Below are positions 1 through 64,000 of a stretch of DNA of 64,000 nt, piece after piece; within the stretch, counting starts at the first letter, position 1; each line of letters opens with the position of its first letter. The notes beneath the pieces were generated by a model. That model was not told the DNA's origin and made no database searches. It was given only the letters and a program-made list of their open reading frames with translations. The stretch is from a virus. The stretch lies in the UHGV virus genome UHGV-0179803; one strand, given 5' to 3'. Made by a program: the position numbers and the translations under genes.

Positions 1-8578: not shown

Positions 8579-8964
8579 ATACGAACCCCATCTGCTGGCC
8601 CAGAGTATCGCTCAGGTTCCGTTACCGGATCACTGGCTGCTGGAGCTTCCATTCGCATCTGAGCCTGATCTCCATCCATATAAAGCCAGAACTCTATCTC
8701 TTCACCAGAAGAAAGGATAGCATAACCGTGGAAGAAATCTTTGTTCTTAGTCAACTTTTCGTCAATTGTTGCTTCGACACAAACTTCTTCATAGCCACTT
8801 TTTTGTAGCGTGTACGTTGCAACCTGGCAAGCATAAGCCTCTTGATCTCTGTAATCTTCACCCAGTGAATGAATGATGAAACCCAAGCCTAATCCGCAAA
8901 ACAGGATAATGCCTAAAGCAAGCATACACTTGGCGAAAGCAACACTGAACAGAAAATTTTTCAT
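8575..8964 (-). CDS. membrane or secreted protein
   Basis: N-terminal hydrophobic segments (FLFSVAFAKCMLALGIILFCGLGLGFII). Confidence 0.4.
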   Translation of the reverse strand: MKNFLFSVAFAKCMLALGIILFCGLGLGFIIHSLGEDYRDQEAYACQVATYTLQKSGYEEVCVEATIDEKLTKNKDFFHGYAILSSGEEIEFWLYMDGDQAQMRMEAPAASDPVTEPERYSGPADGVRI

Positions 8965-9094
8965 ACAATGAACCTCATAGCTTCAACAAACAGAAGACCT
9001 AATGCTGCACCGAACGCAAACCAGCACACCCCATCAATTAACTCCTTAATGAACTTTTTCATGTTGCCCTCTCTTACACATCCTTGTGTAACAT

Positions 9095-9550
9095 TTATTC
9101 AAAAAGTAGCTCTACGTGGTGTAAAATAAGCATTAATTGCATTAACACAATGACAAGAACTACCCAGTTGGCTTTATTATTAACAATTTTACGAATCTTT
9201 TCAGAACGTGATTCAGGTAGAGATCTCAGGATACGCTCTACTGAACGATTCATATCACGGATAGCCATTTTAAAACTGTCCGATCCTTCATCTTGCTCCG
9301 TAACCACGTCGAAAGCACAGTCTTTAGCGTTACCTCCAGAACCACGAGTCACAATGAGTCGATACATTGACACAGAATAATGTGTATTCGACTCAGCGTC
9401 ATAGATGCTGAGAACTTCTTTGGTATGGTCAATTGCTGATGAAAGTTTAATCGCACCAGCTGTCGTCTCAATTTTACCAGCCTCAAGGAGCATTAACCAA
9501 TGCTTTTTATCCAGATTCTCAAGACTAGATCTGACGTACTTCACAAACAT
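9095..9550 (-). CDS. tail-anchored membrane protein
   Basis: 151 aa with C-terminal hydrophobic helix WVVLVIVLMQLMLIL. Confidence 0.4.
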   Translation of the reverse strand: MFVKYVRSSLENLDKKHWLMLLEAGKIETTAGAIKLSSAIDHTKEVLSIYDAESNTHYSVSMYRLIVTRGSGGNAKDCAFDVVTEQDEGSDSFKMAIRDMNRSVERILRSLPESRSEKIRKIVNNKANWVVLVIVLMQLMLILHHVELLFE

Positions 9551-9763
9551 TTAATCCTCCTTGCCGAAAGTTAAAAAGAAGTTAAAATCATCAATCCAGT
9601 CCCAATTAGAGCGGATCATAGGCCACGATTTATCACCATGCTCAACATTGTGGGCGCGATAGTCCATCTCCCACACATCAATTAGCTGGTGCATATACTC
9701 TTTAGCCTGCTCAAGAGACATGTTGTCAGGATCAATTTTTGTAATGTCAATCATCTTCATCAT
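9551..9763 (-). CDS. hypothetical protein
   Basis: 70-aa ORF. Confidence 0.35.
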   Translation of the reverse strand: MMKMIDITKIDPDNMSLEQAKEYMHQLIDVWEMDYRAHNVEHGDKSWPMIRSNWDWIDDFNFFLTFGKED

Positions 9764-9994
9764 CCTCTTTTAGTTTGTGATAAAGGATAATTGCACCCGC
9801 TAAGATAACAAAAAACAGGCACACCCCAGTCAACATCTCAACCAACATTGCTTGGCCCATGATCAACCTCTTCAATTAGCTCAACAACTTCATGTAGCAA
9901 GTTTTGCAACAAAATTTGATCAGCCAATGTTTTAGCATTGTTTCTGTGGTCTTTTATGATGTGGAGCACTTGCCACAACAATTGGGCATGAATA

Positions 9995-10213
9995 TCATCT
10001 TCCATCACCACCTCCTCTCAGCTTACGCATATTCTTAACCCAATCGATTACACCGATCAGCAAGCCCAGGAACAGGAAAGGCCACAATCCTGCCAACCCA
10101 AGGATATTATGAACATCATCACCATCAATCCGACGTTTAGTCTTCATACACAGGATTGCCAGAACAATCATCAACAATCCTGCTACACCGAAATATAGTT
10201 CAACAATGCCCAT
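9995..10213 (-). CDS. small two-TM membrane protein (holin-like topology)
   Basis: 72 aa with two hydrophobic helices and charged C-terminus; not adjacent to the endolysin. Confidence 0.35.
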   Translation of the reverse strand: MGIVELYFGVAGLLMIVLAILCMKTKRRIDGDDVHNILGLAGLWPFLFLGLLIGVIDWVKNMRKLRGGGDGR

Positions 10214-10224
10214 TGTGTCAACTC

Positions 10225-10740
10225 CTATTTAAATTCTGCCATACTGCGGATCATCCGATCACGAGCTTTTCTGTGATGAGTACGCATACATTCTTCAAAC
10301 ACTCCAGAGATAAATCTTGAAATGTAATCTCTTTCAGCTTTAGTTAGGAGTTCTTCCTCTTCTATTTCGACAGTTTTGTAAGCATATAGACCACATTCGT
10401 TGTAGCCTTCATAATAATTCACAGCAATTTTAACAGGAAGATCATGACCTTCAAGGGTGAACGGTGTTAACCGACGCTCTGGGTGGCCTGTTTCCTCACC
10501 TTCAACAAAATAAAGCGTATTATCATCGAACGCTTTGTCCATGCAAGCCACAAAAGCAGCTACTGCCTCAGAAACACCAGCGATAAAGTAAGCATATTTA
10601 GCTTTAGCCATCATGATTTGATGACGTTTTACATCTGCTTCAGTGTGCTTTCCTGAAGCATAGTAATAATATGTGTGGATCTTATCCGGCGATACGTAAA
10701 AGTCTTCCCAAGTGTACAGTAGCTTGCTCATAGTGGTCAC
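10225..10740 (-). CDS. hypothetical protein
   Basis: 171-aa ORF. Confidence 0.4.
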   Translation of the reverse strand: MTTMSKLLYTWEDFYVSPDKIHTYYYYASGKHTEADVKRHQIMMAKAKYAYFIAGVSEAVAAFVACMDKAFDDNTLYFVEGEETGHPERRLTPFTLEGHDLPVKIAVNYYEGYNECGLYAYKTVEIEEEELLTKAERDYISRFISGVFEECMRTHHRKARDRMIRSMAEFK

Positions 10741-10970
10741 TCCTCAACTATTTCGAACCCTAAACCGCCATGCTCTGGGAGCGGCAGAAGGGACATGTAG
10801 TAGGTATATCCGGGGGATATTCTTCCCTCTTTTGCACCTGCCTCTAATAAATCAACACCACGAATTATAACAATTGTCGGATCGGTTGTCAAGCGTTTAC
10901 AGGGAACAATTTTGCCAACACAATCACAGAGGGATGGGTAACCGTGGTCGGTAAGGAATTTGACTTTCAT
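10737..10970 (-). CDS. small acidic protein, paralog family (C-terminal EIVEE)
   Basis: 77 aa, starts MKVKFL, ends GFEIVEE. Confidence 0.4.
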   Translation of the reverse strand: MKVKFLTDHGYPSLCDCVGKIVPCKRLTTDPTIVIIRGVDLLEAGAKEGRISPGYTYYMSLLPLPEHGGLGFEIVEE

Positions 10971-11011
10971 TTAAACCTCCTGAAAGGCCATCCCTGGCAG
11001 GCTAAAGAAAC

Positions 11012-11422
11012 TTACTGAACTGTTTTTGGAGCTACCATTGACAATTCTTCAATAGCGAAGAGTTCGTTACCCACAATGATATCTTCTTTTTCGCAGTTTT
11101 CAGGGTCTTCCGCGTAAATCAGAGCTACTTCATCAAATTTACAACCGATGCGATTGCCCTTATTGTCTTCCATCTGCATACGAGGATGTTCAGTCATGCA
11201 GATGTATCCGTCTGTACCGACAGTACCTTCCATAGGTTCCTGACCTGCTACTAGGATCAGGATTGTTGCACCTTTAGGTACAAAACCCATCACCTGAACA
11301 GTGTCACCAACAATACTTTCACCGAAATGAGTTTTCTCAAACATTGTGTCTTTCACCACTGTGGCGAATTCACCGTTCACTTCTTTCTTGCCGCTCTCAC
11401 CTGTTACGATTTCGATTTTCAT
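11012..11422 (-). CDS. hypothetical protein
   Basis: 136-aa ORF starting MKIEIV. Confidence 0.4.
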   Translation of the reverse strand: MKIEIVTGESGKKEVNGEFATVVKDTMFEKTHFGESIVGDTVQVMGFVPKGATILILVAGQEPMEGTVGTDGYICMTEHPRMQMEDNKGNRIGCKFDEVALIYAEDPENCEKEDIIVGNELFAIEELSMVAPKTVQ

Positions 11423-11434
11423 CGTGGACTCCTG

Positions 11435-11695
11435 TTATTTCCAAGTGTTCATGTATTTTATTAAATCTAACATATCCCTGCCATGATCCAGATCATAAAT
11501 TTCATCAGCCGGAATCATGCCAGTCAGTCTTTTGAAGTGCTCATCCTTACGCAGCATCTCACGGCACCACCAACCGCTACCTTCAGGTTTTTCACCTTGT
11601 GTGATGAATAGCTCTGTATAGTGTTTGTTTTTGCGGAACCAGATGTTGAATTTAACGTAAGCCATAAGCACCTCCGATGTTTTGAATAGTAACAC
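11435..11695 (-). CDS. hypothetical protein
   Basis: 86-aa ORF. Confidence 0.35.
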   Translation of the reverse strand: MLLFKTSEVLMAYVKFNIWFRKNKHYTELFITQGEKPEGSGWWCREMLRKDEHFKRLTGMIPADEIYDLDHGRDMLDLIKYMNTWK

Positions 11696-11702
11696 ACATC
11701 TA

Positions 11703-11999
11703 TTACCATGTCAACATCAAAAACACAAATACAGCATCTTTTTCTGGATTCATCCCGATCACATCCACAGATATACCACCAGATCTTAGGTCAGCTATCA
11801 TGTGAGGAATGTAATCTGACAGATGCTCAGGTATTTTCAGCGTGAATGAGCAGCCAAAGAAGCCTGCAACTGCCTTTTCTTTGGCTGTAGCCACAACTGC
11901 ATCATAAAGCTCGTTCATCTCTTTAGGAAGCGTTACAGGAGCTTTCATGGCCAGGTTGTGTAGCGTATCTCTTGCGTTCATTATTCTGGTCCTATCCAC
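11703..11999 (-). CDS. hypothetical protein
   Basis: 98-aa ORF. Confidence 0.35.
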   Translation of the reverse strand: MDRTRIMNARDTLHNLAMKAPVTLPKEMNELYDAVVATAKEKAVAGFFGCSFTLKIPEHLSDYIPHMIADLRSGGISVDVIGMNPEKDAVFVFLMLTW

Positions 12000-12499
12000 A
12001 TGAATGGTGGAAGTTTCAGCAGGTCCTGTTTATCCCACACAAAGAAGGCATACGCCTGACCATCAGTTCTGCCGTTCTCCTGGAAGGATGGACGCTTGGC
12101 AATGGTGATTATCGTTGTGGGTTGGTGGGTTTGCCACCACTCATAACGTGTCTTTGACTCAAGAAAATTCAGACGAAGTAGCATGATCACCACATCAGCA
12201 TCACTCAGACCTTTCTCAATAAACTCTTGAGCTTTAGAGAAGGGCGGGTTGGTCACAATGCAGTTAACATGTGGGTAATCTGTTTTCAGATAGTCCACAC
12301 CTTCCTGAATTTCACCCCAGGCTGAACCTAACGGCATATTGCTGTAGAACGGCCCTGTTGCACTGTTTCTGCACGGCTCCATGAACGTGAAGTGGTCAGG
12401 GAAGTCAATCAGTTCGAATAGTGCATCCGCTAAATATTGTGGGGTGACATATTCATCATAGGGTTTACGTTCACTATCTGGCTTGCGAGCACAGGTCAT
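11981..12499 (-). CDS. DNA N6-adenine methyltransferase (small phage Dam-like)
   Basis: motif NCIVTNPPF (NPPF/DPPY catalytic motif IV); 172 aa; no adjacent restriction endonuclease. Confidence 0.7.
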   Translation of the reverse strand: MTCARKPDSERKPYDEYVTPQYLADALFELIDFPDHFTFMEPCRNSATGPFYSNMPLGSAWGEIQEGVDYLKTDYPHVNCIVTNPPFSKAQEFIEKGLSDADVVIMLLRLNFLESKTRYEWWQTHQPTTIITIAKRPSFQENGRTDGQAYAFFVWDKQDLLKLPPFMWIGPE

Positions 12500-12514
12500 A
12501 AATAAATCTCCAGA

Positions 12515-12540
12515 TCAAAAAAGCCCTCCGAAGAGGGCTT
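12515..12540 (-). terminator. rho-independent terminator
   Basis: minus-strand hairpin AAGCCCTC-TTCG-GAGGGCTT followed by TTTTTTGATC, directly after the ClpP-like gene. Confidence 0.6.
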
Positions 12541-12553
12541 AGCGTTATGTTAA

Positions 12554-13567
12554 TCAGCCCAGCAATTTATCATGAAGATCTTTGCCAGCTTTGATGATTT
12601 TTTTAACCAGACGACCACGGTTGTTGTCTTTAACTTCAATTTCTTCACCAGTTAAAGCACCGTGTAACTGAACCAGAATCTCACGGAGTTCTGCAACAGT
12701 GAAGTCTTTCAGCTCTTCTTCACTTAACGTTGCAACGTTCAGTTTAAAGTTACGACCATCGTCCATCAGCAGATTCAGATAAACATCTTTCGGTTTATCT
12801 TCTTCCTTGTCTTTAGCTTTCGCTTCATGGATAGCTTTTACCAGTTCTTCCATAGAATTGCATTGACGAACTTCCGGTAAACCTTCTTCACCTAACAAGC
12901 CACGGTCTTTGTTGAAAGGCAGAGCCTGCTGACCAGCCTGAATACGTGCAATATTCTCTTCGTCAAGGATGATTGCACCAGTGCGTTCAGCCATGTCTTC
13001 TTCGTTCAACCAGACCTGACCACCACCTTTAATTTTCGCAATCTCTTCTTCAGTCAGAACACCAGTGTACATTTTATCAATCAAGCGATCAAAATGACGT
13101 TTGAAGAAAGTTACCTGATCGTGCATGTTAGCACCGTCACCATAAGTCCCGCCCTGGTAGTTATGGAACATGAATTCACAGTTCGGAGACAAAGTACGTT
13201 CTTTTGCACCTAACCACAGAATAGTACCAGCAGAGCAGACCATACCTTCAGCGTGAGTAACTACATGGCCCTGAGATTCACGCATTGCTTGGAGATAAGC
13301 CATAGCAATGTTAACGCAACCCCCTGGGCTATTGATGATAATTCTAATAGAATCATCAGGTTGCAGCATACGAATCAGTTGTAAACGAGATAGATGGTCC
13401 TGAAGGTCTTCTAAGTCATCAATATAGATGACATGATCCATAACCGGAGCAGGATAGCTGTATGTTTCCATGATGCCACCAGGCATACCGAACATTTTGT
13501 TCTGCATCGGTTCTACTGCTTTCTCGTTGCGTTCAGGCTGACGACGATTGTTATAAAATTTGTTCAT
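12554..13567 (-). CDS. ClpP-family serine peptidase with C-terminal extension
   Basis: IIINSPGGCVNIAMAYLQAM...MVCSAGTILWLGA...FMFHNY matches ClpP (S14) core; likely ATG 13567 (MNKFYNN), GTG at 13609 possible. Confidence 0.7.
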   Translation of the reverse strand: MNKFYNNRRQPERNEKAVEPMQNKMFGMPGGIMETYSYPAPVMDHVIYIDDLEDLQDHLSRLQLIRMLQPDDSIRIIINSPGGCVNIAMAYLQAMRESQGHVVTHAEGMVCSAGTILWLGAKERTLSPNCEFMFHNYQGGTYGDGANMHDQVTFFKRHFDRLIDKMYTGVLTEEEIAKIKGGGQVWLNEEDMAERTGAIILDEENIARIQAGQQALPFNKDRGLLGEEGLPEVRQCNSMEELVKAIHEAKAKDKEEDKPKDVYLNLLMDDGRNFKLNVATLSEEELKDFTVAELREILVQLHGALTGEEIEVKDNNRGRLVKKIIKAGKDLHDKLLG

Positions 13568-13621
13568 GATAGCGATCCTTATGTGAGGGTAGACTTGTTG
13601 TAGCGTCACTGCATCACCACC

Positions 13622-13939
13622 TTATCTTGCTACAACGTATTTGTAAGTGTTGTCGTTCTCTGGAATTCCTGCAATGTCAACAATGTACCAGATTACACCG
13701 TCTATGTCAACCTTTTCTCCAACAAATTTTACTTCACTTGTGAAATACTCCATAGACTCTGTGAACATCTTGTAAGACGAATTTGTCAAGATTGCCACAC
13801 TTTCTACAGAACCGTCAGGATTCTTAATCCATGCATTACGTGTTCCCTTATTGGCTACGATATAACCTTCACCTTTAGGGACAAGGCAATACACTTTGTT
13901 TAGTCTTTCTTGCAATGATAGGAATCTCTTTTCTGCCAT
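13622..13939 (-). CDS. hypothetical protein
   Basis: 105-aa ORF downstream of own promoter. Confidence 0.45.
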   Translation of the reverse strand: MAEKRFLSLQERLNKVYCLVPKGEGYIVANKGTRNAWIKNPDGSVESVAILTNSSYKMFTESMEYFTSEVKFVGEKVDIDGVIWYIVDIAGIPENDNTYKYVVAR

Positions 13940-13965
13940 ACTTCGTTCTCCTCTTTATGGGACTA

Positions 13966-13994
13966 ACTATAACAGAAACGATGAGGGTTGTCAA
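13966..13994 (-). promoter_or_regulatory. sigma70-type promoter (minus strand)
   Basis: minus-strand TTGACA (13994..13989), 17-nt spacer, TATAGT (13971..13966). Confidence 0.5.
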
Positions 13995-14033
13995 CAGTTT
14001 TCTTTCAATAAATTTTAAAATACTACCCACAAA

Positions 14034-14049
14034 GGGGGCCGAAGCCCCC
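14034..14049 (-). terminator. hairpin terminator after phoH
   Basis: GGGGGC-CGAA-GCCCCC hairpin followed on minus strand by TTTGTGGG; 14 nt past phoH stop. Confidence 0.5.
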
Positions 14050-14062
14050 GTGTTGTGAGTGA

Positions 14063-14851
14063 TTATTCAGATACCGGAGTCCAGATTTTATTTTTACGGT
14101 CTTCAATAAGGTTAAGAGCAATCTGGCGACCAATACCAGAACGGACTACATCATCTGGACTATCGAAGTCTACCATACCAACTTCTTCGTCCGGGTGACG
14201 AGTGAAGAAGTCAGTAACCCATGCAAGGCCAGAACGACCTGCAATATCGCGTTGCGAGTTATCACCCATGATTACCAGCGTTGCCTGGTCTGAAACACGA
14301 GTGATGATCGACAACATTTCTTCCGGTGAAGTTTGCTGTGCTTCGTCAATCAGTACAAAGCAGCGTTCGTCGAAAGAACGACCACGAATTGATTCAACTT
14401 CGCAAATCTCAATGCGGCTGTTCTGACCATCACCAAGCATAGCTGCAAATGCACCACCACCAACCTGACGGCGAATAGTGTCCATCATGCTACGCAAATA
14501 AGGCCAAAGTTTCTGCATCGCATTACCAGGTTTAAACCCTGAAGTTTTACCAGTCTGAACATATGGACGTGCAACAATGATTTTATCAATCTCATTTTTG
14601 CGTAACTGTTGACCAGCAAAAGCTGAAGCCATGAACGTTTTACCGCTACCGAACACACCGTTTACGATAACAATCTTCTTAGTTTGTAAGAAGTGCAGAT
14701 ATAACCCTTGTTTTTTGTTGAGAGGACGGATAGCAGGAGCATTATACTCACGTTCTTCAGCAAATTTTTCCGCTGCGTGTCTCATACGCTCGTTTTTACG
14801 AGCTTCTTTAGCATCTTCACGCATACGACGAGTTTCGCGACTTCTACCCAT
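14063..14851 (-). CDS. phoH: PhoH-like ATPase
   Basis: Walker A VIVNGVFGSGKTFMA, Walker B CFVLIDEAQ, 262 aa; RBS AAGGAG before ATG. Confidence 0.9.
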   Translation of the reverse strand: MGRSRETRRMREDAKEARKNERMRHAAEKFAEEREYNAPAIRPLNKKQGLYLHFLQTKKIVIVNGVFGSGKTFMASAFAGQQLRKNEIDKIIVARPYVQTGKTSGFKPGNAMQKLWPYLRSMMDTIRRQVGGGAFAAMLGDGQNSRIEICEVESIRGRSFDERCFVLIDEAQQTSPEEMLSIITRVSDQATLVIMGDNSQRDIAGRSGLAWVTDFFTRHPDEEVGMVDFDSPDDVVRSGIGRQIALNLIEDRKNKIWTPVSE

Positions 14852-14945
14852 TTTGGGACTCCTTAGTTGAGGATAATTGGGGAATATTGTTTCAGACCGC
14901 TACACTTCAGCACCGCACGGCCTAATCAACGGCTGTTTTCTTGAA

Positions 14946-15305
14946 TCATCCCAGGAGTTCAGTTAAAGATTGATCAAGTCCGGCTGCTACGCCTTGTACA
15001 CGAATGTTGAGTTTCTCTGTGTGGATCAGTTCCTCCAGCTCTTTCACGGAGAACTCTTTCGCCATTGCATCCACCATAATCTCCCGCACTTTGGCCTGAG
15101 TTTTAGCTAACAATGCTTTTTCAAGTTGTTTAGCTTTTGCTTCCAGGTCTTTCATTAGGCGAGGATCGGTAGATTTCTGTAGTAACAGGCGAATACCTTC
15201 CAATTCAAATTGAATACTTTCAGCATGGCCTGCCATCATACGTGGAAATACTAAATCCACAAATTCTTGAGCCAAAGCTCTGCGTTTGTCTACATTAATC
15301 GGCAT
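14946..15305 (-). CDS. hypothetical protein
   Basis: 119-aa ORF, ATG overlaps stop of upstream small ORF (TAATG). Confidence 0.4.
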   Translation of the reverse strand: MPINVDKRRALAQEFVDLVFPRMMAGHAESIQFELEGIRLLLQKSTDPRLMKDLEAKAKQLEKALLAKTQAKVREIMVDAMAKEFSVKELEELIHTEKLNIRVQGVAAGLDQSLTELLG

Positions 15306-15427
15306 TATTCTTCTTCCTCTTCTTTTGCTTTACGTTTTGCCCTTTCCATTTCTTCATGTTTACGCCGACGTTTAAGCTCCAGTGCCATTTCTTTCTTCAG
15401 AGCTTTTTTCAGCATTTTCTTAGCCAT
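15305..15427 (-). CDS. small highly charged protein (40 aa)
   Basis: MAKKMLKKALKKEMALELKRRRKHEEMERAKRKAKEEEEE; RBS GAGGAGGGG; below ORF-track cutoff; promoter -35/-10 at 15488..15459. Confidence 0.35.
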   Translation of the reverse strand: MAKKMLKKALKKEMALELKRRRKHEEMERAKRKAKEEEEE

Positions 15428-15525
15428 CTCAAGGCCCCTCCTCTGTTTTGTTGAGCTAAGTATAACAAAGTTTACTGAGCTTTGTCAACCAATCTTTTAA
15501 GTATCATGTATTGTTTGCTTGCTTT

Positions 15526-16011
15526 TCAATCAACCTTGTGCCAGATACCATCTTTCTTAACATAAAAGCACTGATTATCAGAGCCACGGAAAGGTTTCTT
15601 TGTTGGCAGGTCTTTCTCATATCTGCCATCGATAAGCATGTCAGCAAGGCATTCTACCTGGGCACGTACCCAAATCGGTAGTTCTTCCAATACGTAGCCA
15701 GTATACACTAAAATGGTCTTCTTGTCACCAAATTTTTTGCGGATTTCTCGCATTACTGAAAGAATGCCTTCCACGTTATAAGGTGCAAGAGGTTCACCAC
15801 CGAGGAAACTGATTCCGTCGATGTAGTTATTATCCAGATCTTGAAGTATTTTGTCAAGATGTTTTTCTGAAAATGGTGTACCTTTATCTGGGTCGAAATA
15901 GGAAGCGTTAAAACACCCCTTGCAGTGATGTATGCAACCAGACACCCACACAGCAACCCTGATACCTGGCCCCTCTGTATAAGAGGCCGAATCATAACCA
16001 ACTATGTTCAT
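15526..16011 (-). CDS. nrdG: anaerobic ribonucleotide reductase activating protein (radical SAM)
   Basis: CIHHCKGC radical-SAM Cys cluster, immediately downstream of nrdD; start likely MNIVGYD (track start 16089 overlaps nrdD). Confidence 0.85.
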   Translation of the reverse strand: MNIVGYDSASYTEGPGIRVAVWVSGCIHHCKGCFNASYFDPDKGTPFSEKHLDKILQDLDNNYIDGISFLGGEPLAPYNVEGILSVMREIRKKFGDKKTILVYTGYVLEELPIWVRAQVECLADMLIDGRYEKDLPTKKPFRGSDNQCFYVKKDGIWHKVD

Positions 16012-16069
16012 CTTCCTCCCTCCAAAAAGATGCACATCCTTGTGCATCATTAGTAAATTACTCATCATC

Positions 16070-18205
16070 TCACAACATGCAGTGATCACCGCCTACATGT
16101 TTAACCCTCTCTATAACTTCCTGCTGTTTACCAACGTTGAACGGACGAGCGTTTGGTGCACTCAAGTAACCAGATACACGCCGGATTACAGAGAGTGTTG
16201 CAGGATCATGGTTACCACATTCTGGGCATTCGAAACCTTTTGCTGTTGCCTTAGCTTCGCCTTTAAAGCCACATTTCATACAAAAATCAACAGGTTGGTT
16301 TACCCCGTAGTACATAATATGCTTGTAACCAAAATCAATAAGGGCTTCTAAAGCACCGAGGTTATTTCTCAGGTTTGGTGTCTCAATGTAACCAATGTTA
16401 CCTCCGTTGGAGATCGTGGCAAAACCTTCCTCGTATAACCATTTGTCAAAAGGTGTTGTATATAACCACACAGGTTGGTGGAAGCTGTTAGTCAGGTATT
16501 CACGTTCATGTTCCAGCACCCCAGGATACGCTCTGTCTAAGCAAGTAGCTGATTTATAGCATAAACTTTCGCTCGGCGTGCCGTACAAGCTAAAACCTAA
16601 TCTGCTGCGTTCTTTGAACTCAACGCATTTATCCTTCATGTGCTGGAGGATACCCAGAGCAAGGTTTTTGTCGCCTTCCCTACCGAGGATTTGGCATGTT
16701 TCATAAACACCAATGTAGCCGATACTAATCGAAGCATAGCCATCAAAAAACAAACTGTCTATGGTTTCTTCGGGGTCAAGACGGGCAAGAACACCCTCAC
16801 ACCACATGATCGGGTTCTGCCCCGCTTTTGTCCCTTTCAGGCGGTTGACACGAACCATGTGGGCATCGTATGCCAGTTCAAGATATTCATCAAGAACAGC
16901 GTAGAAGTCCGTACCCTCTGTCTTAGCTTTCGCTGCAATCATAGGCAGGTTAAGGCTAACAACACCTAGATTGAAGCGCCCCAGATATTTCTCTTCACCT
17001 GTTTGTTGGTCGATATATTTAGAGAGGTAGCTTCTACATCCCATGCTTGTAACATCACCAGCAGTAGAACCTGTAACTTTTCTGTTCAAAGGCACAGAAA
17101 CAAAGTCTGGGTAAATTCGTTCTGCTGAGCATTCCAAAGCCAGGCGTTTCAGGTCATAATTTGGGTCACCTGGGTTAAGGTTCACACCTTCTTCAAGGAA
17201 GAACAAAACTTTAGGGAATACCGGGGTTATATGATCCTCCCCAATACCACCTTTGTGAACCATAAGATAGTTTTTAGTAATCATCCTCCCAAATTTAGAA
17301 GTATCTAGACCTAAACTGATAGTCAAAAACGGAGTTTGGCCGTTGGTGCTGGTTAATGTGTTGATTTGATAGAGAAAACATTGCATACTATCGTACACAT
17401 CTTTCTCTGTCATTTCATCGGCGACGCTTTCCGGCAAACCGTGTTTTTTACAGAAAGATAAGTTTTTATTATGTGTTTTTTCTACATAAGGTACAAGATA
17501 GCGGTCTATGTGGCTGTACGTCTGCCCACCATATTGCCCACCAGAAACAGCAGCTGAAATTTGTGAAAGAACTGTTGCAGCTACATTAATAGAATTGGGT
17601 GTTCCTATAGTTGCGTTACCTATTGTAAATCCATGCTCCAGCATGTCTGGGTAATTTACAAGACAACAGTTTGTTAATGAACTGATAATATAGTCAAGAT
17701 CGTGCACATGTATAAAACCATCGGTATGTGCCTTCGAAATATGTTCCGGTAGGATCTGTGTCACAGCTAAGTGCTTGCTTAGAATCCCAGCCAGTAAATC
17801 ACGATGAGTGTGCACATGCTTGGTGGGTTTGTTAGCATTCTCCTTGGTGAATTCATCACAGGATTGGTCAAGGAAACCATTAACATCTGCCAGTAGTTTA
17901 CCACCAGCTTCACGATTGTTGTCACGGGTTTTACGGTACTCAATGTAAGCACGGGCAGCATCCAGATAACCATAGCGCATCAAAGCGTTTTCCACCATTG
18001 TGTGGATTTCAGGTACTGTAATCTCCTCTTCATGCTGAGCATAACTTTCCAGCTCAGAAACAATCTCGTCAGCAACAAAGTGTGCTGCATGGAACGCTCT
18101 TACCACATCAGCCCCAGATGCCTCCAGGGCTTTTTGTGCAGCTACCACTATTTTACGAGCATCAAAAGGTTCTGTTGTCAGATCTCTCTTGATTACGTTT
18201 AACAC
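16070..18205 (-). CDS. nrdD: anaerobic ribonucleoside-triphosphate reductase
   Basis: 711 aa; N-terminal ATP-cone; C-terminal Zn ribbon CMKCG...CPECG and glycyl-radical motif RRVSGYL. Confidence 0.95.
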   Translation of the reverse strand: MLNVIKRDLTTEPFDARKIVVAAQKALEASGADVVRAFHAAHFVADEIVSELESYAQHEEEITVPEIHTMVENALMRYGYLDAARAYIEYRKTRDNNREAGGKLLADVNGFLDQSCDEFTKENANKPTKHVHTHRDLLAGILSKHLAVTQILPEHISKAHTDGFIHVHDLDYIISSLTNCCLVNYPDMLEHGFTIGNATIGTPNSINVAATVLSQISAAVSGGQYGGQTYSHIDRYLVPYVEKTHNKNLSFCKKHGLPESVADEMTEKDVYDSMQCFLYQINTLTSTNGQTPFLTISLGLDTSKFGRMITKNYLMVHKGGIGEDHITPVFPKVLFFLEEGVNLNPGDPNYDLKRLALECSAERIYPDFVSVPLNRKVTGSTAGDVTSMGCRSYLSKYIDQQTGEEKYLGRFNLGVVSLNLPMIAAKAKTEGTDFYAVLDEYLELAYDAHMVRVNRLKGTKAGQNPIMWCEGVLARLDPEETIDSLFFDGYASISIGYIGVYETCQILGREGDKNLALGILQHMKDKCVEFKERSRLGFSLYGTPSESLCYKSATCLDRAYPGVLEHEREYLTNSFHQPVWLYTTPFDKWLYEEGFATISNGGNIGYIETPNLRNNLGALEALIDFGYKHIMYYGVNQPVDFCMKCGFKGEAKATAKGFECPECGNHDPATLSVIRRVSGYLSAPNARPFNVGKQQEVIERVKHVGGDHCML

Positions 18206-18227
18206 AGCAAAACTCCTCTAATTTTTA

Positions 18228-18548
18228 TCATTGATAATCTTTTGGATCACCAATGCCGAACTCTTTTTCAGCAATATCTACATCGGTGTCCCGTATTTGA
18301 GCTTCCATCTCTTGTCTGTCAAGTTCTTCCATTATGTTGATGACTTTTCCTTTAAATTCATCAAAATAAACATCATCGCGTAGTCGGTTATCATCTGTGA
18401 GGCCATTGAACCACAACCATCCAACATATTCTGCACGACTACCAAAACCTCTTTCTTCCCATTTTTTACTCATTTTGCCCTCTGTATTATGCTTCAAGTC
18501 CAAACAATTTTTCAAGACGTTTGAAATCGTCAATGTCGAAAGGTTCAT
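18228..18548 (-). CDS. hypothetical protein
   Basis: 106-aa ORF. Confidence 0.35.
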   Translation of the reverse strand: MNLSTLTISNVLKNCLDLKHNTEGKMSKKWEERGFGSRAEYVGWLWFNGLTDDNRLRDDVYFDEFKGKVINIMEELDRQEMEAQIRDTDVDIAEKEFGIGDPKDYQ

Positions 18549-18951
18549 CTTCGCCTATAGACATTTGTTGCTCTTTGTCCTGGCGTTTTGTGTACTTACG
18601 AACGTTCACGCGGTCTTCAACCGGAATATCATACGGCAGATCAGAAACCAGTAATGCATCTTCCGGTACTTCTTCTACGTCAAGAATATCCACACCATGA
18701 TAAATTTCTGGATACAGGAAATCTTTCCGCATTGTGCCAGCGAAGATATCTGCTTTACGATAATGTGTGGTTTTGTTTTTACAACGGACGTTCTTGCCTT
18801 TCATCACATCTATGTTCTTGAGGTCAAAACCTACAGCATAGAGTGCAGCCCGTAGCCCGTTTCTTGTCTTAAGATTAACACCTGGCAACTGTGCCAGAAA
18901 ATCAAGGGTCACAGAGATAAATACTTTCTTAGGTGTCATCATATCGCTCAT
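18487..18951 (-). CDS. hypothetical protein
   Basis: 154-aa ORF; overlaps downstream ORF so one start is mis-set. Confidence 0.4.
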   Translation of the reverse strand: MSDMMTPKKVFISVTLDFLAQLPGVNLKTRNGLRAALYAVGFDLKNIDVMKGKNVRCKNKTTHYRKADIFAGTMRKDFLYPEIYHGVDILDVEEVPEDALLVSDLPYDIPVEDRVNVRKYTKRQDKEQQMSIGEDEPFDIDDFKRLEKLFGLEA

Positions 18952-19057
18952 TTCTGTCTCTCCTTGAAGCCGTCCTTTGGGCGAGACGAACTTCTATTTT
19001 ACACTATATCTTGCGGTTGATCAATTACAAATTATCTATCGTTGGGCAAGGTTTTGC

Positions 19058-19264
19058 CTATCGGCACCTCCTTACCCTAAGATGATACTCTTTCTCTTTT
19101 GCTATGTCAATGTCTGCTTTAAACACCAAGTAACGATTGAGCATTTCTTGACACATATCGTGATTGATCCTGTTGGCAAAGACCAACTTTCCGTCCTTAT
19201 CCTGCACTTCCAGCCAGTCACCTTCATGCACTACAGGATCACCACCTTTAGCACACCGACTCAT
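19058..19264 (-). CDS. hypothetical protein
   Basis: 68-aa ORF. Confidence 0.3.
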   Translation of the reverse strand: MSRCAKGGDPVVHEGDWLEVQDKDGKLVFANRINHDMCQEMLNRYLVFKADIDIAKEKEYHLRVRRCR

Positions 19265-19266
19265 GG

Positions 19267-19869
19267 CTACTCCAGAATAGTATCCATGAAGTCTTCGATA
19301 TCATACCAGTCATCTGCCAAGCAGTCAACCGGATTAGTCAGCTCATAGAACTGTTCGTACGGAGTTTTCATTTTAATCAGGATCGTTTTAGCTGGATCAA
19401 ACTGATTAAAGAACTCATTACGGTCGTCTATCATCACATCACAATTGATGTTACCTTTGAAATGTGTAGCATAGAAACCGTGGCCCTGTGAGTGATCATC
19501 AAGGTCCATGAAATCTTGAGTCCAACGCTTCAGGAAGCGAACTTTTGAAGCCTGATGGCCTTTGTGGCACATTGAGATAAACGCAATCTGATGACCCTGT
19601 TTAACCCATTTCTTAAGAACATCCATTGCATGACCATACGGACGAAGACGATCATACAAGTATGGATCCTCCCAGAAATCTTTAGGTTTCAGCATATGCT
19701 TACTCGGTTCAGGGAAGTATTTACCCAGGTCGTAGAACAATCTACCATTCTTAGGATGCTCTTCTGGCAGAGTGAAATCACCATTCACTCTGTACATCGC
19801 TTCCATCCAGTTCCACCATGCACTATCTGTAGGAACAAGTGTGAGATCAACATCAACGCCGATTAACAT
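19267..19869 (-). CDS. HAD-superfamily phosphatase (putative 5'-deoxynucleotidase)
   Basis: N-terminal IGVDVDLTL (DxDxT motif) and VMIDDRNE; 200 aa. Confidence 0.55.
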   Translation of the reverse strand: MLIGVDVDLTLVPTDSAWWNWMEAMYRVNGDFTLPEEHPKNGRLFYDLGKYFPEPSKHMLKPKDFWEDPYLYDRLRPYGHAMDVLKKWVKQGHQIAFISMCHKGHQASKVRFLKRWTQDFMDLDDHSQGHGFYATHFKGNINCDVMIDDRNEFFNQFDPAKTILIKMKTPYEQFYELTNPVDCLADDWYDIEDFMDTILE

Positions 19870-19873
19870 ACTG

Positions 19874-20932
19874 CTACTCCTTTAAACTGTACACCCAGGG
19901 TTTAAGTATCGTTTTTTCTATCTCTTTTACAGCTTCCTTGACACTACCGTTGTTACTTACAGTATAGTGCTCGGCACAGGTATTTGTCAAGGGTTTTCGT
20001 GAATCGTTTTCCCAGGTACAACCTTGTCTTTCGAGATGTATAACAATAACTCTGAACCCCGCGTCTATAAGGACCTGCGCCTCTTCTTCAAAACCTGAAT
20101 CAGAGCACAACACCAGGTTGCACTTATCTAAACGTATAGAGTTAAGGGTAAACCTACCGAACCAATCTTTTCCGTATTTTGGTTTAACATACTCCTCACT
20201 TAAGAACTTGAACCACTCCCTGTTGGTATATAATTTACCACAAAACTCTATGTGTGGGATCCTCTCTTTGAAATCCCTGTTGTCATAAAAAGTTTCAAGC
20301 CTTTTATACATTTCCTTAGACAACAGTTTGCGGCTCCAGTACCATAAACCTGATTTAAAACTGGCCTTGAAATGGTGCAGCCTGAATGCGTTACATATAA
20401 AATCCTTGCCAGAGCCTGGAGGTCCATTTAGCAATACGACGGTTTTTATCTTAAGAGCATCCTCTGCAAAATCTCTAGCAAAAGCGGCTTCCTCAAAAGT
20501 ATCATAGTTCCCTAGAAATATAGACCTGTTGCTGCCGTCACCTATTCTAGCACACCATTTGCTATTATGTTTGCTAAAAGTTACTCCAGTTTTACCGCTT
20601 GTGTTGTTCGAATACTTATTGCACCGTTTAGCAGCGCTGTTGTTAAATGTTTTACTCGTGCATTCAAGATTCCACACATAGTCCCCTACGTGGACTCCGT
20701 GCTTGTGGTTTATTACCATATCTTCTGACAAGGGATAGTAAAACATTTCCCAGATAATCCTATGCCTTTTATATCTTTTACCATTGTACCAAATTCTCCA
20801 GTAACCCTTTTTTCCCTCTGGGCCTCCTGCAAGATCACCTGCGTTATGACTAAACCTCCCTTTTTTTCCTTCAGTTGCCTCTTTCCAGTACAGCTTGCCT
20901 TTATCATATGTGAAAATATTATTCCAATCCAT
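19874..20932 (-). CDS. HNH-AP2 endonuclease domain fused in frame to dNMP kinase
   Basis: N-terminus: KRHRIIWEMFY...INHKHG (HNH) and NTSGKTGVTFSKHNSKWCARI (AP2). C-terminus: LLNGPPGSGKDF P-loop and VIVIHLER, T4 gp1-like. No in-frame start between domains. Confidence 0.7.
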   Translation of the reverse strand: MDWNNIFTYDKGKLYWKEATEGKKGRFSHNAGDLAGGPEGKKGYWRIWYNGKRYKRHRIIWEMFYYPLSEDMVINHKHGVHVGDYVWNLECTSKTFNNSAAKRCNKYSNNTSGKTGVTFSKHNSKWCARIGDGSNRSIFLGNYDTFEEAAFARDFAEDALKIKTVVLLNGPPGSGKDFICNAFRLHHFKASFKSGLWYWSRKLLSKEMYKRLETFYDNRDFKERIPHIEFCGKLYTNREWFKFLSEEYVKPKYGKDWFGRFTLNSIRLDKCNLVLCSDSGFEEEAQVLIDAGFRVIVIHLERQGCTWENDSRKPLTNTCAEHYTVSNNGSVKEAVKEIEKTILKPWVYSLKE

Positions 20933-21123
20933 AATAATCTCCTACTGTTGAACAACACCAAACCACGATGCTGGAAACATACCGAGGTATCTGTTCATAC
21001 CGTGTGGGAGATATACCAGCACATCGCAACCGACCTGCTCAACCAGGTAGACACAACCGATCTGCAAAGTTTTATCAGCATCTTCTTTGAGGCATTTTGC
21101 TTTTAACATTATCCACTCCTGAG

Positions 21124-21141
21124 GGGCCGAAGCCCCTCCAG
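21124..21141 (-). other. GC hairpin (GAGGGGC-CGAA-GCCCCTC)
   Basis: stable tetraloop hairpin between exonuclease gene end and kinase gene start; no T-run, so terminator function uncertain. Confidence 0.3.
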
Positions 21142-21147
21142 CTTCTG

Positions 21148-22131
21148 TTAGATGATCTGAATTAATGTTTCTTTCATTTCTTCGCGTGTACGGATGTTGC
21201 GACGATCACGAGCGATTGAACCACAGTCATCACAGCGATACACCTCGAACTTACTTACCTGGGTGTAAGCATGAACACCATCTTGCTTGGTCAGGTGTAC
21301 ACCACCACAGCGTGGGCAACGCAGAACAGGTTCTTCGTCCTGATAATACAGCGACATGTTCGGATGCTGTTTTGCAAACGGACGTGCAAGCAGGTATAAA
21401 CCTTCCAAAGAGAGGATATCTCCTACATTATATTCACGCATTTTAGCAAATGCATTCAAGTCCCCATGCACACAGGATACCCACATTTGGAACGTGTGGT
21501 CCATAAGTTTTTGATTTTCAAGTTGAAAATACTTACAGGCATACTCCAACGTATTCGCATTTAAGTGGAATGCTTTCTTAATCATCTTCAAAGTATCCAC
21601 TTCTTTATACGGAGATACTGGTGGCATATTGTGAAACGCGAACCGCATGTTGCTCCAGTTATCATCAAAAGGGGCGTTATGGGCTATTGCTATATCGCAA
21701 GTATCCAAGTAATACCACAAATCTTCAATCAAATCATGGTCGTTGTGGATATCCTGTTGCCACATAGGGTAGTCAGGTAGACCACAGTCAACAACGGTTG
21801 GGCTATCGAGCCATTTACCAGCAAACGTCAGCATGTATGGGAAAATTTCAATCCCAGCAGGTTGGATGTTGGTTTTATAATGACCAAAAAACCACCCACA
21901 GGTTGGAGAGGTTTCTGTATCATATATCCAGATTTTAGCACCACGGTTCTCTTCCATGAAACGCTCAGCAGCTTCGCCAGCAATCTCATTGAAGTTAGCC
22001 TGGGCTTTTTTCAGCTGTAGACGAACCCAACTTTCACGGGATTCTTTACCTAATAACTCACGAGCTATCTGCCTATTGGTCCAACCCTGAGTCTTAAGCT
22101 CTACGATTTTTTCTACTGTTAAATCAGCCAT
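21148..22131 (-). CDS. DnaQ-like 3'-5' exonuclease with N-terminal HTH and C-terminal Zn ribbon
   Basis: IWIYDTETS (exo I), IAIAHNAPFD (exo II), HGDLNAFAKMREYNVGD (exo III-like); N-terminal LKTQGWTNRQIAREL; CPRCG...CDDCG. Confidence 0.55.
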   Translation of the reverse strand: MADLTVEKIVELKTQGWTNRQIARELLGKESRESWVRLQLKKAQANFNEIAGEAAERFMEENRGAKIWIYDTETSPTCGWFFGHYKTNIQPAGIEIFPYMLTFAGKWLDSPTVVDCGLPDYPMWQQDIHNDHDLIEDLWYYLDTCDIAIAHNAPFDDNWSNMRFAFHNMPPVSPYKEVDTLKMIKKAFHLNANTLEYACKYFQLENQKLMDHTFQMWVSCVHGDLNAFAKMREYNVGDILSLEGLYLLARPFAKQHPNMSLYYQDEEPVLRCPRCGGVHLTKQDGVHAYTQVSKFEVYRCDDCGSIARDRRNIRTREEMKETLIQII

Positions 22132-22141
22132 TTCATTATCC

Positions 22142-22372
22142 TTAGTAGAATCGTACGATATCCTGAACTTTGAAGTCTCGATACTCGCCTTTCTCTATGT
22201 CAAAAGCGTGCATCAGATAACAATCTTCAGGATGCCATTCTGTATGTCCGAACCAGATCTGTGGCTCTGTGACTATCCGATCAGAGTATTTACCTTTGTA
22301 GTTACGATAAAGAAATCTTAGTACAACTGCTTCACATGGTTTAAACACGGGTTTCTCTCTGATCTCCGACAT
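22142..22372 (-). CDS. hypothetical protein
   Basis: 76-aa ORF. Confidence 0.35.
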   Translation of the reverse strand: MSEIREKPVFKPCEAVVLRFLYRNYKGKYSDRIVTEPQIWFGHTEWHPEDCYLMHAFDIEKGEYRDFKVQDIVRFY

Positions 22373-22922
22373 AAAAGTCTCTCTCCTCTGTGTACTTAAT
22401 AAATTCCTGCATGTAAGCCTCTATGGCTTCATGTTTGGTTAAGCCTTCAGGTATGTCCAGATTAAGGTCTTTCTTCGCTCTGGCGATGATTGTGGCCTTA
22501 GAACAGCGCCTTAGGAACTTAGTCATGTCATCTCTGTAATTTTTGTGGAACGGGAGATCACTATAGTCATTTTCAAGATAGTCAGCCATCCGGCGCAACG
22601 CCTCTGATAGACTGCAATCTGTGTACTCTGCAACGTATTTCATCCAGTATTTCGTGATATACCCCTCCCAGGTATTCACACACTGTGATAAAACACCTCT
22701 ACAGTGTCCGTCTGCATGGTCATGGTCGAGTACTGGTTTGCGAAGTGGCTCGCCAAGTACAGGATCCAGACCACCCTGTTCCTCAGACATTTCTTCACGT
22801 AAAGCTGCAATTTCTTTTGAATCCTTTAACCACTTGCGCGTTACAGGTGCTTTCACAGCCTTGCGTCTCGCTTTTACCTTGCGCTTCCTGATATCCCCTC
22901 CCACCAACAATAACCTATCCAC
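22341..22922 (-). CDS. HNH endonuclease (endonuclease VII-like)
   Basis: LDHDHADGHCRGVLSQCVN matches Endo VII/HNH signature; real start probably internal (MSEEQGG) as track start overlaps upstream gene. Confidence 0.6.
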   Translation of the reverse strand: MDRLLLVGGDIRKRKVKARRKAVKAPVTRKWLKDSKEIAALREEMSEEQGGLDPVLGEPLRKPVLDHDHADGHCRGVLSQCVNTWEGYITKYWMKYVAEYTDCSLSEALRRMADYLENDYSDLPFHKNYRDDMTKFLRRCSKATIIARAKKDLNLDIPEGLTKHEAIEAYMQEFIKYTEERDFYVGDQRETRV

Positions 22923-23491
22923 AAAGCATCTGCTACGTCAGCCTTACCCATAGTCAAGTTCATACCGTCAAGAAACCCAGGCCACTTCCTTTCAGCAGCA
23001 GCGATCATAAGTTTCTTGTCCATTTTCACTTGCTTCGTAATAGTATGCTCCTTGCCGGAACGTTTGTCAACCTTTATTTCTTCATAAAAGGCAAGTTCTG
23101 GTGGTAAAAAGCTATGAGCCTGCTTTTTAGCAGCCGTTACGTTCACTGTGTGGATTTTCGATATGTCTCCGAGCGTCTTCAACATGGTAAGCTCAATAGC
23201 ATAGAACAGACCTGCCAAATCCTTGCCAGCGTTACCACGGGCAAGGTTGAAAGGCAAGTCTTCCATCACAAAGTGGTCTATCTTCCACTCTTCAGCGAGT
23301 GAGGCTATTTGTTCGCATAACCACTGTATACGTTCAACGGTAAAATGGGCTTGATAAGCCCCCTTTTTCACCTCTTTGGCACAACTGTCTGCTGTCTTAA
23401 AGACGGCTTTGTGTACCGGAACACCGTCCTGCCATATGCAACAGGCCGAATGTGTTAATGATTGGTCAACAGAAAGTAAAATCACTGTCAA
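22874..23491 (-). CDS. RuvC-like Holliday junction resolvase (putative)
   Basis: ILLSVDQSLTHSACC (first catalytic Asp), VMEDLPF, KADVADALWIG resemble RuvC/RNase H-fold catalytic motifs. Confidence 0.5.
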   Translation of the reverse strand: MTVILLSVDQSLTHSACCIWQDGVPVHKAVFKTADSCAKEVKKGAYQAHFTVERIQWLCEQIASLAEEWKIDHFVMEDLPFNLARGNAGKDLAGLFYAIELTMLKTLGDISKIHTVNVTAAKKQAHSFLPPELAFYEEIKVDKRSGKEHTITKQVKMDKKLMIAAAERKWPGFLDGMNLTMGKADVADALWIGYCWWEGISGSAR

Positions 23492-23495
23492 CTCC

Positions 23496-23933
23496 TTATA
23501 CCACAGGATCGAAATCCCTCAGCAAATTGATAATTATTTTCATCTGATCTTCGTAGAATCGAGGGTGTACGGCCCCGTCATCATACAAATTCTTTCCCAG
23601 ACCAATCTCAGATTCTTCTGTGAGACAGAAGCCTTGTTGTGTAAGCACCATAGCACCTTTATTCACCAGGTGCTGAAAGGCCAGCACAATGTTGTTGGCA
23701 ATCTTTGAACGACTCCAACCCATCCGGTGGAGGATCGTCTCCAGAGGAATAAGTTGTGGATCTGGTTCTTTATATAGCTCCTCCTCCCGAAGCAGGATTT
23801 GAGGAAGATTGTAAGCCTGCTGCACTCTACACAGCAGGTCTACCCTCTGCTCTTCATCAAGTTCGAGGATATCAGAAGCCCCCTTCACAAATAGCAAAGC
23901 ATCCTCAAGGCTCGCCATATCTTGTGGGTTCAT
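23496..23933 (-). CDS. hypothetical protein
   Basis: 145-aa ORF. Confidence 0.4.
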   Translation of the reverse strand: MNPQDMASLEDALLFVKGASDILELDEEQRVDLLCRVQQAYNLPQILLREEELYKEPDPQLIPLETILHRMGWSRSKIANNIVLAFQHLVNKGAMVLTQQGFCLTEESEIGLGKNLYDDGAVHPRFYEDQMKIIINLLRDFDPVV

Positions 23934-23984
23934 ATCCCGCTCCTGTTTATTAGCCAGAGTGATGTATACGTGACTGACCGTCTT

Positions 23985-24257
23985 CTACTGGTCAACCAGC
24001 TTAACCATGCAGTGGCCTTCTTTCCACTTAGAAATCGACTTCTCACCGTTAGAATAGTAGACTTCCAGTTTAGCACGGTTATTTTTGATCTGTATGACTT
24101 TTGCTGTCTCCAGAGCACCATAACCGTAATACACTGCAACAGTATCACCTACGTACACTGCACTGCCACGGTAGTCATGGATGTAATCAGTACCTTCTGA
24201 AACCATACTATCCACCTTATTCGAAGAAGTGAGTTCGAGGACAAGATCCTGCCTCAC
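23985..24257 (-). CDS. hypothetical protein
   Basis: 90-aa ORF, start uncertain. Confidence 0.35.
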   Translation of the reverse strand: MRQDLVLELTSSNKVDSMVSEGTDYIHDYRGSAVYVGDTVAVYYGYGALETAKVIQIKNNRAKLEVYYSNGEKSISKWKEGHCMVKLVDQ

Positions 24258-24420
24258 CTTGTTTCACCAGCTCGTACACTTCGCCTTGGCTCGTTTCATA
24301 GATACAAACTTTCTGCCCGTTGCCACGATAAGTGTCCACAAGGTAAGCTGTGTCACCTGCCAATGCAAAACCTGAAGCAAACACCACAGCAGAAATAAAG
24401 ACAGCCCACAGTGTTTTCAT
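24217..24420 (-). CDS. small secreted protein (signal peptide)
   Basis: MKTLWAVFISAVVFASGFALAG signal-like N-terminus, two Cys in mature part; no lipobox. Confidence 0.35.
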   Translation of the reverse strand: MKTLWAVFISAVVFASGFALAGDTAYLVDTYRGNGQKVCIYETSQGEVYELVKQGEAGSCPRTHFFE

Positions 24421-24482
24421 AGTGCCCTCCTCCTTATCAACAAGTGAAGTATACCAGAAACAAAGCAGGCTGTCAAATAAAC

Positions 24483-24962
24483 TTAATCTGTAACCACACC
24501 TCCAGCATTACGGAAAACCCTCAGCATTTTTTCAATATCCTCAACCCGCTGATCATAAAGTTTACCAGAACCTGGAGGTGGTGGGAAACTCGCCCAGCGG
24601 CTACGGCATTTATAGATAGCTGAACGGATCCTCCCTTCATAAATGTCATCAAGGGCTTTACATTCACGGATCAGTTGTTTTGCTATAGCATCCTGACTTG
24701 CTGGGCCGAAATCTCTTAAGCCGAGCTGTTTCATATAATGTTTGGCATATTTCTCCAAGATCTGATATCTGCCGAATGCTGATGACGTTAAGCCCGGACG
24801 TAGTTTGACATAAATACCTGGGTGTTTACTAAGATCTTCTATATACCTCCCGCCACACAAGATGTGATACGAAGCAGCTTCGCTACCGTAACGGTCAGTT
24901 CCTTCACTGAACGAAATCAACGAAAAAAATGCTCTCAATTGCTTATCCTTATTTAATTTCAT
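24483..24962 (-). CDS. endolysin (lambda R-like lytic transglycosylase)
   Basis: FFSLISFSEGTD, GRYQIL, QLGLRDFGPASQDAIAKQLI, WASFP closely mirror lambda R; RBS GGAGG. Confidence 0.9.
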   Translation of the reverse strand: MKLNKDKQLRAFFSLISFSEGTDRYGSEAASYHILCGGRYIEDLSKHPGIYVKLRPGLTSSAFGRYQILEKYAKHYMKQLGLRDFGPASQDAIAKQLIRECKALDDIYEGRIRSAIYKCRSRWASFPPPPGSGKLYDQRVEDIEKMLRVFRNAGGVVTD

Positions 24963-25684
24963 TTGAACCTCCGATTAAACCACTCTTCCAACAAACCGTT
25001 ATGCTTTGCATACTCTGCGGATTTTCTGACACATACAGCATCCCACCACTCTGCATATTGCCCTAGGTGATACCTTTTACTATTTTCAGAAATCTGAACT
25101 TGCCACTTTTCAGCATCATGTCTCCATTTAACACCTGTGCACCCCGACGTGTTATTAAGTTTAAGTGTTCTGCCTTTGTAAGTACCTAAAATTAGCTGTT
25201 TTCTTGCCTCTACAGCCTCGTCTTTGGTTCTAAAGTACCCAGCAAAAAGCGCCCCGCCTGTGATAGTGTTATATTCTGCATACCATAAACCGTTCTCACG
25301 TTTCTTATGAACGCCTGCGTGACCGTGTAAATTATTTTTCTGTAGTAAATTATTTCTTATACGATCCTTGTTATTCTCACTATATGTTCCCATAGCAAGA
25401 TTTTCTATATTATCCTGACCTTTTATGTCATTTAAATGCCTGACAAGAAAGTTTTTTGTTAGGGAGTTATAAAACATATCATAAACTATTCTATGACGTT
25501 TCCTCTCACGAACCTCCGAGGATTTAATACCGATGTACCCTTGCCTATCTTTACAACCCGCTTTTGTGCCAGCCTTTATAAAGAGTTGACTTTTGCCTCT
25601 ACCTCTGTAATGATTCTTTGTCCAAATTAGCTCCCCATCTTTGTACCAGAATGGGAAATTATCATTAAAGAAGAAATTAATCAT
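24959..25684 (-). CDS. HNH homing endonuclease with two AP2 domains
   Basis: RKRHRIVYDMFY...VRHLND...DNIENL (HNH); two AP2-like repeats (GVHKKRENGLWYAEY; NTSGCTGVKWRHDAEKWQV); own RBS; ATGA overlap with endolysin start. Confidence 0.85.
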   Translation of the reverse strand: MINFFFNDNFPFWYKDGELIWTKNHYRGRGKSQLFIKAGTKAGCKDRQGYIGIKSSEVRERKRHRIVYDMFYNSLTKNFLVRHLNDIKGQDNIENLAMGTYSENNKDRIRNNLLQKNNLHGHAGVHKKRENGLWYAEYNTITGGALFAGYFRTKDEAVEARKQLILGTYKGRTLKLNNTSGCTGVKWRHDAEKWQVQISENSKRYHLGQYAEWWDAVCVRKSAEYAKHNGLLEEWFNRRFK

Positions 25685-25693
25685 TTGTTCTCC

Positions 25694-26275
25694 TTAACAA
25701 TGTTTATTCCATACCGGAAGTGCGCCTGTCATATTGTAGGCCTCCTCCAGCGTTAACAATCTGCCCCACAGATCCCAACCGCAATCCATCTGCCTGCCGT
25801 AGCACTCTGTCCCAGTACCGTGATCATGCCCATACAGCTGCCTTGCACCGTAGCGTTTCTTGTTCCACGTAGCAAACTGGTAGTGGCTCATGCAGATTAG
25901 ATCTTCAAAGTCTCGACATTCGTAGTAGTCAACCACTTCATGACCAAACTCTTTCATGATTCGCACTGTGGTTTCAGTATCGTGATTCCCTCGGACAAGA
26001 ATAATATGACCGTTCATAATATCCAAAAAGTATTGCAGATCATGTGCAATATCTTTGTCCTTAGCACAACAAATGTCTCCCAGAAGGAACACAGTATCAT
26101 CTGGAGACACTTGATCATTCCACGCAGTGATAATCCCCCTGTGCATGGAGTCCAGATTACCTTTGTACAAACCTCTGTGTTTTTGAGATGAATCAAATTT
26201 CAGGATGTTTTTATGCAATAAGTGCAGGTCTGCTGTTACGAATTTCATTCTTCGGGAACCTCCTCCCCATCCCAC
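25694..26275 (-). CDS. calcineurin-like metallophosphoesterase (Ser/Thr phosphatase-like)
   Basis: motifs DLHL, GDICC, VRGNHD, GHDHG; start probably MKFVTADLH. Confidence 0.8.
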   Translation of the reverse strand: MGWGGGSRRMKFVTADLHLLHKNILKFDSSQKHRGLYKGNLDSMHRGIITAWNDQVSPDDTVFLLGDICCAKDKDIAHDLQYFLDIMNGHIILVRGNHDTETTVRIMKEFGHEVVDYYECRDFEDLICMSHYQFATWNKKRYGARQLYGHDHGTGTECYGRQMDCGWDLWGRLLTLEEAYNMTGALPVWNKHC

Positions 26276-26577
26276 GCTTTATTTTTGAAAAGTACCAGAG
26301 AGTATGCCGGACCAGTCGCATCTTCCTGCACACTGGTGAACACACATAGTTTTTCACCCTCAATTATCTCACAATCTCTGTTCAGAGTCAATGCGAAAAC
26401 ACGATCACTTGCAAAATCATCTGTGCAAAGAATGAAAGCATAATCATTTTCATCGTACAAGCGCCACATCCCTGTGGCTACGATGAACGTCGGCTTAAGC
26501 TGTGTTACACCAACTTTATGCTCGTCTTTGAACACTGCTGCCATGATTGCTAAATCACCGCCATCGATTTTATTCAT
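26245..26577 (-). CDS. hypothetical protein
   Basis: 110-aa ORF. Confidence 0.4.
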   Translation of the reverse strand: MNKIDGGDLAIMAAVFKDEHKVGVTQLKPTFIVATGMWRLYDENDYAFILCTDDFASDRVFALTLNRDCEIIEGEKLCVFTSVQEDATGPAYSLVLFKNKAWDGEEVPEE

Positions 26578-27713
26578 TTTATAATCCCCACCCTACGTAA
26601 AGTAGAAGATAAAGAAGTTTTGTCATTGAAAACACGCTTCATGTAAACAGCATCGAAAATAACGCCCATCCACTGACCAACCGAAATGTCCCGATCAATG
26701 CCGTTGAAGTCGGTGTATTTCACCCGCCCATCTGGGAACCACTCTTTGTACTGCTGGATCGTTGCTTCCCACAGCTCCAGCTCACTCTCGCATACAGACA
26801 ACAACTGGAATGCAGAAGCATCACCGAAGCGGCCTTTAGCAATCAACCCCTGATAAGGTTTGATGTTATCAGCAGTATCCCCACACAACATTTGGTAGTG
26901 GAAGAACATCTGGCCCCAGCCACCAACATCTCCATTCGGCTTCATGAAAATGTGGCCTATAGAGTCATCGATCAGCATCGGTGTTTCACGAACAAAATCG
27001 CCTTTGTCGTTACGCATCGGATCGAACAGCAGACCAGGGGTCTGGCGTTGATCTTTATCAATACTGATCACCAGTTTGTCGAATTTACCTGTCTGTTGGT
27101 AATGTAGCCAACCGGAGTATTGCTGGATTGCCAACCAATCATCAGCTTCCATACCATCGATCACCTGTGCGTTGAAGTGTTCCCGCAGGTATCTACGTGC
27201 ATCCGGTAACATCAGGGGTCGCAACATGTCAGCCCTGTTGGCCTTGTACTGTTCAGGCATAGGGAGATCCAGACGGAAGTTACCTTCCCCACCGAGCACG
27301 CCAATGCATCTTTCAACCGGGATACCCAAGTGGTTGAGCACAGCGTTAGCCTTGCATTTCAGTGTGTGGAGGCAATTCTCAACAGGCTCCGGTGTCTGTA
27401 TATCCAGCACATCAAAATCGTCACGGGTCCAGGGTGTAAACTCTTTACCAGCTTTTTTGCAACGTGCTTCACGGTTAGCATTCTCGGCTTTCAGCCAACC
27501 ACCTACAGCTTTTTTCTGTCTTCCCCAAAACTCTGTTCTAGTTTTGAACTCTTTCTTGCGGCCTGACGCTTTGTGAGTGACCTCAATGGTTCGTTTCTCA
27601 CAGCTTGCAGCAGCTTGATAAGCTACCTGATCAAAGTCGTAGTAGACCTTAGCATCAGGTTCAAGAAGATCTTTTAACTCCTCAATGGAGGTAAGTAATG
27701 GGTAGTCTCTCAA
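26574..27713 (-). CDS. 5'-3' exonuclease / flap endonuclease
   Basis: YKANR, GMEADDWLA, GDTADNIKP match Pol I-type 5' nuclease motifs; TTG start with RBS AGGAGG. Confidence 0.75.
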   Translation of the reverse strand: MRDYPLLTSIEELKDLLEPDAKVYYDFDQVAYQAAASCEKRTIEVTHKASGRKKEFKTRTEFWGRQKKAVGGWLKAENANREARCKKAGKEFTPWTRDDFDVLDIQTPEPVENCLHTLKCKANAVLNHLGIPVERCIGVLGGEGNFRLDLPMPEQYKANRADMLRPLMLPDARRYLREHFNAQVIDGMEADDWLAIQQYSGWLHYQQTGKFDKLVISIDKDQRQTPGLLFDPMRNDKGDFVRETPMLIDDSIGHIFMKPNGDVGGWGQMFFHYQMLCGDTADNIKPYQGLIAKGRFGDASAFQLLSVCESELELWEATIQQYKEWFPDGRVKYTDFNGIDRDISVGQWMGVIFDAVYMKRVFNDKTSLSSTLRRVGIIK

Positions 27714-27725
27714 AGTATCCTCCTG

Positions 27726-28313
27726 TTATTTGCCGCTATAAATTTTATTGAACAGCACATCATCCCCGTTACCGAGCATTTCACCGTAAGCATCACCAAA
27801 CCTTCCAGCAATAGCTTCAAGCGGGTACAGTATTGTTTTATCCAGTTCAACCAAAGCCATACCGTAGCGCTCTGCGTAATGTTTTAGTGCACGGTGCAAT
27901 GAGTCATCATCGTATTGAGATTTCTTAACATCACAAACTTTTCTGATGGCCTGCATATCAAAGAAACCTTTCTGATACCATTGTAGCATCAGTTGTCTGC
28001 GCTCATCAACAATAGTTTCTACCTCATGCAACACCTCATCAAGAGCATAGCCCTCTTTATGTGTGGAGGATTTACCACATTTAATGTAGTTACCATCTTT
28101 GCGTGGGGAAATTGTTTCGTGTTTCTTCTCCTCCTCCTGTGCAGGGGGTTTCAACCACAGGTCGGGGTGTTTACGGTCCTTAATATCAGAGTGATTTCTC
28201 TGATAACCATGTGTCCATGTGAACGTTTTACCAGGAATTTCGTATTTTTTGGCAAGTTCTTCACGATCTTTATCGTCTGTCACTTTCATAGTAGTCTCCA
28301 TGTGCAATTTCAA
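27726..28313 (-). CDS. hypothetical protein
   Basis: 195-aa ORF. Confidence 0.4.
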   Translation of the reverse strand: MKLHMETTMKVTDDKDREELAKKYEIPGKTFTWTHGYQRNHSDIKDRKHPDLWLKPPAQEEEKKHETISPRKDGNYIKCGKSSTHKEGYALDEVLHEVETIVDERRQLMLQWYQKGFFDMQAIRKVCDVKKSQYDDDSLHRALKHYAERYGMALVELDKTILYPLEAIAGRFGDAYGEMLGNGDDVLFNKIYSGK

Positions 28314-28321
28314 CGATCAAA

Positions 28322-28345
28322 GCCAGGGACTAGCCCTGGCGATTG
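28322..28345 (-). terminator. hairpin terminator
   Basis: minus-strand GCCAGGG-CTAG-TCCCTGGC followed by TTTGATCGTTG. Confidence 0.4.
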
Positions 28346-28348
28346 TTG

Positions 28349-29053
28349 TTACAGTTCGTCAACATCTACAAAGCTCGAAGGCTTCATGATCTTTCCTTTT
28401 CCATCAAGGAAGATGAAGCGTTTTTCACCTCTGTAGTATATTTCTGAGCAAGTGAAACCAGTATAACGCCCTTCGAATCGGTTTGTCAACTCTTTTAGCT
28501 CCAAACCTACCAGTGACGGAATATCTACCTGCACAGCAGGGACACCGTGTGCTGCACGAAGGTTCTGCAATGTGGCAAATTTACTGTCGTTTGATTCCAG
28601 AACTTTTTTCATCATACCTTCAGTATCGCCACGGAGCTGGAACAGCAGAGCAGTTGACATACGGCAAAGTTTAGCAACGTTCATCGACTGATGATCACCA
28701 ACCATCGCACGACTTAGGAGATGCATAAACGTTCCAATTTCAAACTTACTTTCTGTGTCACGCTCGAATAATTCCTTCCAGACTAGTGTCTCACGGAGCA
28801 AGTATCCGGCGTAGCTTGTCACTACGAAGAGATCACAAGCCTCTTTCATCAAATGATCAATATCACCTTTGTCAATTGCTTCCAGTACCTCATTGAACTC
28901 TTCTTCTACAAAATTTAGTTGCAGATCCAGAGGTGTAAACTTACCGCCTTTGGCTTGTGTGGCAGCAAGGTTCCATTCCCGTACATGATCAGCGGCCCAT
29001 GTGAAATTATCGCTAAGTGAAAGTTCTTCCAGTTTACGGTACAGTTTAATCAT
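28349..29053 (-). CDS. MazG-like nucleotide pyrophosphohydrolase domain protein (putative)
   Basis: EEEFNEVLEAIDKGDIDHLMKEACDLFVV resembles MazG/HisE EExxE..DL motif; 234 aa. Confidence 0.4.
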   Translation of the reverse strand: MIKLYRKLEELSLSDNFTWAADHVREWNLAATQAKGGKFTPLDLQLNFVEEEFNEVLEAIDKGDIDHLMKEACDLFVVTSYAGYLLRETLVWKELFERDTESKFEIGTFMHLLSRAMVGDHQSMNVAKLCRMSTALLFQLRGDTEGMMKKVLESNDSKFATLQNLRAAHGVPAVQVDIPSLVGLELKELTNRFEGRYTGFTCSEIYYRGEKRFIFLDGKGKIMKPSSFVDVDEL

Positions 29054-29547
29054 TGTTGTGAAGCCCCTTTTCGTTCAAGTTTAGCAATCAATATCCCCAC
29101 CAACACAACCGCAATGCATTTTACCCCAAACTGCATAGCCATAACACCTGGCATAATCTCAAGGAATGCAACCGGACTGAATATTAATGCATCCACAGCA
29201 GCAGTGCAGATATTTACAACCACTATGTTATCTGTGAATCTATAAAGTATGTTGGCAGCACCGCAGCTTGCTACAACAGCTACAAAGCAACCTATCGCGG
29301 CCTGTGTGGCAACAGGAGATACAGCAGCTGTAACCATACCAGCTATTGCCACCATGCTTATAGACCAGAATGCTCCATACTGGTGGATCACGTTGTCACG
29401 CAGAAACATGTTTGCAGCAACACAACAAGAAGTCGTGATCGGGATAACCATCCATCCCCAAACACCAACTGCAATGTTACACAGTGTGAAGATCAGTATG
29501 TATAGTAATGCTTTTTGCAGCATTGGCATCCGATCTATGATCGCCAT
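29050..29547 (-). CDS. integral membrane protein (multi-TM)
   Basis: 165 aa, about five hydrophobic helices. Confidence 0.5.
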   Translation of the reverse strand: MAIIDRMPMLQKALLYILIFTLCNIAVGVWGWMVIPITTSCCVAANMFLRDNVIHQYGAFWSISMVAIAGMVTAAVSPVATQAAIGCFVAVVASCGAANILYRFTDNIVVVNICTAAVDALIFSPVAFLEIMPGVMAMQFGVKCIAVVLVGILIAKLERKGASQQ

Positions 29548-29551
29548 TTGA

Positions 29552-30196
29552 CTACCCCCTTATAAGATCTTCAGCTATCTCTACCCGTCGTGAGACTATC
29601 CTTTGATCATAGTCGAGATAACCATCCTTCACTTTACTCAAGATTCTTTCAGCTTTTAATTTATTTTTAACAGCTATGGCTTCCTCCAATGTGTTACAGC
29701 TTTTGCTTTTACCACGACCATCACGAACTTCATATTTTTTACAAGGAGTTATACGTATACCTGGTGGATAGTCTGAAGCCTTTTTACCTCTCCTGGTCAA
29801 CAACATATTATTTACATCCAAAGGAACAAAACAGCAGGTGTCTCTACTATACTCCTTTCTACCACTCTTATTAAGAATGTCTTTATCTAAAGCATAGTTT
29901 CTACCATACTTATCCTTCATGTGATACCCCGGGGCTGTTTGGCAAAAATCACAAAAATCTTGAAAATCCTTAAAACAATTTTTTACTCCAGCATAAGTGG
30001 GCTTATTTTTCTGGTAAGCCGACCCCAACCTTGTTCTCTGTTTAATATTAAACCATATCATACCTGCTTTTGTTACAACTTTGTAAGATTTATCACCTAC
30101 AACAACTTCAACACAGTGGCACCATGTACCGTCTCTAAATTTAAAGTCAAAATCTAACAAATACCACTCTACAGGTTTTCTATTTCTCTTTTTCAT
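29552..30196 (-). CDS. homing endonuclease-like protein with AP2-like domain (putative)
   Basis: AT-rich ORF between ligase and membrane protein genes; C-terminal GIRITPCKKYEVRDGRGKSKSCNTLEEAIAVKNKL is AP2-like; Cys/His-rich N-terminal half. Confidence 0.45.
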   Translation of the reverse strand: MKKRNRKPVEWYLLDFDFKFRDGTWCHCVEVVVGDKSYKVVTKAGMIWFNIKQRTRLGSAYQKNKPTYAGVKNCFKDFQDFCDFCQTAPGYHMKDKYGRNYALDKDILNKSGRKEYSRDTCCFVPLDVNNMLLTRRGKKASDYPPGIRITPCKKYEVRDGRGKSKSCNTLEEAIAVKNKLKAERILSKVKDGYLDYDQRIVSRRVEIAEDLIRG

Positions 30197-31470
30197 TCTA
30201 AAACCCCCCAGGTAATTGGGTCTACATCCCGTGTTGCTATACCTGTAGGGAAACTGGGTATACCATCTTCTGTGAGAGCCTGGTACTTAAACGTAATAAA
30301 TTTTCCTTTCAGGTTAGCCATCCTCCAGTACAACCGTTCACCATGTGTGCCTTTCATTTTACACTTAAATACTTTACCATTTTTTAGCTGGCAAATCAAG
30401 ACACCTTCACCGTTTTTATCCTCTTCAGCACCGATGACTTTGGCCTCATCTGTGTTAAATTTCTTCCATTTCAAAGCGTTACATGAACGTTGACCGTATT
30501 CATATTCACCGCAGAAATTACGCAGTACTGTACCTTCATAACCTTCAGCCATGTAACGGCCTACAGATTCTTCACATTCTTCAACTGTGTGGAACAGTTC
30601 CGGTTCAGCAGTGAAGATGTGGTCAAGATCTTCAATGAAATCTTTGATGCCGAGAAGATCTGCACAACGTCCATGCTCTGTTTCAGGATCCCACCACACT
30701 TTGTTACTTGGAATATCAAAAATGTGGTATTGCAGATCGTAGCTTGAGTAACCACCGTAACGCATGTCATCACGCACAGGTTCGACTTCAACAGGAAACT
30801 CTTCTTTGTTGAAGTTCAGATATGTCTGTTTTCCTGCCTTAATCGCAGCCTGACGACGTTTTATGTCGGCAGCATAGTCTTTATCGATCTCGGCTTGAAT
30901 CTCTTCCTGTGTGCGCCAGCGTTTCGCCAGAGACACTATTTTCTGCAACGGCAGACCATGAATGTAAATCTCACCATCAAAACGGCTGAAGCCTGTGCGG
31001 ATACGGAGCTGTTTCAGCTGTTTGATAATGTCACCTTCGATAGGGTACGATTTGTTACCGCGTGAGATAAACACTGGAGTATCCCCTTCGAAGTTTACCA
31101 GCAGTCGCAGACCATCCAGTTTGTGCGATCCCCAGCACGGTAGAATAAGCGATTTACCACGTTTCAGGTAGTCATGTACCAGCATAGGAATCAGGTTTTC
31201 TTCCACCACAAGGCTGCTTTCGTCTTCAACGTATCCCAGGCGAACTTGCTTCTCCCACTTGCTGGTTGCTTCCAGAACGGCCTGTTGTTCTGGGGTAGTC
31301 TCGTTGGCACGACCTACGTTTTTAGCTTTGCAGATCGTCTCTTTGTACTGCATTTTACCATCTTTCTTGCCGAACTCAACTATTACTTTTTCACCCTCTG
31401 TAAACACTTTCCACTGCTGTACGCTTCCGTCGCGGTTAAGTGCATAGAGGGTTGTTTTTACTTGATTCAT
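30193..31470 (-). CDS. ATP-dependent DNA ligase
   Basis: adenylation motif I SHKLDGLR (KxDG), motif V-like EGTVLR; likely ATG 31470 (MNQVKTT) with RBS AGGAG. Confidence 0.8.
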   Translation of the reverse strand: MNQVKTTLYALNRDGSVQQWKVFTEGEKVIVEFGKKDGKMQYKETICKAKNVGRANETTPEQQAVLEATSKWEKQVRLGYVEDESSLVVEENLIPMLVHDYLKRGKSLILPCWGSHKLDGLRLLVNFEGDTPVFISRGNKSYPIEGDIIKQLKQLRIRTGFSRFDGEIYIHGLPLQKIVSLAKRWRTQEEIQAEIDKDYAADIKRRQAAIKAGKQTYLNFNKEEFPVEVEPVRDDMRYGGYSSYDLQYHIFDIPSNKVWWDPETEHGRCADLLGIKDFIEDLDHIFTAEPELFHTVEECEESVGRYMAEGYEGTVLRNFCGEYEYGQRSCNALKWKKFNTDEAKVIGAEEDKNGEGVLICQLKNGKVFKCKMKGTHGERLYWRMANLKGKFITFKYQALTEDGIPSFPTGIATRDVDPITWGVLE

Positions 31471-31484
31471 GTATGGTGCTCCTG

Positions 31485-31769
31485 TTAATACCAAAATTCT
31501 GTCACTGTGTAGTACAACGCATCTTCACTTGTTGCACACAAGAAAACTACGTTCCATTTACTTCCTTTTACAAATCTTTTCTGATCCACACCTACTACCT
31601 GGTTCACCTTCACCCCTTCCATATCACCCAGCTGGAGAACATCGTTCGGCTGGATGTAAACCTCATGCAGACCTTTCTTGCGCTTCAAAGCTATTACCAT
31701 AGTGTTTAGGCCATGAGAAATCTCTTTAATATCATCAGGTTCAAGGTGGTGAACTCTATACGTGTACAT
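31485..31769 (-). CDS. hypothetical protein
   Basis: ATG 31769 (MYTYRVHHLEP) with RBS AGGAGAG; track start 31799 lies inside the promoter -10. Confidence 0.45.
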   Translation of the reverse strand: MYTYRVHHLEPDDIKEISHGLNTMVIALKRKKGLHEVYIQPNDVLQLGDMEGVKVNQVVGVDQKRFVKGSKWNVVFLCATSEDALYYTVTEFWY

Positions 31770-31798
31770 ACTACTCTCCTTATTCTGTGTGATTATCA

Positions 31799-31828
31799 AT
31801 TATACCCAAAACACCAACGTATTGTCAA
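31799..31828 (-). promoter_or_regulatory. sigma70-type promoter (minus strand)
   Basis: minus-strand TTGACA (31828..31823), 18-nt spacer, TATAAT (31804..31799). Confidence 0.55.
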
Positions 31829-31847
31829 GTAGAAATAGCCCAGAGGA

Positions 31848-32045
31848 TTACTCCTCCAGGCAAGCTGCACCGTTTTCTTCCTCGAACTCATATCCGGCGA
31901 CCACAAGATCTATCAGCCGGATCGCCAGACCACCATTAGGTGAATCCACCATTAAGTCCCAACCTTCAAGGTAGGCGTAGTAAACACCACCTGTTGAGAA
32001 CAGGTAATCACCTATTGCTGGTGTTTTCGTACATTTTACAAACAT
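31848..32045 (-). CDS. hypothetical protein
   Basis: 65-aa ORF. Confidence 0.3.
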   Translation of the reverse strand: MFVKCTKTPAIGDYLFSTGGVYYAYLEGWDLMVDSPNGGLAIRLIDLVVAGYEFEEENGAACLEE

Positions 32046-32149
32046 CTCTACACCTTTTATTCGCCTTCAAAAGATTTCTTTTGCAATTCATCAATAGCGT
32101 AGCTAACGATGAGATCTATCTGTTTTTAAGTAATTTCATCTTAAGCCCT

Positions 32150-32482
32150 CTATTTTGCAGATTTCCTTGCTACTTTCTTCGTAGCTCTGCGGCGTTTGTG
32201 GTAGATATCAAGAACAGCGTTCTCCTGGGCACATGTTTTGACTGTTTTCAGGTTGTAGGCTTGCGCTATCGGAAGATTCAGTTCCCACCAGCCAAGCCAG
32301 TATAGCTCACTCTCTGTGAGCTTCTCCTCCTTTGCTTTTCGGTACAGCTTCTGCATACCCGCGATAATATCATCGAGCGGGGTATCAAACACAAAAGCTG
32401 TTTTATCAAAAGGTGCTTTCTTCGGCTGTTTTGCCTTAGGCATCTTCCACCTCCTTAAATATCTGGTGCATCGATTCATCAC
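32150..32482 (-). CDS. hypothetical basic protein
   Basis: 110-aa ORF, Lys/Arg-rich termini. Confidence 0.4.
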   Translation of the reverse strand: MMNRCTRYLRRWKMPKAKQPKKAPFDKTAFVFDTPLDDIIAGMQKLYRKAKEEKLTESELYWLGWWELNLPIAQAYNLKTVKTCAQENAVLDIYHKRRRATKKVARKSAK

Positions 32483-32705
32483 TCATCACCAGAAAATCCC
32501 CAAAGAAGTCCACCAGCCAATCACCACGATGGAGAACATACCCACCAAAATCATCATCGATGAGGGCTTGTGGTCGGAAATCTCTCGTCCGTACAGCATG
32601 ACGAACAAACACCCCAGTATCGTGCCAGTGTTGCAATTCAGACACGCTTGTGCTTGAGCCATCAAACTGGTGTGCTTCAATCGGTTTAATCAGTTCAAAT
32701 TTCAT
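32436..32705 (-). CDS. hypothetical protein
   Basis: 89-aa ORF. Confidence 0.4.
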   Translation of the reverse strand: MKFELIKPIEAHQFDGSSTSVSELQHWHDTGVFVRHAVRTRDFRPQALIDDDFGGYVLHRGDWLVDFFGDFLVMSDESMHQIFKEVEDA

Positions 32706-32980
32706 TCCGGTAACTCCTCAACAGGGTAAACTAACAGGTGGCAATCATCATAACGCACATTCATATGTTGCCAGCAGATAAATCGGATCGCTACAAGGTT
32801 GATCAAGTTACGATCACCGTGCAGGCCGACACAGACATTACGCCAGTTACTACCATTCACCACACAGGTGTCAAAGTACAATTTTTCATCAAACTTGTGT
32901 TCAATATCCTGAACAATACCTTTCAGAGCGGCAAATTGTCCACCGAACACGAAGTCTCCTTCGAGATCTTTCAGTTTCAT
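32702..32980 (-). CDS. hypothetical protein
   Basis: 92-aa ORF, 4-nt overlaps with neighbours. Confidence 0.4.
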   Translation of the reverse strand: MKLKDLEGDFVFGGQFAALKGIVQDIEHKFDEKLYFDTCVVNGSNWRNVCVGLHGDRNLINLVAIRFICWQHMNVRYDDCHLLVYPVEELPE

Positions 32981-32981
32981 C

Positions 32982-33455
32982 TTAGTTACCTTTTGCGTAA
33001 TTCTCCAACCACGAAAAATCAGTTTCCCAGACCTTGATCTTGCTTAGTTCTCTCCACTCTTCGAAGCACGCTTCATAATACTCCTGTGCCTGCTGTTCTG
33101 TCAACCAGTTTACGTCAGCAAAATGTTTTCTTGCACGGAGATAAACATCCCTGCCGAGGCAATTGCAGCGGCCAGGATGCACACTCATATGGCAGTCTGG
33201 GCACAATGCGATCAGACCCACACAGGTGATCTTGTGATCTTCGAACAGGTACAACTCGTGGGCTTCCACAGGATGTTTAGGTCCTTTACCACCACAGACT
33301 TCGCATCTGTACTCTGCTTCTTTGTAACAGCGTTTACGGGCTTTATCCCACAAGCCACGACCGATAGCTTCACGTCCTGCTACCCCCCACAGCGGTTTAG
33401 GGATAAGCTGAACGATCAGCATTTTCTCTTCACGCATTTTACGACCGTCTTGCAT
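32982..33455 (-). CDS. Cys/His-rich zinc-binding protein
   Basis: CEVCGG...CPDCH...CNC clusters; first gene after regulatory region, promoter TTGACA/TATGGT at 33527..33500 on minus strand. Confidence 0.45.
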   Translation of the reverse strand: MQDGRKMREEKMLIVQLIPKPLWGVAGREAIGRGLWDKARKRCYKEAEYRCEVCGGKGPKHPVEAHELYLFEDHKITCVGLIALCPDCHMSVHPGRCNCLGRDVYLRARKHFADVNWLTEQQAQEYYEACFEEWRELSKIKVWETDFSWLENYAKGN

Positions 33456-34091
33456 GTAGCACCTCTCTTCTTATGCATACTCTTACCAGTAGGCGAACCA
33501 TAACATAATTTTCATTTGCTGTCAATACTGATTTAAACGCTCTCAAACGCTCTGTAACGCTGTTGGTAGTTTAGTAATGCAACTGTAGCACTTAGTCACT
33601 ATTAGCTCACCACAGAAGCTACCAGAGGCCTCAAAGCCGATTTCTGGTGTTGGGATAAGGTTGAAGCGGCGGCGCAGACTTTCGACGGCTCCTCCCGGCA
33701 GCTTCGCTTTTCGCCGTCATCCCACATTAGCACCTCCCTCACGGTCGGTGATCTTCCCACACAACTCAGGCAGCTCTGTTGTCACAGACCTGCTATGTAC
33801 CCACATACATCTTCTGGATTGTTGATAATATAATATAAAATTTATTAAAACAATCCAGAAAAATAACCACCCACAGCCTGATCATCTGCTACAAAGCACT
33901 GCTTTGTCACTCCAGTGCTGTTGTCAGTGGATCATGATAATAATTATCATTAAGAAAGAGATCATTGATCAATTTGTAACATGCATAAAAAGTATGTTGA
34001 AGAGAGATCATGGAGGTGGTGGTAAATACCACAGAACTACCATCAAACAGACAGCGGAGGGTGTGCTTGGTATTAGCACCCACCTCCTAGT

Positions 34092-34122
34092 CTATTTTCT
34101 TTCTTTAGAAAGAAGAAAATAG
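34092..34122. repeat. imperfect palindrome
   Basis: CTATTTTCTT...AAGAAAATAG inverted repeat flanking the iteron array. Confidence 0.4.
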
Positions 34123-34128
34123 TTAGGT

Positions 34129-34243
34129 GGGCCATTATTTGGCCCTTAGAATTCAGTTTAAGGGCCATTATTTGGCCCTTGGAAGCGTTTTAAGGGCCAT
34201 TATTTGGCCCTTGGATTGACTTTTATGGGCCATTATTTGGCCC
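34129..34243. repeat. four direct copies of 17-bp palindromic iteron GGGCCATTATTTGGCCC
   Basis: copies at 34129-34145, 34162-34178, 34194-34210, 34227-34243, spaced 32-33 bp; each has internal dyad GGGCCA/TGGCCC. Confidence 0.8.
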
Positions 34244-34435
34244 TTAGAATCACTCATATTGGTGGGATTTATGGTATTTTCTGTTTATTGTCAAACAGTT
34301 ATAACAGTATTTCATTCTGTTGGTATCTTTATATAGACCGATCAGTCTATTACAACTATTTAACAAATGCCGACACTGTACAAAATTTCTGAGTTTTCAT
34401 GTTTGACATTTCGTTAACAAATCACCAATACAGTA

Positions 34436-35110
34436 TTATTTTCTTCTTTGAGGGAAGGGTATGTGGTCATATCCTTTCCCTGCATTATCATTCACCCATT
34501 TCAGGAAGTCTATTCTGTCTTCGAACACGTATTTCAGGTCACAACCCTCTGTACGGTACAGCATCAGGTAGTTCACCTGATTGGCATCTGGTAATTCATT
34601 CACCATTGCCAGGCGACGTGCTGGTACTCTCGTGCACAGATTTTTACCATCTTGTGGTTGCCTGCTGATCACAAGGCCAATTGACTCCAGGAACTTGATA
34701 CTTTCTGCTACCTTCCGGTTCCTGTTGTGGTTCTTGTCATATGGCAATCCTGCTTCCATAGCGATTACATGTGTGGAATCCCCGCACCAGTTGTTCCTGT
34801 GCATATCTTCATAGCTTGTCTGCTTACGAATCTGGTAGCATTTGAACTGGATTCTGTTCTGATCAGCAAGATGACTCAACACTGCCTTGTCAATATTGGT
34901 CAGAAACAGGCAGCTTTTCTCTGCCCACACACTACCAGCCTCAGGGATTCTTCGCTTATCGAAATCTTTCCTGTTGGTCACATCTGCCGGATTTTTCACC
35001 CACACAGCAAACAGGTTGTCAACCTTCCGATGACAATCGTCGTTGCCAAAGCAGATGTTTTTGTTGAACCAGTTCTCCAGTACGCTTGATTTGATCTCTT
35101 GTTCTGCCAT
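34436..35110 (-). CDS. hypothetical protein with winged-helix-like segment (candidate iteron-binding protein)
   Basis: 224-aa ORF ending 19 nt... (gene end 34436) about 190 bp from iterons; segment VAESIKFLESIGLVISRQ resembles a recognition helix-wing. Confidence 0.4.
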   Translation of the reverse strand: MAEQEIKSSVLENWFNKNICFGNDDCHRKVDNLFAVWVKNPADVTNRKDFDKRRIPEAGSVWAEKSCLFLTNIDKAVLSHLADQNRIQFKCYQIRKQTSYEDMHRNNWCGDSTHVIAMEAGLPYDKNHNRNRKVAESIKFLESIGLVISRQPQDGKNLCTRVPARRLAMVNELPDANQVNYLMLYRTEGCDLKYVFEDRIDFLKWVNDNAGKGYDHIPFPQRRK

Positions 35111-35523
35111 CTCTGTTACCTTCTTCTGTTTTTAACAGAGTATAGCAGGCACAAGGCCTGCTGTCAATGTTCACTCGTCACGTAATGCTTTGATCATCTG
35201 TTCGAAGAATCTCCTTGCATCGTCGTAGTGCTTGTTCAGGAGTGCTTCTTTATAGTAGTAACGATAAACAACGTATTCAACGCCACGCATATGCCACCTC
35301 ACTTGTTGTCAGCTTCAATCATCAGGAGTAATGCATCTTTGAACCCCATAAAAAGAACGCCACAGCGAATTTGCGGGTACGCCCTCAGGATTGGGAGCAT
35401 GTACACCTTCTCTTCGTCACAGAACGTTTGAACGCTGTAGAATACGATTCTTCTCATGGTGGTTTCCTCCTATGTGTGCAAAACATATCACACCTTGTTG
35501 TGGAAGTCAAGAATAAAATCATG

Positions 35524-35552
35524 TTGACAACGAGATCAGGATGTGTTATCGT
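35524..35552 (+). promoter_or_regulatory. sigma70-type promoter
   Basis: TTGACA 35524-35529, 17-nt spacer, TATCGT 35547-35552; followed by RBS GGAGGA and ATG 35587. Confidence 0.4.
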
Positions 35553-35586
35553 TCGCCAACAAGCGGATAAATGGAGGACTCATAAC

Positions 35587-35886
35587 ATGATTAGTCAAGA
35601 AACAGTACACGATATGGCACTGGCATTCATCCGTGAGGGGTGTGATGTGTGTTACATACCAAACCCTCGCCATCAGAATGACCCTGAAGACCCATCTATT
35701 TATCTTTCTGTATCTGGCAGAGGAATGGACCATCTTATCTATCTCGGACTGAGTAGTAAGAGAAGGGATGAATATATTGAAAAATACCAGCAGGCAATTG
35801 ATCAGGCAAAAGAAGACGCACATGGTGAACAGATGTACAATTTTATTCCTGGTTTGGACGATTGTAAGGATGGAGGTGCTTTATGA
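35587..35886 (+). CDS. hypothetical protein
   Basis: 100-aa ORF from ATG 35587 (track start 35371 is over-extended); first plus-strand gene of right arm. Confidence 0.4.
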   Translation: MISQETVHDMALAFIREGCDVCYIPNPRHQNDPEDPSIYLSVSGRGMDHLIYLGLSSKRRDEYIEKYQQAIDQAKEDAHGEQMYNFIPGLDDCKDGGAL

Positions 35887-36608
35887 AGAAGGTTTTAGAG
35901 TTTCAATTTGAAATTGCTGAAATAGGTGGAGAAAGACGGAGGCTTGTTAATGCAAGAGATTTGCATAAACAGTTAGGCATTCGTACACGCTTTAGTGACT
36001 GGATTAAAAGGTCATTAATTAATCAAAATTTCTTGCAAGATGTTGATTTTATCGTGGTTCTCAAAAATGAGTATGACGCAAGTAAGTTTGGTGGCATACG
36101 TAAGCAAGAGGAATATTTATGCACTGTTGAGACAGCTAAACACCTTGCTATGATGGCGAAGACACCGAAAGGTAAAGAGGTTCGTAATTACTTTATCGAA
36201 ATTGAAAGAAAGTACCGCGAGTACATGATTGAGCAACGGAGGTTGGCAAGGAAGATGCTTAACATGGAAAGCTCAACAGATATGGTCTGCATAACTGTTT
36301 CGGCGAAGAAAATCGCTAAAGTGCTTGGGATAACCATGTCTGTGTTTGACCTGAATGGATTCTTGAGGACGGATGGTTACAAGCATAAACATTGGTATAA
36401 CGCAACTCTTGCTGGTCAGGAGGTGTGGAATGATTGGGTTATGAAAAGCAAATATGGGGGTCATAGGTTTACAAGCCAGAACAGTATTAACATTGTGCAA
36501 TGCCTGCTTTATGAAAAAGGTATTAGTAAGCTGGAGGATGACATTTGGCAAGAACTTGTTTGGATTGTGTTCATGAAGAATTGGGTTGATTATCTTGCCA
36601 ACAGATGA
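35883..36608 (+). CDS. AntA-like antirepressor-domain protein (putative)
   Basis: N-terminal LVNARDLHKQLGIRTRFSDWIKRSLINQNFLQDVDF resembles AntA/AntB N-terminal domain; ATGA overlap with upstream gene. Confidence 0.55.
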   Translation: MKKVLEFQFEIAEIGGERRRLVNARDLHKQLGIRTRFSDWIKRSLINQNFLQDVDFIVVLKNEYDASKFGGIRKQEEYLCTVETAKHLAMMAKTPKGKEVRNYFIEIERKYREYMIEQRRLARKMLNMESSTDMVCITVSAKKIAKVLGITMSVFDLNGFLRTDGYKHKHWYNATLAGQEVWNDWVMKSKYGGHRFTSQNSINIVQCLLYEKGISKLEDDIWQELVWIVFMKNWVDYLANR

Positions 36609-36662
36609 TTGACAAACACAACCAAACATGCTAAGATTCTTCTTATCGAAAGGAGGTACACC

Positions 36663-36863
36663 ATGGATAATCCTGTTGCTAAAAACTGCAACAAGTTTAA
36701 CAAAGCTGCAACTCATGCTGATCGGAAGAAAGGTTGGTGTCCAGATTTAGACGAAGGACTTGAAGAGTACTTCGAAGATGAACTGGAAGACCTAGCAGAC
36801 AATGCTCAAGAGATTGCAATCAGGGAATATGCAGAAAGAGCGAAAGCTGCAAGAATTTGTTGA
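36663..36863 (+). CDS. hypothetical acidic protein
   Basis: RBS AAGGAGG then ATG 36663; 66 aa. Confidence 0.4.
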   Translation: MDNPVAKNCNKFNKAATHADRKKGWCPDLDEGLEEYFEDELEDLADNAQEIAIREYAERAKAARIC

Positions 36864-36888
36864 CAATACCCTGTTTGTTTGGTAATAT
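36860..36888 (+). promoter_or_regulatory. sigma70-type promoter
   Basis: TTGACA 36860-36865, 17-nt spacer, TAATAT 36883-36888. Confidence 0.45.
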
Positions 36889-36942
36889 TAAAGCATGAGG
36901 TGAGGTAAACGATTTTAGTTTGAGAGGTCTACAGGAAATGCT

Positions 36943-37185
36943 ATGTTTAAGGTTAAGCTCGTTTTCAGATCCTTAGAAGGAGACTATTTAGAACACGAAT
37001 CTGAACACAGATTCTTTGATGATGCTTTTGAAGTTGCAAACGATATTGCCTGCGAGAACACAGGTTACGGACTGGAGTTCTGGGAAGGAGGTGCACAAAT
37101 AGATAAAAGCAAAATCTTCTATTTTTACCCGGATCCAGAATGCAGACATGTGAAATATGTGTTGTTCTTCTGTGTATTGCAATAA
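36943..37185 (+). CDS. hypothetical protein
   Basis: 80-aa ORF downstream of promoter. Confidence 0.4.
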   Translation: MFKVKLVFRSLEGDYLEHESEHRFFDDAFEVANDIACENTGYGLEFWEGGAQIDKSKIFYFYPDPECRHVKYVLFFCVLQ

Positions 37186-37221
37186 GGAGAGACATGAAAG
37201 ACGAATTTGATGGCTTTTAGC

Positions 37222-37250
37222 TTGACAATGTTGAGTTAAAACGCTATACT
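37222..37250 (+). promoter_or_regulatory. sigma70-type promoter driving a non-coding segment
   Basis: TTGACA 37222-37227, 17-nt spacer, TATACT 37245-37250; no ORF of note in the next ~170 nt. Confidence 0.45.
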
Positions 37251-37257
37251 TACAGTG

Positions 37258-37420
37258 TTCCCCATAGAGGGCTTGATAGTGCACCACACTGAAAAATGGT
37301 AGGAACGTAGAGGGCTACGGACGCGTAGGGTTCCAGCAACCTGTAATAAGGTCGAGTCCAAGTACGGTAATGGCTTCCCCTTTCCCTTCGAGGGCTTGAA
37401 AATGCCAGAGACGGACTGGC
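37258..37420 (+). ncRNA. candidate small RNA / tRNA-like remnant
   Basis: promoter-proximal non-coding stretch with three GAGGGCT repeats and AGGTCGAGTCC..GTACGG resembling the T-arm/acceptor 3' half of the adjacent tRNA-Arg; no full cloverleaf found. Confidence 0.25.
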
Positions 37421-37482
37421 AATCTATTGACAATCTCCAGAGTACGTGATAAACTCAGCTTATTAACTATTCTGGAGGTTAT

Positions 37483-37830
37483 ATGGTGGACAAAAAAGAG
37501 AAAGCGAAAAAACGTCGTCGCAGGGGCAGACCCCTGAAAGAGGAATCAAACGCTATTCAACTTGATAAAAATCTTATTGAGATGAAAGAAGCGTTCATTG
37601 CAATGGTTCCAGAGGCACACAAAGTTCTCCGCGATATGATGAATAACCCCAAAACGAAAGAAAACATTCGTCAGGGCATAGCAACATACGTTCTGGAGAA
37701 AGCTGCTGCCATGCAGGAAGAGTACGACGAAATGTTCGGGGAAGAGGAAGAAGAATCTACTGTTGTAGATGCGACCCCAACACCGTTCTCTCCGTTTACT
37801 ACAGAGATTATCCCGATCAACGATCAGTAA
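37483..37830 (+). CDS. basic DNA-binding protein (possible terminase small subunit)
   Basis: N-terminal KKEKAKKRRRRGRPLKE basic tract, acidic C-terminus; lies upstream of packaging genes; positional inference only. Confidence 0.3.
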   Translation: MVDKKEKAKKRRRRGRPLKEESNAIQLDKNLIEMKEAFIAMVPEAHKVLRDMMNNPKTKENIRQGIATYVLEKAAAMQEEYDEMFGEEEEESTVVDATPTPFSPFTTEIIPINDQ

Positions 37831-37899
37831 TCATTGTTGTGTAGCCTTGGAGAGAGAAGAGTGCTTGGGCGGTAAGCACTGGAAACACCGCTCAGTAGT

Positions 37900-37975
37900 G
37901 CCCCGTTAGTTCAAATGGAAGAACAGTGGCCTTCTAAGCCATAGGTTACAGGTTCGAGTCCTGTACGGGGTGCCA
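37900..37975 (+). tRNA. tRNA-Arg (anticodon TCT)
   Basis: cloverleaf by hand: acceptor GCCCCGT/ACGGGGT, D-arm GTTC-AAATGGAA-GAAC, anticodon stem GTGGC/GCCAT with loop CTTCTAA, T-arm ACAGG-TTCGAGT-CCTGT, discriminator G, encoded CCA. Confidence 0.85.
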
Positions 37976-38019
37976 ACACTTTTAACCAAAACACTAATCA
38001 TTTAAAGGAACTTAGTAAT

Positions 38020-38286
38020 ATGTATACATTAAAAATCGTAGAACGTGTAATGCCAGAAGGTGAACCGGAAGATACCAACATTCCATCTAAACCGTATCTT
38101 CGTGAGTCATACTATGACATGAATAAAAACACAGATGTTATCTTCTATGAACCAAATCAGGAAGGTATCATCGCTGTGGTAATGGATGGTGAACAGAAGG
38201 TCTACATTTATGATGACACTTCTGCTTACCTGATGAATGAAAACGCTGTTACAGTACGTATCATTCATCGTGTTCAGTTCAACTAA
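38020..38286 (+). CDS. hypothetical protein
   Basis: 88-aa ORF with RBS; followed by terminator. Confidence 0.4.
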   Translation: MYTLKIVERVMPEGEPEDTNIPSKPYLRESYYDMNKNTDVIFYEPNQEGIIAVVMDGEQKVYIYDDTSAYLMNENAVTVRIIHRVQFN

Positions 38287-38353
38287 GGTGGTTTCAGTTC
38301 ATAATCAGTTTCATTGATACATCTCCTTTCATTGGTTTATAAGTTTTAACCCG

Positions 38354-38390
38354 CCCCGTTGACTGAAATGGTCACGGGGTTTTTTATTTG
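38354..38390 (+). terminator. rho-independent terminator
   Basis: hairpin CCCCGTTGAC..GTCACGGGG followed by TTTTTTATTT. Confidence 0.6.
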
Positions 38391-38407
38391 TATGTTCTGG
38401 AGGTTTC

Positions 38408-38809
38408 GTGCCAGCAGTACTTGCATTCCTGATAAAATATAAGCGCGTGATAAAATGGACTATCGCGGCTGTCTTACTGGTTGTAGCCTGCGCTGGAGTG
38501 CACAGTTGGTACAACACCCAGATACAAAATGCCTACAACGAAGGGGTCGCTGTAACAGAGCAGAAATGGGATAAACTGATGATGCAGCAGAAGCTACAGG
38601 CCAACCAGACGAAGTTGGAACACGCTTACGAAGTCAGAGAGCTTGAGCAAAAGCTGGCTAACATGCAGAACGCCATGAACGCTCCTGGAGCTTTTGGTGG
38701 GGCTACACAACAGCAGTTCCAGTCATCTCCAGAAGGGCAACAGAACCGGATCCCAGATAAAGTGATCGATATCTACAACGAAAGTATTAACTCGGAGGTG
38801 CAGCAATGA
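38408..38809 (+). CDS. i-spanin (Rz-like)
   Basis: GTG start with RBS GGAGG; N-terminal TM WTIAAVLLVVACAGV, then coiled-coil-rich periplasmic domain; 4-nt overlap with o-spanin. Confidence 0.7.
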   Translation: MPAVLAFLIKYKRVIKWTIAAVLLVVACAGVHSWYNTQIQNAYNEGVAVTEQKWDKLMMQQKLQANQTKLEHAYEVRELEQKLANMQNAMNAPGAFGGATQQQFQSSPEGQQNRIPDKVIDIYNESINSEVQQ

Positions 38810-39102
38810 GGTGGTTACTTGCATTAGCGATTGCACTCACGTTTTCTATGGCCCTGGTAGGTTGTAGCTCACCTAAAAGTACGCCAGTTACAGTTGCACC
38901 GCAGAAAGTTGAACAACTTGCTGTAGAGCCTCCTGCGGCAGCTATGATCCCACCAGCAATAGCTATCCCCTTGGTGAAAGGTGCACCAGATGCGGATAAC
39001 TCTGCAATTATGAGGCAGAACAATCTCTCCTGTAGCAATGATCGTGCCAAATTAATCATCTTGCAGGATTATGTAAAATCTTTATTCAATAAGGAGAATT
39101 AA
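38806..39102 (+). CDS. o-spanin (Rz1-like lipoprotein)
   Basis: signal peptide plus lipobox LVGC, Pro-rich mature region; stop overlaps terL ATG. Confidence 0.75.
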   Translation: MRWLLALAIALTFSMALVGCSSPKSTPVTVAPQKVEQLAVEPPAAAMIPPAIAIPLVKGAPDADNSAIMRQNNLSCSNDRAKLIILQDYVKSLFNKEN

Positions 39103-40215
39103 TGGCTAAAATGTATGGCCCATGCTCCCGTAAACAACAAATGATTCTGGAAAATGATGCCGACTTCCTGATCATTGGTGGGGCAGCGGGTTGTTTGTCA
39201 ATGCGACATGAGGTGATGACACCTAACGGGTGGATCAGAATATCGGAATGGGATGGTCAAGATATCCTCCAGTTTGATAAAGAAACTGGTAAGGCCATGT
39301 TTATCCAGCCTGAAGAGTTTGTTAAGCTGGAATGCGACAAACTAACCAGGATTGTGCAGGATGGTATTTGTCAGGAATTATCCGACGAGCACACAGTTCT
39401 GTACGTCCCAGAAGACGGAACAGCTTACGGTACACTTAATTTCGGAGAAGTGGCTGAACAGTATGCTAACGGTGAGTTGGCAATGCGTATGCAGACCACG
39501 TTTGTGAACATGGGTGGTACTGGCCTTGGCATTTCTGACGAAGAGCTGAAAGAAAGGGCAAGATATTACAAATTCACAGATGAGTGGTATAATTGTGATC
39601 GTCGTCAGTTGTTGCAGATCTGGTATGAGATTTACCTGAACGGTAATGATCCCCATGCCTACGTTGTTCCAACGAAAGAACAGGCTGATTTCTTGCAATA
39701 CCTCGGATCATCTTTAGGTTTCAACGCACAGATCTTCTTCGAAGAAGGTTACAAAGTTGTGTTCTCTAATGAACGTGCAGGTACGATTGCTCTTAATAAC
39801 GATGCAACGTTCGAAGAGTTTGAGCCGGAAGATGGTTACAAATATTGTTTTGCTACCACAACAGGCTATTTTATCACCAGACTGGAAAACTGCATTGCAG
39901 TGACTGGTAACAGTGGTAAATCCTTTCTTCTACAGCTTCTCCCACTAAAGATGATAGATGACCCCAACACTTCTGTGGTGATGTTCCGTAGGACAACTCC
40001 ACAACTGGAAGGTGAAGGTGGTCTGTGGCCTAAAGCACTGAGTGTGTATCTGGATCTTCCTGAGTACATGAGGCCGAAATTCAGAGAGAAAGACCATAAG
40101 TTTACTTTTCCATATTATGATGCAAAGACGGGCAAATGGAATAAGAAAAGAGACGGAGCAGTAATCAAATACTGCCATATGGAATACGTCCAAGATAAGC
40201 TGAATCATCAAGGGT
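39102..40215 (+). CDS. terL: terminase large subunit, exon 1 (ATPase domain, includes intein)
   Basis: MAKMYG...DFLIIGGAAG | intein | SGKSFLLQ reconstitutes Walker A GGAAGSGKS; ORF ends at TAA 40215-40217, proposed to be created by the intron. Confidence 0.75.
39192..39911 (+). mobile_element. intein (240 aa) inserted in terminase P-loop
   Basis: begins CLSMRHEV (Cys1, block A), EHTVLYV block B-like, ends YFITRLENCIAVTGN (C-terminal Asn) followed by Ser +1; removal gives contiguous Walker A. Confidence 0.75.
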
Positions 40216-40742
40216 AAACAAACCTGCCCTTCGTGCCTAATTCGGTGAAACTCCTTGACAAAAGGACAATACCGAGCTACGGTTAAAGGATTAGTTGAAA
40301 CCGAGTGTAACGACTATCCCCGATGAGTGTAGGGGAGTAGAATCACAAGCGATTGGTGATCCAAACGGCACGCCAAGGAGGGAAGAGCTAGTCTGTTCCA
40401 CATGGTAACATGTGGCGGGTGTCTTAGCACACCGCGTCGGAGTAGCGATCCGGCGGGACAAAAGTGGAATATACTTTAATATGTTTTGATGAGGGTTAAC
40501 TGGTAGCTCTCGTAAAACCTCCCTAATTGCGGGGAAATCTTTACTATTGACACCACCAACCTATTATGGTAACATAATATTGGCTTCGGAGAAATACCGA
40601 AGGTATGGTAATAGCGTGTTGATTTAGATAATCCGCAGCGAAGCATCCTGATAGGATGTGTGCTCAACGACTATCGCTTACGGGCGTTAGGGCCAAGCGG
40701 CTGGGGAAACCCACAGTCTTTTAAGACTGCCGAAACGGGAGG

Positions 40743-41036
40743 ATGGGAATGTGTAAAACTAAAAAATGTGTAGATTGCCAGAGAGTCCTACCTCTTGAGG
40801 ATTTCTTTTTATCTTCTAAGAGTAATGATGGGTACTCTGGTACATGCAAGGAATGCTATATGTACTACAGAAAGAATGGATCTCGTAGAAACAAGGATAT
40901 GGTTAAGAGAGATGATGCAGCAGCGTTTATTCAAGATTTGCTAGAGAAAGGTGAGCTTTTTGAATGCAAATCTTGTCATAAAAGTATGCTCGCTGACAAT
41001 TTTACACAAAACGTGATTATGGTAGGGTATATCTAG
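40743..41036 (+). CDS. intron-encoded Cys-rich (Zn-ribbon-like) ORF
   Basis: CxxC pairs (CVDCQ, CKEC, CKSCH); directly upstream of HNH ORF in a different frame; may be a separate protein or a frameshifted N-terminal part. Confidence 0.4.
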   Translation: MGMCKTKKCVDCQRVLPLEDFFLSSKSNDGYSGTCKECYMYYRKNGSRRNKDMVKRDDAAAFIQDLLEKGELFECKSCHKSMLADNFTQNVIMVGYI

Positions 41037-41053
41037 TCACGGGCAGGTGTAAA

Positions 41054-41338
41054 ATGTGTGAGAAGTTCTATCAGCTTGAGAAGAAATTTCACATAACAAA
41101 AGACGAATATTTTCGTCTACTCTCAGATCAAGATTATAAATGTGCCATTTGCGGGATATCACTTGATGAGTATAGGTCGCAAGGGTACAGAGATTTCTTT
41201 AGTGTTGATCATGACCATAAGACTGGCGCTGTAAGAGGTTTGCTTTGTGATAAGTGTAACAGAGCTTTAGGTTTTTTCCAGGAGGATGAGGAAACTCTTC
41301 TTAAAGCGGCAGAGTATTTACACACTCATAAGATATAG
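41054..41338 (+). CDS. intron-encoded HNH endonuclease (endonuclease VII-like)
   Basis: CAICG...VDHDHKTGAVRGLLCDKCNRALGFF signature; ORF ends 3 nt after the S element, i.e. sits in intron loop P8. Confidence 0.8.
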   Translation: MCEKFYQLEKKFHITKDEYFRLLSDQDYKCAICGISLDEYRSQGYRDFFSVDHDHKTGAVRGLLCDKCNRALGFFQEDEETLLKAAEYLHTHKI

Positions 41339-41454
41339 TCTGGTCTGCATGGAGACATGCAGCTGCCACATGGTGGCGGGGCAAGAGTAGCGACCTTGCC
41401 CGAACACAAACGACACAGTTCGATTGGGAGCAAATCGACTACCTGATTTCTCGT

Positions 41455-42534
41455 ATGAGGTCGAAATCGAAATACTCTTCACGGATGGTGATCAGCTGTA
41501 ACCCGGATTCTGAACACTATTTAGCCAAACTGGTTCGTTGGTGGCTTGACGACGAGGGCTACCCAGATGAAAGCAAGTGTGGCGTTAAGCGCTATTTCAT
41601 CCGTAGGGATGGGGAATTTATCTTCGGCGATACGCCAGAAGAGTTGATCGAGAAGTATACCTATGTTAACGGCAAAGGTGTTGAGATAATCCCAAAACCA
41701 CTCTCTATCGCTTTTATCGGTGCAACAATCCACGATAACCCCATCTGCTTGCGTGATAACCCAGAATATCTTGCATTCCTGGAAGGTCTGCCAGAGCTGG
41801 AAAAAGCACAACTCCTCTACGGTAACTGGTTCGCTAAGCCTGAAGGTGCAAACTATTTCAGTCGCACATTCTTGAAAGATGCGGATCATGTCCCCCTCGG
41901 AGCAGTTTCTGTAAGAGCATGGGATAAAGCTGGTACAGAACGTACCTCTGGCAACAAATTCCCCGACTATACAGCCAGTATCAAGGTCAGTAAGGATAGT
42001 GATGGTTACTACTACATCTCCGGTGACTATTGCCCTGAAAACGTAGATGATGGCAGATATTCTACGGGCTTGCACGGTAAGTTCTGCAAGAAAGCTGGGG
42101 AACGTGATGTTATTATCAAGAAACAGGCAGAGTTTGATGGTGAGGACTGCGTAATTGTCTTCTCTGTGGACCCCGGTCAGGCAGGTAAGAGTGAGTTTCT
42201 TACTTCATCTCGTAAACTTCTTGCCGGAGGGTTCAGGGTAGAAGAAGACCCAATGCCGTCTAACAAATCAAAACTCACCCGTTTCTCCCCGTTTGCCAAC
42301 CTTGCCCAACAAGGGATGGTGCGGCTTGTCCGGTCAAGTTTCGACCCGGATACACTGGAAGCATTTTTGACAGAGCTGGAGAAATTTAACGGCGAACGGT
42401 CAACCTTTAGCCGTAAAGATGATTGGGCTGACTCCATTGCTTCTGCAATTAACTACCTTGAAAAAGAGGAAGTTGCTATGCCATGTGTTATTCCGAAGAT
42501 TGTTTCACCCTCTATGTATAAGAGGATGATTTAA
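41455..42534 (+). CDS. terL: terminase large subunit, exon 2 (nuclease domain)
   Basis: VRAWDKAGTERTSGNKFPDYTA and DWADSIASAINY match terminase nuclease motifs; frame open from 41332, true 3' splice junction unresolved within ~41399-41454. Confidence 0.75.
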   Translation: MRSKSKYSSRMVISCNPDSEHYLAKLVRWWLDDEGYPDESKCGVKRYFIRRDGEFIFGDTPEELIEKYTYVNGKGVEIIPKPLSIAFIGATIHDNPICLRDNPEYLAFLEGLPELEKAQLLYGNWFAKPEGANYFSRTFLKDADHVPLGAVSVRAWDKAGTERTSGNKFPDYTASIKVSKDSDGYYYISGDYCPENVDDGRYSTGLHGKFCKKAGERDVIIKKQAEFDGEDCVIVFSVDPGQAGKSEFLTSSRKLLAGGFRVEEDPMPSNKSKLTRFSPFANLAQQGMVRLVRSSFDPDTLEAFLTELEKFNGERSTFSRKDDWADSIASAINYLEKEEVAMPCVIPKIVSPSMYKRMI

Positions 42535-42586
42535 GTAGTTGCCAATCTTAGATGAATGTGTTACAATAATCTATAGAGCATAACTA

Positions 42587-42614
42587 AGCCCTCTTCGGAG
42601 GGCTATTTCTTTTG
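42587..42614 (+). terminator. rho-independent terminator
   Basis: AGCCCTC-TTCG-GAGGGCT hairpin followed by ATTTCTTTT. Confidence 0.65.
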
Positions 42615-42634
42615 TCTAACTTGAGGGTAATCTT

Positions 42635-44194
42635 GTGTCCAAGAAAAGCCGTAGGAAAAACAACGCAGCAGCCAAAGCGAGGGCTGTGAAAAAAGCTGGA
42701 AATCAAGATGCCCAGGTGCACAATGTTCGTCTGGGAGAGATTGGTTCCGGTGCACTGGCTCAGATCCAATTTGAATCTCAGCAGATGATGGTTGAGGAGT
42801 TGCGTTGGCCCAACCTTATCGCTACCGTAGAGACGATGAAATGCGACTCAACAGTAGCTACCGCTCTGGATTCTAAATATGTACTGATCACCAAAGCCTT
42901 CAACGATTTCAAAATTCTCTGTAATGAAGAGAGTGAAGAATCTAAGAAAGCAGCAGCATTTATCGACTATGCCCTGCGTAATCTCTCTAATCAGCAAACA
43001 CTTCGTGATATTGCAAGAAGTGCAGCCACCTTTAATGAATACGGCTTCTCAATATTTGAGAAAGTTTACCGTCGTGAACAGGAAGGGGAGTACGCTGGTA
43101 AATTAGTTATTGACAAGTTTGCATTCAGACCTCAAGCGAGCCTGTCCCGCAGTAACCCGTTCCAGTTTGATAAAAATAGTCGTAAACTTGAAGGTATATG
43201 GCAGTCACCGAATGCGTTTGTTAATTTCAAACGTAATTCATACGCTGGCCCACTACTTTCTGCTCCGGCAAACTTCAACGGTGAGGAGATTTTCATTCCG
43301 GCTAAGAAAATCATGATCATGACTCTTTCCGGTACAGAGTCCAATCCGGCAGGTGTTTCACCTATGATTGGTTGTTACAGATCCTTCCGTGAGAAAGTGC
43401 TGATCGAAAACCTGGAAGTGGTTGGTTGCTCCAAAGATCTTGGTGGTGTGCTTGAGCTGAAAATACCGTCCAACATTCTGAATAAAGCAAGTATCGACCC
43501 CACCTCAATGGAAGGTCAGATGGTTGCTAACCTGATGGCAGATGCTGCAAATGCCCACTCCGGTGAACAGAGTTTCTTTATTCTCCCATCGGATCGTGAT
43601 AAATCAGGTAAAGAACAGTATTCCATGGACCTGAAAGGGATCAATGGTGCTGGTAAACAATACTCCACCAAAGATCTTGTTGATGCACGTAAGAAAGCTA
43701 TCCTTGATAGATTTGGTGCTGGTTTTATTAACTTAGGTAACGACAACGTTGGTTCTTACTCGTTGTCCGAGTCCAAACAGTCTTTACATGGTCACTTCGT
43801 TAACCGTGATATTGACATTATTGTTGAGGCTTTCAACAAAGACTTCATTCCCCAGATGCTGGCGCTGAACGGTATCTACCTCTCCAATGAGGATATGCCG
43901 AAACTCAAACCAGGGTTGACTGAAAAAGTTGACATGGAAGAGTTCTCCAAATTCGTACAGCGTATTGGTGCAGTTGGTTATCTGCCTAAAACTCCGGGTG
44001 TTATCAATAAAATCCTTGAAGTTGGTGGTTTTGACTACCGCGTTGATGAGGATATTGACACTGAAGAGTTAATGCAAATACTGGGTCAGGATGTAAGTCG
44101 GTCAGGTGACGGTATGGCGGCGGGGACCAACGGTAATGGCACGTCCAGAATGTCATCCACACGCGATAATTCTGTATCAAATATGGAAAATTAA
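42635..44194 (+). CDS. portal protein (putative)
   Basis: 519-aa ORF immediately downstream of terminase, head module position; no motif verified. Confidence 0.55.
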   Translation: MSKKSRRKNNAAAKARAVKKAGNQDAQVHNVRLGEIGSGALAQIQFESQQMMVEELRWPNLIATVETMKCDSTVATALDSKYVLITKAFNDFKILCNEESEESKKAAAFIDYALRNLSNQQTLRDIARSAATFNEYGFSIFEKVYRREQEGEYAGKLVIDKFAFRPQASLSRSNPFQFDKNSRKLEGIWQSPNAFVNFKRNSYAGPLLSAPANFNGEEIFIPAKKIMIMTLSGTESNPAGVSPMIGCYRSFREKVLIENLEVVGCSKDLGGVLELKIPSNILNKASIDPTSMEGQMVANLMADAANAHSGEQSFFILPSDRDKSGKEQYSMDLKGINGAGKQYSTKDLVDARKKAILDRFGAGFINLGNDNVGSYSLSESKQSLHGHFVNRDIDIIVEAFNKDFIPQMLALNGIYLSNEDMPKLKPGLTEKVDMEEFSKFVQRIGAVGYLPKTPGVINKILEVGGFDYRVDEDIDTEELMQILGQDVSRSGDGMAAGTNGNGTSRMSSTRDNSVSNMEN

Positions 44195-44214
44195 AAAAAT
44201 TTTCATAAACAGGG

Positions 44215-44243
44215 TTGCATTTTAATTTGCAGTGTGGTAGAAT
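44215..44243 (+). promoter_or_regulatory. sigma70-type promoter with extended -10
   Basis: TTGCAT 44215-44220, 17-nt spacer, TGGTAGAAT 44235-44243. Confidence 0.45.
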
Positions 44244-44261
44244 AGTTTACATGAGGTAAAA

Positions 44262-44690
44262 ATGTCTACAACTGAAGAGATGATTTCATACGAGATCATC
44301 TACGAACCAAACACTAAAGATGCTCACGGCGAGTGGATGTCCGAAGAAACTCTTCGCAAAGCGAAAGAAAGCTGGGACATGGCATACGCCGCTGGCATCG
44401 CCAGAGAAAACCTTTTCCATCTCACCTCCACTGAAGCATTCACTATCGAAAAAACCTGGATTCAGGAAGAACTTGATGTGGTTGTTGCAGAAACCGGACA
44501 ACCTATCAAGGCTGGATCATGGGTAGCTAAAGTGAAATACAATAACGAAGCCTTGTGGGAAGCTAAGAAAGCTGGCATTGTCGGTGGACTAAGCATCCAG
44601 TGCACAGGCCATGTTAACGAAGAGACAGGTGAGATTACAGATATCAATTTCGGGGCCACAATCGTGGAAAATGAAGAGGGCGATGAATAA
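44262..44690 (+). CDS. hypothetical head-module protein
   Basis: 142-aa acidic ORF between portal and scaffold-like gene. Confidence 0.35.
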   Translation: MSTTEEMISYEIIYEPNTKDAHGEWMSEETLRKAKESWDMAYAAGIARENLFHLTSTEAFTIEKTWIQEELDVVVAETGQPIKAGSWVAKVKYNNEALWEAKKAGIVGGLSIQCTGHVNEETGEITDINFGATIVENEEGDE

Positions 44691-45745
44691 TGGCAGACAC
44701 CATCAAAATTCAAGAGAAGGGCATTGCACTGTGCCATGAAGCACAAGGTTTCAGTGCCAATAACCGTCCGATCTCTTTGCTGATGAAAAGTGATCTTGAA
44801 CCAGAACAGTTGACAGCTGATATTGTCAAAGCTCTGCGTCAGGTCACGGTGGATCTTAGTTTTGAAGAATACCTCATGAGATTCTTCGGTTTGTGGGCCT
44901 ATGATGCTAAAAAATTAGCCGCACTTCTGGGGTTTGAAATCGAAGAGGAAGCCTTCGCTAGAGAACACCCAGACAATGATTGGGCGCAAGCCGACGCTGA
45001 AATGGTTCGTGAATGGCTGGAAGAAGTAAACTCCACAGTAACGATCCACAAAGCTGCTCAGGAAGGTAAAGACCTTTCTTTAGTCGAACAATATGAACTT
45101 CTGAAAGCACAGCAGAAGTTCGAGGAAGTAACCGCTGATCTCTTCGATGCAGAAGGGAACCTTATTAAAGCGGTCGAAGACCCAGTAGAACCTGAGGTGA
45201 AACATGAACCTCAACCGGAGCCGAAACCGGAACCTGTACCTGAAGAAGTAGTTCCAGTTAAGCCTGTGAAAGAAGTTCCTGAAAAAACCCCAGCTAATAC
45301 TGATAACAATGAACCCGCAAATATCGAGGGGAATACGGTGGAAGATGTAACCAAATCTCAAGAGTACATTGACCTGTTGAAACAGTTTGAAGCATTGCAG
45401 GCTAAACAAGCAGAAGCCGATGCAATCATCAAAGCTCAGGTTGAACTCAAAAAAGCAGAAATGCTTGAAAAAGCTAAAGCTCTTAGCTTCGTAACTGAAG
45501 AAGATCATGAAATGCTGGTTGACTTCATGTTAGAAAAAGCTAATGAAGCAGTTGTCGCACTTCTTGAAAAAGCTCAGGCACGTATTGCTGAACTTGAAGC
45601 GGAAGTTAAAAAAACCAAAGAAGAATTCGCAACCGCCGAACACGGTAAAGACGGCGAACCTATTGTGGATGATGTTCAAAAATCCGCAGAAGAAATCCTT
45701 GCAGAAAACGTAGCGAAAGCTCTCGCTGCAAAAGCTAACAAATAA
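44690..45745 (+). CDS. scaffolding-like protein (putative)
   Basis: 351 aa, acidic, Pro/Glu linker and long heptad-like C-terminal region (AKQAEADAIIKAQVELKKAEMLEKAKAL); position before decoration/capsid genes. Confidence 0.45.
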   Translation: MADTIKIQEKGIALCHEAQGFSANNRPISLLMKSDLEPEQLTADIVKALRQVTVDLSFEEYLMRFFGLWAYDAKKLAALLGFEIEEEAFAREHPDNDWAQADAEMVREWLEEVNSTVTIHKAAQEGKDLSLVEQYELLKAQQKFEEVTADLFDAEGNLIKAVEDPVEPEVKHEPQPEPKPEPVPEEVVPVKPVKEVPEKTPANTDNNEPANIEGNTVEDVTKSQEYIDLLKQFEALQAKQAEADAIIKAQVELKKAEMLEKAKALSFVTEEDHEMLVDFMLEKANEAVVALLEKAQARIAELEAEVKKTKEEFATAEHGKDGEPIVDDVQKSAEEILAENVAKALAAKANK

Positions 45746-45757
45746 TTCAAGGGGAAA

Positions 45758-46135
45758 ATGATGATCACCACTCAATATTCTGATATCGTGCTCGGCAAAG
45801 TAGACGCAAGCGATGCTGGCTTCAACTTTAAAGAGATCGAAATCACTCTGACTGATGACCATGTAGCAGGTGCTGTAGTTACCGCTACTGGTACTCTGGC
45901 TAACGCAGATGGTTCTGATACATTCGGTGTTCTGGTAGACCGTGCCTTACTGCCTGATTCTGCTGGTCGTGTAAACCTGGCTGAACCGCTGACTATTGGT
46001 CAGACCTATAAACTGGTTGTTGCTGTTCGCGGCGTTACCTTTGCAAAAGAACATCTGGTTATCGCTGACGGTGCAGAAGCTCCTGAAGCTGTTCTGAAAG
46101 CTCTGGAAGCTCGTGGTAACAAAGTTCAAGAATAA
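45758..46135 (+). CDS. head decoration-like protein (putative)
   Basis: 125-aa ORF directly upstream of major capsid gene, optimized codons; lambda D-E-like gene order. Confidence 0.4.
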   Translation: MMITTQYSDIVLGKVDASDAGFNFKEIEITLTDDHVAGAVVTATGTLANADGSDTFGVLVDRALLPDSAGRVNLAEPLTIGQTYKLVVAVRGVTFAKEHLVIADGAEAPEAVLKALEARGNKVQE

Positions 46136-46158
46136 TTGATTGATAACTGGAGAAAATA

Positions 46159-47163
46159 ATGATCACTCGTAAAGATGATTTTGGTATTGTTGACCTGGGT
46201 GCAACTCTTGAGCTGGTTCCACGCCAATTCCGTCTGATCACTGGCATGAACCTTTTTGAAACCCACCTGGGTACTTCTACCATCGCACAAATCGAACGTG
46301 TTGACGAAATCGTAGCAGATATCCCTGCTCGTCGTCGTGGTGGTGAACGTAACTACGTAGGTAGCGAACGTGCTCAGATCAAAAACCTGAACATCCCGTT
46401 CTTCCCATTGGATAAAGGGATTACAGCAGCTGACGTTCAAAACTTCCGTCGCTACTTTACTCCTGATGCTCCGAAAACTGTGGAAGATGTTGTAACTCGT
46501 GTAGTTCGCCGCATCCGTATCTCCCATGAAGCTCTGCGTGAAAAAGCACTGTTTGCTGCTGTCATGGGTAAATCCTATGCTCCTGGTGATGCAACCTGCA
46601 AATATGACTATTACACCCTGTGGGGCGTAACTCAGAAATCCATCGAAATCGATCCGGCTGATGCTGCTCAGGACCCGATGGAAGTTATCGAAGAAGGTCG
46701 TCTGCACATTGCTCTGCAAGCTGGTGACAATGCTGGTGCATACCGCATTATTTGCCTGTGCTCTCCTGAATTCTTCAGTGCACTGGTTCATCATCCGCTG
46801 GTAGAACTGGCTTACACCTACTACAGCTCACAACAGGAACCTCTGCGTCGTCGTCTGGGTGCTGGCGGTGAAAATTCAGTCTATCGCGTATTTGAACACA
46901 AAGGCATGACCTTCATCGAAGATATCTCCGGCAACATCCCGGCAAAAGAAGCACGTTTAGTACCGATGGGTATTGATGCTATGTTCCAGCTGCACTTTGC
47001 TCCGGCAGATGACCTGGCAGAAGCAAATACTCCGGCACAAGAACTGTACATGTGGTACAAACACTCAGCTTATCTGCGTGAAGAAAAAGTTGAGTCTGAA
47101 ACCTCTATGCTGGCTGTTAACACCCGTCCTGAACTGGTTGTTAAAGTCACTCTTCATGAATAA
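46159..47163 (+). CDS. major capsid protein
   Basis: 334 aa, strongly optimized codon usage (CGT/CTG/GGT), position in head module after scaffold and decoration-like genes, terminator downstream. Confidence 0.75.
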   Translation: MITRKDDFGIVDLGATLELVPRQFRLITGMNLFETHLGTSTIAQIERVDEIVADIPARRRGGERNYVGSERAQIKNLNIPFFPLDKGITAADVQNFRRYFTPDAPKTVEDVVTRVVRRIRISHEALREKALFAAVMGKSYAPGDATCKYDYYTLWGVTQKSIEIDPADAAQDPMEVIEEGRLHIALQAGDNAGAYRIICLCSPEFFSALVHHPLVELAYTYYSSQQEPLRRRLGAGGENSVYRVFEHKGMTFIEDISGNIPAKEARLVPMGIDAMFQLHFAPADDLAEANTPAQELYMWYKHSAYLREEKVESETSMLAVNTRPELVVKVTLHE

Positions 47164-47164
47164 T

Positions 47165-47220
47165 CGTCACCTCGGTGACTAACCTCGAAGGGGGGAGGGG
47201 GAACCCTCTCCCCTTTCTTG
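47165..47220 (+). terminator. tandem hairpin terminator
   Basis: GTCACC-TCG-GTGAC then GGGGAGGGGG..CCCTCTCCCC hairpin followed by TTTCTTGTTTT. Confidence 0.6.
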
Positions 47221-47245
47221 TTTTAGGGCTGTAAAGGAGACTCTT

Positions 47246-48670
47246 GTGTTCTATCCAGTTGAATATGATCCGAAATTACGGATTTTCAATAACCAGGTAG
47301 ACTTCTACGAATTTCTGGCAGAAGCTAATCCAGAAATCAACGTAGGTCTGTCTGCGTTATTACCACCAACCGAATTTGTTGTTGGTGAAAAACACTTCCC
47401 ATGCAGAACGATTGTGGATTTCTTCGAACAGATTGCAGAACAGACTGGATTGCCAATCGACACGGAAGCCTCCACTATCCGTATGGGTGTAATTCTTTTG
47501 TTCTTCACAGAAGACTTGGGTGAGAGCATCTTAACACTTCAAAGCGGTGATGCTCATATTACGCTTACCCCTTCCGTGTTTAAAGAGGTAGATGCTGCTT
47601 CCAAGGTTTCAGTGGCAAAAGGTCATCTGTGGTATCCTGAAGAAATGCCCAGCAAGGTTACCATAAATGATGAGCAATGTGATGTTGTTTATGCAGAGGG
47701 TACTCAAACTTTCACCATTGGGTGGCCTAAGAAACGTTCTCAGGTTGTAAATCCAGGTCTGACTTCCGAACCGATTGTAAGAGAAGAGTGGGAAGAGAGT
47801 CCTAATACGCTACCAAATGAAAGAGCACTTAAAGAAGACGGTACTTTAAAAATGGGAACGGGTGTAAAAGGCACTTATGCTACAGTTACCAGTGATGGGG
47901 TAATTGAATTAGCACTCATTCCAATGATACCTGGTCGTAAAGTATTAGGTCCTGCTGGCGATGATGGTATTTTTACTAAAACAGAAAAAGGCGACGTTTC
48001 TTGTTTCTTTGGTGTGACTAGTTTGAAATATCCGTTAAAAGATGTAATTGGTTTATATGATTCCATTACTTTAGATGTAATTAGTGATGGTACACCTATA
48101 CAAAAAATGGACTTACAATTACATAATGGCGGTTGGTATGACAAAAACGGAGAAATGTTAGAGGGTACTTACCTTGACGAATATACTATTCAAGAAGCCA
48201 CTCGTGTATCATTCTATGCAGAAAGGGGTAGAGAACATAAGTTTGTTTTAAGTGCTACCTCTGGAGAAAACACGGAGAGCATAGAAGTTACCGTTATTGA
48301 TGAGTACGTAGAACCGGATCCTGAACCAGAGCTGGAACCAGAGCCGGACCCGGATACAGGAGTTGACCCAGGACCTGATCCAGAATCATTACCTGAGCCA
48401 GGACCCACTGTGGGAGACAACGGTGAAACTACAGGGCCTGCTGAATCACAGGGTGCGGAGCCAGCTATAATGACAATGAGTATGGAAGAAGCTGCTCCCG
48501 ATAGCGTCGATGCCATCCTACAGCAGGCTGCTGTTTTAGAAGACGAAGCAGACAAGAGTGGCTCTAAAGTGGCTCTTGAAGCATTCGCCAAACAATACGG
48601 TGTGAGCTTAGCTCGAAATAAAACTTTCGCCAATATGATGAAAGATTTCGAAGCAGCTCTTAGAGCATAA
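47246..48670 (+). CDS. structural protein with Pro/Glu/Asp-rich linker (possible capsid fibre or decoration)
   Basis: 474 aa, GTG start with RBS AAAGGAG; EPDPEPELEPEPDPDTGVDPGPDPESLPEPGP low-complexity linker; bounded by terminators. Confidence 0.4.
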   Translation: MFYPVEYDPKLRIFNNQVDFYEFLAEANPEINVGLSALLPPTEFVVGEKHFPCRTIVDFFEQIAEQTGLPIDTEASTIRMGVILLFFTEDLGESILTLQSGDAHITLTPSVFKEVDAASKVSVAKGHLWYPEEMPSKVTINDEQCDVVYAEGTQTFTIGWPKKRSQVVNPGLTSEPIVREEWEESPNTLPNERALKEDGTLKMGTGVKGTYATVTSDGVIELALIPMIPGRKVLGPAGDDGIFTKTEKGDVSCFFGVTSLKYPLKDVIGLYDSITLDVISDGTPIQKMDLQLHNGGWYDKNGEMLEGTYLDEYTIQEATRVSFYAERGREHKFVLSATSGENTESIEVTVIDEYVEPDPEPELEPEPDPDTGVDPGPDPESLPEPGPTVGDNGETTGPAESQGAEPAIMTMSMEEAAPDSVDAILQQAAVLEDEADKSGSKVALEAFAKQYGVSLARNKTFANMMKDFEAALRA

Positions 48671-48692
48671 AATTAAAAATTACACCACTACT

Positions 48693-48730
48693 GGCCCCAC
48701 ACCATTCCCGGTCTGGGGCTTTATTTTTAT
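48693..48730 (+). terminator. rho-independent terminator
   Basis: GCCCCA..TGGGGC hairpin followed by TTTATTTTTAT. Confidence 0.5.
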
Positions 48731-48781
48731 CAGCTTACATGTTATAATAATTAAGTGTTCATAATCCTCAAAGGAGATAGA

Positions 48782-49456
48782 ATGGCGTGGTATGAAGAAG
48801 AAGAGGTAGTCCCTACTCCTGGTGGGGGAGAGCCTGAAAATCCAGATCCTGTAGGGCCAGATGTTGGTGAAGGCGAGGAACCCACAGATCCTGTGCCTGA
48901 GGAACCGGAACTGCCGACTGTACCAGATGAAGATATTGATCCAGATTTTAGTCAAGAAGATTCATTGTCAGCATTCGTTCGTATTCTGCTTGGTAATGTA
49001 TCACCTGAAGTACTTCCACCGGAAACACTGGCTCTGTTTGTAGAAATGGCAGTAATGAAATACGATCTGGAAAACCATCCAGAAAGGTTGCCGAATGTCA
49101 AATATGATGCAATGGTCCAGGCTGTACGCTGGCTGATGGTTCAGGAAGTTGCGAGCGGTGAGTCCAGCATCAGTTCTCGTCTGGAAAAAGTTGGTGATGA
49201 AACTATCGAAGTCCGTATAGGTCAGACTACATGGCAAGGCTGGAAAGACTTCCTTGACTGGCTGGTTGCCAATCCAGATTATGTTGACTCTGAACTGGAT
49301 TCCTGTGGCAGACTGGTTATCATCGGTGGTGTGCGTGAAGATGAGTTCCAGAGAGTCAAACGTAATAGAAACAGTGTTTGTGGCTTTGATGTTTCTGGTA
49401 TCACACCTATGAGTGGTTTACATGGACAACCAAAAAGATACCCATCTCGCAGGTAA
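48782..49456 (+). CDS. hypothetical structural protein (acidic Pro-rich N-terminus)
   Basis: start MAWYEEEE with RBS AAAGGAG (track start 48755 over-extended); N-terminal PENPDPVGPDVGEGEEPTDPVPEEPELP. Confidence 0.4.
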   Translation: MAWYEEEEVVPTPGGGEPENPDPVGPDVGEGEEPTDPVPEEPELPTVPDEDIDPDFSQEDSLSAFVRILLGNVSPEVLPPETLALFVEMAVMKYDLENHPERLPNVKYDAMVQAVRWLMVQEVASGESSISSRLEKVGDETIEVRIGQTTWQGWKDFLDWLVANPDYVDSELDSCGRLVIIGGVREDEFQRVKRNRNSVCGFDVSGITPMSGLHGQPKRYPSRR

Positions 49457-49471
49457 TTTGCTAAATTAGTA

Positions 49472-49500
49472 TTGAAAATTGTTGCAGCCTGTGGTATAAT
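49472..49500 (+). promoter_or_regulatory. sigma70-type promoter with extended -10
   Basis: TTGAAA 49472-49477, 17-nt spacer, TGGTATAAT 49492-49500. Confidence 0.5.
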
Positions 49501-49518
49501 TTATCTATTGGGGGCAAA

Positions 49519-49986
49519 GTGCTTAGAGTAAAATGCACTTCTAAAACCAATTTTAAGCCGCTTGAAAGGTTCCACAGGGAACTTATTAAGTTGGAAAGTA
49601 AAACAATCTCCTATGGATTCTACGACGAAGAACATTACTCCGGCCTGAATATGGCAACACTGGCTGCAATTCATAACTTTGGCTGGAATGGTCTTCCGGT
49701 TCGTAACTTCATGGAAACTGCTTTCGTATTTTATAATGCGGAACTCTCCAAGCAGATGGAACGACTGCTCCGCGCGATGGCGCGTGGGGCAAGTCCAGAT
49801 ACTATCCTGAAGCAAATCGGTAAAGGCGGGGCTGAGGCCATTAAGTTTGTTATCGAGGCGGGGATGTTCAGCAATCCAAAGGTTAGCGAACAGTGGGCGC
49901 AAGAAAAAGGCTTTAACGAAGCTATGCGTCATTATGATGTGTTGCTTGAGTCAGCAACCTTCAAAATCGGACAATTAAAAGACTAA
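49519..49986 (+). CDS. head-tail joining / virion morphogenesis protein (putative)
   Basis: 155-aa ORF between head and tail modules; positional inference. Confidence 0.3.
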   Translation: MLRVKCTSKTNFKPLERFHRELIKLESKTISYGFYDEEHYSGLNMATLAAIHNFGWNGLPVRNFMETAFVFYNAELSKQMERLLRAMARGASPDTILKQIGKGGAEAIKFVIEAGMFSNPKVSEQWAQEKGFNEAMRHYDVLLESATFKIGQLKD

Positions 49987-49996
49987 TGGAGGTTGA

Positions 49997-50434
49997 ATGG
50001 CTGTAGGCTACAGATTGATTGGTAAAAATAAATTAATTCCGAGAAAGACTTTTAAAGGTCGTCACAGAACGCTTAAACGCATTGATAACAGCCCTTTTGC
50101 TAACAAAGGTGTTGAGCTTGAGATAGAAGAGTTCGATGTTTTAGAATGCGTTATGCAGCCTTTAACAGGCCGTGCGGCTAAAGACTACTCCTCGCAAATT
50201 AACCCCGAAGGTGGCAGACAATACGAAGCGTATACAGTTTACTCTTCTGTACGTCTACGTAACCCCGACGAAGGGGAATATCAACTTGCAGATCAGATCC
50301 AGTTGCCAAACCTGCATGGTGAGTTAACATGGTTCACTGTTCTGAAATGCGATCAATATCATACATCAGGTGTGGAAAGATACCGCTCCTATGTTGTGGA
50401 AGAACCCGCAAATAACGAAGGAGACACAATCTGA
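49997..50434 (+). CDS. neck / tail completion protein (putative)
   Basis: 145-aa ORF, tightly coupled to neighbours. Confidence 0.3.
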   Translation: MAVGYRLIGKNKLIPRKTFKGRHRTLKRIDNSPFANKGVELEIEEFDVLECVMQPLTGRAAKDYSSQINPEGGRQYEAYTVYSSVRLRNPDEGEYQLADQIQLPNLHGELTWFTVLKCDQYHTSGVERYRSYVVEEPANNEGDTI

Positions 50435-50982
50435 TGGAAGAGTTTGAAAAAGTTTTTAGCGATCTGGAGGAAATTGTTGCTAAGATGGCAAGAGTTGCCA
50501 CAGGCAGACGTGTCATCATGGGTGATCAGGAGATCATTCCGAAACCAGATGGTGAGTTTATCCTTCTTGAAACGATGGGTATTCAGCCACACATCTGGGA
50601 AGACAATGAATTCCAGACCGAAGAGGGTGTTGCTTACGTTACCCACAACTACACAGTTACCTATATGTTAACTGCCTATCGTGGTAAAGCGTATGCAGCA
50701 TTGTCCAGATTATTGCAAGCAATAAACCTTCCGATGTTTTACGATAAATTCTTTCCTGATGGTTCTATGTACGCCTATTCTTCGGCCTCTACAATCTCAC
50801 CTCTGCGAGTACCGATGAATAAGCAAGCATATGAGGTAAGAGCCACGGTAATGATGACGTTTAACGTCAGGTTTATTGAGACTGACATGGCAGCGTTCGA
50901 AGATCTTCAGGGCATCGAAGCTGAGCTTCATGTTCTCCACCCTGCTGATGACAGTCAAGCGGTTATCGACCCTGGTCAGTAA
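50434..50982 (+). CDS. neck / tail completion protein (putative)
   Basis: 182-aa ORF, start overlaps upstream stop. Confidence 0.3.
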   Translation: MEEFEKVFSDLEEIVAKMARVATGRRVIMGDQEIIPKPDGEFILLETMGIQPHIWEDNEFQTEEGVAYVTHNYTVTYMLTAYRGKAYAALSRLLQAINLPMFYDKFFPDGSMYAYSSASTISPLRVPMNKQAYEVRATVMMTFNVRFIETDMAAFEDLQGIEAELHVLHPADDSQAVIDPGQ

Positions 50983-51054
50983 TCGTTCTCCATGTAGCGT
51001 AATGATTATGCTACTTGTTAATATCCTGTGCACAAGATATTGAAGAGGAAACAA

Positions 51055-52443
51055 ATGCCTTACAATGATAAAGTTGTCGATGTGCAAGTAAACCTGGGTA
51101 CACAGCCGATTGACACAGTAGGCTTCGAAACTCCCCTGTTTATTGCCATCCACAATAATTTTACTGAACGCGCTCGCGTTTACGCTGAACTCGATCAGTT
51201 AGTTGACGATGGTTTTGCACCAGGTAGTGCTGCTCACACCTTCGCTTCTAACGCTTTCGGTGGTGAGTTTCCGCCACAATACATTGTCATTGGTCGTCAG
51301 GCTGCAACAGAAACTGTTGTTGACTTTGTTGGTGGTGTATTCCCAGCTGAATCTGAAGTTATCGTAAACGTAGCAATCCCTAATTATGATCGTGCCGTAG
51401 TCATCCAAGTTGGTGGTGGTACTGCTGCTACAGCAATTGCTGAGGCTCTGGCTACAGCGATCACTGAAGATGAAACCTTGTCAGGTGCTGGCGTAACTGC
51501 TACCGCTGGGGAAGGTAAAGTTACCGTTACAGGGGCTACCGTAGGCTACAGTGCTGGCGATTTCAAAATCGAAAATAAATCTGATGAAACTCCGCAGACG
51601 ATTATCGATGAAATCAATGACGCGAACAACAACTGGTATTTCCTGTGTGCCGAAGATCACAGCACTACTGCTATCACAGCTCTTGCAAAATGGGCACAAG
51701 CTAACTACAAACTCCATGTTTACTCCACTGCTGATGAAGATGCAATGGGCGTAGAAGGGGGTATCGGTTACGCTCTCAAACTGCTCCAGATTGATAATAC
51801 CATAGGTATGTGGGATCCGCGTGCTAACATGGACTTCCCAGAAGGTGGTATCATCGGTGCAATGGCATCCAATGACCCGTCATATGGTGATAGCTTACAC
51901 CTGAAAAAAATGCCAGGCATTACTCCTCCGAACATGAGTATCGGACAGAGAATGGCATTGTGGGATAATAACCTGAACTTCTACAGAATGATCAATGGTG
52001 TTGGTTGCTTCTGGGAAGGTAAATGCGCTTCAGGCCAATATGCTGACGTAATCAGATTCTCCCACTGGATCAAATTCCGTTCCGAAGAATCTATGTTTGG
52101 CTACATGCATCGCAGATCCAATATAGGCATGAGCATGAAAATGTCTGATGATGACCTGCCTGTTATTAAATCTGTTCTGATGAACGACCCGATCAACGTT
52201 GGTATCACCAACGGTGCTATCCTGACCGGATATGACGAAGAAAATAGTGTGTTCTATGATCCGATTATCACTGTTCCGAAACGTGCTAACATCCCTACCA
52301 ATCAGCTGGCTGCTCGCACTTTGGAAGGTGTTAAAGTAGAACTGGTCTATAACAACGCTCTGCACTTTGTTAAAATCCGTATCAATGTCCTGCTGGACAA
52401 AACGGGTACTACCGGCACAAGTGCTCAGGCAATGACTGCATAA
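51055..52443 (+). CDS. tail sheath-like major tail protein (putative)
   Basis: about 462 aa from ATG 51055 (RBS GAGGAAA), followed 12 nt later by a 157-aa ORF: sheath/tube size pair; optimized codons; family not verified. Confidence 0.45.
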   Translation: MPYNDKVVDVQVNLGTQPIDTVGFETPLFIAIHNNFTERARVYAELDQLVDDGFAPGSAAHTFASNAFGGEFPPQYIVIGRQAATETVVDFVGGVFPAESEVIVNVAIPNYDRAVVIQVGGGTAATAIAEALATAITEDETLSGAGVTATAGEGKVTVTGATVGYSAGDFKIENKSDETPQTIIDEINDANNNWYFLCAEDHSTTAITALAKWAQANYKLHVYSTADEDAMGVEGGIGYALKLLQIDNTIGMWDPRANMDFPEGGIIGAMASNDPSYGDSLHLKKMPGITPPNMSIGQRMALWDNNLNFYRMINGVGCFWEGKCASGQYADVIRFSHWIKFRSEESMFGYMHRRSNIGMSMKMSDDDLPVIKSVLMNDPINVGITNGAILTGYDEENSVFYDPIITVPKRANIPTNQLAARTLEGVKVELVYNNALHFVKIRINVLLDKTGTTGTSAQAMTA

Positions 52444-52454
52444 CAGGAGGGTAA

Positions 52455-52928
52455 ATGGTCACAGATATTTTAACACCTTATGCATATGACCCGAAAAAGG
52501 TTCGTCTCTACTTGATGACTCAGAGAGTATTCGGTTTTGCAGCGGATACAAAAATTGTTGTTTCTCGTAACGAGGACAATATTTACCCGCATATGGGCGT
52601 GGATGGTGAACTAAGTGCAGCTTTATCCCGTAACCAATCTGGTGTAATGACTGTATCTTTACAGAACACCTCCGCATGGAACGCCTACCTGTCAGACTGG
52701 CAGAAACAAGCATCTATCACAGGTCTTGTATTCTTCCCAGTGCTGCTGGAAGGTAGCCAGGGGCCAGGCATCAGCACTATTGGCTGGATTCAGAAACAAC
52801 CTGATCTGACTTATGGTACTGAAGTTGCCCAACTTGACTGGGAAATCGGCGTACTGGATTGCTGGTTAAACAAAGACAACATCGAATCTGCAATGATGGG
52901 ACTTGCAGGTTTAACTGGTATCATTTAA
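52455..52928 (+). CDS. tail tube-like protein (putative)
   Basis: 157-aa ORF directly after sheath-like gene, terminator downstream. Confidence 0.45.
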   Translation: MVTDILTPYAYDPKKVRLYLMTQRVFGFAADTKIVVSRNEDNIYPHMGVDGELSAALSRNQSGVMTVSLQNTSAWNAYLSDWQKQASITGLVFFPVLLEGSQGPGISTIGWIQKQPDLTYGTEVAQLDWEIGVLDCWLNKDNIESAMMGLAGLTGII

Positions 52929-52935
52929 TGCTACA

Positions 52936-52960
52936 GGCCACCTTCGGGTGGCCTTTCTTG
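52936..52960 (+). terminator. rho-independent terminator
   Basis: GGCCACC-TTCG-GGTGGCC followed by TTTCTTGTTT. Confidence 0.7.
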
Positions 52961-52970
52961 TTTATAAGGT

Positions 52971-53000
52971 TTGACAAAAGTTGGTGTTTTGTGGTATAGT
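52971..53000 (+). promoter_or_regulatory. sigma70-type promoter with extended -10
   Basis: TTGACA 52971-52976, 18-nt spacer, TGGTATAGT 52992-53000. Confidence 0.5.
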
Positions 53001-53033
53001 TCCTTTGTGTTTAAAATTACTAGGAGTTTACAG

Positions 53034-54560
53034 ATGGCTGGAAAATGTTACACTAAAAAAGAATGGCTAACAGCTGTCTTCAAAGAAAACCCTGAGTTTG
53101 AAGAAATGTACGATTACAGTCAAACTGAGTACAAAGGCAGTAGAGAAAAAGTGAGCATTATTTGCAAAAAACATGGTGCGTTTTCTGTAGAAGCAAATGC
53201 TCATAGAAAAGGAGAGGGATGCAAAGAATGCTACCTTGAGCGTAAACGTGGAAACAAGGAAGAATTCGTTGAAAAAGCTAAAGAAGTGCATGGGGTGCGT
53301 TACAACTACTCTAAGGTTGTGTATAAAGACAGAGTGACAAAAGTAGATATCATCTGCCCTGATCACGGAGTGTTCTCACAAAAACCTAGCAAACATTTGA
53401 GAGGACAGGGCTGCCCCCATTGTGCTAACATGGCTCGTGGTAGAAAAAGAAGAAACTCTTTTGAGGAAGTAGTGGAACAGGCCAAAGAGGTCCACAAAGA
53501 TAAATACGTTTACAAAGGTATGTTTTACGATGAAAGGAAGAAAGGTATTCTTAATATTAAATGTTCAAGGTGTGGATCAGAGTTCCAACAACCTGTGAAA
53601 GACCATGTACACCAAAATCATGGGTGTAGACATTGTGCAAAACTAACCTCAAGAGTGGAAGAATCTGTCTTTGACTTCATAAAAACTATCTGCCCAGACG
53701 CGGAGCAGTCTGATCGCACTATCCTGGATGATGGCAAAGAGTTAGATATCTATGTCCCATCAAAGCGTGTGGCGATTGAAGTCAATGGTATCTTCTGGCA
53801 TGGAGACAATCATAAGCCTAGGGATTATCATTACAAAAAATGGTTAGCCTGTAAAGAGAAAGGTATTCGTCTGATCCAGATCACAGATTATGATTGGAAT
53901 AACAACCAAAAAGTGTTTAGCCAGTTGCTGGCTCATGCCTTGGGGTGCAATAGTGAGCGTAAAGTGAATGCTAGGGAATGCGAAGTGGTGCATCTCAAAT
54001 CAACAGAGTGCAAAGAGTTTTACAACGCTTACCACCCACAAGGCCATTCTCCTAACCCAATTAATCTGGCCTTGAAAACGAAAGAAGGGGAAATTGTAGC
54101 GATCATGAGCTTTGGTTATGGTAAAACTACAAGGGGTCAGGCCAGAGCTAACGGTACGACTAAAGCAACATGGGAGTTATCAAGATTTGCATCAAGCTGC
54201 TCTGTTCGTGGTGGGGCATCTCGACTGTTTAAAACGTTCATCAGAGAGAACAATCCAGAAGAGGTTAGCTCATTCAGCATGAATGACTACTTCGCTGGTG
54301 GGGTTTACGAAGTGTTAGGATTTGTTGCGGAGACGTATGGCAAACCAGACTACAGAGTGTTCCATCCGTTCAGCGGGTTACGCCACAAATCATACTGGCA
54401 ACGCCGTAATATCCCGAAACGTTTGAAAGAACTGGGTAAAGAAGAATTAAACTTTGACCCAGAAATTGATCAGCGTACAGAGCGGGAGATAGAGGATTTG
54501 GTTGGTGCTATCCGGTTGTGGGACAGCGGCAAGATCAAATGGGTATGGAAAGCTGAGTAA
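53034..54560 (+). CDS. free-standing nuclease-like protein: Zn-ribbon repeats plus PD-(D/E)xK (Vsr/DUF559-like) domain
   Basis: three repeats of C..HG.F......H..G.GC..C (e.g. ICPDHGVFSQKPSKHLRGQGCPHCA); DIYVPSKRVAIEVNGIFWHG fits D..E.NG..WH nuclease core; own promoter and terminator. Confidence 0.5.
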   Translation: MAGKCYTKKEWLTAVFKENPEFEEMYDYSQTEYKGSREKVSIICKKHGAFSVEANAHRKGEGCKECYLERKRGNKEEFVEKAKEVHGVRYNYSKVVYKDRVTKVDIICPDHGVFSQKPSKHLRGQGCPHCANMARGRKRRNSFEEVVEQAKEVHKDKYVYKGMFYDERKKGILNIKCSRCGSEFQQPVKDHVHQNHGCRHCAKLTSRVEESVFDFIKTICPDAEQSDRTILDDGKELDIYVPSKRVAIEVNGIFWHGDNHKPRDYHYKKWLACKEKGIRLIQITDYDWNNNQKVFSQLLAHALGCNSERKVNARECEVVHLKSTECKEFYNAYHPQGHSPNPINLALKTKEGEIVAIMSFGYGKTTRGQARANGTTKATWELSRFASSCSVRGGASRLFKTFIRENNPEEVSSFSMNDYFAGGVYEVLGFVAETYGKPDYRVFHPFSGLRHKSYWQRRNIPKRLKELGKEELNFDPEIDQRTEREIEDLVGAIRLWDSGKIKWVWKAE

Positions 54561-54564
54561 TCAT

Positions 54565-54590
54565 AAGCCTCTTCGGAGGCTTTTCTGTCT
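54565..54590 (+). terminator. rho-independent terminator
   Basis: AAGCCTC-TTCG-GAGGCTT followed by TTCTGTCT. Confidence 0.6.
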
Positions 54591-54593
54591 ACA

Positions 54594-54622
54594 TTGACAA
54601 AAAGTGAGTACAATGTTATAAT
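54594..54622 (+). promoter_or_regulatory. sigma70 consensus promoter
   Basis: TTGACA 54594-54599, 17-nt spacer, TATAAT 54617-54622. Confidence 0.55.
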
Positions 54623-54701
54623 AAATCTATATAATAACGTGGTGGTGACAGTTGTCTAAAATCGCATATCTGAATGCTTTTCATAAGAGGATAATAAAGA
54701 A

Positions 54702-55844
54702 ATGACAGATATCTACAACGATAAAGTTGTACACGCCGAGGTGGCTCTTGGTAAAGACGCTGCATCGGGTGGCAACAGGACTTCTCTGGATAAAGAGGCT
54801 TTACGAAGTTATGTTCTTGCTGCTAGAGAGGCGGCTAACAAAGCTAAAGTGGCTTCAGAAGAGGCAGCTTTATCACGAGACGCTTCCCAAGCAAACGCTA
54901 ACAATGCATCGATTTCCGCAACCAATGCACAAGATAGTGCAGATCGTGCAGAATCAGCAGCTAACGCAGCCGAATTATCTTCCTCTTCTGCTGAGGGCAG
55001 TGCAACTGCCGCTGCCTTATCTGCAACGCAAGCATCCGCTGATGCATCTACAGCAACACAAGCAAAAGATGACGCTGTTGCAGCCTCTGGTGTGGCAACC
55101 CAACAAGCAGCAAATGCTGAATCATCTGCCGATACATCCGCTGAAAGTGCAGATGCAGCAGCAGCAAGTGCCGCTTCTGCTCAAGGATCTGCAACTTCTG
55201 CTTCCGGTTCTGCCACGACTGCAACAGAGAAAGCAACAGCAGCGAACAAATCTGCCACCGCAGCAAAAACGTCAGAGACTAATGCCAAAACCTCTGAAAC
55301 CAACGCCGCAAGCTCAGCTAGTGCAGCATCCGTTTCAGAAAGCAATGCTTCTGATTCTGCAACAGCAGCAGAGTCTTCAGCGACTTCTGCAAGATCGAGT
55401 GCTTCAAGTGCATCGACAAGCGCCAGCACAGCCACTACTAAAGCGAACGAAGCTGCAACCAGCGCCACTGATGCTGCTAACAGTGCCAAATCCGCTTCTA
55501 ATAGTGCATCAACTGCGACAACAAAAGCAGGTGAAGCAAGTAAGTCAGCAACAGATGCTGCAAATTCAGCAAGCTCTGCTTCAGCAAGCAAAGATGCTGC
55601 TGCTGCCTCAGCCAGCGCCGCAGCTACCAGCGAAACCAAAGCAAAAGCCAGTGAAACTGCTGCTGCAAGCTCTGCTTCTTCGGCAGCCACCAAAGCATCC
55701 GAGGCTGCAACATCTGCCACTAACGCAGCAAAAAGTGCATCAGACGCTGCAAATAGTGTGGAGGAGGTAAAAGCACAGTTCGAACAGCGCCTTACTGAAC
55801 TTGAGGCAAGAATTGCTGCTCTTGAGGGTGCTAAAAATAATTGA
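54702..55844 (+). CDS. Ala/Ser/Thr-rich fibrous protein resembling the low-complexity shaft of side-tail-fibre (Stf) proteins
   Basis: 380 aa; repeats such as AAKTSETNAKTSETNAASSASAAS and SASTATTKAGEASKSATDAANSA; short C-terminal coiled coil; no receptor-binding domain; own promoter and terminator. Confidence 0.55.
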   Translation: MTDIYNDKVVHAEVALGKDAASGGNRTSLDKEALRSYVLAAREAANKAKVASEEAALSRDASQANANNASISATNAQDSADRAESAANAAELSSSSAEGSATAAALSATQASADASTATQAKDDAVAASGVATQQAANAESSADTSAESADAAAASAASAQGSATSASGSATTATEKATAANKSATAAKTSETNAKTSETNAASSASAASVSESNASDSATAAESSATSARSSASSASTSASTATTKANEAATSATDAANSAKSASNSASTATTKAGEASKSATDAANSASSASASKDAAAASASAAATSETKAKASETAAASSASSAATKASEAATSATNAAKSASDAANSVEEVKAQFEQRLTELEARIAALEGAKNN

Positions 55845-55868
55845 CACAAAAACCGCTTGATGTATTAT

Positions 55869-55897
55869 GCCTCCAACAAACAAGTTGGGGGCTTTTG
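55869..55897 (+). terminator. rho-independent terminator
   Basis: GCCTCCAAC..GTTGGGGGC hairpin followed by TTTTGCT. Confidence 0.5.
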
Positions 55898-56011
55898 CTA
55901 TGAAACACTTTGAAGAGACTTAGGGTTGCATCTTTTGGATTATTGCAACACTGATGATCGGTCTGTTCTTTGTTGTACCTGGTGTGGAGGCTGCACGGAC
56001 TATGCACCTTG

Positions 56012-56040
56012 TTGACAAAAAGAAAGTACAATGCTATAAT
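56012..56040 (+). promoter_or_regulatory. sigma70 consensus promoter
   Basis: TTGACA 56012-56017, 17-nt spacer, TATAAT 56035-56040. Confidence 0.55.
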
Positions 56041-56086
56041 AAACCTATGCGATAACGCATAACAACTAACTTAAGGGTAACGAGAA

Positions 56087-56551
56087 ATGCCAAACTTTAG
56101 ACCTACTACAGAAATAGATTTAGTCGGACATAACTTCATCATAACCCATTGGTCCCCGATGGTGTGTATGCATAACCTGCCAAAGATTGGTAGGATTATC
56201 GCTGTGCCGATGGGAGCTATTGGTGGTGAATTACTTAATGGTGGGAGAAATTTAGCAGAAGTGCTCCCAACAGCCTTAGTCTATCTGTTCGAACAACTTG
56301 ATGACCAATCTATTGACGAACTGTTTAAAATCCTCTTCAGCGATGTTACAGTAGACGGTGTGGACAAGGTGGATCCTGATAAACTCTTTACTGGCAATCT
56401 GTTTGCAATGCTTAAACTGGCTGGTAAGGTGCTGGAGGTAAATTACGGATCTTTTTTCACGCAAGAAGGTTTAGACGGCCTGATGTCGATGTTGCAGGGA
56501 CTGCAAATGGCGAATCAGATCAACAGTCTGGACCAGGAAACTCAGGAATAA
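56087..56551 (+). CDS. tail assembly chaperone (G-like)
   Basis: 154-aa ORF immediately upstream of tape measure gene; contains in-register slippery heptamer; -1 frame ORF 56563..56808 follows. Confidence 0.6.
   Translation: MPNFRPTTEIDLVGHNFIITHWSPMVCMHNLPKIGRIIAVPMGAIGGELLNGGRNLAEVLPTALVYLFEQLDDQSIDELFKILFSDVTVDGVDKVDPDKLFTGNLFAMLKLAGKVLEVNYGSFFTQEGLDGLMSMLQGLQMANQINSLDQETQE
56452..56458 (+). other. -1 programmed ribosomal frameshift slippery site T_TTT_TTC
   Basis: heptamer in zero-frame register (codons TTT TTC = FF of GSFFTQ); the -1 frame is open from here to stop at 56806-56808, predicting a ~240-aa G-T-like fusion. Confidence 0.5.

Positions 56552-64000: not shown

Follow-up and report, generated by a model that had tools for sequence, protein, structure and literature searches.

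Homing endonuclease genes are, to our knowledge, thought to last only by reinvading empty sites and otherwise to decay, unless they reside within a self-splicing intron or intein. In phage Aeh1 (nrdA/mobE) and phage T4 (gene 39/60 with mobA) an endonuclease has landed in a gene of nucleotide metabolism or replication whose function is retained, one gene thereby becoming two polypeptides. Nucleotide metabolism in T4 also involves the dNMP kinase gp1, whose substrates are hm-dCMP, dGMP and dTMP. Studies in ICP1 phages have placed the HNH-AP2 class among the homing endonuclease genes found at boundaries of genetic exchange (PMC10055350), and articles on free-standing endonucleases of T4 describe an endonuclease gene that is co-inherited with its flanks, beside an adjacent allele that diverges from that of endonuclease-free genomes (PMC8351571, PMC2330249, PMC2790892, PMC2988022).

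The locus considered here lies in a 64-kb stretch of phage DNA (referred to as the window) and consists of a single reading frame of 352 codons on the minus strand that opens with ATG and closes with TAG (Table 1), in which the PHROGs profile scan recognizes an HNH endonuclease (phrog_99, residues 1–160, E 9.5e-41) followed by a dNMP kinase (phrog_139, residues 156–342, E 8.5e-30). The initial annotation, made from the sequence alone, had described one 352-aa ORF in which an HNH-AP2 module runs into a T4 gp1-like dNMP kinase, a description borne out by the two PHROG profiles and by Foldseek matches to I-HmuI, AtERF1 and 1DEK. An NCBIfam scan of the protein gave no match. It is deposited at NCBI as DAM57105.1 under the title 'MAG TPA: homing endonuclease [Caudoviricetes sp.]', a name that masks the sole dNMP kinase detected within the window. 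The ribosome-binding region directly 5' of the ORF contains a GGAG Shine-Dalgarno sequence located 7 nt from the ATG, and the GC content of the ORF is 0.40, compared to 0.43–0.46 in the neighboring genes.

Table 1. Position of the fusion, its parts and its flanking features in the window
Feature	Coordinates	Strand	Remarks
Whole fusion ORF, 352 aa	19874..20932	-	HNH-AP2 endonuclease and dNMP kinase in one frame
Ribosome-binding region TAGGAGATTATT	20933..20944	-	Contains the stop codon (TAG) of orf55
5' breakpoint of the cassette, ATG GAT	20927..20932	-	Upstream homology with the kinase-B allele ends
HNH (beta-beta-alpha-Me) nuclease core, residues 54–98	20639..20773	-	Alignments and Foldseek match to I-HmuI
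AP2 DNA-binding domain, residues 111–160	20453..20602	-	Ends in helix FEEAAFARDFAEDAL
Fusion junction, codons 159–168 (A L K I K T V V L L)	20429..20458	-	ORF and alignments
dNMP kinase domain, residues 162–352	19877..20449	-	PHROG 139, alignments and structure model
P-loop NGPPGSGKD	20402-20428	-	Near the N-terminus of the kinase domain
3' breakpoint, AAG GAG TAG	19874..19882	-	Homology resumes; also the Shine-Dalgarno of the NT5C-like gene
orf55, upstream flank	20942..21109	-	96% identical in kinase-B relatives
NT5C-like (HAD) gene, 200 aa, downstream flank	19267..19869	-	Protein 97.5–99% identical in all relatives
orf76	22142..22372	-	Intact in the window; second in-frame HNH-AP2 insertion in L006–L009 and L011

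The possibility that two separate genes were joined by a sequencing or assembly artefact, through an overlooked stop codon or frameshift, is negligible. The exact window protein was found on four contigs of 50–200 kb, including one covered 63x, which excludes an error of reads or assembly, and four further variants from other samples (91–95% identical) keep a single frame without indels, so that the uninterrupted passage between the domains described in the initial annotation can be considered secure. The 90% cluster comprises five variants of 349–359 aa, all of them fused, that occur on at least seven metagenomic contigs with the same junction, AEDALK(I/V)KT(V/A)VLLNG.

The endonuclease half has more than 70 homologues at 33–45% identity. 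In alignments that include 21 homologues, H76 and N88 never vary, and H57, R58 and N97 are nearly invariant; these five residues are retained in the window protein and in all five variants, and the endonuclease half keeps all the invariant HNH and AP2 columns of the homologue alignments. The Pfam models stay below threshold for both domains (HNH_3, 18.6 bits against a cut-off of 24.8; AP2, 14.9 bits against 33.3), and in a phmmer search the AP2 part (residues 91–157) matched the AP2 domain of plant WRI1 (E 6e-7). The AlphaFold2 model of the N-terminal half (pLDDT 85–97) found I-HmuI as its top PDB match in Foldseek (1u3e, probability 1.00, 97 columns, rmsd 3.9 Å, E 1.6e-3), and the AP2 domain of AtERF1 (1gcc, probability 0.99) was also among the two best PDB matches. 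The HNH domain of the fusion is predicted to be a nuclease. A C-terminal tail of about 10 residues, [FY]HxNHG, found in the free-standing HNH-AP2 homologues, is absent from the fusion.

Regarding the kinase half, alignments show that all 14–15 family-invariant residues are retained (N9, G15, K16, D17, R78, S85, E86, K90, D118, G120, F121, E124, D150 and R152 in the numbering of this half), the sole deviation being a proline at the near-invariant Y154. In the full-length AlphaFold2 model this half was poor, the alignment having put kinases on the HNH half, and the orientation of the two domains is not readable from it; modeled separately, the kinase half reached a pLDDT of 94.7. Its top PDB match in Foldseek is the T4 dNMP kinase (1dek_A, E 6.9e-8, TM 0.63), which outscores adenylate, cytidylate and phosphomevalonate kinases, and the family profile of this half also finds 1DEK (E 8e-7). 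The fusion is predicted to have dNMP kinase activity, on the strength of the family annotation and of its position in a nucleotide-metabolism cluster that includes the NT5C-like gene and nrdD.

Selection on the two halves was estimated by a codon-by-codon comparison (Nei-Gojobori, NG86) of one DNA pair, the window and its 94%-identical relative L004 (Logan SRR13621811), whose fusion ORFs align without indels. The HNH-AP2 half (residues 1–161) showed 29 synonymous and 7 non-synonymous differences on 92 and 391 sites respectively (dS 0.41, dN 0.018, dN/dS 0.044), and the kinase half 25 and 9, with a dN/dS of 0.024 for the kinase core (residues 162–316) and of 0.075 for residues 162–340; the final 35 residues or so vary freely, with a moving stop codon that leads to proteins of 349, 352 or 359 aa. 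The corresponding values for the neighboring exonuclease and NT5C-like genes are 0.027 and 0.023. Judging from this single DNA pair, both halves of the fusion appear to be under strong purifying selection. It is very unlikely that the endonuclease is a decaying relic, already dead and retained as an N-terminal leader whose truncation would abolish translation of the kinase. Frameshift and nonsense mutations are indeed selected against in such a fusion, as they would be in a leader of this kind, and the sub-threshold Pfam scores and the absent tail are also consistent with decay; however, missense changes have been purged as well, the HNH and AP2 columns are intact and the half is modeled with confidence. 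Missense being purged as strongly as truncation suggests that the nuclease and DNA-binding module itself is still in use, be it for homing, in a domesticated role or for both.

The DNA of the junction is identical between the window and L004 through codon 164. Stand-alone kinases of 180–200 aa recovered by exhaustive protein search begin at query residues 162–165 (e.g., P0006, MKTVIILNGPPGVGKD), and the isoleucine at residue 162 (ATA, 20447–20449) therefore occupies the position of the ancestral Met1, encoded by ATG in the stand-alone genes. The claim that no ATG, GTG or TTG lies in frame between the domains needs correction, since a TTG is present at codon 167 (20432–20434), the second leucine of VVLLNGPPG; this codon is located inside strand beta-1 and the P-loop, a start there would delete the strand, it lacks a Shine-Dalgarno sequence and is TTA in L004. 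It is therefore not a conserved start, and the further claim that the kinase is translated only as a fusion stands as the most likely situation. A candidate frameshift that would uncover an ancestral stop of the endonuclease at the junction was also considered and rejected: a TAA in the +1 frame overlaps ATA162, but the translation of that frame is unlike the conserved endonuclease tail.

Two proteins might nevertheless be produced from the one ORF, if the kinase were also, or mainly, initiated at ATA162 (possibly GTG in some variants, as the valine at residue 162 of variant P0155 would allow) by means of a 5-base GAGGA motif 10 nt upstream; the fusion would then exist mostly at the level of annotation. 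The coincidence of this motif and its spacing with the ancestral Met1 position gives the idea some substance. On the other hand, ATA is said to be a very poor start in E. coli-type systems, with roughly 0.1–1% of the initiation from ATG reported in a survey of all 64 codons, and in the absence of a stop codon the ribosomes translating the endonuclease continue into the kinase, so that the fusion would be made regardless. TTG167 provides no conserved alternative, and a promoter and terminator scan showed no enrichment and no promoter-like site on the coding strand inside the HNH half. Separate production of the kinase as a substantial product is consequently rather improbable, and weak non-canonical initiation at ATA162 may occur alongside a kinase that is most likely made solely as part of the fusion.

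A word-indexed protein search gave just three matches. An exhaustive search of 1.84 billion representative proteins showed that every match outside the cluster of the fusion covers either query residues 1–160 or 162–345 and never both; only this cluster unites HNH-AP2 and dNMP kinase among those proteins. The two genes are found side by side elsewhere: in phages T1 and TH21 an HNH-AP2 gene lies immediately 5' of a dNMP kinase gene, in the same order as the parts of the fusion, with 2–4 nt between the end of the first ORF and the ATG of the second. The homologous ORF of T1 stops 2 nt before the kinase ATG, and the ORFs of TH21 even share a frame, with a stop codon and a single additional codon between them. 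An arrangement that is one small deletion short of the fusion therefore exists in nature, and the order seen in T1 and TH21 is plausible, by analogy, as the unfused precursor. A close unfused relative of the cassette was not found, and the fusion event itself is reconstructed.

Relatives of the locus were fetched from IMG/VR, ENA and Logan by means of the conserved downstream gene, leading to ten comparable loci with the gene order endonuclease VII, orf76, DnaQ-like exonuclease, orf55, kinase slot and NT5C-like gene. The kinase slot harbors the fusion in two of them (the window and L004) and a stand-alone kinase, called kinase B, in the other eight. The endonuclease-free allele that the initial annotation proposed to look for in related phages is thus present in eight close relatives, but it encodes a different kinase of 209 aa, which shares only 28% identity with its fused counterpart. 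With the syntenic P-loop NTPase of cultured Vequintavirus phages, whose tail sheath is 70% identical to that of the window, kinase B shares 66% identity; the source lineage is evidently related to the rV5-like phages of E. coli (Vequintavirus), and kinase B is its vertically inherited gene. Two of the kinase-B loci, L010 and L013, have the exact gene context of the window, with identities of 99% for orf76, 97% for the exonuclease, 96% for orf55 and 97.5% for the NT5C-like gene, yet they carry kinase B in the slot. The GC content of kinase B (0.46) is higher than that of the cassette. A megablast of window positions 19000–22000 against 50,697 phage records gave no match, and the fusion is absent from IMG/VR, where the sole match was an HNH gene, free-standing, on a 49-kb contig that is unrelated.

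The comparison between the two alleles defines the borders of the exchanged segment. The ribosome-binding region is approximately 96–98% identical in the kinase-B relatives by DNA alignment, in which homology extends across orf55 with its stop codon, the Shine-Dalgarno sequence and ATG-GAT and is then lost; kinase B begins with MDVIVLN and the fusion with MDWNNIF, and DNA homology picks up again in the final two to three codons (GAGGAGTAG or AAGGAGTAG). Since the endonuclease-free allele is a different kinase and the ortholog of that of Vequintavirus, the event corresponds to a replacement and not to an insertion in front of the resident gene. The alignments indicate that a foreign HNH::kinase cassette replaced the coding sequence of the resident kinase, whose ribosome-binding site and ATG it uses. 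An insertion that captured the kinase start, as initially proposed, is thus only partly correct: the ribosome-binding site and ATG of the kinase slot are indeed used, but the whole coding sequence was exchanged. A recent event was also proposed as a possibility, but the event is not very recent, considering that dS between the two fusion alleles (0.33–0.41) is comparable to that of the adjoining genes.

Several observations bear on the mobility of the cassette. The upstream flank of L004, a fusion-bearing locus, is 98% identical to that of the kinase-B loci L010 and L013 and 91–93% identical to that of the fusion-bearing window, and the presence of the cassette is therefore incongruent with the ancestry of its flank. 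At least one exchange, in either direction, has evidently occurred at the cassette borders. The two cassette alleles differ at about 6–7% of bases, which resembles the background divergence, and the incongruence could therefore result from kinase B replacing the cassette again and not from spread of the cassette. Homing of the fusion would agree with its presence/absence polymorphism, sharp breakpoints and flank incongruence. Other endonucleases of the region also vary: a free-standing HNH-AP2x2 gene of the window (24959..25684) is absent from L004, and nrdD, which is intact in the window, is broken up in L004 and L006 by ORFs of the HNH_3 or NUMOD4 type. In five loci (L006–L009 and L011) an HNH-AP2x2 module is inserted in frame after codon 6 of orf76, three genes from the kinase slot, followed by a diverged N-terminal half of orf76 until homology resumes at HPEDCYLMHAF. 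This second fusion is intact in all five loci, with a dN/dS of 0.13–0.26 among four alleles (that of L011 being identical to L007).

The constraint on the endonuclease half also raises the question of domestication, in which the HNH-AP2 module would no longer be selfish and would be kept for a benefit to the kinase or to the phage; the AP2 domain may, for instance, tether the kinase to DNA or to the replication complex, or nicking and degradation may be coupled to dNMP salvage. A module as tightly constrained as its housekeeping neighbors, and more so than the orf76 fusion, would fit such a role, as would the loss of the tail of the free-standing homologues and the existence of other N-terminal fusions between nucleic-acid enzymes and this kinase family (PNKP-phosphatase::kinase, P0030 and P0080). 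However, the cassette is a minority allele in a population that has an adequate stand-alone kinase B, its catalytic HNH residues are kept as in the mobile relatives, and the sharp boundaries together with the flank incongruence are the usual signature of homing endonuclease genes. Moreover, HNH-AP2 enzymes, as is generally known for I-HmuI and the T4 Mob enzymes, are site-specific nickases and not nucleases that release dNMPs. Domestication is therefore regarded as unlikely, even if it is the rival with the largest share of probability.

The preferred reading, to which we assign a probability of about 0.6, is that a selfish HNH-AP2 endonuclease became fused with a xenologous dNMP kinase and that this unit overwrote the ancestral kinase of a Vequintavirus-related gut phage. 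A free-standing HNH-AP2 homing endonuclease gene would have been deprived of its stop codon and C-terminal tail, the start of the adjoining downstream dNMP kinase gene would have changed from ATG to ATA (codon 162), and the fused pair is translated as one protein of 352 aa. The cassette took the exact place of the coding sequence of the ancestral stand-alone kinase and is expressed from the ribosome-binding site and ATG of the resident gene. During co-infection the HNH-AP2 domain would nick or cut an allele that lacks the cassette, within kinase B or close to it. Repair from the cassette-bearing genome would have to begin in orf55 and the NT5C-like gene, the homologous flanks, given the lack of DNA homology between the two kinases; such repair would bring in the endonuclease and, with it, a replacement kinase that is immune to cleavage. 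Kinase supply would from then on be tied to an intact endonuclease frame, and frameshift or nonsense decay would therefore cost the kinase, a dependence that accounts for selection against truncation of the endonuclease.

More tentatively, the fusion could represent a one-gene 'cut-and-replace' mobile element, in which an endonuclease carries a covalently linked, cleavage-immune xenologue of the gene that it targets; the orf76 fusion in sister genomes suggests that endonucleases of this family may have persisted repeatedly in this way in rV5-like gut phages. If true, an essential reading frame could come to house a homing endonuclease with neither intein nor intron. Next to invasion of empty sites and residence in introns or inteins, the locus presents a third arrangement, in which an HNH endonuclease of the free-standing type is welded translationally to a replacement of the displaced host gene. 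With an active nuclease, the cassette would amount to a compact natural gene drive-like element with its own rescue copy, and to a route by which a selfish gene becomes locked into a phage genome. The alleles with the fusion and with kinase B both circulate in near-isogenic backgrounds that are related to cultivable E. coli Vequintaviruses. In the open-access literature, no earlier account was found of an endonuclease::dNMP-kinase fusion, nor of a host gene to which an endonuclease of the free-standing type is joined in frame.

The systems closest to the fusion resemble it in different respects. The free-standing HNH-AP2 endonucleases of phages (CPTT1_015 of T1, the T7 gp3.8-like family and Gp59/Gp209 of ICP1, all PHROG 99) share the same beta-hairpin, HNH and AP2 architecture at 30–45% identity, and the HNH-AP2 genes of ICP1 are variable among close relatives and lie at the edge of a divergent patch, like the fusion (PMC10055350). 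Unlike them, the fusion has no stop, no separate kinase start and no [FY]HxNHG tail, and the product of the downstream gene is continuous with the endonuclease. Intronless homing and localized marker exclusion by SegF (gene 56/69), SegB and MobE of T4 also place a divergent allele beside the endonuclease, but there the endonuclease is a separate intergenic ORF, whereas here it is fused to a xenologue of the displaced gene, and homing would be its putative mode of spread. Inteins and in-frame intron ORFs likewise embed an endonuclease in frame and are translated from the initiation signals of the host gene; in contrast, Pfam and PHROG scans of the fusion show only HNH, AP2 and kinase modules, Hint and intein families are absent from the Pfam, NCBIfam and PHROG scans, and the endonuclease is placed at the extreme N-terminus with an N-extein of nothing beyond Met-Asp, so that the protein does not qualify as an intein. 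With neither a Hint or splicing domain nor an intron ribozyme detected in the Pfam and PHROG scans, the endonuclease should stay attached. T4 gp1 (1DEK/1DEL) is the best structural match of the kinase half, which has its GKD P-loop at the extreme N-terminus of the domain; the two differ in sequence (about 13% identity), in length (about 190 aa in the kinase half and 241 aa in gp1) and in the additional N-terminal endonuclease of 161 aa. Finally, the splitting of genes in Aeh1 (nrdA/mobE) and T4 (39/60, mobA) can be likened to the nrdD interruptions in L004 and L006, and the fusion presents the opposite outcome, two genes having become one polypeptide.

The window's genome is that of a myovirus of about 139 kb assembled from metagenomes, and one related contig carries the label 'human gut metagenome'. 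Its tail sheath shows 70% identity to Escherichia Vequintavirus (rV5-like) phages, and kinase B, the stand-alone kinase that occupies the kinase slot in relatives, shows 66% identity to its counterpart in the same phages. A megablast search of window positions 19000-22000 against 50,697 deposited phage genomes found no relative at the megablast level.

The entire 3-kb stretch around the exonuclease, orf55, orf76 and the kinase slot is a mosaic hotspot. The DnaQ-like exonuclease exists in the population as two alleles (A and B), just 57% identical to each other, that combine freely with the presence or absence of orf55, with the orf76 allele and with the kinase allele. Five relatives harbor an HNH-AP2x2 endonuclease in frame within orf76, placed after codon 6 (MSEIRE...), which yields a 336-aa fusion (P0008 in the search of representative proteins). 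The ~40 codons 3' of this insertion are highly divergent, identity being recovered from HPEDCYLMHAF onward, and the endonuclease part has a dN/dS of 0.13-0.26. The GC-rich hairpin between the exonuclease gene and orf55 is kept in relatives, with L007 deviating in the loop alone; it is not a canonical terminator because a T-run is absent 3' of it.

The 3' end of the endonuclease-kinase fusion is variable as well. Its C-terminal tail accumulated 11 non-synonymous differences and a single synonymous one, and the position of the stop varies between alleles, with lengths of 349, 352 or 359 aa; in L004, the related locus that shares the fusion, the TAG is gone and the ORF runs 17 nt into the start of the NT5C-like gene. 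Pointing toward the NT5C-like gene, a sigma-70-like promoter site lies within the kinase domain's 3' end; shuffled sequence contains at least as many promoter-like sites as this region does.

Coordinates of features in the window and in related loci
Feature	Window	Strand	Related loci
nrdD (anaerobic ribonucleotide reductase), one 711-aa ORF	16070..18205	-	L004 12727-16140; L006 12392-15731
Fast-evolving kinase C-terminal tail, fusion residues 317-352	19874..19982	-	L004 10949-11080
Near-consensus sigma-70-like promoter, TTGACA-18 nt-TATACT, 11/12 matches	19961..19990	-	
Hairpin GGAGGGGC-TTCG-GCCCCTC	about 21121..21139	-	
DnaQ-like exonuclease (DNA polymerase exonuclease subunit, phrog_403)	21148..22131	-	
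orf76, 76 aa, uninterrupted	22142..22372	-	
orf76 fusion			L006 8001-9011; L007 3147-4157; L008 3147-4157; L009 3273-4283; L011 3147-4157
Free-standing HNH endonuclease, 241 aa, two AP2 domains	24959..25684	-	

The free-standing HNH-AP2x2 endonuclease of the window shares about 30% identity with the endonuclease fused to the kinase. L004 lacks this gene, its two neighbour genes directly adjoining there, and L006 bears another, different HNH-AP2 gene one gene farther along. In L004 the nrdD gene is in three pieces, each an ORF, with an HNH_3 gene among them, and in L006 it is in two ORFs on either side of a NUMOD4 endonuclease gene; these interrupting elements may be introns or free-standing insertions.

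Two further proteins recovered with the fusion as query, P0030 (403 aa) and P0080 (461 aa), are kinases of the same family fused C-terminal to a PNKP-type HAD phosphatase domain, and their existence shows that N-terminal fusions of the dNMP kinase family are tolerated. T1-like phages encode pnk and then the kinase as separate genes, an order that is mirrored within P0030 and P0080.

Follow-up and report, generated by a model that had tools for sequence, protein, structure and literature searches.

Lysis genes dispersed over two arms in a human-gut relative of coliphage rV5

A soluble endolysin and a distant spanin pair

The window analyzed here is a 64,000-nucleotide stretch of a virus genome, and its recognizable lysis genes lie in two places. 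The first is a minus-strand gene at 24483..24962, within an arm of DNA-metabolism genes, that encodes a 159-aa protein matching PHROG 90 (E = 1.6e-39) and the PDB entry 1AM7 (E = 2.9e-29). When the protein was compared by phmmer with the lambda lysozyme structures in the PDB (1AM7/3D3D, E ~3e-29), the alignment covered residues 7-158 and paired its "FSEGTD" with the "WSEGTD" of lambda R, keeping the catalytic Glu motif. Homologous endolysins of relatives carry a GH104 annotation. In a scan for a hydrophobic segment (TMD, SAR, or signal), no stretch of the protein reached the threshold, and the N terminus (MKLNKDKQLRAFFSLISFSEG) is polar or amphipathic. We predict from these features that the product is a soluble lambda R-type lytic transglycosylase; since its N terminus is not hydrophobic, it would reside in the cytoplasm and would need a hole-forming holin.

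The gene for an HNH homing endonuclease (24959..25684, minus strand; Pfam HNH_3, PHROG 99) ends within the start of the endolysin gene, the two overlapping by 4 nt. The endonuclease is 82% identical in amino acids, and 83.5% in nucleotides, to its counterpart in phage Bas59, and the DNA match stops at the edges of the cassette. The endolysin is 90% identical to those of Bas59 and VB-EcoM-WM. Given these protein identities to Bas59, against 62% to rV5's own endolysin (gp085), the HNH and endolysin genes appear to form a cassette that was exchanged recently and moves as one unit. The other neighbors of the endolysin are a 67-aa secreted protein and a DUF7205 protein; none of the three is a membrane protein.

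The second place lies on the plus strand. The gene at 38408..38809 encodes an Rz-like protein (phrog_4297, E = 8e-30) with an N-terminal TMD at approximately residues 17-33 followed by a periplasmic helical domain, and shares ∼40% identity with ORFs annotated as i-spanins in BASEL phages and LL12. The gene at 38806..39102 encodes an Rz1-like outer-membrane lipoprotein (phrog_1267, E = 1.7e-17; lipobox LVG/C). Its lipoprotein signal reads MRWLLALAIALTFSMALVG/CSSP, with Ser at +2 and +3 and without an inner-membrane retention residue, its mature part is Pro-rich, and it is 63% identical to the Bas59 o-spanin. Apart from a 4-nt overlap (38806..38809), the two genes are separate. The o-spanin gene ends where the large terminase gene terL starts, at position 39102. 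Two elements split this terL (39102..42534, plus strand), namely an intein in the Walker A motif and an intervening sequence carrying an EndoVII-type endonuclease; a search with Rfam at the gathering threshold returned no group I intron in the terL gap. By sequence, the two genes encode a two-component spanin, and this i-spanin and o-spanin pair immediately precedes the split terL. Their neighbors are an 88-aa soluble protein, a tRNA-Arg, and TerL, and again none is a membrane protein.

These observations bear out the core of the original prediction, which held that the lysis functions are split, with a lambda R-like endolysin among the DNA-metabolism genes and Rz/Rz1-type spanins next to the terminase. 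All of its coordinates were confirmed. The separation, which it had put at about 14 kb on opposite strands, measures 13.4 kb on opposite strands, and no holin adjoins either the endolysin or the spanins, as it had also proposed.

To place the phage, we searched with a 10-kb query around the endolysin and p67 (the 67-aa protein), and only Vequintavirus (rV5-like) coliphages matched, patchily, at ∼72-84% nucleotide identity. The best DNA and protein matches of the window as a whole are likewise Vequintavirus phages, and its proteins range from 25% to 90% identity to those of rV5, Bas59, and LL12. Close relatives are human gut metagenome contigs of 135,863-140,635 bp that are 85-92% identical in nucleotides over the aligned segments, from which we estimate that the window represents ∼64 kb of a myophage genome of roughly 136-140 kb. 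An IMG/VR contig (L010) that was matched by a 40-mer from the window proved to be a relative, 84-92% identical, in which no usable terminal repeat was found and which a search with bas59_0085 failed to retrieve. On these similarities, the phage is a human-gut relative of coliphage rV5 within the subfamily Vequintavirinae and belongs to a distinct clade related to Vequintavirus. We also located 23 near-consensus sigma-70-like promoters in the window. They occur in both arms, and each is oriented as its arm is; to call the minus-strand arm "early" is thus an assumption drawn from its gene content.

A secreted miniprotein beside the endolysin

Directly downstream of the endolysin, and separated from it by a 62-nt gap, lies the gene for p67 (24217..24420, minus strand; phrog_4641), preceded by a strong ribosome-binding site (AAGGAGG). 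The protein consists of a Sec signal peptide and a 46-aa mature domain. It is conserved in 121 phage records, and its identity to the Vequintavirus homologues is 67-69%. The original prediction had listed this protein among the candidate holins. A role in lysis could take several forms, as p67 might act as a holin with a single TMD, as an antiholin like RI, or in the periplasm, where it would regulate or inhibit the transglycosylase. Three observations speak for such a role. The gene directly follows that of the endolysin both in the window and in its Vequintavirus relatives; the two remain adjacent even though their position relative to the exonuclease gene differs between the groups, which leaves some room for a functional link; and the protein joins an N-terminal hydrophobic segment to a periplasmic domain with two cysteines, an outline that we take to resemble those of T4 RI, T4 T, and T4 Spackle.

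We aligned the window p67 with ten homologues and observed that the N-terminal hydrophobic stretch varies freely. The ten complete sequences all retain a -3/-1 signal-peptidase site (ALA, AWA, AWS, VRS, or VFA, then G), and the 46-residue mature part is almost invariant, including the two cysteines. A holin would be expected to retain a constrained TMD; here it is the AxA/VxS/VxA site and the mature part that are constrained and not the hydrophobic region, and we therefore read p67 as a protein with a cleaved signal rather than a TMD. This pattern fits a secreted periplasmic miniprotein with a predicted, cleaved Sec signal peptide, and not a holin.

The predicted fold also differs from that of the T4 lysis regulators. 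T4 RI and Spackle are helical proteins, whereas an AF2 model of the p67 mature domain is a four-stranded antiparallel beta sheet (pLDDT ∼90). A Foldseek comparison of the model with the PDB gave nothing below E = 0.001, and a comparison with BFVD gave uncharacterised phage proteins only. We found neither homology nor a fold in common with RI or Spackle.

Further evidence came from the gene's surroundings. The endolysin-p67 gap contains a sigma-70-type promoter-like site of near-consensus sequence (TTGACA-17-TGgTATACT; 24448..24476, minus strand), which would give p67 a transcript of its own, apart from the endolysin. A sigma-70-type promoter, P90, is annotated at the corresponding place in rV5. 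Moreover, the pairing with the endolysin is not general for the family. In Salmonella phage SSBI34 and in records L016 and L017, the p67 homologue is flanked by the ligase and the exonuclease and has no adjacent endolysin, and in records L018 and L019 it lies inside the tail module, which makes a lysis role unlikely.

An exhaustive HMM search with p67 against 1.84 billion representatives returned 10 matches at E ≤ 0.001. Three are long proteins and apparently spurious; the remaining seven are short relatives. One of these, P0005, represents the query clade itself, another (P0031) is a fragment of 52 aa, and the other five are distant homologues. All five share the design of a signal peptide and two cysteines, and none of them carries a name.

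Overall, p67 probably does not belong to the lysis machinery, and we regard each of the proposed lysis roles as very unlikely. The listing of 24217..24420 as a candidate holin did not hold, as the protein shows the pattern of a signal peptide and not of a membrane protein, and other members of the family are encoded with no endolysin nearby.

Membrane proteins as holin candidates

We scanned every ORF of the window that has a hydrophobic segment against Pfam and NCBIfam (E = 1) and against PHROGs (E = 0.01), and no match to a holin family was obtained. By shape, the best candidate in the window is a 72-aa protein (9995..10213, minus strand) with two TMDs and a highly basic C-terminal tail (DWVKNMRKLRGGGDGR). 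It is the syntenic orthologue of the 78-aa rV5 gp129 (ORF129), with 25% identity (E = 1e-11) and agreeing flanking genes. rV5 gp129 was proposed as a holin in 2013 (PMC3606486), and the original prediction had named the window protein a candidate. Synteny of the ORF129 family is kept in the window clade, rV5, and Klebsiella phage KP12; all three have a WP motif in the second TMD, and a D[WY]xKN[MI]RK tail is common to the window clade and rV5. The protein therefore has the outline of a small membrane protein with a charged C terminus, as a holin may have. Its only family match is phrog_10061, and searches of Pfam, PHROGs, and NCBIfam assigned it to no holin family. Its topology is ambiguous, since the loop that joins the two TMDs is strongly basic, and the annotators of LL12, Gotham, and BASEL did not accept the holin assignment.

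The weightiest argument against this protein as the holin comes from Bas59. The Bas59 genome matches that of rV5 as far as position 93,899 of rV5 and picks up again at 97,720, a clean deletion of 3.82 kb. The junction has a 15-nt overlap (microhomology), and no long repeat was found there that would explain the gap as a mis-assembly. Bas59 has thereby lost ORF129 to ORF141 in full, along with the 3' end of ORF128 and most of ORF142, and the lost stretch covers the orthologues of three further proteins of the window with hydrophobic segments (42, 151, and 129 aa). No second copy of ORF129 is present in Bas59, yet the phage was isolated on E. coli K-12. We reasoned that loss of the sole holin should leave a phage unable to lyse its host, and gp129 would accordingly be at most redundant. 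Judged indirectly, from this loss, the orthologue is probably not required for lysis or plaque formation. The candidate at 9995..10213 thus stands as a two-TMD protein and as the gp129 orthologue, but it belongs to a block that a relative has deleted. It is unlikely to be an essential holin, although redundancy with another holin is possible, and we consider the 2013 proposal, applied to this protein, unlikely to be correct.

Three other membrane proteins of the window deserve mention. A 129-aa protein (8575..8964, minus strand; phrog_11867), the orthologue of rV5 ORF134, has an N-terminal TMD and a C-terminal domain of ∼95 aa with two cysteines. Its outline, a single N-terminal TMD, is like that of T4-type holins and antiholins, without homology to them, and its orthologue lies inside the block deleted in Bas59. 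A 42-aa single-TMD protein (9747..9875, minus strand; phrog_15251, E = 8.5e-9) resembles rV5 ORF131 and clusters with 9995..10213 in a group of small membrane-protein genes. The third, an 85-aa protein (3709..3966, minus strand; phrog_13956, E = 3.6e-9), combines a single N-terminal TMD with a soluble tail that is charged; it is kept in Bas59, with 42% identity to the Bas59 ORF and a conserved soluble tail. It had also been put forward as a holin. The gene exists and the membrane segment is present, and that one TMD is all that points to a holin. We set aside the plus-strand ORFs at 31940..32305 and 32316..32657, which are hydrophobic but are shadows of minus-strand genes, and the ORF at 922..1206, which has neither a ribosome-binding site nor a family match.

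We then considered the region outside the window. The authors of BASEL annotated bas59_0111 as a "putative holin"; this 123-aa protein, encoded in the other early arm, has a pair of TMDs at its N terminus followed by a tail of 70 aa. It is found at ≥90% identity in 119 Vequintavirus records. A tblastn search detected no homologue in the window, nor, in contigs of the window clade, in the 10 kb that extend past its left end. Protein and alignment queries against IMG/VR gave only close Vequintavirus relatives, and a word-indexed protein search likewise gave only close relatives. In three contigs of the window clade (L023-L025), a different gene is present ∼8 kb beyond the left end of the window. 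It encodes a 116-aa protein with three hydrophobic segments (19490..19840 in L023) and lies upstream of the gene for a secreted protein that is also present, at 39% identity, in a Vequintavirus-like contig (L020), and by that shared neighbor it occupies the 0111-type slot.

These two proteins offer a possible answer to where the holin lies, with a bas59_0111-type protein serving in Vequintavirus and the 116-aa protein in the window clade. The wide occurrence and existing annotation of bas59_0111 speak for it, as do the syntenic position of the 116-aa gene and its size and three segments, which are as expected of a class I (lambda S-like) holin. On the other side, bas59_0111 and the 116-aa protein match no holin family and are not homologous to each other. 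The 0111 family conserves its soluble C-terminal tail while the number of TMDs varies between one and two, which is atypical for TMDs that form a hole. The evidence for both proteins is one of position and topology, and among relatives the holins outside the region equivalent to the window are "putative" ones only. We therefore treat the 116-aa protein as a lead only, to a possible holin region outside the window, and hold this pair of assignments tentatively, at a little less than even odds. More broadly, the likeliest readings are that the holin gene sits in the other early arm, beyond the window, or that the holin comes from a family that is not yet recognized as holins.

A variant of the latter would have the inner-membrane step carried out by a protein of such a family, for example the clade-specific 116-aa protein, and would make p67, as a secreted disulfide miniprotein, a new periplasmic modulator of peptidoglycan cleavage. 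We consider this combination quite unlikely. If it were true, p67 may regulate the endolysin, or it may inhibit the lysozymes of incoming phage tails and so block superinfection.

A dispersed layout typical of rV5-like phages

The arrangement of the window is the ordinary, published organization of rV5-like phages and is not special to it. The rV5 paper placed the lysin apart from a putative holin, "as in phage T4" (PMC3606486). In CB7, rV5, and PVP-SE1 the spanins adjoin terL, without a classic cassette (PMC7344957). No holin was identified in the announcement of Gotham (PMC7471380), and the KPP-1 paper likewise reported none. The split or the missing holin has thus been in print for rV5 since 2013, for LL12 since 2019, and for CB7 and Gotham since 2020 (PMC3606486, PMC6658697, PMC7344957, PMC7471380). 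Our search of the literature found no experimental identification of a holin in the rV5 group. A paper on the holin of UE-M6 was set aside as a precedent, as it concerns a canonical holin-endolysin cassette in a phage that is not described as rV5-like, and the KP12 paper was no help as a source of a holin for this group.

We compared the window side by side with rV5, LL12, and Bas59 and observed the same dispersed Vequintavirinae layout. In the Center for Phage Technology annotation of LL12, the order runs from endolysin and p67 through the minus arm and a divergent region with tRNAs to a small hypothetical gene, and then to i-spanin, o-spanin, intron-containing TerL, and portal, which is the order of the window; Bas59 (BASEL) has the same gene order as both. 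In rV5, LL12, and Bas59, as in the window, a GH104-type endolysin is followed by a signal-peptide protein of ∼68 aa, the spanins lie upstream of an interrupted terL, and no recognized holin stands beside the endolysin or the spanins. The differences are of detail. Identity to the Vequintavirus proteins falls from 67-69% for p67 to 40% for the i-spanin, and the ORF129 orthologue shares 25%. In the window the exonuclease gene precedes the endolysin-p67 pair, which in Vequintavirus stands between the ligase and the exonuclease. The window has one tRNA against six or seven, and its TerL has an extra intein.

The lysis genes of T4 (e, t, rI, and pseT.3/pseT.2) are likewise dispersed. The likeness to that large, virulent myophage extends to a soluble endolysin, a holin, and a separate spanin pair at unlinked loci, to spanin genes that are not embedded in one another, and to the homologues of rIIA and rIIB in the rV5 group. 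Unlike T4, the window encodes a lambda R-type transglycosylase and not an E-type lysozyme, and no homologue of the T4 holin T or antiholin RI was detected in it with Pfam, PHROGs, or NCBIfam. As in lambda, the endolysin is homologous to R and the spanins are functionally of the Rz/Rz1 type. In contrast to lambda, there is no cassette, as 13.4 kb and a change of strand separate the endolysin from the spanins; the i-spanin gene does not enclose the o-spanin gene; and the gene upstream of the endolysin is that of the HNH endonuclease, not that of an S-like holin.

Taken together, we favor, with a probability of roughly 0.85, the reading that this is a relative of rV5 whose lysis genes are dispersed in the manner known for the group, comprising a soluble endolysin, a putative holin, and spanins. 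Established lysis biology, applied to the gene identities and layout described above, suggests the following course of events. The lambda R-type transglycosylase made from the minus-strand DNA-metabolism arm probably accumulates harmlessly in the cytoplasm, as it has no export signal. A holin, whose existence we infer, would then open the inner membrane and so set the time of lysis, after which the spanins would act on the outer membrane by fusing or disrupting it. That the genes are divided between the arms would pose no mechanistic problem, because an endolysin without a signal should be harmless until the holin fires, and T4 is alike in this respect.

As a finding, the layout carries little weight, since papers on the rV5 group have described the split and the missing holin from 2013 onward and the dispersal of lysis genes is classic for T4. 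What is added here is that p67 is predicted to be secreted and not a holin, that the gp129-type block has been lost in Bas59, and that the HNH-endolysin cassette appears to have been exchanged. In a widespread group of therapeutic and gut phages, the comparison slightly narrows the search for the holin, toward the membrane proteins of the other early arm.

Small membrane proteins of the window and its relatives

We examined the minus-strand interval 8575..10213 of the window, in which four of the seven ORFs encode hydrophobic segments: a 72-aa ORF with two TMDs (9995..10213, the orthologue of the rV5 ORF129 product gp129), a 42-aa ORF with one TMD, a 151-aa ORF with a C-terminal TMD, annotated in relatives as a virion protein, and a 129-aa ORF that combines an N-terminal TMD with a two-cysteine domain. 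This cluster is syntenic with rV5 ORF129-134. The start of its 72-aa ORF is overlapped by a promoter-like site (10221..10192). Aligning the Vequintavirus Bas59 (L008 48400..49500) against rV5 (L003 2900..6721, corresponding to rV5 93,899..97,720) revealed a clean 3.82-kb deletion in Bas59, with 15 nt of microhomology at the junction. The deletion removed ORF129-141, including the gene for the putative holin gp129 and ORF133, which is annotated as a virion structural protein. The junction is crossed by bas59_0152, annotated as a putative glycosidase, which looks like a fusion of ORF128 and ORF142.

In the close relative L023, we observed a minus-strand gene for a 116-aa protein (19490..19840), ∼8 kb past the left end of the window. 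The protein has three hydrophobic segments, all C-terminal, and is restricted to the window's clade; a search for a family match returned none. Its gene occupies the position held in Vequintavirus phages by bas59_0111, a "putative holin" in the BASEL records. Within the window, the minus-strand ORF 29050..29547 encodes a protein of 165 aa that contains about five hydrophobic segments. It matched phrog_4899, a family with no assigned function, and had no homologue in Bas59. Its neighbors are nucleotide-metabolism genes (ligase, MazG-like, and exonuclease).

Endolysin and large terminase genes

The HNH endonuclease and endolysin genes form a pair (24483..25684, minus strand) that shares 83.5% DNA identity with its counterpart in Bas59, VB-EcoM-WM, YP-6, and HMD-6 (82% protein identity for the HNH endonuclease and 90% for the endolysin), while the flanking genes show a lower identity of 52-78%. 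The rV5 endolysin is only 62% identical to that of the window and has no HNH gene upstream. This pattern looks like an allele exchange tied to the homing endonuclease.

The large terminase (TerL) gene (39102..42534, plus strand) is interrupted twice. Compared with the uninterrupted Bas59 TerL, the first ORF carries a 240-aa insertion (residues 31-270) that splits the Walker A motif exactly (GGAAG/C...N/SGKS) and appears to be an intein. A gap of ∼1.2 kb then separates the first ORF from the C-terminal part of TerL (41455..42534, plus strand); it contains an EndoVII-type endonuclease gene (41054..41338), and Rfam at the gathering threshold found no group I intron there.

Promoter-like sites and gene content

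Counting sites that matched at least 11 of 12 positions, we found 23 near-consensus sigma-70 promoter-like sites in the whole window, all co-oriented with the surrounding genes. None of the 16 minus-strand sites is located above 35.2 kb, and none of the seven plus-strand sites below 37.2 kb. Several of the 23 sites are internal to the structural-gene arm.

The window carries a single tRNA, tRNA-Arg(TCT) (37900..37975, plus strand), whereas its Vequintavirus relatives have six or seven tRNAs at the same place. Two genes found in close relatives are missing from the window. One (L023 7858..8193) encodes a protein of 111 aa that combines a zinc-ribbon domain with a TM2 domain; the other, located near the arm end (L010 1818..2528 and L023 10678..11388), encodes an HNH endonuclease of 236 aa. 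They show minor gene-content variation inside the window's clade.

Follow-up and report, generated by a model that had tools for sequence, protein, structure and literature searches.

The interval from 24959 to 30196 in the genome of an uncultured, rV5-like (Vequintavirinae-related) phage, UHGV-0179803, raises the question of whether the nuclease-like ORFs at its gene junctions are mobile homing-endonuclease genes or nucleases that serve the phage. The window analysed here is a stretch of 64,000 nucleotides (43.7% GC), in which core genes are about 70-77% identical to those of rV5-like phages and positions 1-19000 gave no match at all. For presence or absence in this interval, the comparison set consisted of eight metagenomic relatives whose nucleotide identity is about 90-95%, except for one that is more distant; all of them are contigs, and four come from one sample. 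The cultured phages compared included E. coli Vequintavirus isolates, among them JEP1 and V18. The initial annotation had described dense homing-endonuclease genes at gene junctions in the early arm. All four ORFs that it named were recovered, at 24959-25684, 29552-30196 and 22341-22922 on the minus strand and at 320-694 on the plus strand, and the density holds (homing-endonuclease-type ORFs occupy ~8% of the window), but confinement to the early arm does not, since homing-type genes are also found in the late arm, where terL and 52971-54560 are affected.

Judged from sequence, the window very probably holds at least six homing-endonuclease-type elements, two of them free-standing in the interval 24959-30196. 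These two, HEG-A (24959-25684) and ORF 29552 (29552-30196), are probably independent homing-endonuclease genes. Each was inserted as an ORF alone into a spacer of a few bases that separates essential genes, and is translationally coupled to its neighbours. Presence or absence in relatives, set beforehand as the test, showed both to be polymorphic: ORF 29552 is found in three relatives (L027-L029) and missing in five (L004-L007 and L008), and HEG-A is found in L007 and missing in the six other relatives that cover the site (L004-L006 and L027-L029). Among genomes about 90% identical, all four combinations therefore occur, with both genes in the window, HEG-A alone in L007, ORF 29552 alone in L027-L029, and neither in L004-L006. 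Because close relatives occur with and without each gene, the two must have been gained or lost independently; each is sporadic and sits at a conserved site, with borders of exactly ORF size, as expected of a free-standing element.

HEG-A and the adjoining endolysin allele

The product of HEG-A (minus strand, 241 amino acids) is most probably a nuclease of the I-HmuI/HNH_3 type that carries two AP2-like repeats for DNA binding. In profile searches it matches Pfam HNH_3 (28.5 bits, above the cut-off of 24.8; E 1.2e-6) and the PHROG family phrog_99, "HNH endonuclease" (E 2.9e-38), and in an alignment its H83, N95 and N104 fall in columns that are invariant among eight HNH_3 proteins. The double AP2 domain of the initial annotation finds support in PHROG matches over two stretches and in a paralogue within the window that aligns to both copies, but the Pfam AP2 score of 14 bits lies below the threshold of 33.3. 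The gene starts 10 bp past the stop codon of a phosphoesterase gene, and its TGA shares the tetranucleotide ATGA with the ATG of the endolysin gene, which bears out the overlap reported earlier.

The endolysin gene (24483-24962, minus strand) is present as "allele A", the allele that usually accompanies HEG-A. It is 50-75% identical to the endolysin of L004-L006, which lack HEG-A, although the flanks are 90-97% identical, and identity steps sharply at 24483 and 25684, which are the borders of HEG-A plus endolysin. The same allele is 79-83% identical to that of HEG-A-carrying Vequintavirus, against 65% for the allele found without the gene, and the whole HEG-A/endolysin cassette is 79-83% identical to its Vequintavirus counterpart, compared with about 69-71% for the flanking core genes. 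The linkage is not absolute: L028 has endolysin allele A without HEG-A, and the endolysins of L027 and L029 are chimeras of alleles B and A. Copies of HEG-A about 82% identical in amino acid sequence are present in four E. coli Vequintavirus isolates, among which the gene is likewise sporadic, with decayed copies in JEP1 (where the HNH domain has been deleted internally) and V18. In these phages it immediately precedes the same endolysin allele, but the gene upstream of it is the ligase gene, not the phosphoesterase gene.

The ORF at the 3' end of the ligase gene

ORF 29552 (29552-30196, minus strand, 214 amino acids) was described in the initial annotation as an AT-rich, AP2-like ORF between the ligase gene and a membrane-protein gene. 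Its GC content is 36.1% (versus 43.7% for the window), its start codon and the ligase stop codon share ATGA, and its end lies 4 bp ahead of the next start codon, that of a hydrophobic 165-aa ORF. The insertion consists of the ORF alone, placed exactly between the stop codon of the ligase gene and the ribosome-binding site of the downstream gene, displacing nothing and regenerating the ribosome-binding site and spacer "GGGGGTAGTCAAATG" of that gene.

ORF 29552 matches phrog_953 (E 1.4e-22), and the PHROG label "HNH endonuclease" could stem from other domains of those families. Profile searches gave no Pfam match, neither Pfam nor PDB yielded a sequence match to any nuclease, and no Pfam nuclease match was obtained for 16 family members; the HNH_3 profile is not matched and the catalytic His is lacking. 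The C-terminal part is AP2-like (hhalign E 1.5e-4, with Pfam AP2 matches in two family members), and it is the only part that hhalign aligns with HNH_3 proteins. In a model of the N-terminal domain alone, the fold is a ββα-metal (His-Me) finger with PacI as its closest structural match; Lys105 occupies the usual position of the catalytic His, and Y116 lies in a loop between two strands, equivalent to the Tyr loop of PacI. Both residues belong to a motif (Y101-A-L-D104-K105-D106 ... Y116-S117 ... C121-C122-F123-x-P125 ... N129) that is invariant, as YALDKD..YS..CCF.P..N, among homologs down to 23% identity. On this model, ORF 29552 is likely to encode a divergent PacI-like His-Me finger with Lys for His, an invariant loop Tyr and one AP2-like domain; with the canonical His absent, its nuclease activity is putative. 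In three further phage lineages, homologs of 43-55% identity always directly follow a ligase gene, although the genes downstream differ, and a related "NLDKD" ORF lies inside a terL insertion of L016.

Over a tract of its final ~20 codons (30196-30255, minus strand), the ATP-dependent DNA ligase gene varies together with ORF 29552. The ligase C-terminus is ...IPSFPTGIA(T/V)RDVDP... in all four carriers (the window and L027-L029) and ...PQFP(CG/VA)(I/V)STREL... in L005-L007, and that of L004 is a chimera. This tract is a candidate co-conversion tract or target-site region.

Other insertions and core nuclease genes of the window

A paralogue of HEG-A (E 1e-13) forms a single reading frame with a dNMP kinase (19874-20932, minus strand; phrog_99 E 9.5e-41 and phrog_139 E 8.5e-30). 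The HNH_3-AP2 module makes up the N-terminal 155 amino acids, with the HNH_3 H/N/N residues intact and no plausible internal start codon. The block divergent from relatives extends exactly from 19865 to 20940, indicating that the whole fusion ORF replaces a resident kinase gene; the kinase part is only 28% identical to the kinase of L005, and the proposal that the fusion is a mobile gene is upheld. HNH-AP2 is also fused in frame to a small ORF in L004, L005 and L007.

The ORF at 320-694 (plus strand) is a decayed homing-endonuclease gene that has kept its AP2-like domain and C-terminus and lost about 110 amino acids, including the HNH domain. HNH-endonuclease PHROGs match it weakly (E 6.6e-5) and only over their AP2 part, its orthologue in L023 and L024 is a 236-aa HNH_3+AP2 protein, and the internal deletion is common to the window and L025. 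A further homing-endonuclease-like gene (52971-54560, plus strand) lies between tail genes and encodes treble-clef zinc-ribbon repeats with a weak Vsr-like match (phrog_559, E 1.5e-103; phrog_3339, "homing endonuclease", E 1.6e-72; Pfam DUF4379); L019 and L020 carry versions in its place that cannot be aligned with it.

The terL gene has three insertions on the plus strand, and the mobility attributed to its insertions agrees with their polymorphism among relatives. A probable intein of 233 amino acids (39192-39890) splits the Walker A motif in frame as GGAAG|C...N|SGKS, where the WalterGehring terL has an uninterrupted GGAAGSGKS. The insertion has Cys at position 1, a terminal Asn (TGN) and Ser at +1, and it lacks the penultimate His; a Hint or intein splicing domain found no Pfam or PDB match, even at E 10, so that the intein of the initial annotation stands on its in-frame position and terminal residues and not on profile support. 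Two probable group I introns follow, intron 1 of 249 nucleotides without an ORF (40216-40464; Rfam Intron_gpI 38.0 bits, E 9e-8) and intron 2 of 916 nucleotides (40497-41412; 47.9 bits, E 9.6e-11), neither of which reaches the Intron_gpI gathering score of 50. They are 32 nucleotides apart, and the micro-exon between them encodes Walker B. At both introns the exon ends in U and the intron in G, removal restores the frame, and the predicted spliced terL product is a continuous 755 amino acids that match the uninterrupted terL of L017. Intron 1 is present in L015 and missing in L016, L017 and L018. Intron 2 carries an Endo VII-type HNH gene (40743-41338; Endonuclease_7 E 9e-23) that is frameshifted by comparison with the WalterGehring gene of 196 amino acids; in L018 the intron lacks the ORF, and L016 and L017 have neither intron nor ORF.

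The gene at 22341-22922 (minus strand) is of the Endo VII type, as the initial annotation had it (Pfam Endonuclease_7 E 8.3e-7; phrog_423). It was rejected as a mobile homing gene, its distribution not being sporadic: it is syntenic in L004-L007 at about 95% identity, and it occupies the same position in all E. coli Vequintavirus examined. Because it is conserved and syntenic in every relative, a distribution that had been named as evidence against a selfish element, it is predicted to be a core packaging/recombination resolvase, T4 gp49-like. The HNH gene at 32982-33455 is also conserved and behaves as a core gene in the window. The picture of a genome heavily colonized by selfish elements is thus largely right, with exceptions in 22341-22922, 320-694, the His of ORF 29552 and the intein.

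Homing, its alternatives and comparable phages

The mechanism proposed for HEG-A and ORF 29552 is that, during mixed infection, each enzyme would cut the allele without the gene, in or beside the adjoining conserved gene (the endolysin 5' part for HEG-A and the ligase 3' end for ORF 29552), and that recombinational repair from the carrier genome would copy the ORF plus flanking sequence. Nuclease activity, target sites and homing are in this way predicted from the domains, junctions, presence and absence, linkage and decay described above. Each gene would be tied to a particular neighbour allele because repair co-copies the flanks. Successive states of decay can be seen in the HNH deletion of JEP1, the remnant at 320-694 and the frameshifted ORF of the terL intron.

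Homing is not the only explanation that has been considered. The window and most of its relatives are metagenome assemblies, in which spurious ORFs or chimeras could mimic insertions, but identical junctions are found in independent assemblies, in different samples (ORF 29552 in L027-L029 from three different runs) and in cultured phages (HEG-A in L007 plus four isolates), the ORF 29552 protein is 100% identical on three contigs, and profile matches are well beyond chance, with E-values that reach 1e-38; artefact is therefore ruled out for practical purposes. It is also rather improbable that the ORFs are nucleases that serve the phage by excluding competitors, degrading host DNA or aiding packaging or recombination, and that ordinary modular recombination made the mosaic. 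HNH proteins are cited in PMC7344957 as components of packaging machines, the genes at 32982-33455 and 22341-22922 do behave as core genes, and marker exclusion benefits the carrier genome according to the T4 Seg literature as cited in PMC10448857. The independent presence and absence of the two ORFs in genomes about 90% identical and their insertion, as ORFs alone, in spacers of 4-10 bp argue against such a role, and the decayed copies fit a selfish cycle of gain, spread and decay and do not fit a function that the phage requires. Exclusion and homing, moreover, describe one cut-and-repair event from two sides, so that this explanation overlaps with homing.

A more serious doubt, though still an unlikely reading, is that ORF 29552 is not, or never was, a nuclease, and is instead an AP2-type DNA-binding protein with a dead His-Me finger, a regulator or a relic, its distribution reflecting past mobility or ordinary gain and loss. 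The Lys in place of the canonical catalytic His, the lack of a nuclease profile match and the restriction of hhalign support to the AP2 part favour it, as do the His-less groups of the His-Me superfamily that are thought inactive (PMC5714182) and the AP2 domains of homing-endonuclease derivation that have been co-opted as regulators (PMC10448857). The invariance of the motif down to 23% identity, however, argues for selection on the domain and against a relic; PacI, the best structural match, is an active restriction endonuclease (His-Me finger group 20) that uses a loop Tyr in place of the catalytic His (PMC5714182); and strict association with the ligase 3' end in diverged lineages, with sporadic distribution, points to active homing behaviour. 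The related ORF in a terL insertion also speaks against this reading.

Homing of the kind proposed for HEG-A and ORF 29552 has precedents. Pectobacterium phage CB7 (Vequintavirinae) has 23 homing endonucleases, about 7% of its genome, and a spliced terL intron with HNH (PMC7344957). The window resembles CB7 in phage group, in its many free-standing HNH genes and in a terL intron with an HNH gene, but it represents a different, uncultured lineage, its individual genes and insertion sites differ, and at each site the genomes compared here provide natural alleles with and without the gene. HNH-AP2 homing endonucleases form the I-HmuI/Pfam HNH_3 group (Magnani et al. 2004, as cited in PMC10448857; group 2 of PMC5714182), with which HEG-A and the N-terminus of 19874-20932 share the HNH_3 H/N/N residues followed by AP2-like domains; they differ in that HEG-A has two AP2-like repeats and its paralogue is fused in frame to a kinase. 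In Vibrio phage ICP1, nuclease genes lie at recombination boundaries and a divergent HNH domain is linked to AP2 (IPA-HNH; Barth et al. 2023, PMC10448857). Sharp drops in identity from one phage genome to another likewise coincide with nuclease genes in the window, and ORF 29552 has the IPA-HNH layout, in which an N-terminal HNH-like domain that has diverged beyond the reach of HNH_3 precedes a C-terminal AP2 domain, but with Lys at the catalytic His position; tblastn against phages matched no ICP1 record, so that the likeness to ICP1 gp59 and gp209 is one of architecture. The free-standing Seg and Mob genes of T4 show intronless homing with co-conversion of flanking markers (PMC2988022; mobE, PMC2790892), and the genes of the window similarly lie between conserved genes, are sporadic in relatives and are co-inherited with adjacent sequence, but they belong to other nuclease families, their neighbours are endolysin, ligase and dNMP kinase genes, and co-conversion is deduced from population data, not crosses.

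Dense homing genes in Vequintavirinae are already published, phage parasites of this kind are well documented, and the present case is a clean but ordinary one. The family of ORF 29552, with its link to ligase genes, could, tentatively, represent a catalytic class of its own among homing endonucleases, PacI-like, with a D-K-D motif, an invariant loop Tyr, an AP2-like domain and the general-base His lost, that specifically targets the 3' ends of phage ATP-dependent DNA ligase genes. If so, and given that HNH-AP2 is fused in frame to host proteins (the kinase in the window, the small ORF in L004, L005 and L007), this phage lineage would show homing nucleases translated as part of the proteins that they invade.

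Source phage and sporadic genes

The DNA metabolism genes of the window (NrdD, PhoH, exonucleases, ligase and endolysin) are on the minus strand up to approximately 35 kb, and the terminase, portal, capsid and tail protein genes are on the plus strand beyond it, with one tRNA gene (37900-37972; Rfam, 68 bits) where the transcription arms switch. The only matches among cultured phages are rV5-like E. coli phages of the Vequintavirinae (approximately 70-77% identity in core genes; megablast, blastn), and positions 1-19000 have no megablast match among cultured phages, so that the sequence derives from an uncultured, distant member or neighbour of the Vequintavirinae. Searches of IMG/VR with the ligase, terL, tail sheath and a small early protein yielded four contigs from a single metagenome that are approximately 90-95% identical to the window (their loci bear the handles L004/16/22/25, L005/17/21/24, L006/15/20 and L007/18/19/23) and a fifth, more distant contig (L008); look-ups of ORF 29552 homologs added L027-L029, which are also close relatives and come from three other sequencing runs.

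All ORFs named in the initial annotation, which proposed a high density of homing-endonuclease genes at gene junctions of the early arm, were found. When the presence/absence scoring that it had suggested was run on L004-L008 and L027-L029, the free-standing gene HEG-A and ORF 29552 proved sporadic. All four combinations of presence and absence of these two genes occur among equally related genomes, from which it follows that each moves independently of the other.

HEG-A (24959-25684, minus strand), between the phosphoesterase and endolysin genes, encodes a 241-aa protein for which the HNH nuclease domain predicted in the initial annotation was borne out by Pfam and PHROG matches, and the overlap of its stop with the endolysin start (ATGA) by the coordinates. 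The Pfam HNH_3 score exceeds the cut-off, phrog_99 ('HNH endonuclease') matches with E 2.9e-38, and alignment with seven other HNH_3 proteins identifies H83, N95 and N104 as the invariant His and two Asn; the two AP2-like repeats are supported by PHROG matches in two stretches and by a window paralogue that aligns to both copies. A sequence search of solved structures gave no meaningful match to HEG-A.

L007 has HEG-A; L004-L006 and L027-L029 lack it. In a sliding-window comparison with L004-L006, the window is 90-97% identical up to 25684, the HEG-A segment has no counterpart, the endolysin (24484-24962) is only 50-75% identical, and identity jumps back to approximately 95% from the endolysin stop (24483) onward. 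The block of HEG-A and endolysin is 79-83% identical to that of four E. coli Vequintavirus isolates (EduardKellenberger, YP-6, VB-EcoM-WM and HMD-6), of which the flanking core genes are approximately 69-71% identical to the window; the endolysin of isolates that lack HEG-A (MaxBurger) is 65% identical to that of the window. In these four isolates, HEG-A is preceded by the ligase rather than by the phosphoesterase, so that the endolysin is its constant partner. Phage JEP1 has a remnant of HEG-A that keeps the first 66 and last ~240 bases, the HNH region being deleted, and V18 has a smaller remnant. The usual companion of HEG-A, endolysin allele A (24483-24962, minus strand), abuts the phosphoesterase stop in L028, where ~20 bases of the 3' end of HEG-A remain, and the endolysins of L027 and L029 are chimeric, with their first ~30 bases from allele B (the type of relatives without HEG-A) and the remainder from allele A. 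Such states are expected where the gene has been lost, or where a conversion tract has begun within the endolysin and been resolved short of the nuclease gene; these allele A and chimeric endolysins without HEG-A weaken the idea of a strictly linked cassette. The 5' region of endolysins of the L004/MaxBurger type contains a conserved ...GAAGG(A/C)ACAGATAATGG... segment; in allele A, a 6-bp gap changes this segment. Downstream of the endolysin, a ~190-bp segment (24004-24190) that makes up most of a 90-aa DUF7205 ORF (23985-24257) is present in the window and absent from L004-L007.

The ligase-associated ORF 29552

ORF 29552 (29552-30196, minus strand; 214 aa; phrog_953, E 1.4e-22) was described as an AT-rich, AP2-like ORF wedged between the ATP-dependent DNA ligase gene and a membrane-protein gene, and this description holds: its GC content is 36.1% (43.7% for the window), its start and the ligase stop overlap as ATGA, 4 bp separate its end from the next gene, and evidence for its AP2-like part comes from hhalign (E 1.5e-4) and from Pfam AP2 matches in two family members. 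It is missing from L004-L007 and L008, in which the membrane-protein gene directly follows the ligase. Alignment of the junction in these relatives (...TTAGAATAAGGAGGGTAGTCAAATGGC...) with that of the window (...TTAGAATGA[ORF]...AAGGGGGTAGTCAAATGGC...) shows that only the ORF was inserted, its end restoring the ribosome-binding site and spacer for the gene downstream. Copies that are 85-89% identical occupy the same junction in L027-L029. The last ~20 ligase codons read ...IPSFPTGIA(T/V)RDVDP... in all four carriers and ...PQFP(CG/VA)(I/V)STREL... in L005-L007, which lack the ORF; L004, also without it, has a chimeric ligase 3' end.

Seventeen homologs of ORF 29552 were identified. A 100% identical protein is on record in a 139.6-kb contig ('MAG TPA ... 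Caudoviricetes sp.'). Three other large-phage lineages contain homologs of 43-55% identity, every one of which directly follows an ATP-dependent DNA ligase gene or overlaps its end, with differing downstream genes. Distant family members (23-26% identity) have N-terminal zinc-ribbon repeats (DUF723/DUF4379) and are located elsewhere.

The assignment of ORF 29552 as a nuclease is less firm than that of its AP2 part. It has no Pfam match and no sequence match in PDB, and its family profile found nothing among solved structures; HNH_3 membership was ruled out because hhalign against HNH_3 proteins aligned the AP2 part alone. The family alignment contains an invariant block (Y-A-L-D-K-D ... Y-S ... 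C-C-F-x-P ... N) that precedes the AP2-like unit. Confident AlphaFold models (full-length, pLDDT 87; residues 40-140, pLDDT 86) show a β-β-α unit in which the first strand contains L-D-K, the next strand C-F-V, and the helix after them N129. PacI is the textbook member of the His-Me finger superfamily that lacks the His, the chemistry being done by a Tyr of the inter-strand loop (PMC5714182), and the corresponding loop of ORF 29552 contains a Tyr, Y116, that is invariant. An 835-bp insertion in the terL gene of L016, a typical kind of site for homing genes, houses a related 'NLDKD' ORF.

Invaded terL, fused nucleases and other variable sites

The terL gene (39102-42534) contains three invading elements. 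An in-frame segment of 233 aa (39192-39890) that splits Walker A (GGAAG/C...N/SGKS, boundaries marked by slashes) and is not found in E. coli Vequintavirus terL is probably an intein; profile searches for an intein gave it no support, and no intein domain was found in other large ORFs of the window. ORF 47246-48670 was also rejected as an intein host because Pfam and PHROG identify a head protein with an extra domain and not an intein; a 607-bp in-frame segment of this head-associated ORF (47767-48373) is missing in all four close relatives, neither an intein nor another domain being detected. The other two elements of terL are predicted group I introns, one without an ORF (40216-40464; Rfam Intron_gpI, 38.0 bits) and one with an Endo VII-type HNH ORF (40497-41412; 47.9 bits), which emerged in a relaxed Rfam search, the gathering score being 50 bits, at which threshold no intron was found in the window. 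Separated by only 32 nt, the introns flank the Walker B codons; each is preceded by U and ends in G, and their removal would give an unbroken protein of 755 aa, matching the uninterrupted gene of L017, in which neither is present. Other relatives have neither intron and a different insertion at 42425 (L016), the first intron only plus an insertion at 41730 that contains HNH_3 (L015), or the second intron without its ORF (L018). Where phage WalterGehring has an intact gene of 196 aa, the intronic ORF of the window (40743-41338; E 9e-23) is in two pieces because of a frameshift near codon 85, due either to decay or to assembly error.

An HNH_3-AP2 module paralogous to HEG-A (E 1e-13) is joined in frame to a dNMP kinase (19874-20932; predicted fusion of 352 aa), for which no internal start with a ribosome-binding site was found before the kinase part. 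The block that diverges from relatives (19865-20940) has the extent of this ORF, which takes the place of a resident kinase only 28% identical; in T1-like phages, an HNH gene is directly upstream of the same type of kinase. The second in-frame nuclease-host fusion of the clade, in L004, L005 and L007 (L005 17488-18498; L004 18028-19083), joins an HNH_3/AP2 protein of 336-352 aa to the N-terminal end of the homolog of ORF 22142-22372, behind its six initial codons (MSEIRE), at window ~22234-22354. The adjacent Endo VII-type gene (22341-22922; Endonuclease_7, phrog_423), initially counted among the mobile genes, is not one by the refuting condition that the annotation itself had set: it is in the same place in L004-L007, approximately 95% identical, and a 'packaging and recombination endonuclease' is annotated at the syntenic position in every Vequintavirus examined. 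ORF 320-694, annotated as an AP2-domain ORF, has weak matches only, to the AP2 part of HNH PHROGs; L023 and L024 hold an intact 236-aa HNH_3+AP2 orthologue, and the window and L025 share a deletion of ~110 aa, so the AP2-like part stands and the ORF is a decayed form without its nuclease domain.

The proposed density of homing genes in the early arm is upheld, except that they are not confined there: between tail genes, 52971-54560 encodes a homing-endonuclease-like protein of 529 aa (phrog_559, E 1.5e-103; phrog_3339, 'homing endonuclease'). This protein contains zinc-ribbon repeats of the treble-clef type and has a weak Vsr-like match, and L019 and L020 have non-alignable versions of 641 and 550 aa at its site. 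Several further sites vary. A 157-aa Cys-rich HNH protein (32982-33455; phrog_5200, E 1.4e-52), 58% identical to the product of a syntenic conserved E. coli Vequintavirus gene annotated 'putative homing endonuclease', acts as a core gene would, apart from L006, where different sequence occupies the site. The tape-measure genes of L020, L021 and L022 have an insertion of ~856 bp (site at 58103) that encodes an HNH_3 protein (E 3.8e-13) and is not in the window. The window-specific ORF 54702-55844 (380 aa, 50% GC) was rejected as a mobile nuclease, being tail-fibre-like; it is absent from L021 and L022, and the variable segment that contains it (54640-56011) probably represents a cassette for host range and not a selfish nuclease. 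An AntA/Ant-type anti-repressor-like ORF (35883-36608, 39% GC) is not in L005 or L006 and is replaced by other ORFs in L004 and L007, and Bro-N, pRha and TnpB (IS605 OrfB) genes are at other variable sites of L027-L029.

Proposed homing and its alternatives

The best explanation of these patterns is classical intronless homing by free-standing endonuclease genes, in which an allele without the gene would be cut within or beside the adjacent conserved gene and repaired from the carrier genome, the ORF being copied and the flanking sequence co-converted. Such a process fits the identity cliffs, the linked flanking variants, the chimeric alleles and the stages of decay, and agrees with published work on ICP1 and T4 (PMC10448857, PMC2988022, PMC2790892). 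An assembly artefact is excluded by the recurrence of the same features in independent assemblies and in isolates. Rival possibilities are that the nucleases are retained for the phage's own benefit, and that ORF 29552 is dead or has a regulatory role; the β-β-α model, the placement of Y116 as in PacI, and the 'NLDKD' ORF within a terL insertion suggest that it is probably active, as a non-canonical endonuclease of the His-Me finger type.

The phenomenon as such is already established: HNH endonuclease genes, whether free-standing or intron-borne, crowd phage genomes, those of Vequintavirinae in particular, and HNH-AP2 genes are a family already known. High loads of homing endonucleases, terL introns and inteins are documented in Vequintavirinae, phage CB7 having 23 such genes that occupy 7% of its genome (PMC7344957). 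Two sub-features merit attention: the ligase-associated family that lacks the His, and the nuclease modules that are joined in frame to host proteins. The former points to an uncharacterised family of putative nucleases tied to ligase genes. This locus also offers a natural experiment, with near-isogenic genomes that have the gene, lack it or carry decayed copies for several sites, and with chimeric flanking alleles that narrow where conversion tracts begin, so that target-site prediction and homing crosses are straightforward. Whole alleles of endolysin and dNMP kinase would be exchanged by these elements between distantly related phages, which bears on the understanding of mosaicism in candidate therapeutic phages.

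Follow-up and report, generated by a model that had tools for sequence, protein, structure and literature searches.

The window analyzed here, a 64-kb stretch of viral DNA, is that of an rV5-like (Vequintavirinae-like) lytic myovirus, and contains a 980-bp gap that is non-coding, as the sequence-only reading of this DNA had held, since close relatives differ there by single-base indels. That reading had also placed the palindrome array found within the gap at the junction of two transcription arms; however, both flanking genes (35110..34436 and 33455..32982) lie on the minus strand, and the strand switch, together with the global minimum of cumulative GC skew, is located at about 35,490-35,494. 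The features of the locus are, in the direction of transcription of these genes:

35139..35167, minus strand: near-consensus sigma-70-like promoter of ORF224 (TTGACA, 17-nt spacer, TATACT, the second hexamer being preceded by TG)
34436..35110, minus strand: ORF224, encoding a 224-aa orphan protein with a predicted winged-helix core at about residues 108-167, a putative initiator binding the palindromes
34129..34243, no strand: four identical 17-bp palindromes, putative iterons, with a spacing of 32-33 bp, or about 3.1 helical turns
34120..34127, minus strand: junction motif CCTAACTA, directly past the last palindrome
34092..34122, no strand: AT-rich imperfect palindrome, a candidate DNA-unwinding element adjoining the iterons
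34012..34087: long inverted repeat, rich in GC, that borders the AT tract; its two 20-nt arms lie at 34012-34031 and 34068-34087
33880..34010, no strand: AT-rich stretch containing the dyad TGATAATAATTATCA as well as five GATC sites
33812..33860: the 40 nt with the highest A+T content in the gap, within the perfect 12-bp inverted repeats TTCTGGATTGTT / AACAATCCAGAA
33530..33791, minus strand: conserved element of about 260 nt, a candidate structured RNA
33497..33525, minus strand: sigma-70-like promoter of the HNH gene (TTGACA, 17-nt spacer, TATGGT, TG), conserved in relatives
32982..33455, minus strand: HNH endonuclease gene, downstream of the module (phrog_5200, E 1.4e-52)

The HNH endonuclease gene is treated here as a neighbour of the module.

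The array is as had been described from the sequence, with GGGCCATTATTTGGCCC occurring in four exact copies (34129-34145, 34162-34178, 34194-34210 and 34227-34243) at start-to-start distances of 33, 32 and 33 bp, each copy being dyad-symmetric, with 6-bp arms (GGGCCA/TGGCCC) around TTATT. The flanks extend the dyad of each copy to TAAGGGCCA...TGGCCCTTA, and the spacers, of 15-16 bp, are partly alike. No fifth copy was found within the window, even when 3 mismatches were allowed, none of 100 shuffles contained four or more copies, and leaving the centre of the 17-mer free in the copy search gave the same outcome as fixing it. The array belongs to the leftward gene arm and starts 193 nt beyond the ORF224 stop codon; the corresponding distance in relatives is about 10-20 nt. 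CRISPR repeats measure 23-47 bp and alternate with unique spacers that are about as long or longer; a CRISPR array was rejected here, as the repeat is only 17 bp long, the spacers are 15-16 bp and Rfam gave no CRISPR match at the array. Intrinsic terminators, in which a U-run comes after a GC-rich stem on the transcribed strand, were rejected likewise, as a terminator scan found no minus-strand site in the array.

Downstream of the array, the imperfect palindrome noted earlier at 34092-34122 is indeed present, with perfect outer arms of 10 nt and an A+T content of 77%, and this 31-bp tract starts 6 bp from the array. The sequence CTAACTA, at the junction, occurs once and at the same position in all eight modules of the ORF224 family that were compared, also where the palindrome is a different one, and the order of parts after every array is CCTAACTA, then an AT-rich tract, then a GC hairpin. 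In five relatives (L008, L009, L012, L013 and L014) the AT-rich tract at the equivalent place measures 30-50 bp and the GC hairpin differs in sequence; in rV5 and nomo the tract is about 130 bp long, and in L005 and L006 the GC-rich inverted repeat of the window is 100% conserved. Further downstream, the AT-rich tract with TGATAATAATTATCA (at about 33934-33948) and the GATC sites (33880, 33930, 33960, 33967 and 34006) were also confirmed. At 5 sites in 130 nt, against a mean of 4.6 per kb, this is the densest GATC cluster of the window, and the stretch is possibly a target of Dam methylation. Runs of GATC were found in the L007 and nomo modules too and are absent from some others, and GATC clustering was dropped as a general feature, as only some modules have it. 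Scans of the modules for host DnaA boxes gave nothing consistent. The stretch equivalent to 33812..33860 has an A+T fraction of 0.90 in the near-identical L006. Of the "GC-rich island" reported in the gap, what stands is a G+C content higher than that of the window, but the enrichment is only moderate (52% at 33530-33795 vs 43.7% for the whole window).

Other identities for the gap were considered and discarded. The mapped 514-bp terminal repeat of KPP-1 sits elsewhere, at a convergent junction, and a terminal-repeat identity for the gap was dropped. The idea of a group I intron with the HNH gene inside it was dropped too, with both an Rfam intron match and a split host gene being absent. Scans of the gap for tRNA and tmRNA genes found none, and Rfam, at gathering and permissive thresholds, returned only tRNA-Arg and noise. 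The apparent start of L005 at a contig end inside the gap was discarded as well, as L005 is only a slice of its contig and a real insertion accounts for the difference.

The conserved element (33530..33791) is found downstream of every initiator and array cassette, including those of the rV5 and L007 types. It contains a hairpin with a GNRA loop (H1, 33731-33750) and a second helix (H2, 33684-33718), and compensatory changes are clear in these two only, both of which were examined by hand. Its single-sequence folding energy is unexceptional (z -0.95), RNAalifold on automatic alignments returned weak consensus structures, and neither Rfam nor blastn against phage records gave a match. The element is apparently structured as RNA.

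The promoter of ORF224 matches the consensus at 11 of 12 positions, is conserved in five relatives, and has a 17-nt spacer that is itself palindromic (6+5+6, GCAGGCCTTGTGCCTGC). ORF224 belongs to an orphan family of about ten known members. It has no Pfam match even at E values up to 10, RepA_N (PF06970), Rep_3 and Phage_rep_O included, and no match in a PDB sequence search; megablast and tblastn of the region and ORF224 against 50,697 phage records were equally negative. A profile-profile comparison (hhalign) with an alignment of gp075, ORF132 and 4RO3 gave only a marginal E of 0.056. An AlphaFold run with 7 close sequences was unusable (pLDDT 41); with four distant homologues added, the resulting 11-sequence alignment yielded a usable AF2 model (pLDDT 71.5, pTM 0.75). 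A helix-wing-like segment had been read in the sequence, and this model has a winged-helix core; the gene is predicted to be a previously unannotated DNA-binding gene. The best structural match of the model is PDB 4RO3, the DNA-binding (N-terminal) domain of the Vibrio PLE RepA, a proven replication initiator. Foldseek against the PDB returned nothing significant. Matches among viral structures were all weak (a putative replication protein O, E 0.049; a "replication initiator A"; and a DUF6945 protein).

To compare the module across phages, relatives were collected through the 17-mer itself, exact-protein look-ups and degenerate-pattern scans. The repeats, whose absence from related phages would have counted against the earlier reading, are conserved there: eight relatives carry about 30 copies, in sets of 2, 3 or 4, and all 17 bases are kept, bar one loop substitution, while spacers and flanks diverge. 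The identical 17-mer is retained at only 57-58% protein identity, and it is the sequence of the repeats that is constrained rather than their structure. The central TTATT runs the other way with respect to the gene in L008 and L009, which is what a symmetric dimer site on duplex DNA would lead one to expect. Moreover, a second clade of the family (clade B: P0008 and P0010-12), at about 30% identity, has arrays of its own, in which (C)GTATCAnnTTGATAC(G) is present in 3-5 copies spaced by 22 bp; four independent contigs have such an array, and in each it begins roughly 10 nt beyond the stop codon. The site of this clade is GTATCAACTTGATAC. It is in the helix-turn-helix segment that the proteins of the two clades diverge most, and protein and site change together. 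The winged-helix model, the match to 4RO3 and the palindrome that changes with the protein clade make ORF224 very probably the cognate palindrome-binding protein, in support of the role suggested earlier for this minus-strand ORF.

Nevertheless, ORF224 is not strictly tied to the array, since four relatives have an intact gene without the GGGCCA site. L007, L010, L017 and L025 have, in place of the GGGCCA array, another small winged-helix gene with repeats of its own; the product of this gene, ORF132, is collinear with nomo_167 and 4RO3. A leftover copy of ORF224 (P0004) has lost 11 wing residues. This exchange of cassettes at the locus looks like the swapping of replicon modules. Single 17-mer matches in L002-L004 were taken as chance, as was a match in L018, which sits inside a 517-aa ORF.

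An analogous module is present in rV5 itself. Its gp075 and the nomo counterpart nomo_167 match 4RO3 by sequence (E 3e-6) and belong to phrog_12838, "replication initiation protein", which is also the RefSeq name, although rV5 gp075 is often annotated as "putative transcriptional regulator" too. Past these genes lie 17-bp palindromes, TGTCCGTnnnACGGACA, four in rV5 and Aya and three in nomo, spaced by 21-22 bp and followed by the AT-rich DNA of about 130 bp. Both modules are located between ligase and terminase genes, beside the strand switch, and both comprise a winged-helix gene, three or four 17-bp palindromes, AT-rich DNA and then the common conserved downstream element. However, rV5 gp075 has 116 aa, is a direct sequence relative of 4RO3 and is only marginally similar to ORF224; the palindromes differ in sequence and spacing, and the rV5 module is oriented oppositely relative to its flanks. 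A literature search on an rV5 origin, iterons or local non-coding RNA found nothing relevant, and no description of the rV5 array as an origin.

Comparison with relatives suggests that the palindromes are ORF224 binding sites in a replication origin. The layout is origin-like: as in ori-lambda and in origins of the RepA_N type, phased dyad repeats are succeeded by an AT-rich tract and then a hairpin. We give an even chance to an iteron-type origin in this rV5-like phage with ORF224 as its cognate initiator, for which binding, unwinding of the AT tract and origin activity are what we infer. ORF224 would be expressed early from its near-consensus host-type promoter, and its dimers would bind the four 17-bp dyad sites, which, since they are spaced by about three helical turns, would be presented on one face of the DNA. 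The nucleoprotein complex could then distort the DNA and open the 31-bp AT-rich palindrome that starts at the CCTAACTA junction; the phage replisome would load at the opened tract, and forks would depart both ways, each in the same sense as one of the two gene arms, whose point of divergence is 1.3 kb off. The module always adjoins the major divergence of gene orientation and the global GC-skew minimum, but the skew minimum is weak evidence for an origin, as skew cannot be separated from gene orientation. Iterons are also dispensable for starting replication in phages whose replication machinery is T4-like.

A different role, which we consider unlikely, is that of an operator array, in which ORF224 would be a transcription regulator that, e.g., blocks read-through downstream or controls the 33530-33791 element and the HNH gene, with no replication start at the locus. 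Most structural neighbours of the ORF224 model are indeed winged-helix transcription factors (e.g., Fur, MarR and SarX), the regulator annotation often given to rV5 gp075 points the same way, and relatives with ORF224 but without the array are easier to reconcile with a regulator than with an essential initiator. However, the array lies 3' of the gene and not over the ORF224 promoter, and no sigma-70-like promoter overlaps it on either strand, the nearest minus-strand candidates being weak (9/12) and over 150 nt further downstream. No operator role is obvious for the CCTAACTA, the AT tract and the GC hairpin that are conserved after every array, and it is to initiators that the best structural match and the analogue in rV5 point. 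Autoregulation is common among Rep-type initiators, so that operator and initiator roles could coexist.

It is also conceivable, though quite unlikely, that the locus is a composite origin of an undescribed kind, in which swappable cassettes of initiator and iterons (of the ORF224, ORF132, rV5 gp075 and clade-B types) stand upstream of an invariant, RNA-like core of about 260 nt, and the initiator serves only for licensing. The conserved RNA could then serve, e.g., as a primer or R-loop-forming transcript, or provide the platform on which the phage replisome loads.

We regard as improbable that the array is a pac- or cosB-like packaging site, at which ORF224, as a small-terminase-like protein, would direct the large terminase to phage DNA. 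At lambda cosB, too, repeated sites bound by a winged-helix protein lie beside the gene of that protein, and no recognizable small terminase is present beside the large-terminase gene, where spanin genes are found instead. In addition, the public record A141 ends 74 nt past the rV5-type winged-helix gene, at about the start of the rV5-type array, and headful packaging has been reported for one Vequintavirus (PMC13211470). Against this, small-terminase structures are absent from the top matches of ORF224, and its gene lies 4 kb from the large-terminase gene and on the opposite strand.

Hairpins acting at the RNA level, i.e., repeats in the 3' UTR of the ORF224 mRNA that would work as stabilizing stem-loops, terminators or RNA-binding sites, are very improbable. 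The array is transcribed in the ORF224 sense unless a terminator comes earlier, and its RNA is very stable (-70.7 kcal/mol, z -9.0), but such a fold is trivial, as any palindrome array gives one. On the transcribed strand no U-run follows the stems, and the terminator scan gave only plus-strand pairings of neighbouring repeats. Moreover, the stems lack compensatory variation, and their base-for-base conservation, loop included, argues for sequence-specific recognition and not for selection for pairing, as does the loop inversion relative to the gene in L008 and L009. Finally, plasmid centromeres are typically arrays of dyad repeats beside the gene of the binding protein, but the partition site raised by the sequence-only reading, taken here as one bound by a winged-helix adaptor (as in sopC/SopB or tubC/TubR), is extremely improbable, as about 20 neighbouring proteins scanned include no ParA-, ParM- or TubZ-type NTPase, the genome is that of a virulent rV5-like myovirus, and the absence of ORF224 relatives from 185,579 bacterial and archaeal species genomes gives no sign of a plasmid or prophage lifestyle.

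The rV5-like phages (Vequintavirinae) are common coliphages, widely used as candidates for therapy and biocontrol, and no described replication origin for them was found in the literature. The system is of a known kind, but new for this phage group as an origin candidate, and the locus offers rV5-like phages a concrete candidate for both origin and initiator. It also provides a probable, predicted function for the orphan ORF224 family and suggests binding sites immediately downstream of rV5 gp075, a protein annotated by similarity only. The comparison shows cassettes of putative initiator and site being swapped at a single fixed position in large lytic phages, in a manner comparable to lambdoid replicon modules. 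If confirmed, the sites may be useful in phage engineering, e.g., for replicating payloads or for incompatibility between co-infecting phages, and the conserved neighbouring element is a separate lead to a new phage RNA.

As to known replicons, an iteron-type origin at this locus would resemble the Rep_3 iteron plasmids (F RepE, R6K pi and pPS10 RepA) in its phased repeats, winged-helix initiator and adjoining AT-rich unwinding element, and also in that initiator genes and iterons form exchangeable cassettes. However, ORF224 has no Rep_3 match, and the iterons of these plasmids are asymmetric direct repeats bound by monomers, inverted repeats being their operators, whereas the repeats here are dyad-symmetric. 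Ori-lambda has four iterons, imperfect inverted repeats of 18-19 bp bound by O dimers and joined to an AT-rich unwinding tract, and its relatives have 4 to 6 (PMC7466680; PMC3349717). The lambda-type origin proposed from the sequence holds as far as the layout goes, in that several phased putative iterons of dyad symmetry precede an AT-rich tract and a hairpin, but "lambda-type" applies by analogy only, as ORF224 is no sequence homologue of O, with no Pfam or PHROG match to the O family beyond the weak structural one, and the array is past the stop codon of ORF224 and not inside the gene, as ori-lambda is in O. The spacing also differs (about three helical turns vs about two in ori-lambda), and no P-like helicase loader gene is adjacent. 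The remaining comparison is with RepA of PLE, a Vibrio cholerae phage satellite, which binds iterons in EMSA and is needed for PLE replication. The PLE iterons have inverted repeats that converge towards an A-tract (PMC7145576). ORF224 differs from PLE RepA in showing no detectable sequence similarity, with the Pfam, PDB and hhalign searches placing it outside RepA_N by sequence, in having about 60 extra N-terminal residues and in its C-terminal part; moreover, the element lies in the phage genome itself rather than in a satellite, with the array directly past the gene. Nevertheless, GGGCCA-AATAA-TGGCCC has the same inverted-repeat and A-tract form as the PLE iterons, four times in direct register.

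By its sequence, the window comes from a lytic, rV5-related myovirus (Vequintavirinae); NrdD shares 75% identity with the NrdD proteins of rV5-like phages, and conserved genes share ~76-77% nucleotide identity with rV5-like phages. DNA-metabolism genes (ligase, exonuclease, MazG-like, NrdD) extend on the minus strand to ~35.5 kb, beyond which the plus strand carries anti-repressor-like, tRNA-Arg, spanin, split large terminase and structural genes; the strand switch, at ~35,490, is also the global minimum of cumulative GC skew. Given this layout, the palindrome array, 193 nt past the stop codon of ORF224 (a 224-aa orphan protein with a predicted winged-helix core; 35110..34436, minus strand) and upstream of an HNH gene (33455..32982), lies inside the leftward arm and not, as the sequence-only reading had it, at the junction of the two transcription arms.

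The replication arm holds two HNH endonuclease genes, probably homing endonucleases, one directly after the origin-like module (32982-33455) and the other abutting the DNA ligase gene (29552-30196). The large terminase consists of two ORFs ~1.2 kb apart (39102-40217 and 41455-42534), the first also with a PhoH-like N-terminal part; as an endonuclease gene sits between the terminase pieces in rV5-like phages, the split may, by analogy, stem from an intron, an intein or a homing-endonuclease insertion. The tRNA-Arg(TCT) gene at 37900-37975 is the sole tRNA gene there, rV5-like phages having a cluster of ~7.

The array consists of four exact copies of GGGCCATTATTTGGCCC, starting at 34129, 34162, 34194 and 34227, each with 6-bp arms flanking TTATT and a dyad that reaches 9 bp when flanks are counted; start-to-start spacings of 33, 32 and 33 bp correspond to ~3.1 helical turns. 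A fifth copy was absent from the 64 kb with up to three mismatches allowed, a free-centre search had the same outcome, and four or more copies were reached in none of 100 shuffles. Single-base indels between close relatives indicate that the surrounding 980-bp gap is non-coding, and inspection found in it the flanking palindrome, the TGATAATAATTATCA dyad and the GATC sites. In all this, as in the four dyad-symmetric repeats, the sequence-only reading holds; its GC-rich island is present as well, but only moderately GC-rich.

Features of the window near the array
34092-34122: AT-rich palindrome, 77% A+T
33880-34010: five GATC sites, the window's densest GATC cluster
33530-33795: moderately GC-rich stretch
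35167..35139, minus strand: near-consensus ORF224 promoter

Searching with the 17-mer itself brought up two IMG/VR contigs, each ~140 kb long, and additional close relatives were gathered by protein and pattern searches. Their palindrome copies are all identical bar one loop substitution, with variable copy number (4, 3 or 2), spacers and flanks. The same 17-mer is kept in two contigs whose ORF224 homologue is just 57-58% identical, where it occurs twice, 34 bp apart, the first copy at most ~20 nt from the stop codon, with the central TTATT flipped relative to the gene. Such base-for-base conservation without compensatory stem changes, together with indifference to orientation, points to a putative symmetric site for a protein on duplex DNA rather than to selection for an RNA hairpin.

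ORF224 has no match in Pfam, PHROGs, NCBIfam or PDB sequences. Six close homologues were found among 5.8 billion clusters, and a full HMM scan yielded one more, distant group, which grew to four proteins, 303-311 aa long (~30% identity; clade B). All four distant genes are followed, ~10 nt past the stop, by 3-5 copies of another palindrome, (C)GTATCAnnTTGATAC(G), at 22-bp spacing, and divergence between the two clades is greatest in the helix-turn-helix segment. Repeat sequence thus tracks protein clade, which is our main argument for predicting that ORF224 binds the array, and which favours the earlier proposal of the adjacent ORF as the putative cognate protein. One clade B contig (L014) encodes, at a distance of 1.5 kb downstream from the initiator-like gene with its array, a tyrosine integrase (5943-6569), and may represent a temperate phage or satellite rather than a lytic phage.

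A Foldseek search with the AlphaFold model of ORF224 (11-sequence alignment; pLDDT 71.5, pTM 0.75) gave no significant match; the weak viral-structure matches include replication protein O, 'replication initiator A' and a DUF6945 protein, with small terminase absent among them. The eight ORF224-family modules examined all continue, past the last palindrome, with CCTAACTA, then an AT-rich tract (30-50 bp; palindromic or made of 9-bp tandem repeats) and then a GC-rich hairpin. Ori-lambda combines an AT-rich tract with iterons that are imperfect inverted repeats bound by dimers (PMC7466680, PMC3349717), which the window's palindromes and AT-rich tract parallel. Our reading of the locus is thus an iteron-type origin whose initiator is a winged-helix protein, an evenly balanced judgement in which we infer binding, opening and origin activity alike. 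ORF224, expressed early from its promoter, would occupy the four phased sites as dimers, the AT tract beside the array would open, and the phage replisome would be loaded there. The earlier interpretation, a lambda-type origin or a repressor/partition site, is mostly correct about the kind of element and mistaken on certain points.

Alternatively, the array could be an operator and ORF224 its regulator, as regulators predominate among the winged-helix neighbours of ORF224 and autoregulation is frequent among initiators, but a promoter scan found none overlapping the array, and we consider this unlikely. The 17-nt spacer of the ORF224 promoter is itself a 6+5+6 palindrome, GCAGGCCTTGTGCCTGC, kept in five relatives; identical to the iterons in geometry but different in sequence, it may serve as an operator or, for the upstream small ORFs, as a terminator. 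A packaging site would suit a genome whose small terminase is not recognisable, but the structural matches of ORF224, the array's location and the KPP-1 terminal repeat, mapped elsewhere, make it decidedly improbable. The conservation pattern and the missing U-runs leave RNA hairpins very improbable, and a partition site, with no NTPase partner among the ~20 neighbouring proteins scanned and in a lytic phage, is scarcely credible.

The putative origin module also varies as a cassette. Four relatives retain ORF224 at 77-95% identity. In them, the place of the ORF224 C-terminal tail, of the 190-nt spacer, and of the GGGCCA array with the AT-rich part has been taken by ORF132, a 132-aa winged-helix gene that aligns collinearly with nomo_167 (phage nomo) and 4RO3, the best structural match of the ORF224 model, and has repeats of its own (TTATCGGTATGGAAACC or GTACGGAAACC).

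ORF132 in relatives
L007 4729-5127
L017 3729-4127
L010 1458-1856
L025 ~2230-2630

The breakpoint lies inside the ORF224 3' end, giving these copies an altered C-terminal tail that protein P0007 also has, there joined to an AntA N-terminal domain; one leftover copy has its wing shortened by 11 residues. From sequence comparison, the exchange looks like replicon-module swapping, and relatives that lost the array yet kept ORF224 indicate that the gene can survive the loss of its sites.

Downstream of every initiator/array cassette type, a non-coding element of ~260 nt is kept (33530-33791, minus strand).

The element in relatives
L001 7320-7570
L007 5770-6030
L019 190-560
L008 1230-1500
L013 6230-6500

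No Rfam family matches it. Hairpin 33731-33750 has GNRA loops (GUGA, GUAA, GAGA) among relatives and compensatory changes in its closing pair (C-G to U-A) and outer stem (CACC/GGUG to CUGCC/GGCAG), and a 6-bp helix (33684-33718) occurs in three versions, each fully paired. The 5' part contains a variable number of inserted hairpin units with UGUGGG-like motifs between them; insertions of 47 and 94 nt there, in L016 (~4330-4420) and L017 (~4850-4900), duplicate CTGAGTTGTGTGGG, suggesting growth by unit duplication. Whole-element folding energy is nothing exceptional and automatic consensus folds are weak; we regard the element as a candidate new structured phage RNA. In two distant relatives, the 2.5-3.2 kb after the module (L008 977-4186, L013 5912-8493) are almost without called genes, tRNAs and Rfam matches being absent, and hold several repeat families, e.g., 48-nt units recurring every 120-124 bp (L008 3464-3755).

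The ligase-terminase interval of the Vequintavirinae phages nomo and rV5 has the same part order as the window module.

Parts of the nomo/rV5 module, in order
nomo_167 / rV5 gp075: 116-aa winged-helix gene
TGTCCGTnnnACGGACA: 17-bp palindromes, three or four, 21-22 bp spacing
AT-rich DNA, ~130 bp
conserved element, aligning with window 33530-33791

Relative to the rV5 module, the window's is flipped, and each of the two lies next to the strand switch of its phage. Sequence similarity between gp075 and ORF224 is marginal at best, but gp075 by sequence (E 3e-6) and ORF224 by model both lead to 4RO3; gp075 belongs to phrog_12838, 'replication initiation protein', also its RefSeq name. The 4RO3 structure shows the N-terminal domain of the Vibrio cholerae PLE satellite's RepA, a protein that binds the PLE-origin iterons and is needed for the satellite's replication, and RepA_N iterons take the form of semi-palindromic direct repeats with inverted halves converging on an A-tract (PMC7145576), a description that GGGCCA-AATAA-TGGCCC fits. 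The literature searched described no replication origin for this rV5-like group; if our reading is correct, the locus would add rV5-like phages to the known systems in which a winged-helix initiator acts at an iteron origin.

Follow-up and report, generated by a model that had tools for sequence, protein, structure and literature searches.

The species 1 and 2 RNAs of phage T4 (rnaC and rnaD) are small, stable, non-coding transcripts that are encoded on the tRNA strand in the phage tRNA cluster and are released by processing. GOLLD and ROOL are phage-borne, structured and pseudoknotted RNAs of unassigned function, often located beside tRNA genes, and HDV-like 'theta' ribozymes are also found beside phage tRNAs. 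Cryo-EM has revealed GOLLD and ROOL to be homo-oligomeric complexes (PMC12286853).

The element described here lies in the window, i.e. the whole 64,000-nt stretch of viral DNA that was analysed, which comes from a distant relative of the rV5-like (Vequintavirinae) coliphages. An earlier note on this DNA had suggested that the segment could be a small regulatory RNA, a tRNA in decay or a remnant of recombination derived from a tRNA. We find that it belongs to an uncatalogued RNA family that is common to rV5-like, T4-like and several other tailed phages and is linked to tRNA genes. On balance, we read window positions 37257–37420 as a stand-alone, highly structured small RNA with a conserved partner.

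Promoter, reading frames and parts of the window element

The element is preceded by a sigma-70-type promoter on the + strand (37222–37250), with TTGACA (37222–37227) and TATACT (37245–37250) separated by 17 nt. As the earlier note had proposed, this promoter is near-consensus: it scores 11/12, is the joint-best + strand site across 34–41 kb, and is kept in 8/8 distinct window-type relatives. Judged only by the promoter spacing, transcription would start at ~37256–37258. The description of the next ~170 nt as lacking a credible ORF also holds, with no + strand ORF of at least 20 aa found wholly within 37251–37426 and no conserved frame. The longest open frames in the segment are on the − strand, on which the window has a 65-aa ORF; the frame is not constant among close relatives, in which 1-nt indels shift the open frames of both strands.

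Three GAGGGCT repeats had been reported in the segment, and they are present at 37267, 37310 and 37390; over the whole window, this heptamer occurs 16 times compared to 5.6 expected. Two of the three copies are parts of an internal duplication, in which TAGAGGGCTTGATAGTGC (37265–37282) resembles TCGAGGGCTTGAAAATGC (37388–37405), with 0.1 such matches expected. The remaining GAGGGCU can be explained as the purine-rich candidate pseudoknot strand of the P1 internal loop.

All parts of the element are on the + strand. The 5′ module GUUCCCCAUAGAGGGCUUGAUAGUGCACCACACUGAAAAAUGGUA (37258–37301), with an ACCA..UGGU hairpin and the first of the GAGGGCU copies, is restricted to the rV5/window lineage. 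It is almost invariant between window-type and rV5-type copies (alignment A2), whereas most paired positions in the helices next to it have changed, and it is seen only alongside the core; as an independent element it was rejected, its pattern elsewhere giving chance matches in coding DNA. P1 follows, with GGAAC (37302–37306) paired to GUUCC (37330–37334), and encloses the candidate pseudoknot 5′ strand GUAGAGGG (37307–37314, containing the second GAGGGCU) and the P2 hairpin CUACG-GACG-CGUAG (37315–37328). The 5′ strand of P4, AGC-A-ACC (37335–37341), pairs with its 3′ strand GGU-AA-U-(G)-GCU (37366–37375). Between them lie the mostly invariant joining segment UGUAAUAAGGUCGA (37342–37355) and P5 (37356–37365), a mini-hairpin in which G-U ... 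A-C closes a 6-nt loop. Next comes CCCUUU (37378–37383), which, as read off the sequence, may be the pseudoknot 3′ strand. The 3′ module (37384–37420) repeats the motif of the 5′ module as CCCUUCGAGGGCUUGAAAAUGC, with the third GAGGGCU, and ends in the hairpin GCCAG-AGACGGA-CUGGC. Compared with window-type relatives, which have GCUGG:CCAGC in place of GCCAG:CUGGC, two stem pairs of this hairpin are changed on both sides. By eye, it also resembles GCCA:UGGC of the T4-like copies.

A second promoter (TTGACA-17-TAAACT, 37427–37455, + strand), which serves a 115-aa ORF (37483–37830) and tRNA-Arg (37900–37975), marks the downstream limit of the element. No terminator was found downstream of the window copy; the 3′ end of its RNA is therefore undefined, and the transcript must run past the second promoter into the 115-aa ORF and tRNA-Arg. 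The proteins adjoining the element are without known function.

The 3′ half of the segment had been likened to the T-arm and acceptor of this tRNA-Arg. There are indeed 19 matched columns between AGGTCGAGTCCAAGTACGG and AGGTTCGAGTCCTGTACGG of tRNA-Arg, and GGUCGAG resembles a T-loop minus one U, which together with the adjoining tRNA genes would suit a decayed tRNA or a recombination remnant of tRNA origin. However, the T-arm-like stretch is made up of the joining segment and P5, and the relatives show a lower likeness (12–18 matched columns) because the extra matches sit on variable, covarying P5 bases. The resemblance is thus coincidental. ARAGORN reported solely the tRNA-Arg at 37900–37975 and no tRNA in the segment, and the Rfam tRNA model RF00005 gave no match on 37250–37430 even at E = 10. 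The covarying helices of the pseudoknotted fold described below do not form a cloverleaf, and decay is incompatible with 83–95% identity between phage families. A tRNA origin, which the earlier note had offered in both forms, is therefore scarcely credible.

The Infernal/Rfam check that had been suggested for the segment returned neither a tRNA nor any other family. Rfam 15 (4227 models), run with the gathering score and also permissively (E up to 10), had no family for the window segment, and there were no matches over the element in T4T, Metamorpho, rV5 and L023 (E up to 5) or in L273, L036, L280, L298, L274, L283, L322, L308 and L300 (E up to 1), 14 copies in total. The earlier note would have given up its reading if models found nothing and the region was unconserved; the first half of this holds for known models, but conservation of the region is strong.

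Conservation and distribution across phages

Sensitive blastn aligned window 37257–37373 to an unannotated gap in rV5 (NC_011041 63359–63472) with 79% identity. The gene order in rV5 is the same as in the window, i.e. a gp071 homologue, the element, promoter P74, ORF74 and tRNA-Arg. Conservation reaches further for a core of 35–46 nt (ACCUGUAAUAAGGUCGAG..CGGUAA, window 37339–37370), which has 83–95% identity in hundreds of T4-like phages; window 37328–37373 matches Tequatrovirus, Mosigvirus, Jiaodavirus and other T4-likes in the same range. With a 301-nt query, matches were obtained in 921 of 50,697 phage records.

In T4 and T4T, the copy occupies the gap between denV and vs.8 and extends over the annotated start of vs.8; the T4 element is at ~64770–64895 of HM137666.1, on the minus strand (locus L002, 1469–1590). 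Few genomes have been studied as much as that of T4, but it carries no annotation of the element. This overlap, together with the 65-aa − strand ORF in the window, could be taken to mean that the segment is a short protein-coding gene, or else a DNA-level site for recombination, homing or replication. However, the frames are broken by indels in close relatives, and in HX01 the T4 'vs.8' frame hits an in-frame stop ahead of the real start. In addition, the first 38 residues of Vs.8 as annotated in T4 fall outside its PHROG profile, whose alignment begins at M39. The T4 vs.8 start is mis-annotated over the element, and a coding gene or a DNA site is very improbable as its explanation.

Pattern scans of IMG/VR and metagenome contigs were used to build a collection of 91 copies in 28 sequence clusters. 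The carriers include contigs of ~46 kb that look like Klebsiella phages of the kind of KP591P1 (KP591P1 itself is without the element), contigs of ~39–43, 70, 75 and 100 kb and one 17-kb contig; L276 has tandem copies. As the copies were gathered with exact patterns fixing the core bases ACC, U.U, AAGGUCGAG and CGGUAA, the invariance of these bases is partly built in. L334, an rV5-like copy reached by another route, has the variant GGUCAAG. The covariance model R1 found a sole copy in the window, at 37333–37378 (67.6 bits, E = 3e-21), with family members scoring 55–70 bits and background 24 bits or less. The window copy has the full core, ACCU.U...AAGGUC(G/A)AG-P5-CGGUAA, with the covarying P4 and P5. 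R1 had no match to E. coli rnpB (L324) and the Rfam RNase P models gave no match to the element; the string GCGGUAA is, we presume, common to the element and RNase P RNA.

Host mimicry and prophage copies were rejected, as blastn at E up to 10 had no hit to any of 5,426 complete E. coli genomes. A loose-pattern scan of bacterial loci returned, among the matches listed, only chance matches and no credible R1 match. The best among those listed, L205 with 24 bits, is part of an ORF that we take to be TraG-like. The bacterial pattern was too loose for absence from bacteria to be established.

The identity of 83–95% over a 35–46 nt core in unrelated phage groups (T4-like, rV5-like, the roughly 46-kb Klebsiella phages and several uncultured lineages) points to a strongly constrained interaction, and the partner is probably something common to these hosts. 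No account of the element turned up in the openly searchable literature, whether looked for by gene name, by topic or by sequence string. It also goes unmentioned in the main text of PMC10690425, which catalogues 10,006 candidate phage RNAs.

Covariation and fold

The structure was evaluated on alignment A3, comprising 54 distinct cores, with the tested helices anchored solely on fixed bases: P4 as xxx-N-ACC with GGU-AA-N′-(G)-x′x′x′, and P5 as G-N4...N11-C. Over P4 and P5, 95.1% of cells are paired compared to 79.8% in shuffles, and the covariation is 0.376 compared to 0.096; 0/500 shuffles reach the observed value and slid controls give at most 0.067. The N–N′ pair of P4 is A-U in 35 cores, U-A in 9, U-G in 6 and C-G in 4, with zero mismatches, and the next two P4 pairs show five and three pair types. 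In the second pair of P5 (N4–N11), the 54 copies include C-G (46), U-A (3), G-C (2), A-U (1) and U-G (1), such that the four Watson–Crick types are all represented.

P1 and the pseudoknot, which joins the P1 internal loop to the 3′ tail, were tested on alignment A4, containing 24 Jiaoda-type (T4-like) copies. The central pseudoknot pairs are paired in 24/24 copies (C-G 15, A-U 6 and G-C 3 for one; G-C 15 and C-G 9 for the other), P1 covaries between G-C, C-G and A-U at one position, and the whole structure outscores 500/500 shuffles and every slid version. Covariation therefore supports P4 and P5 in all lineages, and P1 and the pseudoknot in T4-like copies. Equivalents of P1 can be written as GGGAA:UUCCC (T4), AAAGG:CCUUU, AAAGC:GCUUU, AAAGA:UCUUU, GGAAC:GUUCC (window), GGGG:CCCC (rV5), GAAC:GUUC (L036), GAAUG:CAUUC and GAGUG:CACUC (L083 and L098) and GUGG:CCAC (L274). 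By eye, pseudoknot strands are found as AUCGU:ACGAU in L036, AAACC:GGUUU in L273, ACCAA:UUGGU in L280 and CCAGCA:UGCUGG in rV5. In the window, AGAGGG can form a G-U-containing pairing with CCCUUU (37378–37383), which makes the pseudoknot of this copy a weakly supported candidate. In the same copy, UGUAA has no obvious partner; both points count against our reading of the element.

Compensation is also seen in P2, where CUACG-GACG-CGUAG of the window compares with CACAU-GACG-AUGUG of rV5, i.e. four of five stem pairs are changed on both sides and the loop is identical. Among the best-supported pairs G-U is common and A-C is almost absent, suggesting that selection acts on the RNA of the element's strand. 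Such single-strand compensation also argues against a coding gene or a DNA site. These two readings, like that of a tRNA remnant, can in effect be dismissed.

P3 (UGUAA:UUACA) occurs directly after P4 in T4-like, L023 and L026-type copies, and a compensatory series is present in L085, L275 and L284 (UGUGA:UCACA, UGUGA:UUACA and UGUAA:UUACA). As a universal helix, P3 was not significant against shuffled strands (mean 9.1 compared to 8.7), and we keep it for the T4-like, L023 and L026-type copies. P3 crosses P4, and the linkers would be very short if both form; the two may therefore be alternative instead of simultaneous pairings. Pairing of the 5′ GUUCC with GGAAC was rejected, as L272, L033 and L303 read GUAUC there.

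The folding check suggested by the earlier note was uninformative on the single sequence. The single-sequence minimum free energy of the segment is ordinary (z = +1.27), such that the structural evidence is comparative, not thermodynamic. With RNAalifold, the only helices recovered were the nested P1 and P4, a GGU:GCC mini-hairpin that lacks support, and a small hairpin at the 3′ side.

Place among tRNA genes and known RNAs

At all 91 loci, every tRNA gene is on the strand of the element. In most non-T4 lineages the nearest tRNA is 46–1183 nt away (the window copy has a distance of 530 nt), whereas ~6 kb separate the element from the tRNA cluster of T4-likes. In L023 and L300 the element is inside a tRNA cluster, and in L308 and L322 it begins 25–45 nt past a tRNA 3′ end. 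The element is thus encoded on the tRNA strand within or beside a phage tRNA cluster. Several copies have expression signals of their own: a TATAAT box is directly upstream of the element in L280 and L298, and intrinsic terminators directly follow it in L036 and L273 without overlapping the fold. These data support the small non-coding RNA that had been suspected behind the strong promoter, and extend it to a widespread, covarying RNA family.

Based on these features, we propose that the RNA would be made early from its own near-consensus sigma-70 promoter and that, in the window, the transcript would read on into the small ORF and the phage tRNA-Arg gene for want of a terminator. Its core of ~95 nt would have P1 enclosing P2 and the pseudoknot joining the P1 internal loop to the 3′ tail, with P4 and P5 framing the conserved, mostly unpaired ACC, UGUAAUAAGGUCGA and GGUAA. 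The helices would fix the shape of these bases, and this shape may be recognised by, or act on, a partner common to these enterobacterial hosts or phages. The partner would most plausibly belong to tRNA or translation metabolism, a link drawn from the gene neighbourhood and nothing else. We infer that the RNA is stable, is cut out of a tRNA-containing transcript and then acts in trans.

Some observations speak against a stand-alone RNA. The window copy has no terminator and here could be only a 5′ leader, and the T4-like copies always have a gene just downstream and an added 3′ extension, as would suit a leader acting in cis. Such a leader might sense a ligand as a riboswitch aptamer, serve as an operator for a protein, or act in antitermination or stabilisation to control the downstream genes. 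Aptamers typically show conserved unpaired bases between covarying helices, and pseudoknotted riboswitch aptamers likewise have covarying helices round invariant unpaired bases in a compact fold of ~100 nt. In T4-likes, a start codon, mostly that of vs.8, always follows the element at 10–40 nt, and the lineage-specific 3′ extension is conserved; in the window, a strong promoter directly precedes the element and no terminator separates it from the ORF and tRNA. However, in L298 the element is the sole + strand feature, in a 350-nt gap within a − strand operon, so that both neighbours are on the opposite strand and a purely cis-acting role is hard to reconcile with this arrangement. In the window and rV5, a separate promoter lies between the element and the next gene, and the L036 and L273 terminators leave the fold free. 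The downstream genes vary by lineage, and no switching alternative pairing was found. Although T4-likes have the position expected of a leader, the family as a whole shows neither a same-strand gene always downstream nor a consistent expression platform and, unlike riboswitches, it suggests no ligand. We therefore regard a cis-acting leader as unlikely, and continue to favour the stand-alone RNA.

A new self-cleaving ribozyme or self-processing element, setting RNA ends in polycistronic tRNA/mRNA transcripts, would account for a compact pseudoknotted fold with ~20 conserved unpaired bases, for copies in tRNA clusters and shortly past tRNA 3′ ends (L308, L322), and for the tandem copies of L276. 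The helix order (P1–PK–hairpin–P1′–domain–PK′) is the same as that of HDV-like ribozymes, including 'theta'. In contrast, no Rfam ribozyme family matched within the limits given above, and the details of the fold differ. P1 has 4–5 bp compared to 6–7 in HDV-like ribozymes, and the equivalent of HDV P3/L3 is a long hairpin of 4–8 bp with variable loops (GACG, UAAC, AAUA, GAAA and GAUUAU), where an HDV-like fold, a nested double pseudoknot, needs a 3-bp P3. Membership also needs pairing of L3 with J1/4 (P1.1) and a catalytic C in J4/2, which the element does not provide; with a long hairpin and variable tetraloops, P1.1 cannot form. The bases after P1′ are GCCA, CCCU, AGCA or AACUA, not GG, and the conserved bases of the element occupy the place of P4, which is dispensable in HDV-like ribozymes. 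There is no conserved cleavage-site context ahead of P1, and dedicated promoters and terminators suit a plain RNA gene. A ribozyme is thus an improbable reading of the element.

Taken more broadly, the family might be a new functional RNA class, and not just a further stable RNA, either as a new self-cleaving ribozyme that would process phage tRNA operons or as a decoy or aptamer, although we consider this doubtful. In the latter case, the target could be a host tRNA-handling or defence factor. Were a ribozyme, aptamer or decoy role true, the class would be new. The tRNA 3′ end (RCCA) pairs with a GGU motif of RNase P RNA, and the conserved ACC and GGU bases recall this pairing. A role as a CsrA sponge through GGA in hairpin loops was set aside as speculation, since the motif recurs but not at conserved positions.

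RNase P, T-boxes and the L1 stalk each use a double T-loop module for docking of the tRNA elbow. The element shares with it tRNA neighbours, T-loop-like segments (GGUAA and GUCGA) and UGUAA, a UGNNA pentad. The invariant bases of the module are AGNNA ... UGNNA (PMC3664808). The assignment was rejected, as there is no AGNNA among the conserved bases and UGUAA changes at diagnostic positions, to UAUAA in L036 and L273 and to UGUAG in L098, L272 and L274.

In size, the core of ~95 nt, of which the L036-type copy is a minimal form (170–300 nt with lineage-specific extras), is well below the several hundred nucleotides of GOLLD and ROOL, whose Rfam models do not match the element. The copies in L023, L300, L308 and L322 sit in tRNA clusters as rnaC and rnaD do; unlike rnaC and rnaD, the T4 copy is ~6 kb from the tRNA cluster. 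The two T4 RNAs have no sequence similarity to the element, with R1 finding no match in the T4T tRNA region (L270), and the tRNA-like T-arm and acceptor at the end of rnaC have no counterpart in the element. In summary, the T4 species 1 and 2 RNAs, GOLLD and ROOL are nearest to it in kind and none of them is a homologue, and the element adds a small, tractable member to these unexplained tRNA-associated phage RNAs.

Promoters and repeats in the window

Between 35524 and 40575, the window carries a series of TTGACA-17 promoters (35524, 36609, 36860, 37427, and 40547), each located ahead of a small ORF and most with a TG-extended −10 box. The arrangement resembles that of an early-gene region in which every gene has its own promoter. 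Three overlapping terminator-like hairpins were found at 34140–34215, formed by repeats of TGGCCCTT..AAGGGCCA with TTATTTGG after each. The heptamer GAGGGCT occurs 16 times in the window compared to 5.6 expected, and part of this excess is explained by inverted GAGGGCT/AGCCCTC pairs at 12522–12539 and 42587–42604, which are likely hairpins or terminators.

Tandem and extended copies of the RNA element

In L276, a 177-kb T4-like contig, the RNA element is present as two tandem copies (5093–5249, minus strand). The upstream copy has a canonical core and scores 61.8 bits with the covariance model; the second is divergent (32.5 bits), with AAGGCCAG replacing AAGGUCGAG and GCC replacing ACC, and still retains the T4-type 3′ extension. 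Two distant copies, L280 (8300–8440, minus strand) and L298 (3420–3540, plus strand), have in common an extra conserved 3′ domain, UCUAGCYUCGARAUGURG...GUWACGGC, whose GCCUCGA/GCUUCGA is complementary to UCGAGGC of the core. This suggests either a larger RNA of ~200–300 nt or a second pairing option for the invariant segment of the core. Another conserved non-coding stretch, consisting of GUCCCGUAAAAGAAAGA, a hairpin, and then CGACUAAACAAACAAUUACCCGACAAGGAAUUGUA, lies upstream of the core and is shared by L036 (8140–8274, minus strand) and L273 (7820–7905, plus strand).

tRNA clusters around the element

The RNA element shares the ~97-kb phage contig L273 with a group I intron at 12784–13079 (Rfam RF00028, 54 bits); from 6.4 to 8.0 kb, this contig is ORF-poor throughout and contains tRNAs and tRNA-like fragments. 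In L098, one member of the tRNA cluster located upstream of the RNA element is a suppressor-type tRNA with anticodon CUA (9535–9610), labelled tRNA-Pyl by ARAGORN. An unannotated tRNA-like gene, with an Rfam tRNA score of 35.5 bits and a 4-base anticodon assigned by ARAGORN, lies between tRNA-Ser and tRNA-Thr in rV5 (L001, 4154–4250) and in L020 (1714–1812). In five ~46–70 kb contigs resembling Klebsiella phages (L083, L098, L277, L281, and L300), a repeated motif of approximately CAGTGCYNTTWYCGTTGTGRNGAAA borders the element, as well as further small non-coding units close to the tRNA cluster, and may be a phage-specific promoter or processing signal.

The start of vs.8 in T4

The annotated start of vs.8, usually the gene downstream of the element in T4-like phages, falls within the RNA element in T4 (T4T HM137666.1, L002 1496–1609). 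Its first 38 codons are probably mis-annotated, because the PHROG family profile aligns to T4 vs.8 only from M39 onward and the N-terminal extension contains an in-frame stop in HX01.

Follow-up and report, generated by a model that had tools for sequence, protein, structure and literature searches.

The window, by which we mean the whole 64,000-nucleotide stretch of the virus genome UHGV-0179803 that was analysed, carries an intact open reading frame of 508 codons plus stop on the + strand (53034-54560; ATG at 53034, stop codon at 54558-54560). The phage is rV5-like, and the frame lies between its tail-tube gene and its tail-chaperone gene. The program-made list of reading frames opens this frame at a TTG codon at 52971, and the ATG start was chosen from the orthologues, since it is common to those in relatives L003/L004 and P0001-P0004. 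The features of the locus are as follows.

52935..52954 (+): intrinsic terminator of the tail-tube gene (-16.1 kcal/mol, z -4.0)
52971..53000 (+): sigma-70-type promoter of the endonuclease gene (TTGACA, 18 nt, TGgTATAGT)
53022..53026 (+): Shine-Dalgarno sequence AGGAG, 7 nt upstream of the ATG, also present in L003/L004
53034..54560 (+): open reading frame of the putative Hef-like homing endonuclease, 508 aa plus stop
53034..53648 (+): three CapR/DUF723/DUF4379-type treble-clef zinc-finger repeats, residues 1-205 (Pfam, 34-sequence alignment)
53649..53942 (+): Vsr-like (EDxHD-type) nuclease domain, residues 206-303 (3R3P match, alignment)
53943..54557 (+): GNAT-fold domain, putative remote homologue of phage Mu Mom, residues 304-508 (hhalign, family alignments)
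54565..54590 (+): intrinsic terminator of the endonuclease gene (hairpin 54565-54582 plus T-rich tail)
54594..54639 (+): chaperone-gene promoter region, first copy (12/12 promoter at 54594-54622)
56012..56057 (+): chaperone-gene promoter region, second copy (12/12 promoter at 56012-56040)

The endonuclease gene is autonomous, with its own promoter, Shine-Dalgarno sequence and terminator; promoter and terminator had been proposed in the original prediction. The promoter, with 11/12 consensus matches plus a TG extension, is one of only seven equally strong + strand sites when the whole window was scanned, and the terminator hairpin (-10.5 kcal/mol, z -3.4) is kept in L003/L004. The upstream limit of the cassette is marked by the tube-gene terminator, which relatives keep whether or not they carry the insert. 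The GC content of the gene (42.5% versus 43.7% for the window) is not anomalous, and no paralogues were found within the window.

The interval had been thought to hold one insert. The endonuclease cassette stands, but it is not alone: a second inserted cassette (54594-56011, or 54640-56011 if counted from behind the first promoter copy), present in the window only, adjoins it and carries an Ala/Ser-rich gene. The sequences 54594-54639 and 56012-56057 form a 46-bp direct repeat. In relatives, the equivalent of 54594-54639 lies immediately 5' of the chaperone gene, whereas here it lies upstream of the Ala/Ser-rich gene, which this first promoter copy is predicted to drive. Homology to all close relatives restarts at 56012. 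A search for the origin of the Ala/Ser-rich cassette returned only 55-85-bp tail-fibre-repeat matches, and no tandem repeat was found in it. This cassette, the exchange of the zinc-finger module and the C-terminal GNAT/Mom-like domain of 200 residues, both described below, were all missing from the original prediction.

Nuclease core and family membership

The nuclease core, DIYVPSKRVAIEVNGIFWHG, gave weak Vsr and MTES_1575 matches, and aligned with the catalytic domain of I-Bth0305I (PDB 3R3P; Taylor et al. 2011), the EDxHD prototype and the only PDB sequence relative found, with an E value of 0.0094 for the single sequence and 6.9e-8 for the profile. The two domains are homologous and share the near-identical motif K(K/R)(L/V)AIEVNG(V/I)(Y/F)WH. 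Conserved nuclease residues are E209, D238, E249, N251, H256, D258 and K269, of which D238, N251 and H256, invariant in 34 sequences, align with the pentad residues D196, N208 and H213 of I-Bth0305I. E209 is likewise invariant and correctly placed, but falls outside the stretch aligned to 3R3P. The fifth residue of the pentad, D222, aligns with the non-conserved H266, whereas the window family has an invariant Asp, D258, two residues past the His. I-Bth0305I also differs in being intron-encoded, in having NUMOD/HTH DNA-binding modules and a C-terminal nuclease, and in lacking a GNAT domain. It requires dimerisation, and Hef-type enzymes have been placed in its family (Taylor 2011, PMC3239194).

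The scores stayed below the thresholds for a Vsr mismatch-repair endonuclease proper in Pfam Vsr (15.9-18.4 bits versus 27) and NCBIfam vsr (14.5 bits versus 97.9), and the NCBIfam search of the window protein returned nothing above noise. The protein matched PHROG 559 (3e-103), which is labelled HNH endonuclease, and PHROG 3339 'homing endonuclease' (2e-72). With no HNH family matched in Pfam at E<=1 and a catalytic domain of Vsr-like type, the protein does not deserve the name 'HNH', a point of caution for annotators.

Homologues were present in 966 phage records, many of them annotated as homing or Hef-like endonucleases. The nuclease and GNAT core together was covered for at least 80% in 393 phage records, some genomes carrying as many as 12 copies, and full-length core matches included proteins of Acj9, CP8, AR9 and LIMEstone (F-LimX). 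The Hef of phage U5 was reportedly described by Sandegren et al. in 2005. We made the comparison with Hef via the 'Hef-like' protein encoded between nrdA and nrdB in T-even phage N2, which is 32% identical over residues 208-400 (E 2e-22). According to a review, U5 hef acts on nrdB at that locus (PMC2988022). The window gene has much in common with Hef and the Hef-like enzymes of T4-like, ViI-like, Campylobacter and jumbo phages, including F-LimIII/VII/VIII/X of LIMEstone1: the nuclease plus C-terminal core, a free-standing gene in the gap between conserved genes, a patchy distribution, and alleles competing for a site. One LIMEstone member also adjoins a tail-tube gene. The differences are the rV5-like host lineage and the tube/chaperone site, and the N-terminal DNA-binding region, which is of another kind in the T-even protein. 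Judged by its sequence, the window gene is a member of the known Hef-like (Vsr-like 'EDxHD') family of free-standing homing endonucleases.

Zinc-finger array and occupancy of the insertion site

The zinc-finger repeats lie at about residues 9-73, 75-138 and 142-206, with ligands C44/H47/C63/C66, C108/H111/C127/C130 and C177/C180/C198/C201, and these CHCC/CCCC units are conserved in the 34-sequence alignment. Pfam DUF4379 'treble clef zinc finger' matched at 31.8 bits (cut-off 24.5), which, together with the 3R3P profile match, bears out the proposed combination of three Zn-ribbon-like repeats with a Vsr-like core. Among relatives, DUF723 was matched in 39/41 and CapR in 13/41 (best 5.8e-19). 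The array is presumed to be the DNA-recognition part of the enzyme. Between alleles whose remaining protein is 87-94% identical, it is only 37-41% identical and its synonymous sites are saturated, a sign that the array has been exchanged as a module. CapR/DUF723/DUF4379 arrays in T5orf172 (GIY-YIG-like) phage homing endonucleases (Barth et al. 2023) are likewise built from a repeated treble-clef module of variable copy number and show equal signs of modular exchange, but here the array is joined to a Vsr-like instead of a T5orf172 nuclease. A DUF723+T5orf172 gene is found near the site in relative L035.

The gap between the tube and chaperone genes measures 78-177 bp in the 24 relatives that lack the gene and about 1.75 kb or more in those with it, so that the gene is an insertion that interrupts the tail cluster, as had been claimed. 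Occupancy is patchy across Vequintavirinae-like phages. Nothing is inserted at the site in rV5-like relatives (tube identity 88%), in a group with 77-82% tube identity and in the phiTE-like group (62-64%), and the site is occupied in three separate lineages, namely the window clade (95-99%), L034/L035 (82-85%) and L036 (60%). Several alleles occur at the site within the clade of the window itself: in L002 and L005, they are just 32% identical in about 91%-identical genomes, and L031 carries two Hef-like genes in tandem. Homology breaks exactly at two -35 hexamers (52977 and 56012), and that to relatives with another allele ends at 52977, just past the -35 hexamer of the endonuclease promoter. 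The 'HNH endonuclease' features near the sheath gene of Klebsiella phage K45PH128C2 were left out, as their annotation is shifted or pseudo-flagged.

All close relatives found carry a Hef-like gene; a recent empty allele, on which homing would act, was not observed within the window clade. Gene identity roughly follows flank identity (86-92%, 56% and 47%), which also fits long vertical residence with losses. Flanking identity profiles gave no clear co-conversion tract, with local drops beside the gene in L028 and L031 only. Purifying selection acts on all three modules of the protein (dN/dS 0.06-0.18), and the window protein keeps every residue that is invariant in the 34-sequence family alignment.

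A structural or tail role was rejected. According to the original prediction, conservation of the gene in all relatives combined with structural homology would refute its reading. The outcome was mixed: the gene was present in every close relative (tube 95-99%) and absent from many remoter ones with otherwise the same tail-gene order, and there was no structural homology.

We consider it likely, with a probability of roughly 75%, that the gene is a functional free-standing Hef-like homing endonuclease gene, which sits as a promoter-gene-terminator cassette between the tube terminator and the chaperone promoter. Host RNA polymerase would read the gene from its own consensus-like promoter, and the terminators on either side would insulate it from the tail genes. 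The three N-terminal zinc fingers would read a long DNA target, and the Vsr-like domain (D238, N251, H256) would cut a co-infecting relative that lacks the allele, at or near the tube/chaperone junction. Recombinational repair off the carrier genome would then copy the cassette, together with flanking markers, into the cut genome. The original prediction had left the choice between a homing endonuclease and a defence or counter-defence cargo gene. Family membership, autonomy, presence/absence and allele replacement give good support to the former, and the latter found no support, since PADLOC matched only its 'HEase, homing endonuclease' model (2.8e-6).

A domesticated nuclease of Hef-like descent, kept for the benefit of the phage (cutting competitors or satellites, marker exclusion, or DNA processing) and not by homing spread, is in our view unlikely, although several observations fit it. 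The gene occupies the identical site in every close relative examined as well as in two more distant lineages, its composition is that of the window, and repeated replacement of the DNA-recognition array resembles retargeting. Domestication of a homing-endonuclease relative with a swapped DNA-binding domain has a precedent in ICP1 Odn (PMC10448857). Moreover, strong purifying selection on a clade-fixed gene is unexpected for a purely selfish element at saturation, and thus hints at a benefit for the phage. However, non-orthologous alleles and tandem copies at a single intergenic site are the classic picture of competing selfish cassettes, many related phages do without the gene, and the PADLOC search gave no defence match beyond the homing-endonuclease model. 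Marker exclusion is a known by-product of homing enzymes, and therefore this explanation overlaps with the homing reading.

The C-terminal Mom-like domain

The C-terminal domain has a GNAT fold, and hhalign against Mom-family alignments gave 91.7% (E 7.9e-7) and 73.6% (E 2.9e-5) in one common register. The relation surfaced only when a Mom-family alignment was used as target: hhalign of the endonuclease family against a single Mom sequence was negative, as was the Mom-family profile against a single T-even Hef-like protein, and single-sequence comparisons with phage Mu Mom were not significant. Cross-matches between the endonuclease and Mom families in hmmsearch were weak (12-23 bits). The Mom family (PF25680) weakly matched 11/41 relatives (best E 0.0026) and not the window protein, whose isolated C-terminal domain had no Pfam match even at E 10. 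Mom is the sole GNAT-type family among the 25 Pfam families most frequently matched by family members.

Mom of phage Mu (PDB 8BV8) is a tRNA-Gly-dependent DNA adenine aminoacyl-transferase. The likeness comprises the GNAT fold, remote profile homology over about 125-130 columns, a helical insertion ahead of the last strand, and the H, R, S and Y positions, with H334, R384, S396 and Y425 of the window protein aligning with Mom H58, R111, S124 and Y159. In the window protein, however, the domain is fused to a nuclease, and Mom D149, R151 and Y59 are replaced by M416, D418 and P335, respectively. The full set of residues needed for Mom activity (R111, S124, D149 and R151; also H58, Y59 and Y159), of which R151 is essential (PMC13219725), is therefore not kept. 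The M/D replacement is common to the window protein and its subclade. Across 148 diverse family members, the positions of Mom H58, R111, S124, D149 and Y159 are 97, 99, 85, 82 and 99% conserved, and R is the commonest residue (41%) at that of R151 in the wider family. The Mom motif S-F-A-D-E-R corresponds to a family consensus S-[FY]-S-D-N-R, with S-F-x-D-x-R in most members, and to S-F-S-M-N-D in the window protein.

No part of the protein is better conserved than the C-terminal domain, which is contained in ~9,000 50%-identity clusters. Some family representatives have the Mom-like domain elsewhere than at the C-terminus, and a Pfam search of these added no information. One GenBank annotator labelled a homologue 'putative nuclease/acetyltransferase protein'. 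The apparent kinship to Mom has been little noticed: literature searches turned up no account of a Mom or GNAT domain in Hef-like enzymes. The domain is an integral part of the enzyme, and its role could be DNA or base binding, dimerisation, or transfer. A tentative and rather doubtful extension is that Hef-like proteins, a very large phage family, may be two-enzyme proteins, combining a Vsr-like nuclease with a Mom-type transferase; in the window protein, the transferase site would have been remodelled.

An active Mom-like domain in the window protein itself, modifying DNA or another nucleic acid, for instance to mark or protect the carrier's own target in the manner of a single-chain restriction-modification unit, is improbable. 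The common hhalign register, the Pfam matches among relatives, the conservation of Mom positions across the family and the high conservation of the domain within the protein speak for it, but the window protein and its subclade have lost both D149 and R151, Pfam Mom does not match the window protein, the statistical support for homology is moderate, and a GNAT fold may act as a binding or dimerisation module. In addition, a diffusible modifier would protect both genomes in a mixed infection, which weakens the logic of self-protection. That the gene is a decaying or inactive selfish remnant without present function is hardly credible: degeneration is the expected fate of homing endonuclease genes fixed in a population, and in the clade the site is saturated, but the frame is full-length with the family-invariant residues and low dN/dS noted above, and the orthologues share its intact promoter, Shine-Dalgarno sequence and terminator.

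To find a homing endonuclease gene among phage tail genes is routine, and the gene mainly accounts for local mosaicism. The locus nevertheless forms a clean natural series of empty, single, double and non-orthologous occupants with exchanged zinc-finger arrays, suited to studying retargeting and competition of free-standing endonucleases. The tRNA-dependent chemistry of Mom was resolved only in 2026, and the best conserved part of the window protein appears to be a Mom homologue. If the transferase domain were active, Hef-like elements would not only cut but also modify DNA or another nucleic acid, and if this held family-wide, a widespread class of 'selfish nucleases' would have such a second activity. 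Mom could in that case be a homing-endonuclease module of which a copy was set free, and its origin would become testable.

Setting of the endonuclease gene in the tail module

The phage is an rV5-like (Vequintavirinae-type) myovirus, and its nearest cultured phages are only ~70% identical to the window in DNA and 88% in the tube protein. Identity of ~91% was found with contigs of metagenome 3300045988 and of several sequencing runs. As listed below, the endonuclease gene lies between the tail tube and tail chaperone genes.

Features of the tail module (structural genes assigned by PHROG and Pfam)
51028-52443, sheath
52455-52928, tube
52935-52954 (+), tube gene's own terminator (z -4.0), upstream of the endonuclease gene
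52971-53000 (+), endonuclease promoter, TTGACA-18-TATAGT with TG extension
53034-54560 (+), endonuclease ORF, ATG at 53034, stop at 54558-54560, 508 aa
54565-54582 (+), endonuclease hairpin terminator (-10.5 kcal/mol, z -3.4)
54594-56011, second promoter-gene-terminator cassette, directly 3' of the endonuclease gene
54702-55844, Ala/Ser-rich 380-aa gene of this cassette
55869-55892, its terminator
56087-56551, tail assembly chaperone
56563-56808, downstream frame of the chaperone
56866-59220, tape measure

A Shine-Dalgarno sequence (AGGAG) is located 7 nt upstream of the ATG. The originally predicted ORF with its own promoter and terminator is confirmed. Only 7 sites of such strength, this promoter included, are present on the + strand across all 64 kb, and 4 of them fall within 52971-56040. 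The GC content of the gene is unremarkable (42.5% versus 43.7% for the window), and no paralogue was found in the window. On the minus strand, 6000-35200 holds 16 sigma-70-type promoters close to the consensus (11-12 of 12 positions matching), and all of them point leftward, which suggests the early/middle transcription block of the phage.

Domains and family of the protein

The three predicted Zn-ribbon-like repeats are present in residues 1-205, each made up of a helix and a Zn knuckle of the treble-clef type (CHCC, CHCC and CCCC), and Pfam DUF4379 matches this region above threshold; relatives of the protein also match DUF723 and the CapR homology domain. The repeated Zn-finger module is shared with the T5orf172 homing endonucleases, in which such exchangeable fingers form the DNA-binding part (Barth et al. 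2023, PMC10448857). In the related phage locus L035, another gene of homing-endonuclease type at 1-985, upstream of the head-tail adaptor gene, carries DUF723 fingers and a T5orf172/MUG113 nuclease, thus the same module joined to a different nuclease class.

Residues 206-303 form a Vsr-like nuclease, in line with the original prediction. A sequence search of the PDB found one chain only, from I-Bth0305I, a homing endonuclease encoded in an intron: its catalytic domain matched at E 0.0094 when the protein was compared alone and at 6.9e-8 when a profile of 34 sequences was used. D196, N208 and H213 of I-Bth0305I align with D238, N251 and H256. Phage Hef-type enzymes have been placed with I-Bth0305I in the 'EDxHD' family (Taylor et al. 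2011, PMC3239194). The invariant E209 is a plausible counterpart of its first Glu; the last Asp is unaligned, and the window's family has an invariant D258 instead.

End to end, the protein matches PHROG 559 ('HNH endonuclease', 3e-103) and PHROG 3339 ('homing endonuclease', 2e-72). None of the HNH models matches the protein, which leaves the HNH label unsupported. In 393 phage records, at least 80% of the nuclease and GNAT core is matched, with up to 12 copies per genome in Campylobacter phages; among these are proteins annotated as Hef or Hef-like in Acj9, Campylobacter CP8 and IBB_35, AR9 and LIMEstone1 (F-LimX). In the T-even phage N2, a 'Hef-like' gene 32% identical to residues 208-400 (E 2e-22) lies between nrdA and nrdB, unlike the tube-chaperone location here; hef of phage U5 has been reported in a review to cleave nrdB (PMC2988022).

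The C-terminal domain (residues 304-508) resembles Mom, the DNA-modifying enzyme of phage Mu. A family profile matched a 28-sequence Mom alignment with 91.7% probability (E 7.9e-7, 128 columns), and broader alignments (148 family versus 120 Mom sequences) gave 73.6% and 2.9e-5 in unchanged register. Pfam Mom (PF25680) was weakly matched by 11 of 41 family members (best 0.0026), whose 25 most often matched families include no other acetyltransferase family, and a precomputed PF25680 match was already present on 3 homologues. [quoted passage not shown] Across 148 diverse representatives the His at 334 (97%), R384 (99%), S396 (85%) and Y425 (99%) are kept, 82% have Asp at 416 and 41% have Arg at 418, therefore the family at large keeps most of Mom's constellation. 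Its consensus S-[FY]-S-D-N-R compares with S-F-A-D-E-R in Mom, and the window protein and its subclade have the rarer variant S-F-S-M-N-D. The domain occurs in ~8,965 50%-identity clusters. A literature search found no description of a Mom relationship of Hef-like enzymes, and one GenBank record labels a homologue 'putative nuclease/acetyltransferase protein'. We regard the relationship as a probable remote homology with moderate statistics, which bears on kinship and not on activity.

Exchange at the tube-chaperone site, and interrupted or mosaic genes elsewhere

Occupancy of the site in related phage loci (tube identity to the window)
Window clade, 95-99%, occupied, alleles vary
rV5-like (L007-9), 88%, empty
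L034/L035, 82-85%, occupied, endonuclease 56%
19 loci of other genera (Ro1/L001 and L010-L026), 62-82%, empty
L036/L037, 60%, occupied, endonuclease 47%

The originally proposed synteny comparison showed patchy occupancy: the site is empty in 24 relatives (5 rV5-like, L006-L009 among them, and the 19 loci of other genera), with 78-177 bp from tube stop to chaperone start, and the gene is present in the window clade, L034/L035 and L036/L037. Empty and occupied lineages are interleaved on the scale of the flanking genes, thus the gene is accessory and was repeatedly gained or lost. Since gene identity roughly follows flank identity, long residence with losses is inseparable from repeated site-specific invasion. 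Orthologues in the window clade are 86-92% (L003, L004), 70% (L028), 69% (L031) and 62% (L032) identical; the occupants of L005 (550 aa) and L002 (635 aa, five fingers) belong to a different lineage (only 32% identical), and L031 carries two tandem Hef-like genes. In L002, an extra acidic small ORF (8517-8906; 129 aa if translation starts at the listed TTG, ~109 aa if at the first ATG), without a Pfam match, separates the tube gene from the five-finger gene.

Compared to genomes carrying the other allele, nucleotide homology ends at 52977, just past the endonuclease promoter's -35 hexamer, and restarts at 56012, where the chaperone promoter has its -35 hexamer. Genomes with orthologous alleles are colinear with the window over 48364-54639, followed by a jump to 56012. 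The chaperone promoter region is present as a 46-bp direct repeat (54594-54639 and 56012-56057), and the 1.4 kb in between was found in the window and in none of the relatives examined. The Ala/Ser-rich protein encoded there has a coiled coil at one end and weakly matches PHROGs of tail-fibre repeats (2.9e-15). These breaks at promoters and the duplicated chaperone promoter show that promoter-gene-terminator cassettes are stacked in the interval and have been exchanged at promoter sequences. Within the protein, the finger region is 37-41% identical to the homologues P0002-P0006, versus 77-94% for the nuclease and 82-90% for the GNAT domain, and its synonymous sites are saturated (pS ~0.8, versus dS 0.25-0.98 in the rest of the gene), thus the array was swapped by recombination and did not merely evolve fast.

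The large terminase gene (39102-42534) is interrupted, with two group I intron matches between its halves, both just below the Rfam threshold of 50: 40169-40415 scores 38 bits (E 2e-7), while 40461-41362 scores 47.9 bits (E 2e-10). Two ORFs lie within the second match, a Cys-rich one (40743-41036) and one for an endonuclease VII (41054-41338, Pfam 9e-23). The N-terminal fragment (39102-40217) reads '...IIGGAAG CLSMRHEV...CIAVTGN SGKSFLL...', which by eye looks like a mini-intein in the Walker A loop; it has no Pfam match. In close relatives the tape-measure gene, uninterrupted in the window, is split at the codon of window residue 412 (~58102) by an insert of ~830-860 bp (L003 12230-13057, L004 12230-13086, L005 12294-13150). 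The L004/L005 insert is ~80% identical to 40382-40460 and 40651-40738 of the terminase intron region, and in L034 an HNH_3 gene (8708-9649) lies in the tape-measure gap. Finally, 47767-48364 (~600 bp), the Pro/Glu-rich linker region of a head-associated gene (ORF 47246-48670), has no counterpart in otherwise 91%-identical relatives and is another mosaic replacement.

Reading of the locus

Hef-like family membership, patchy occupancy and allele variety bear out the originally proposed homing endonuclease; for the suggested defence role no support was found. We consider an active free-standing Hef-like homing endonuclease the best reading (probability about 0.75). The parts and the population pattern come from the sequence, and cleavage, target and homing are taken from the family: the gene would be transcribed from its own promoter, the Zn fingers would read the DNA target, the Vsr-like domain would cut co-infecting genomes without the allele, and repair would copy the cassette into the cut genome. 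Fixation in the window clade and strong purifying selection on the whole protein (dN/dS between orthologues 0.06-0.18 in all three modules) favour a rival reading, a domesticated nuclease that is retained because it helps in competition or is useful to the phage in some other way, which we think unlikely overall. That the window protein is a nuclease-modifier with a catalytic Mom-like domain is more doubtful still, given M416 and D418, and an inert remnant, contradicted by both the selection and the intact signals, is highly improbable. The locus is ordinary as such; its moderate interest comes from the domain resembling Mom, from the retargeting by exchange of modules and from the arrangement in cassettes.
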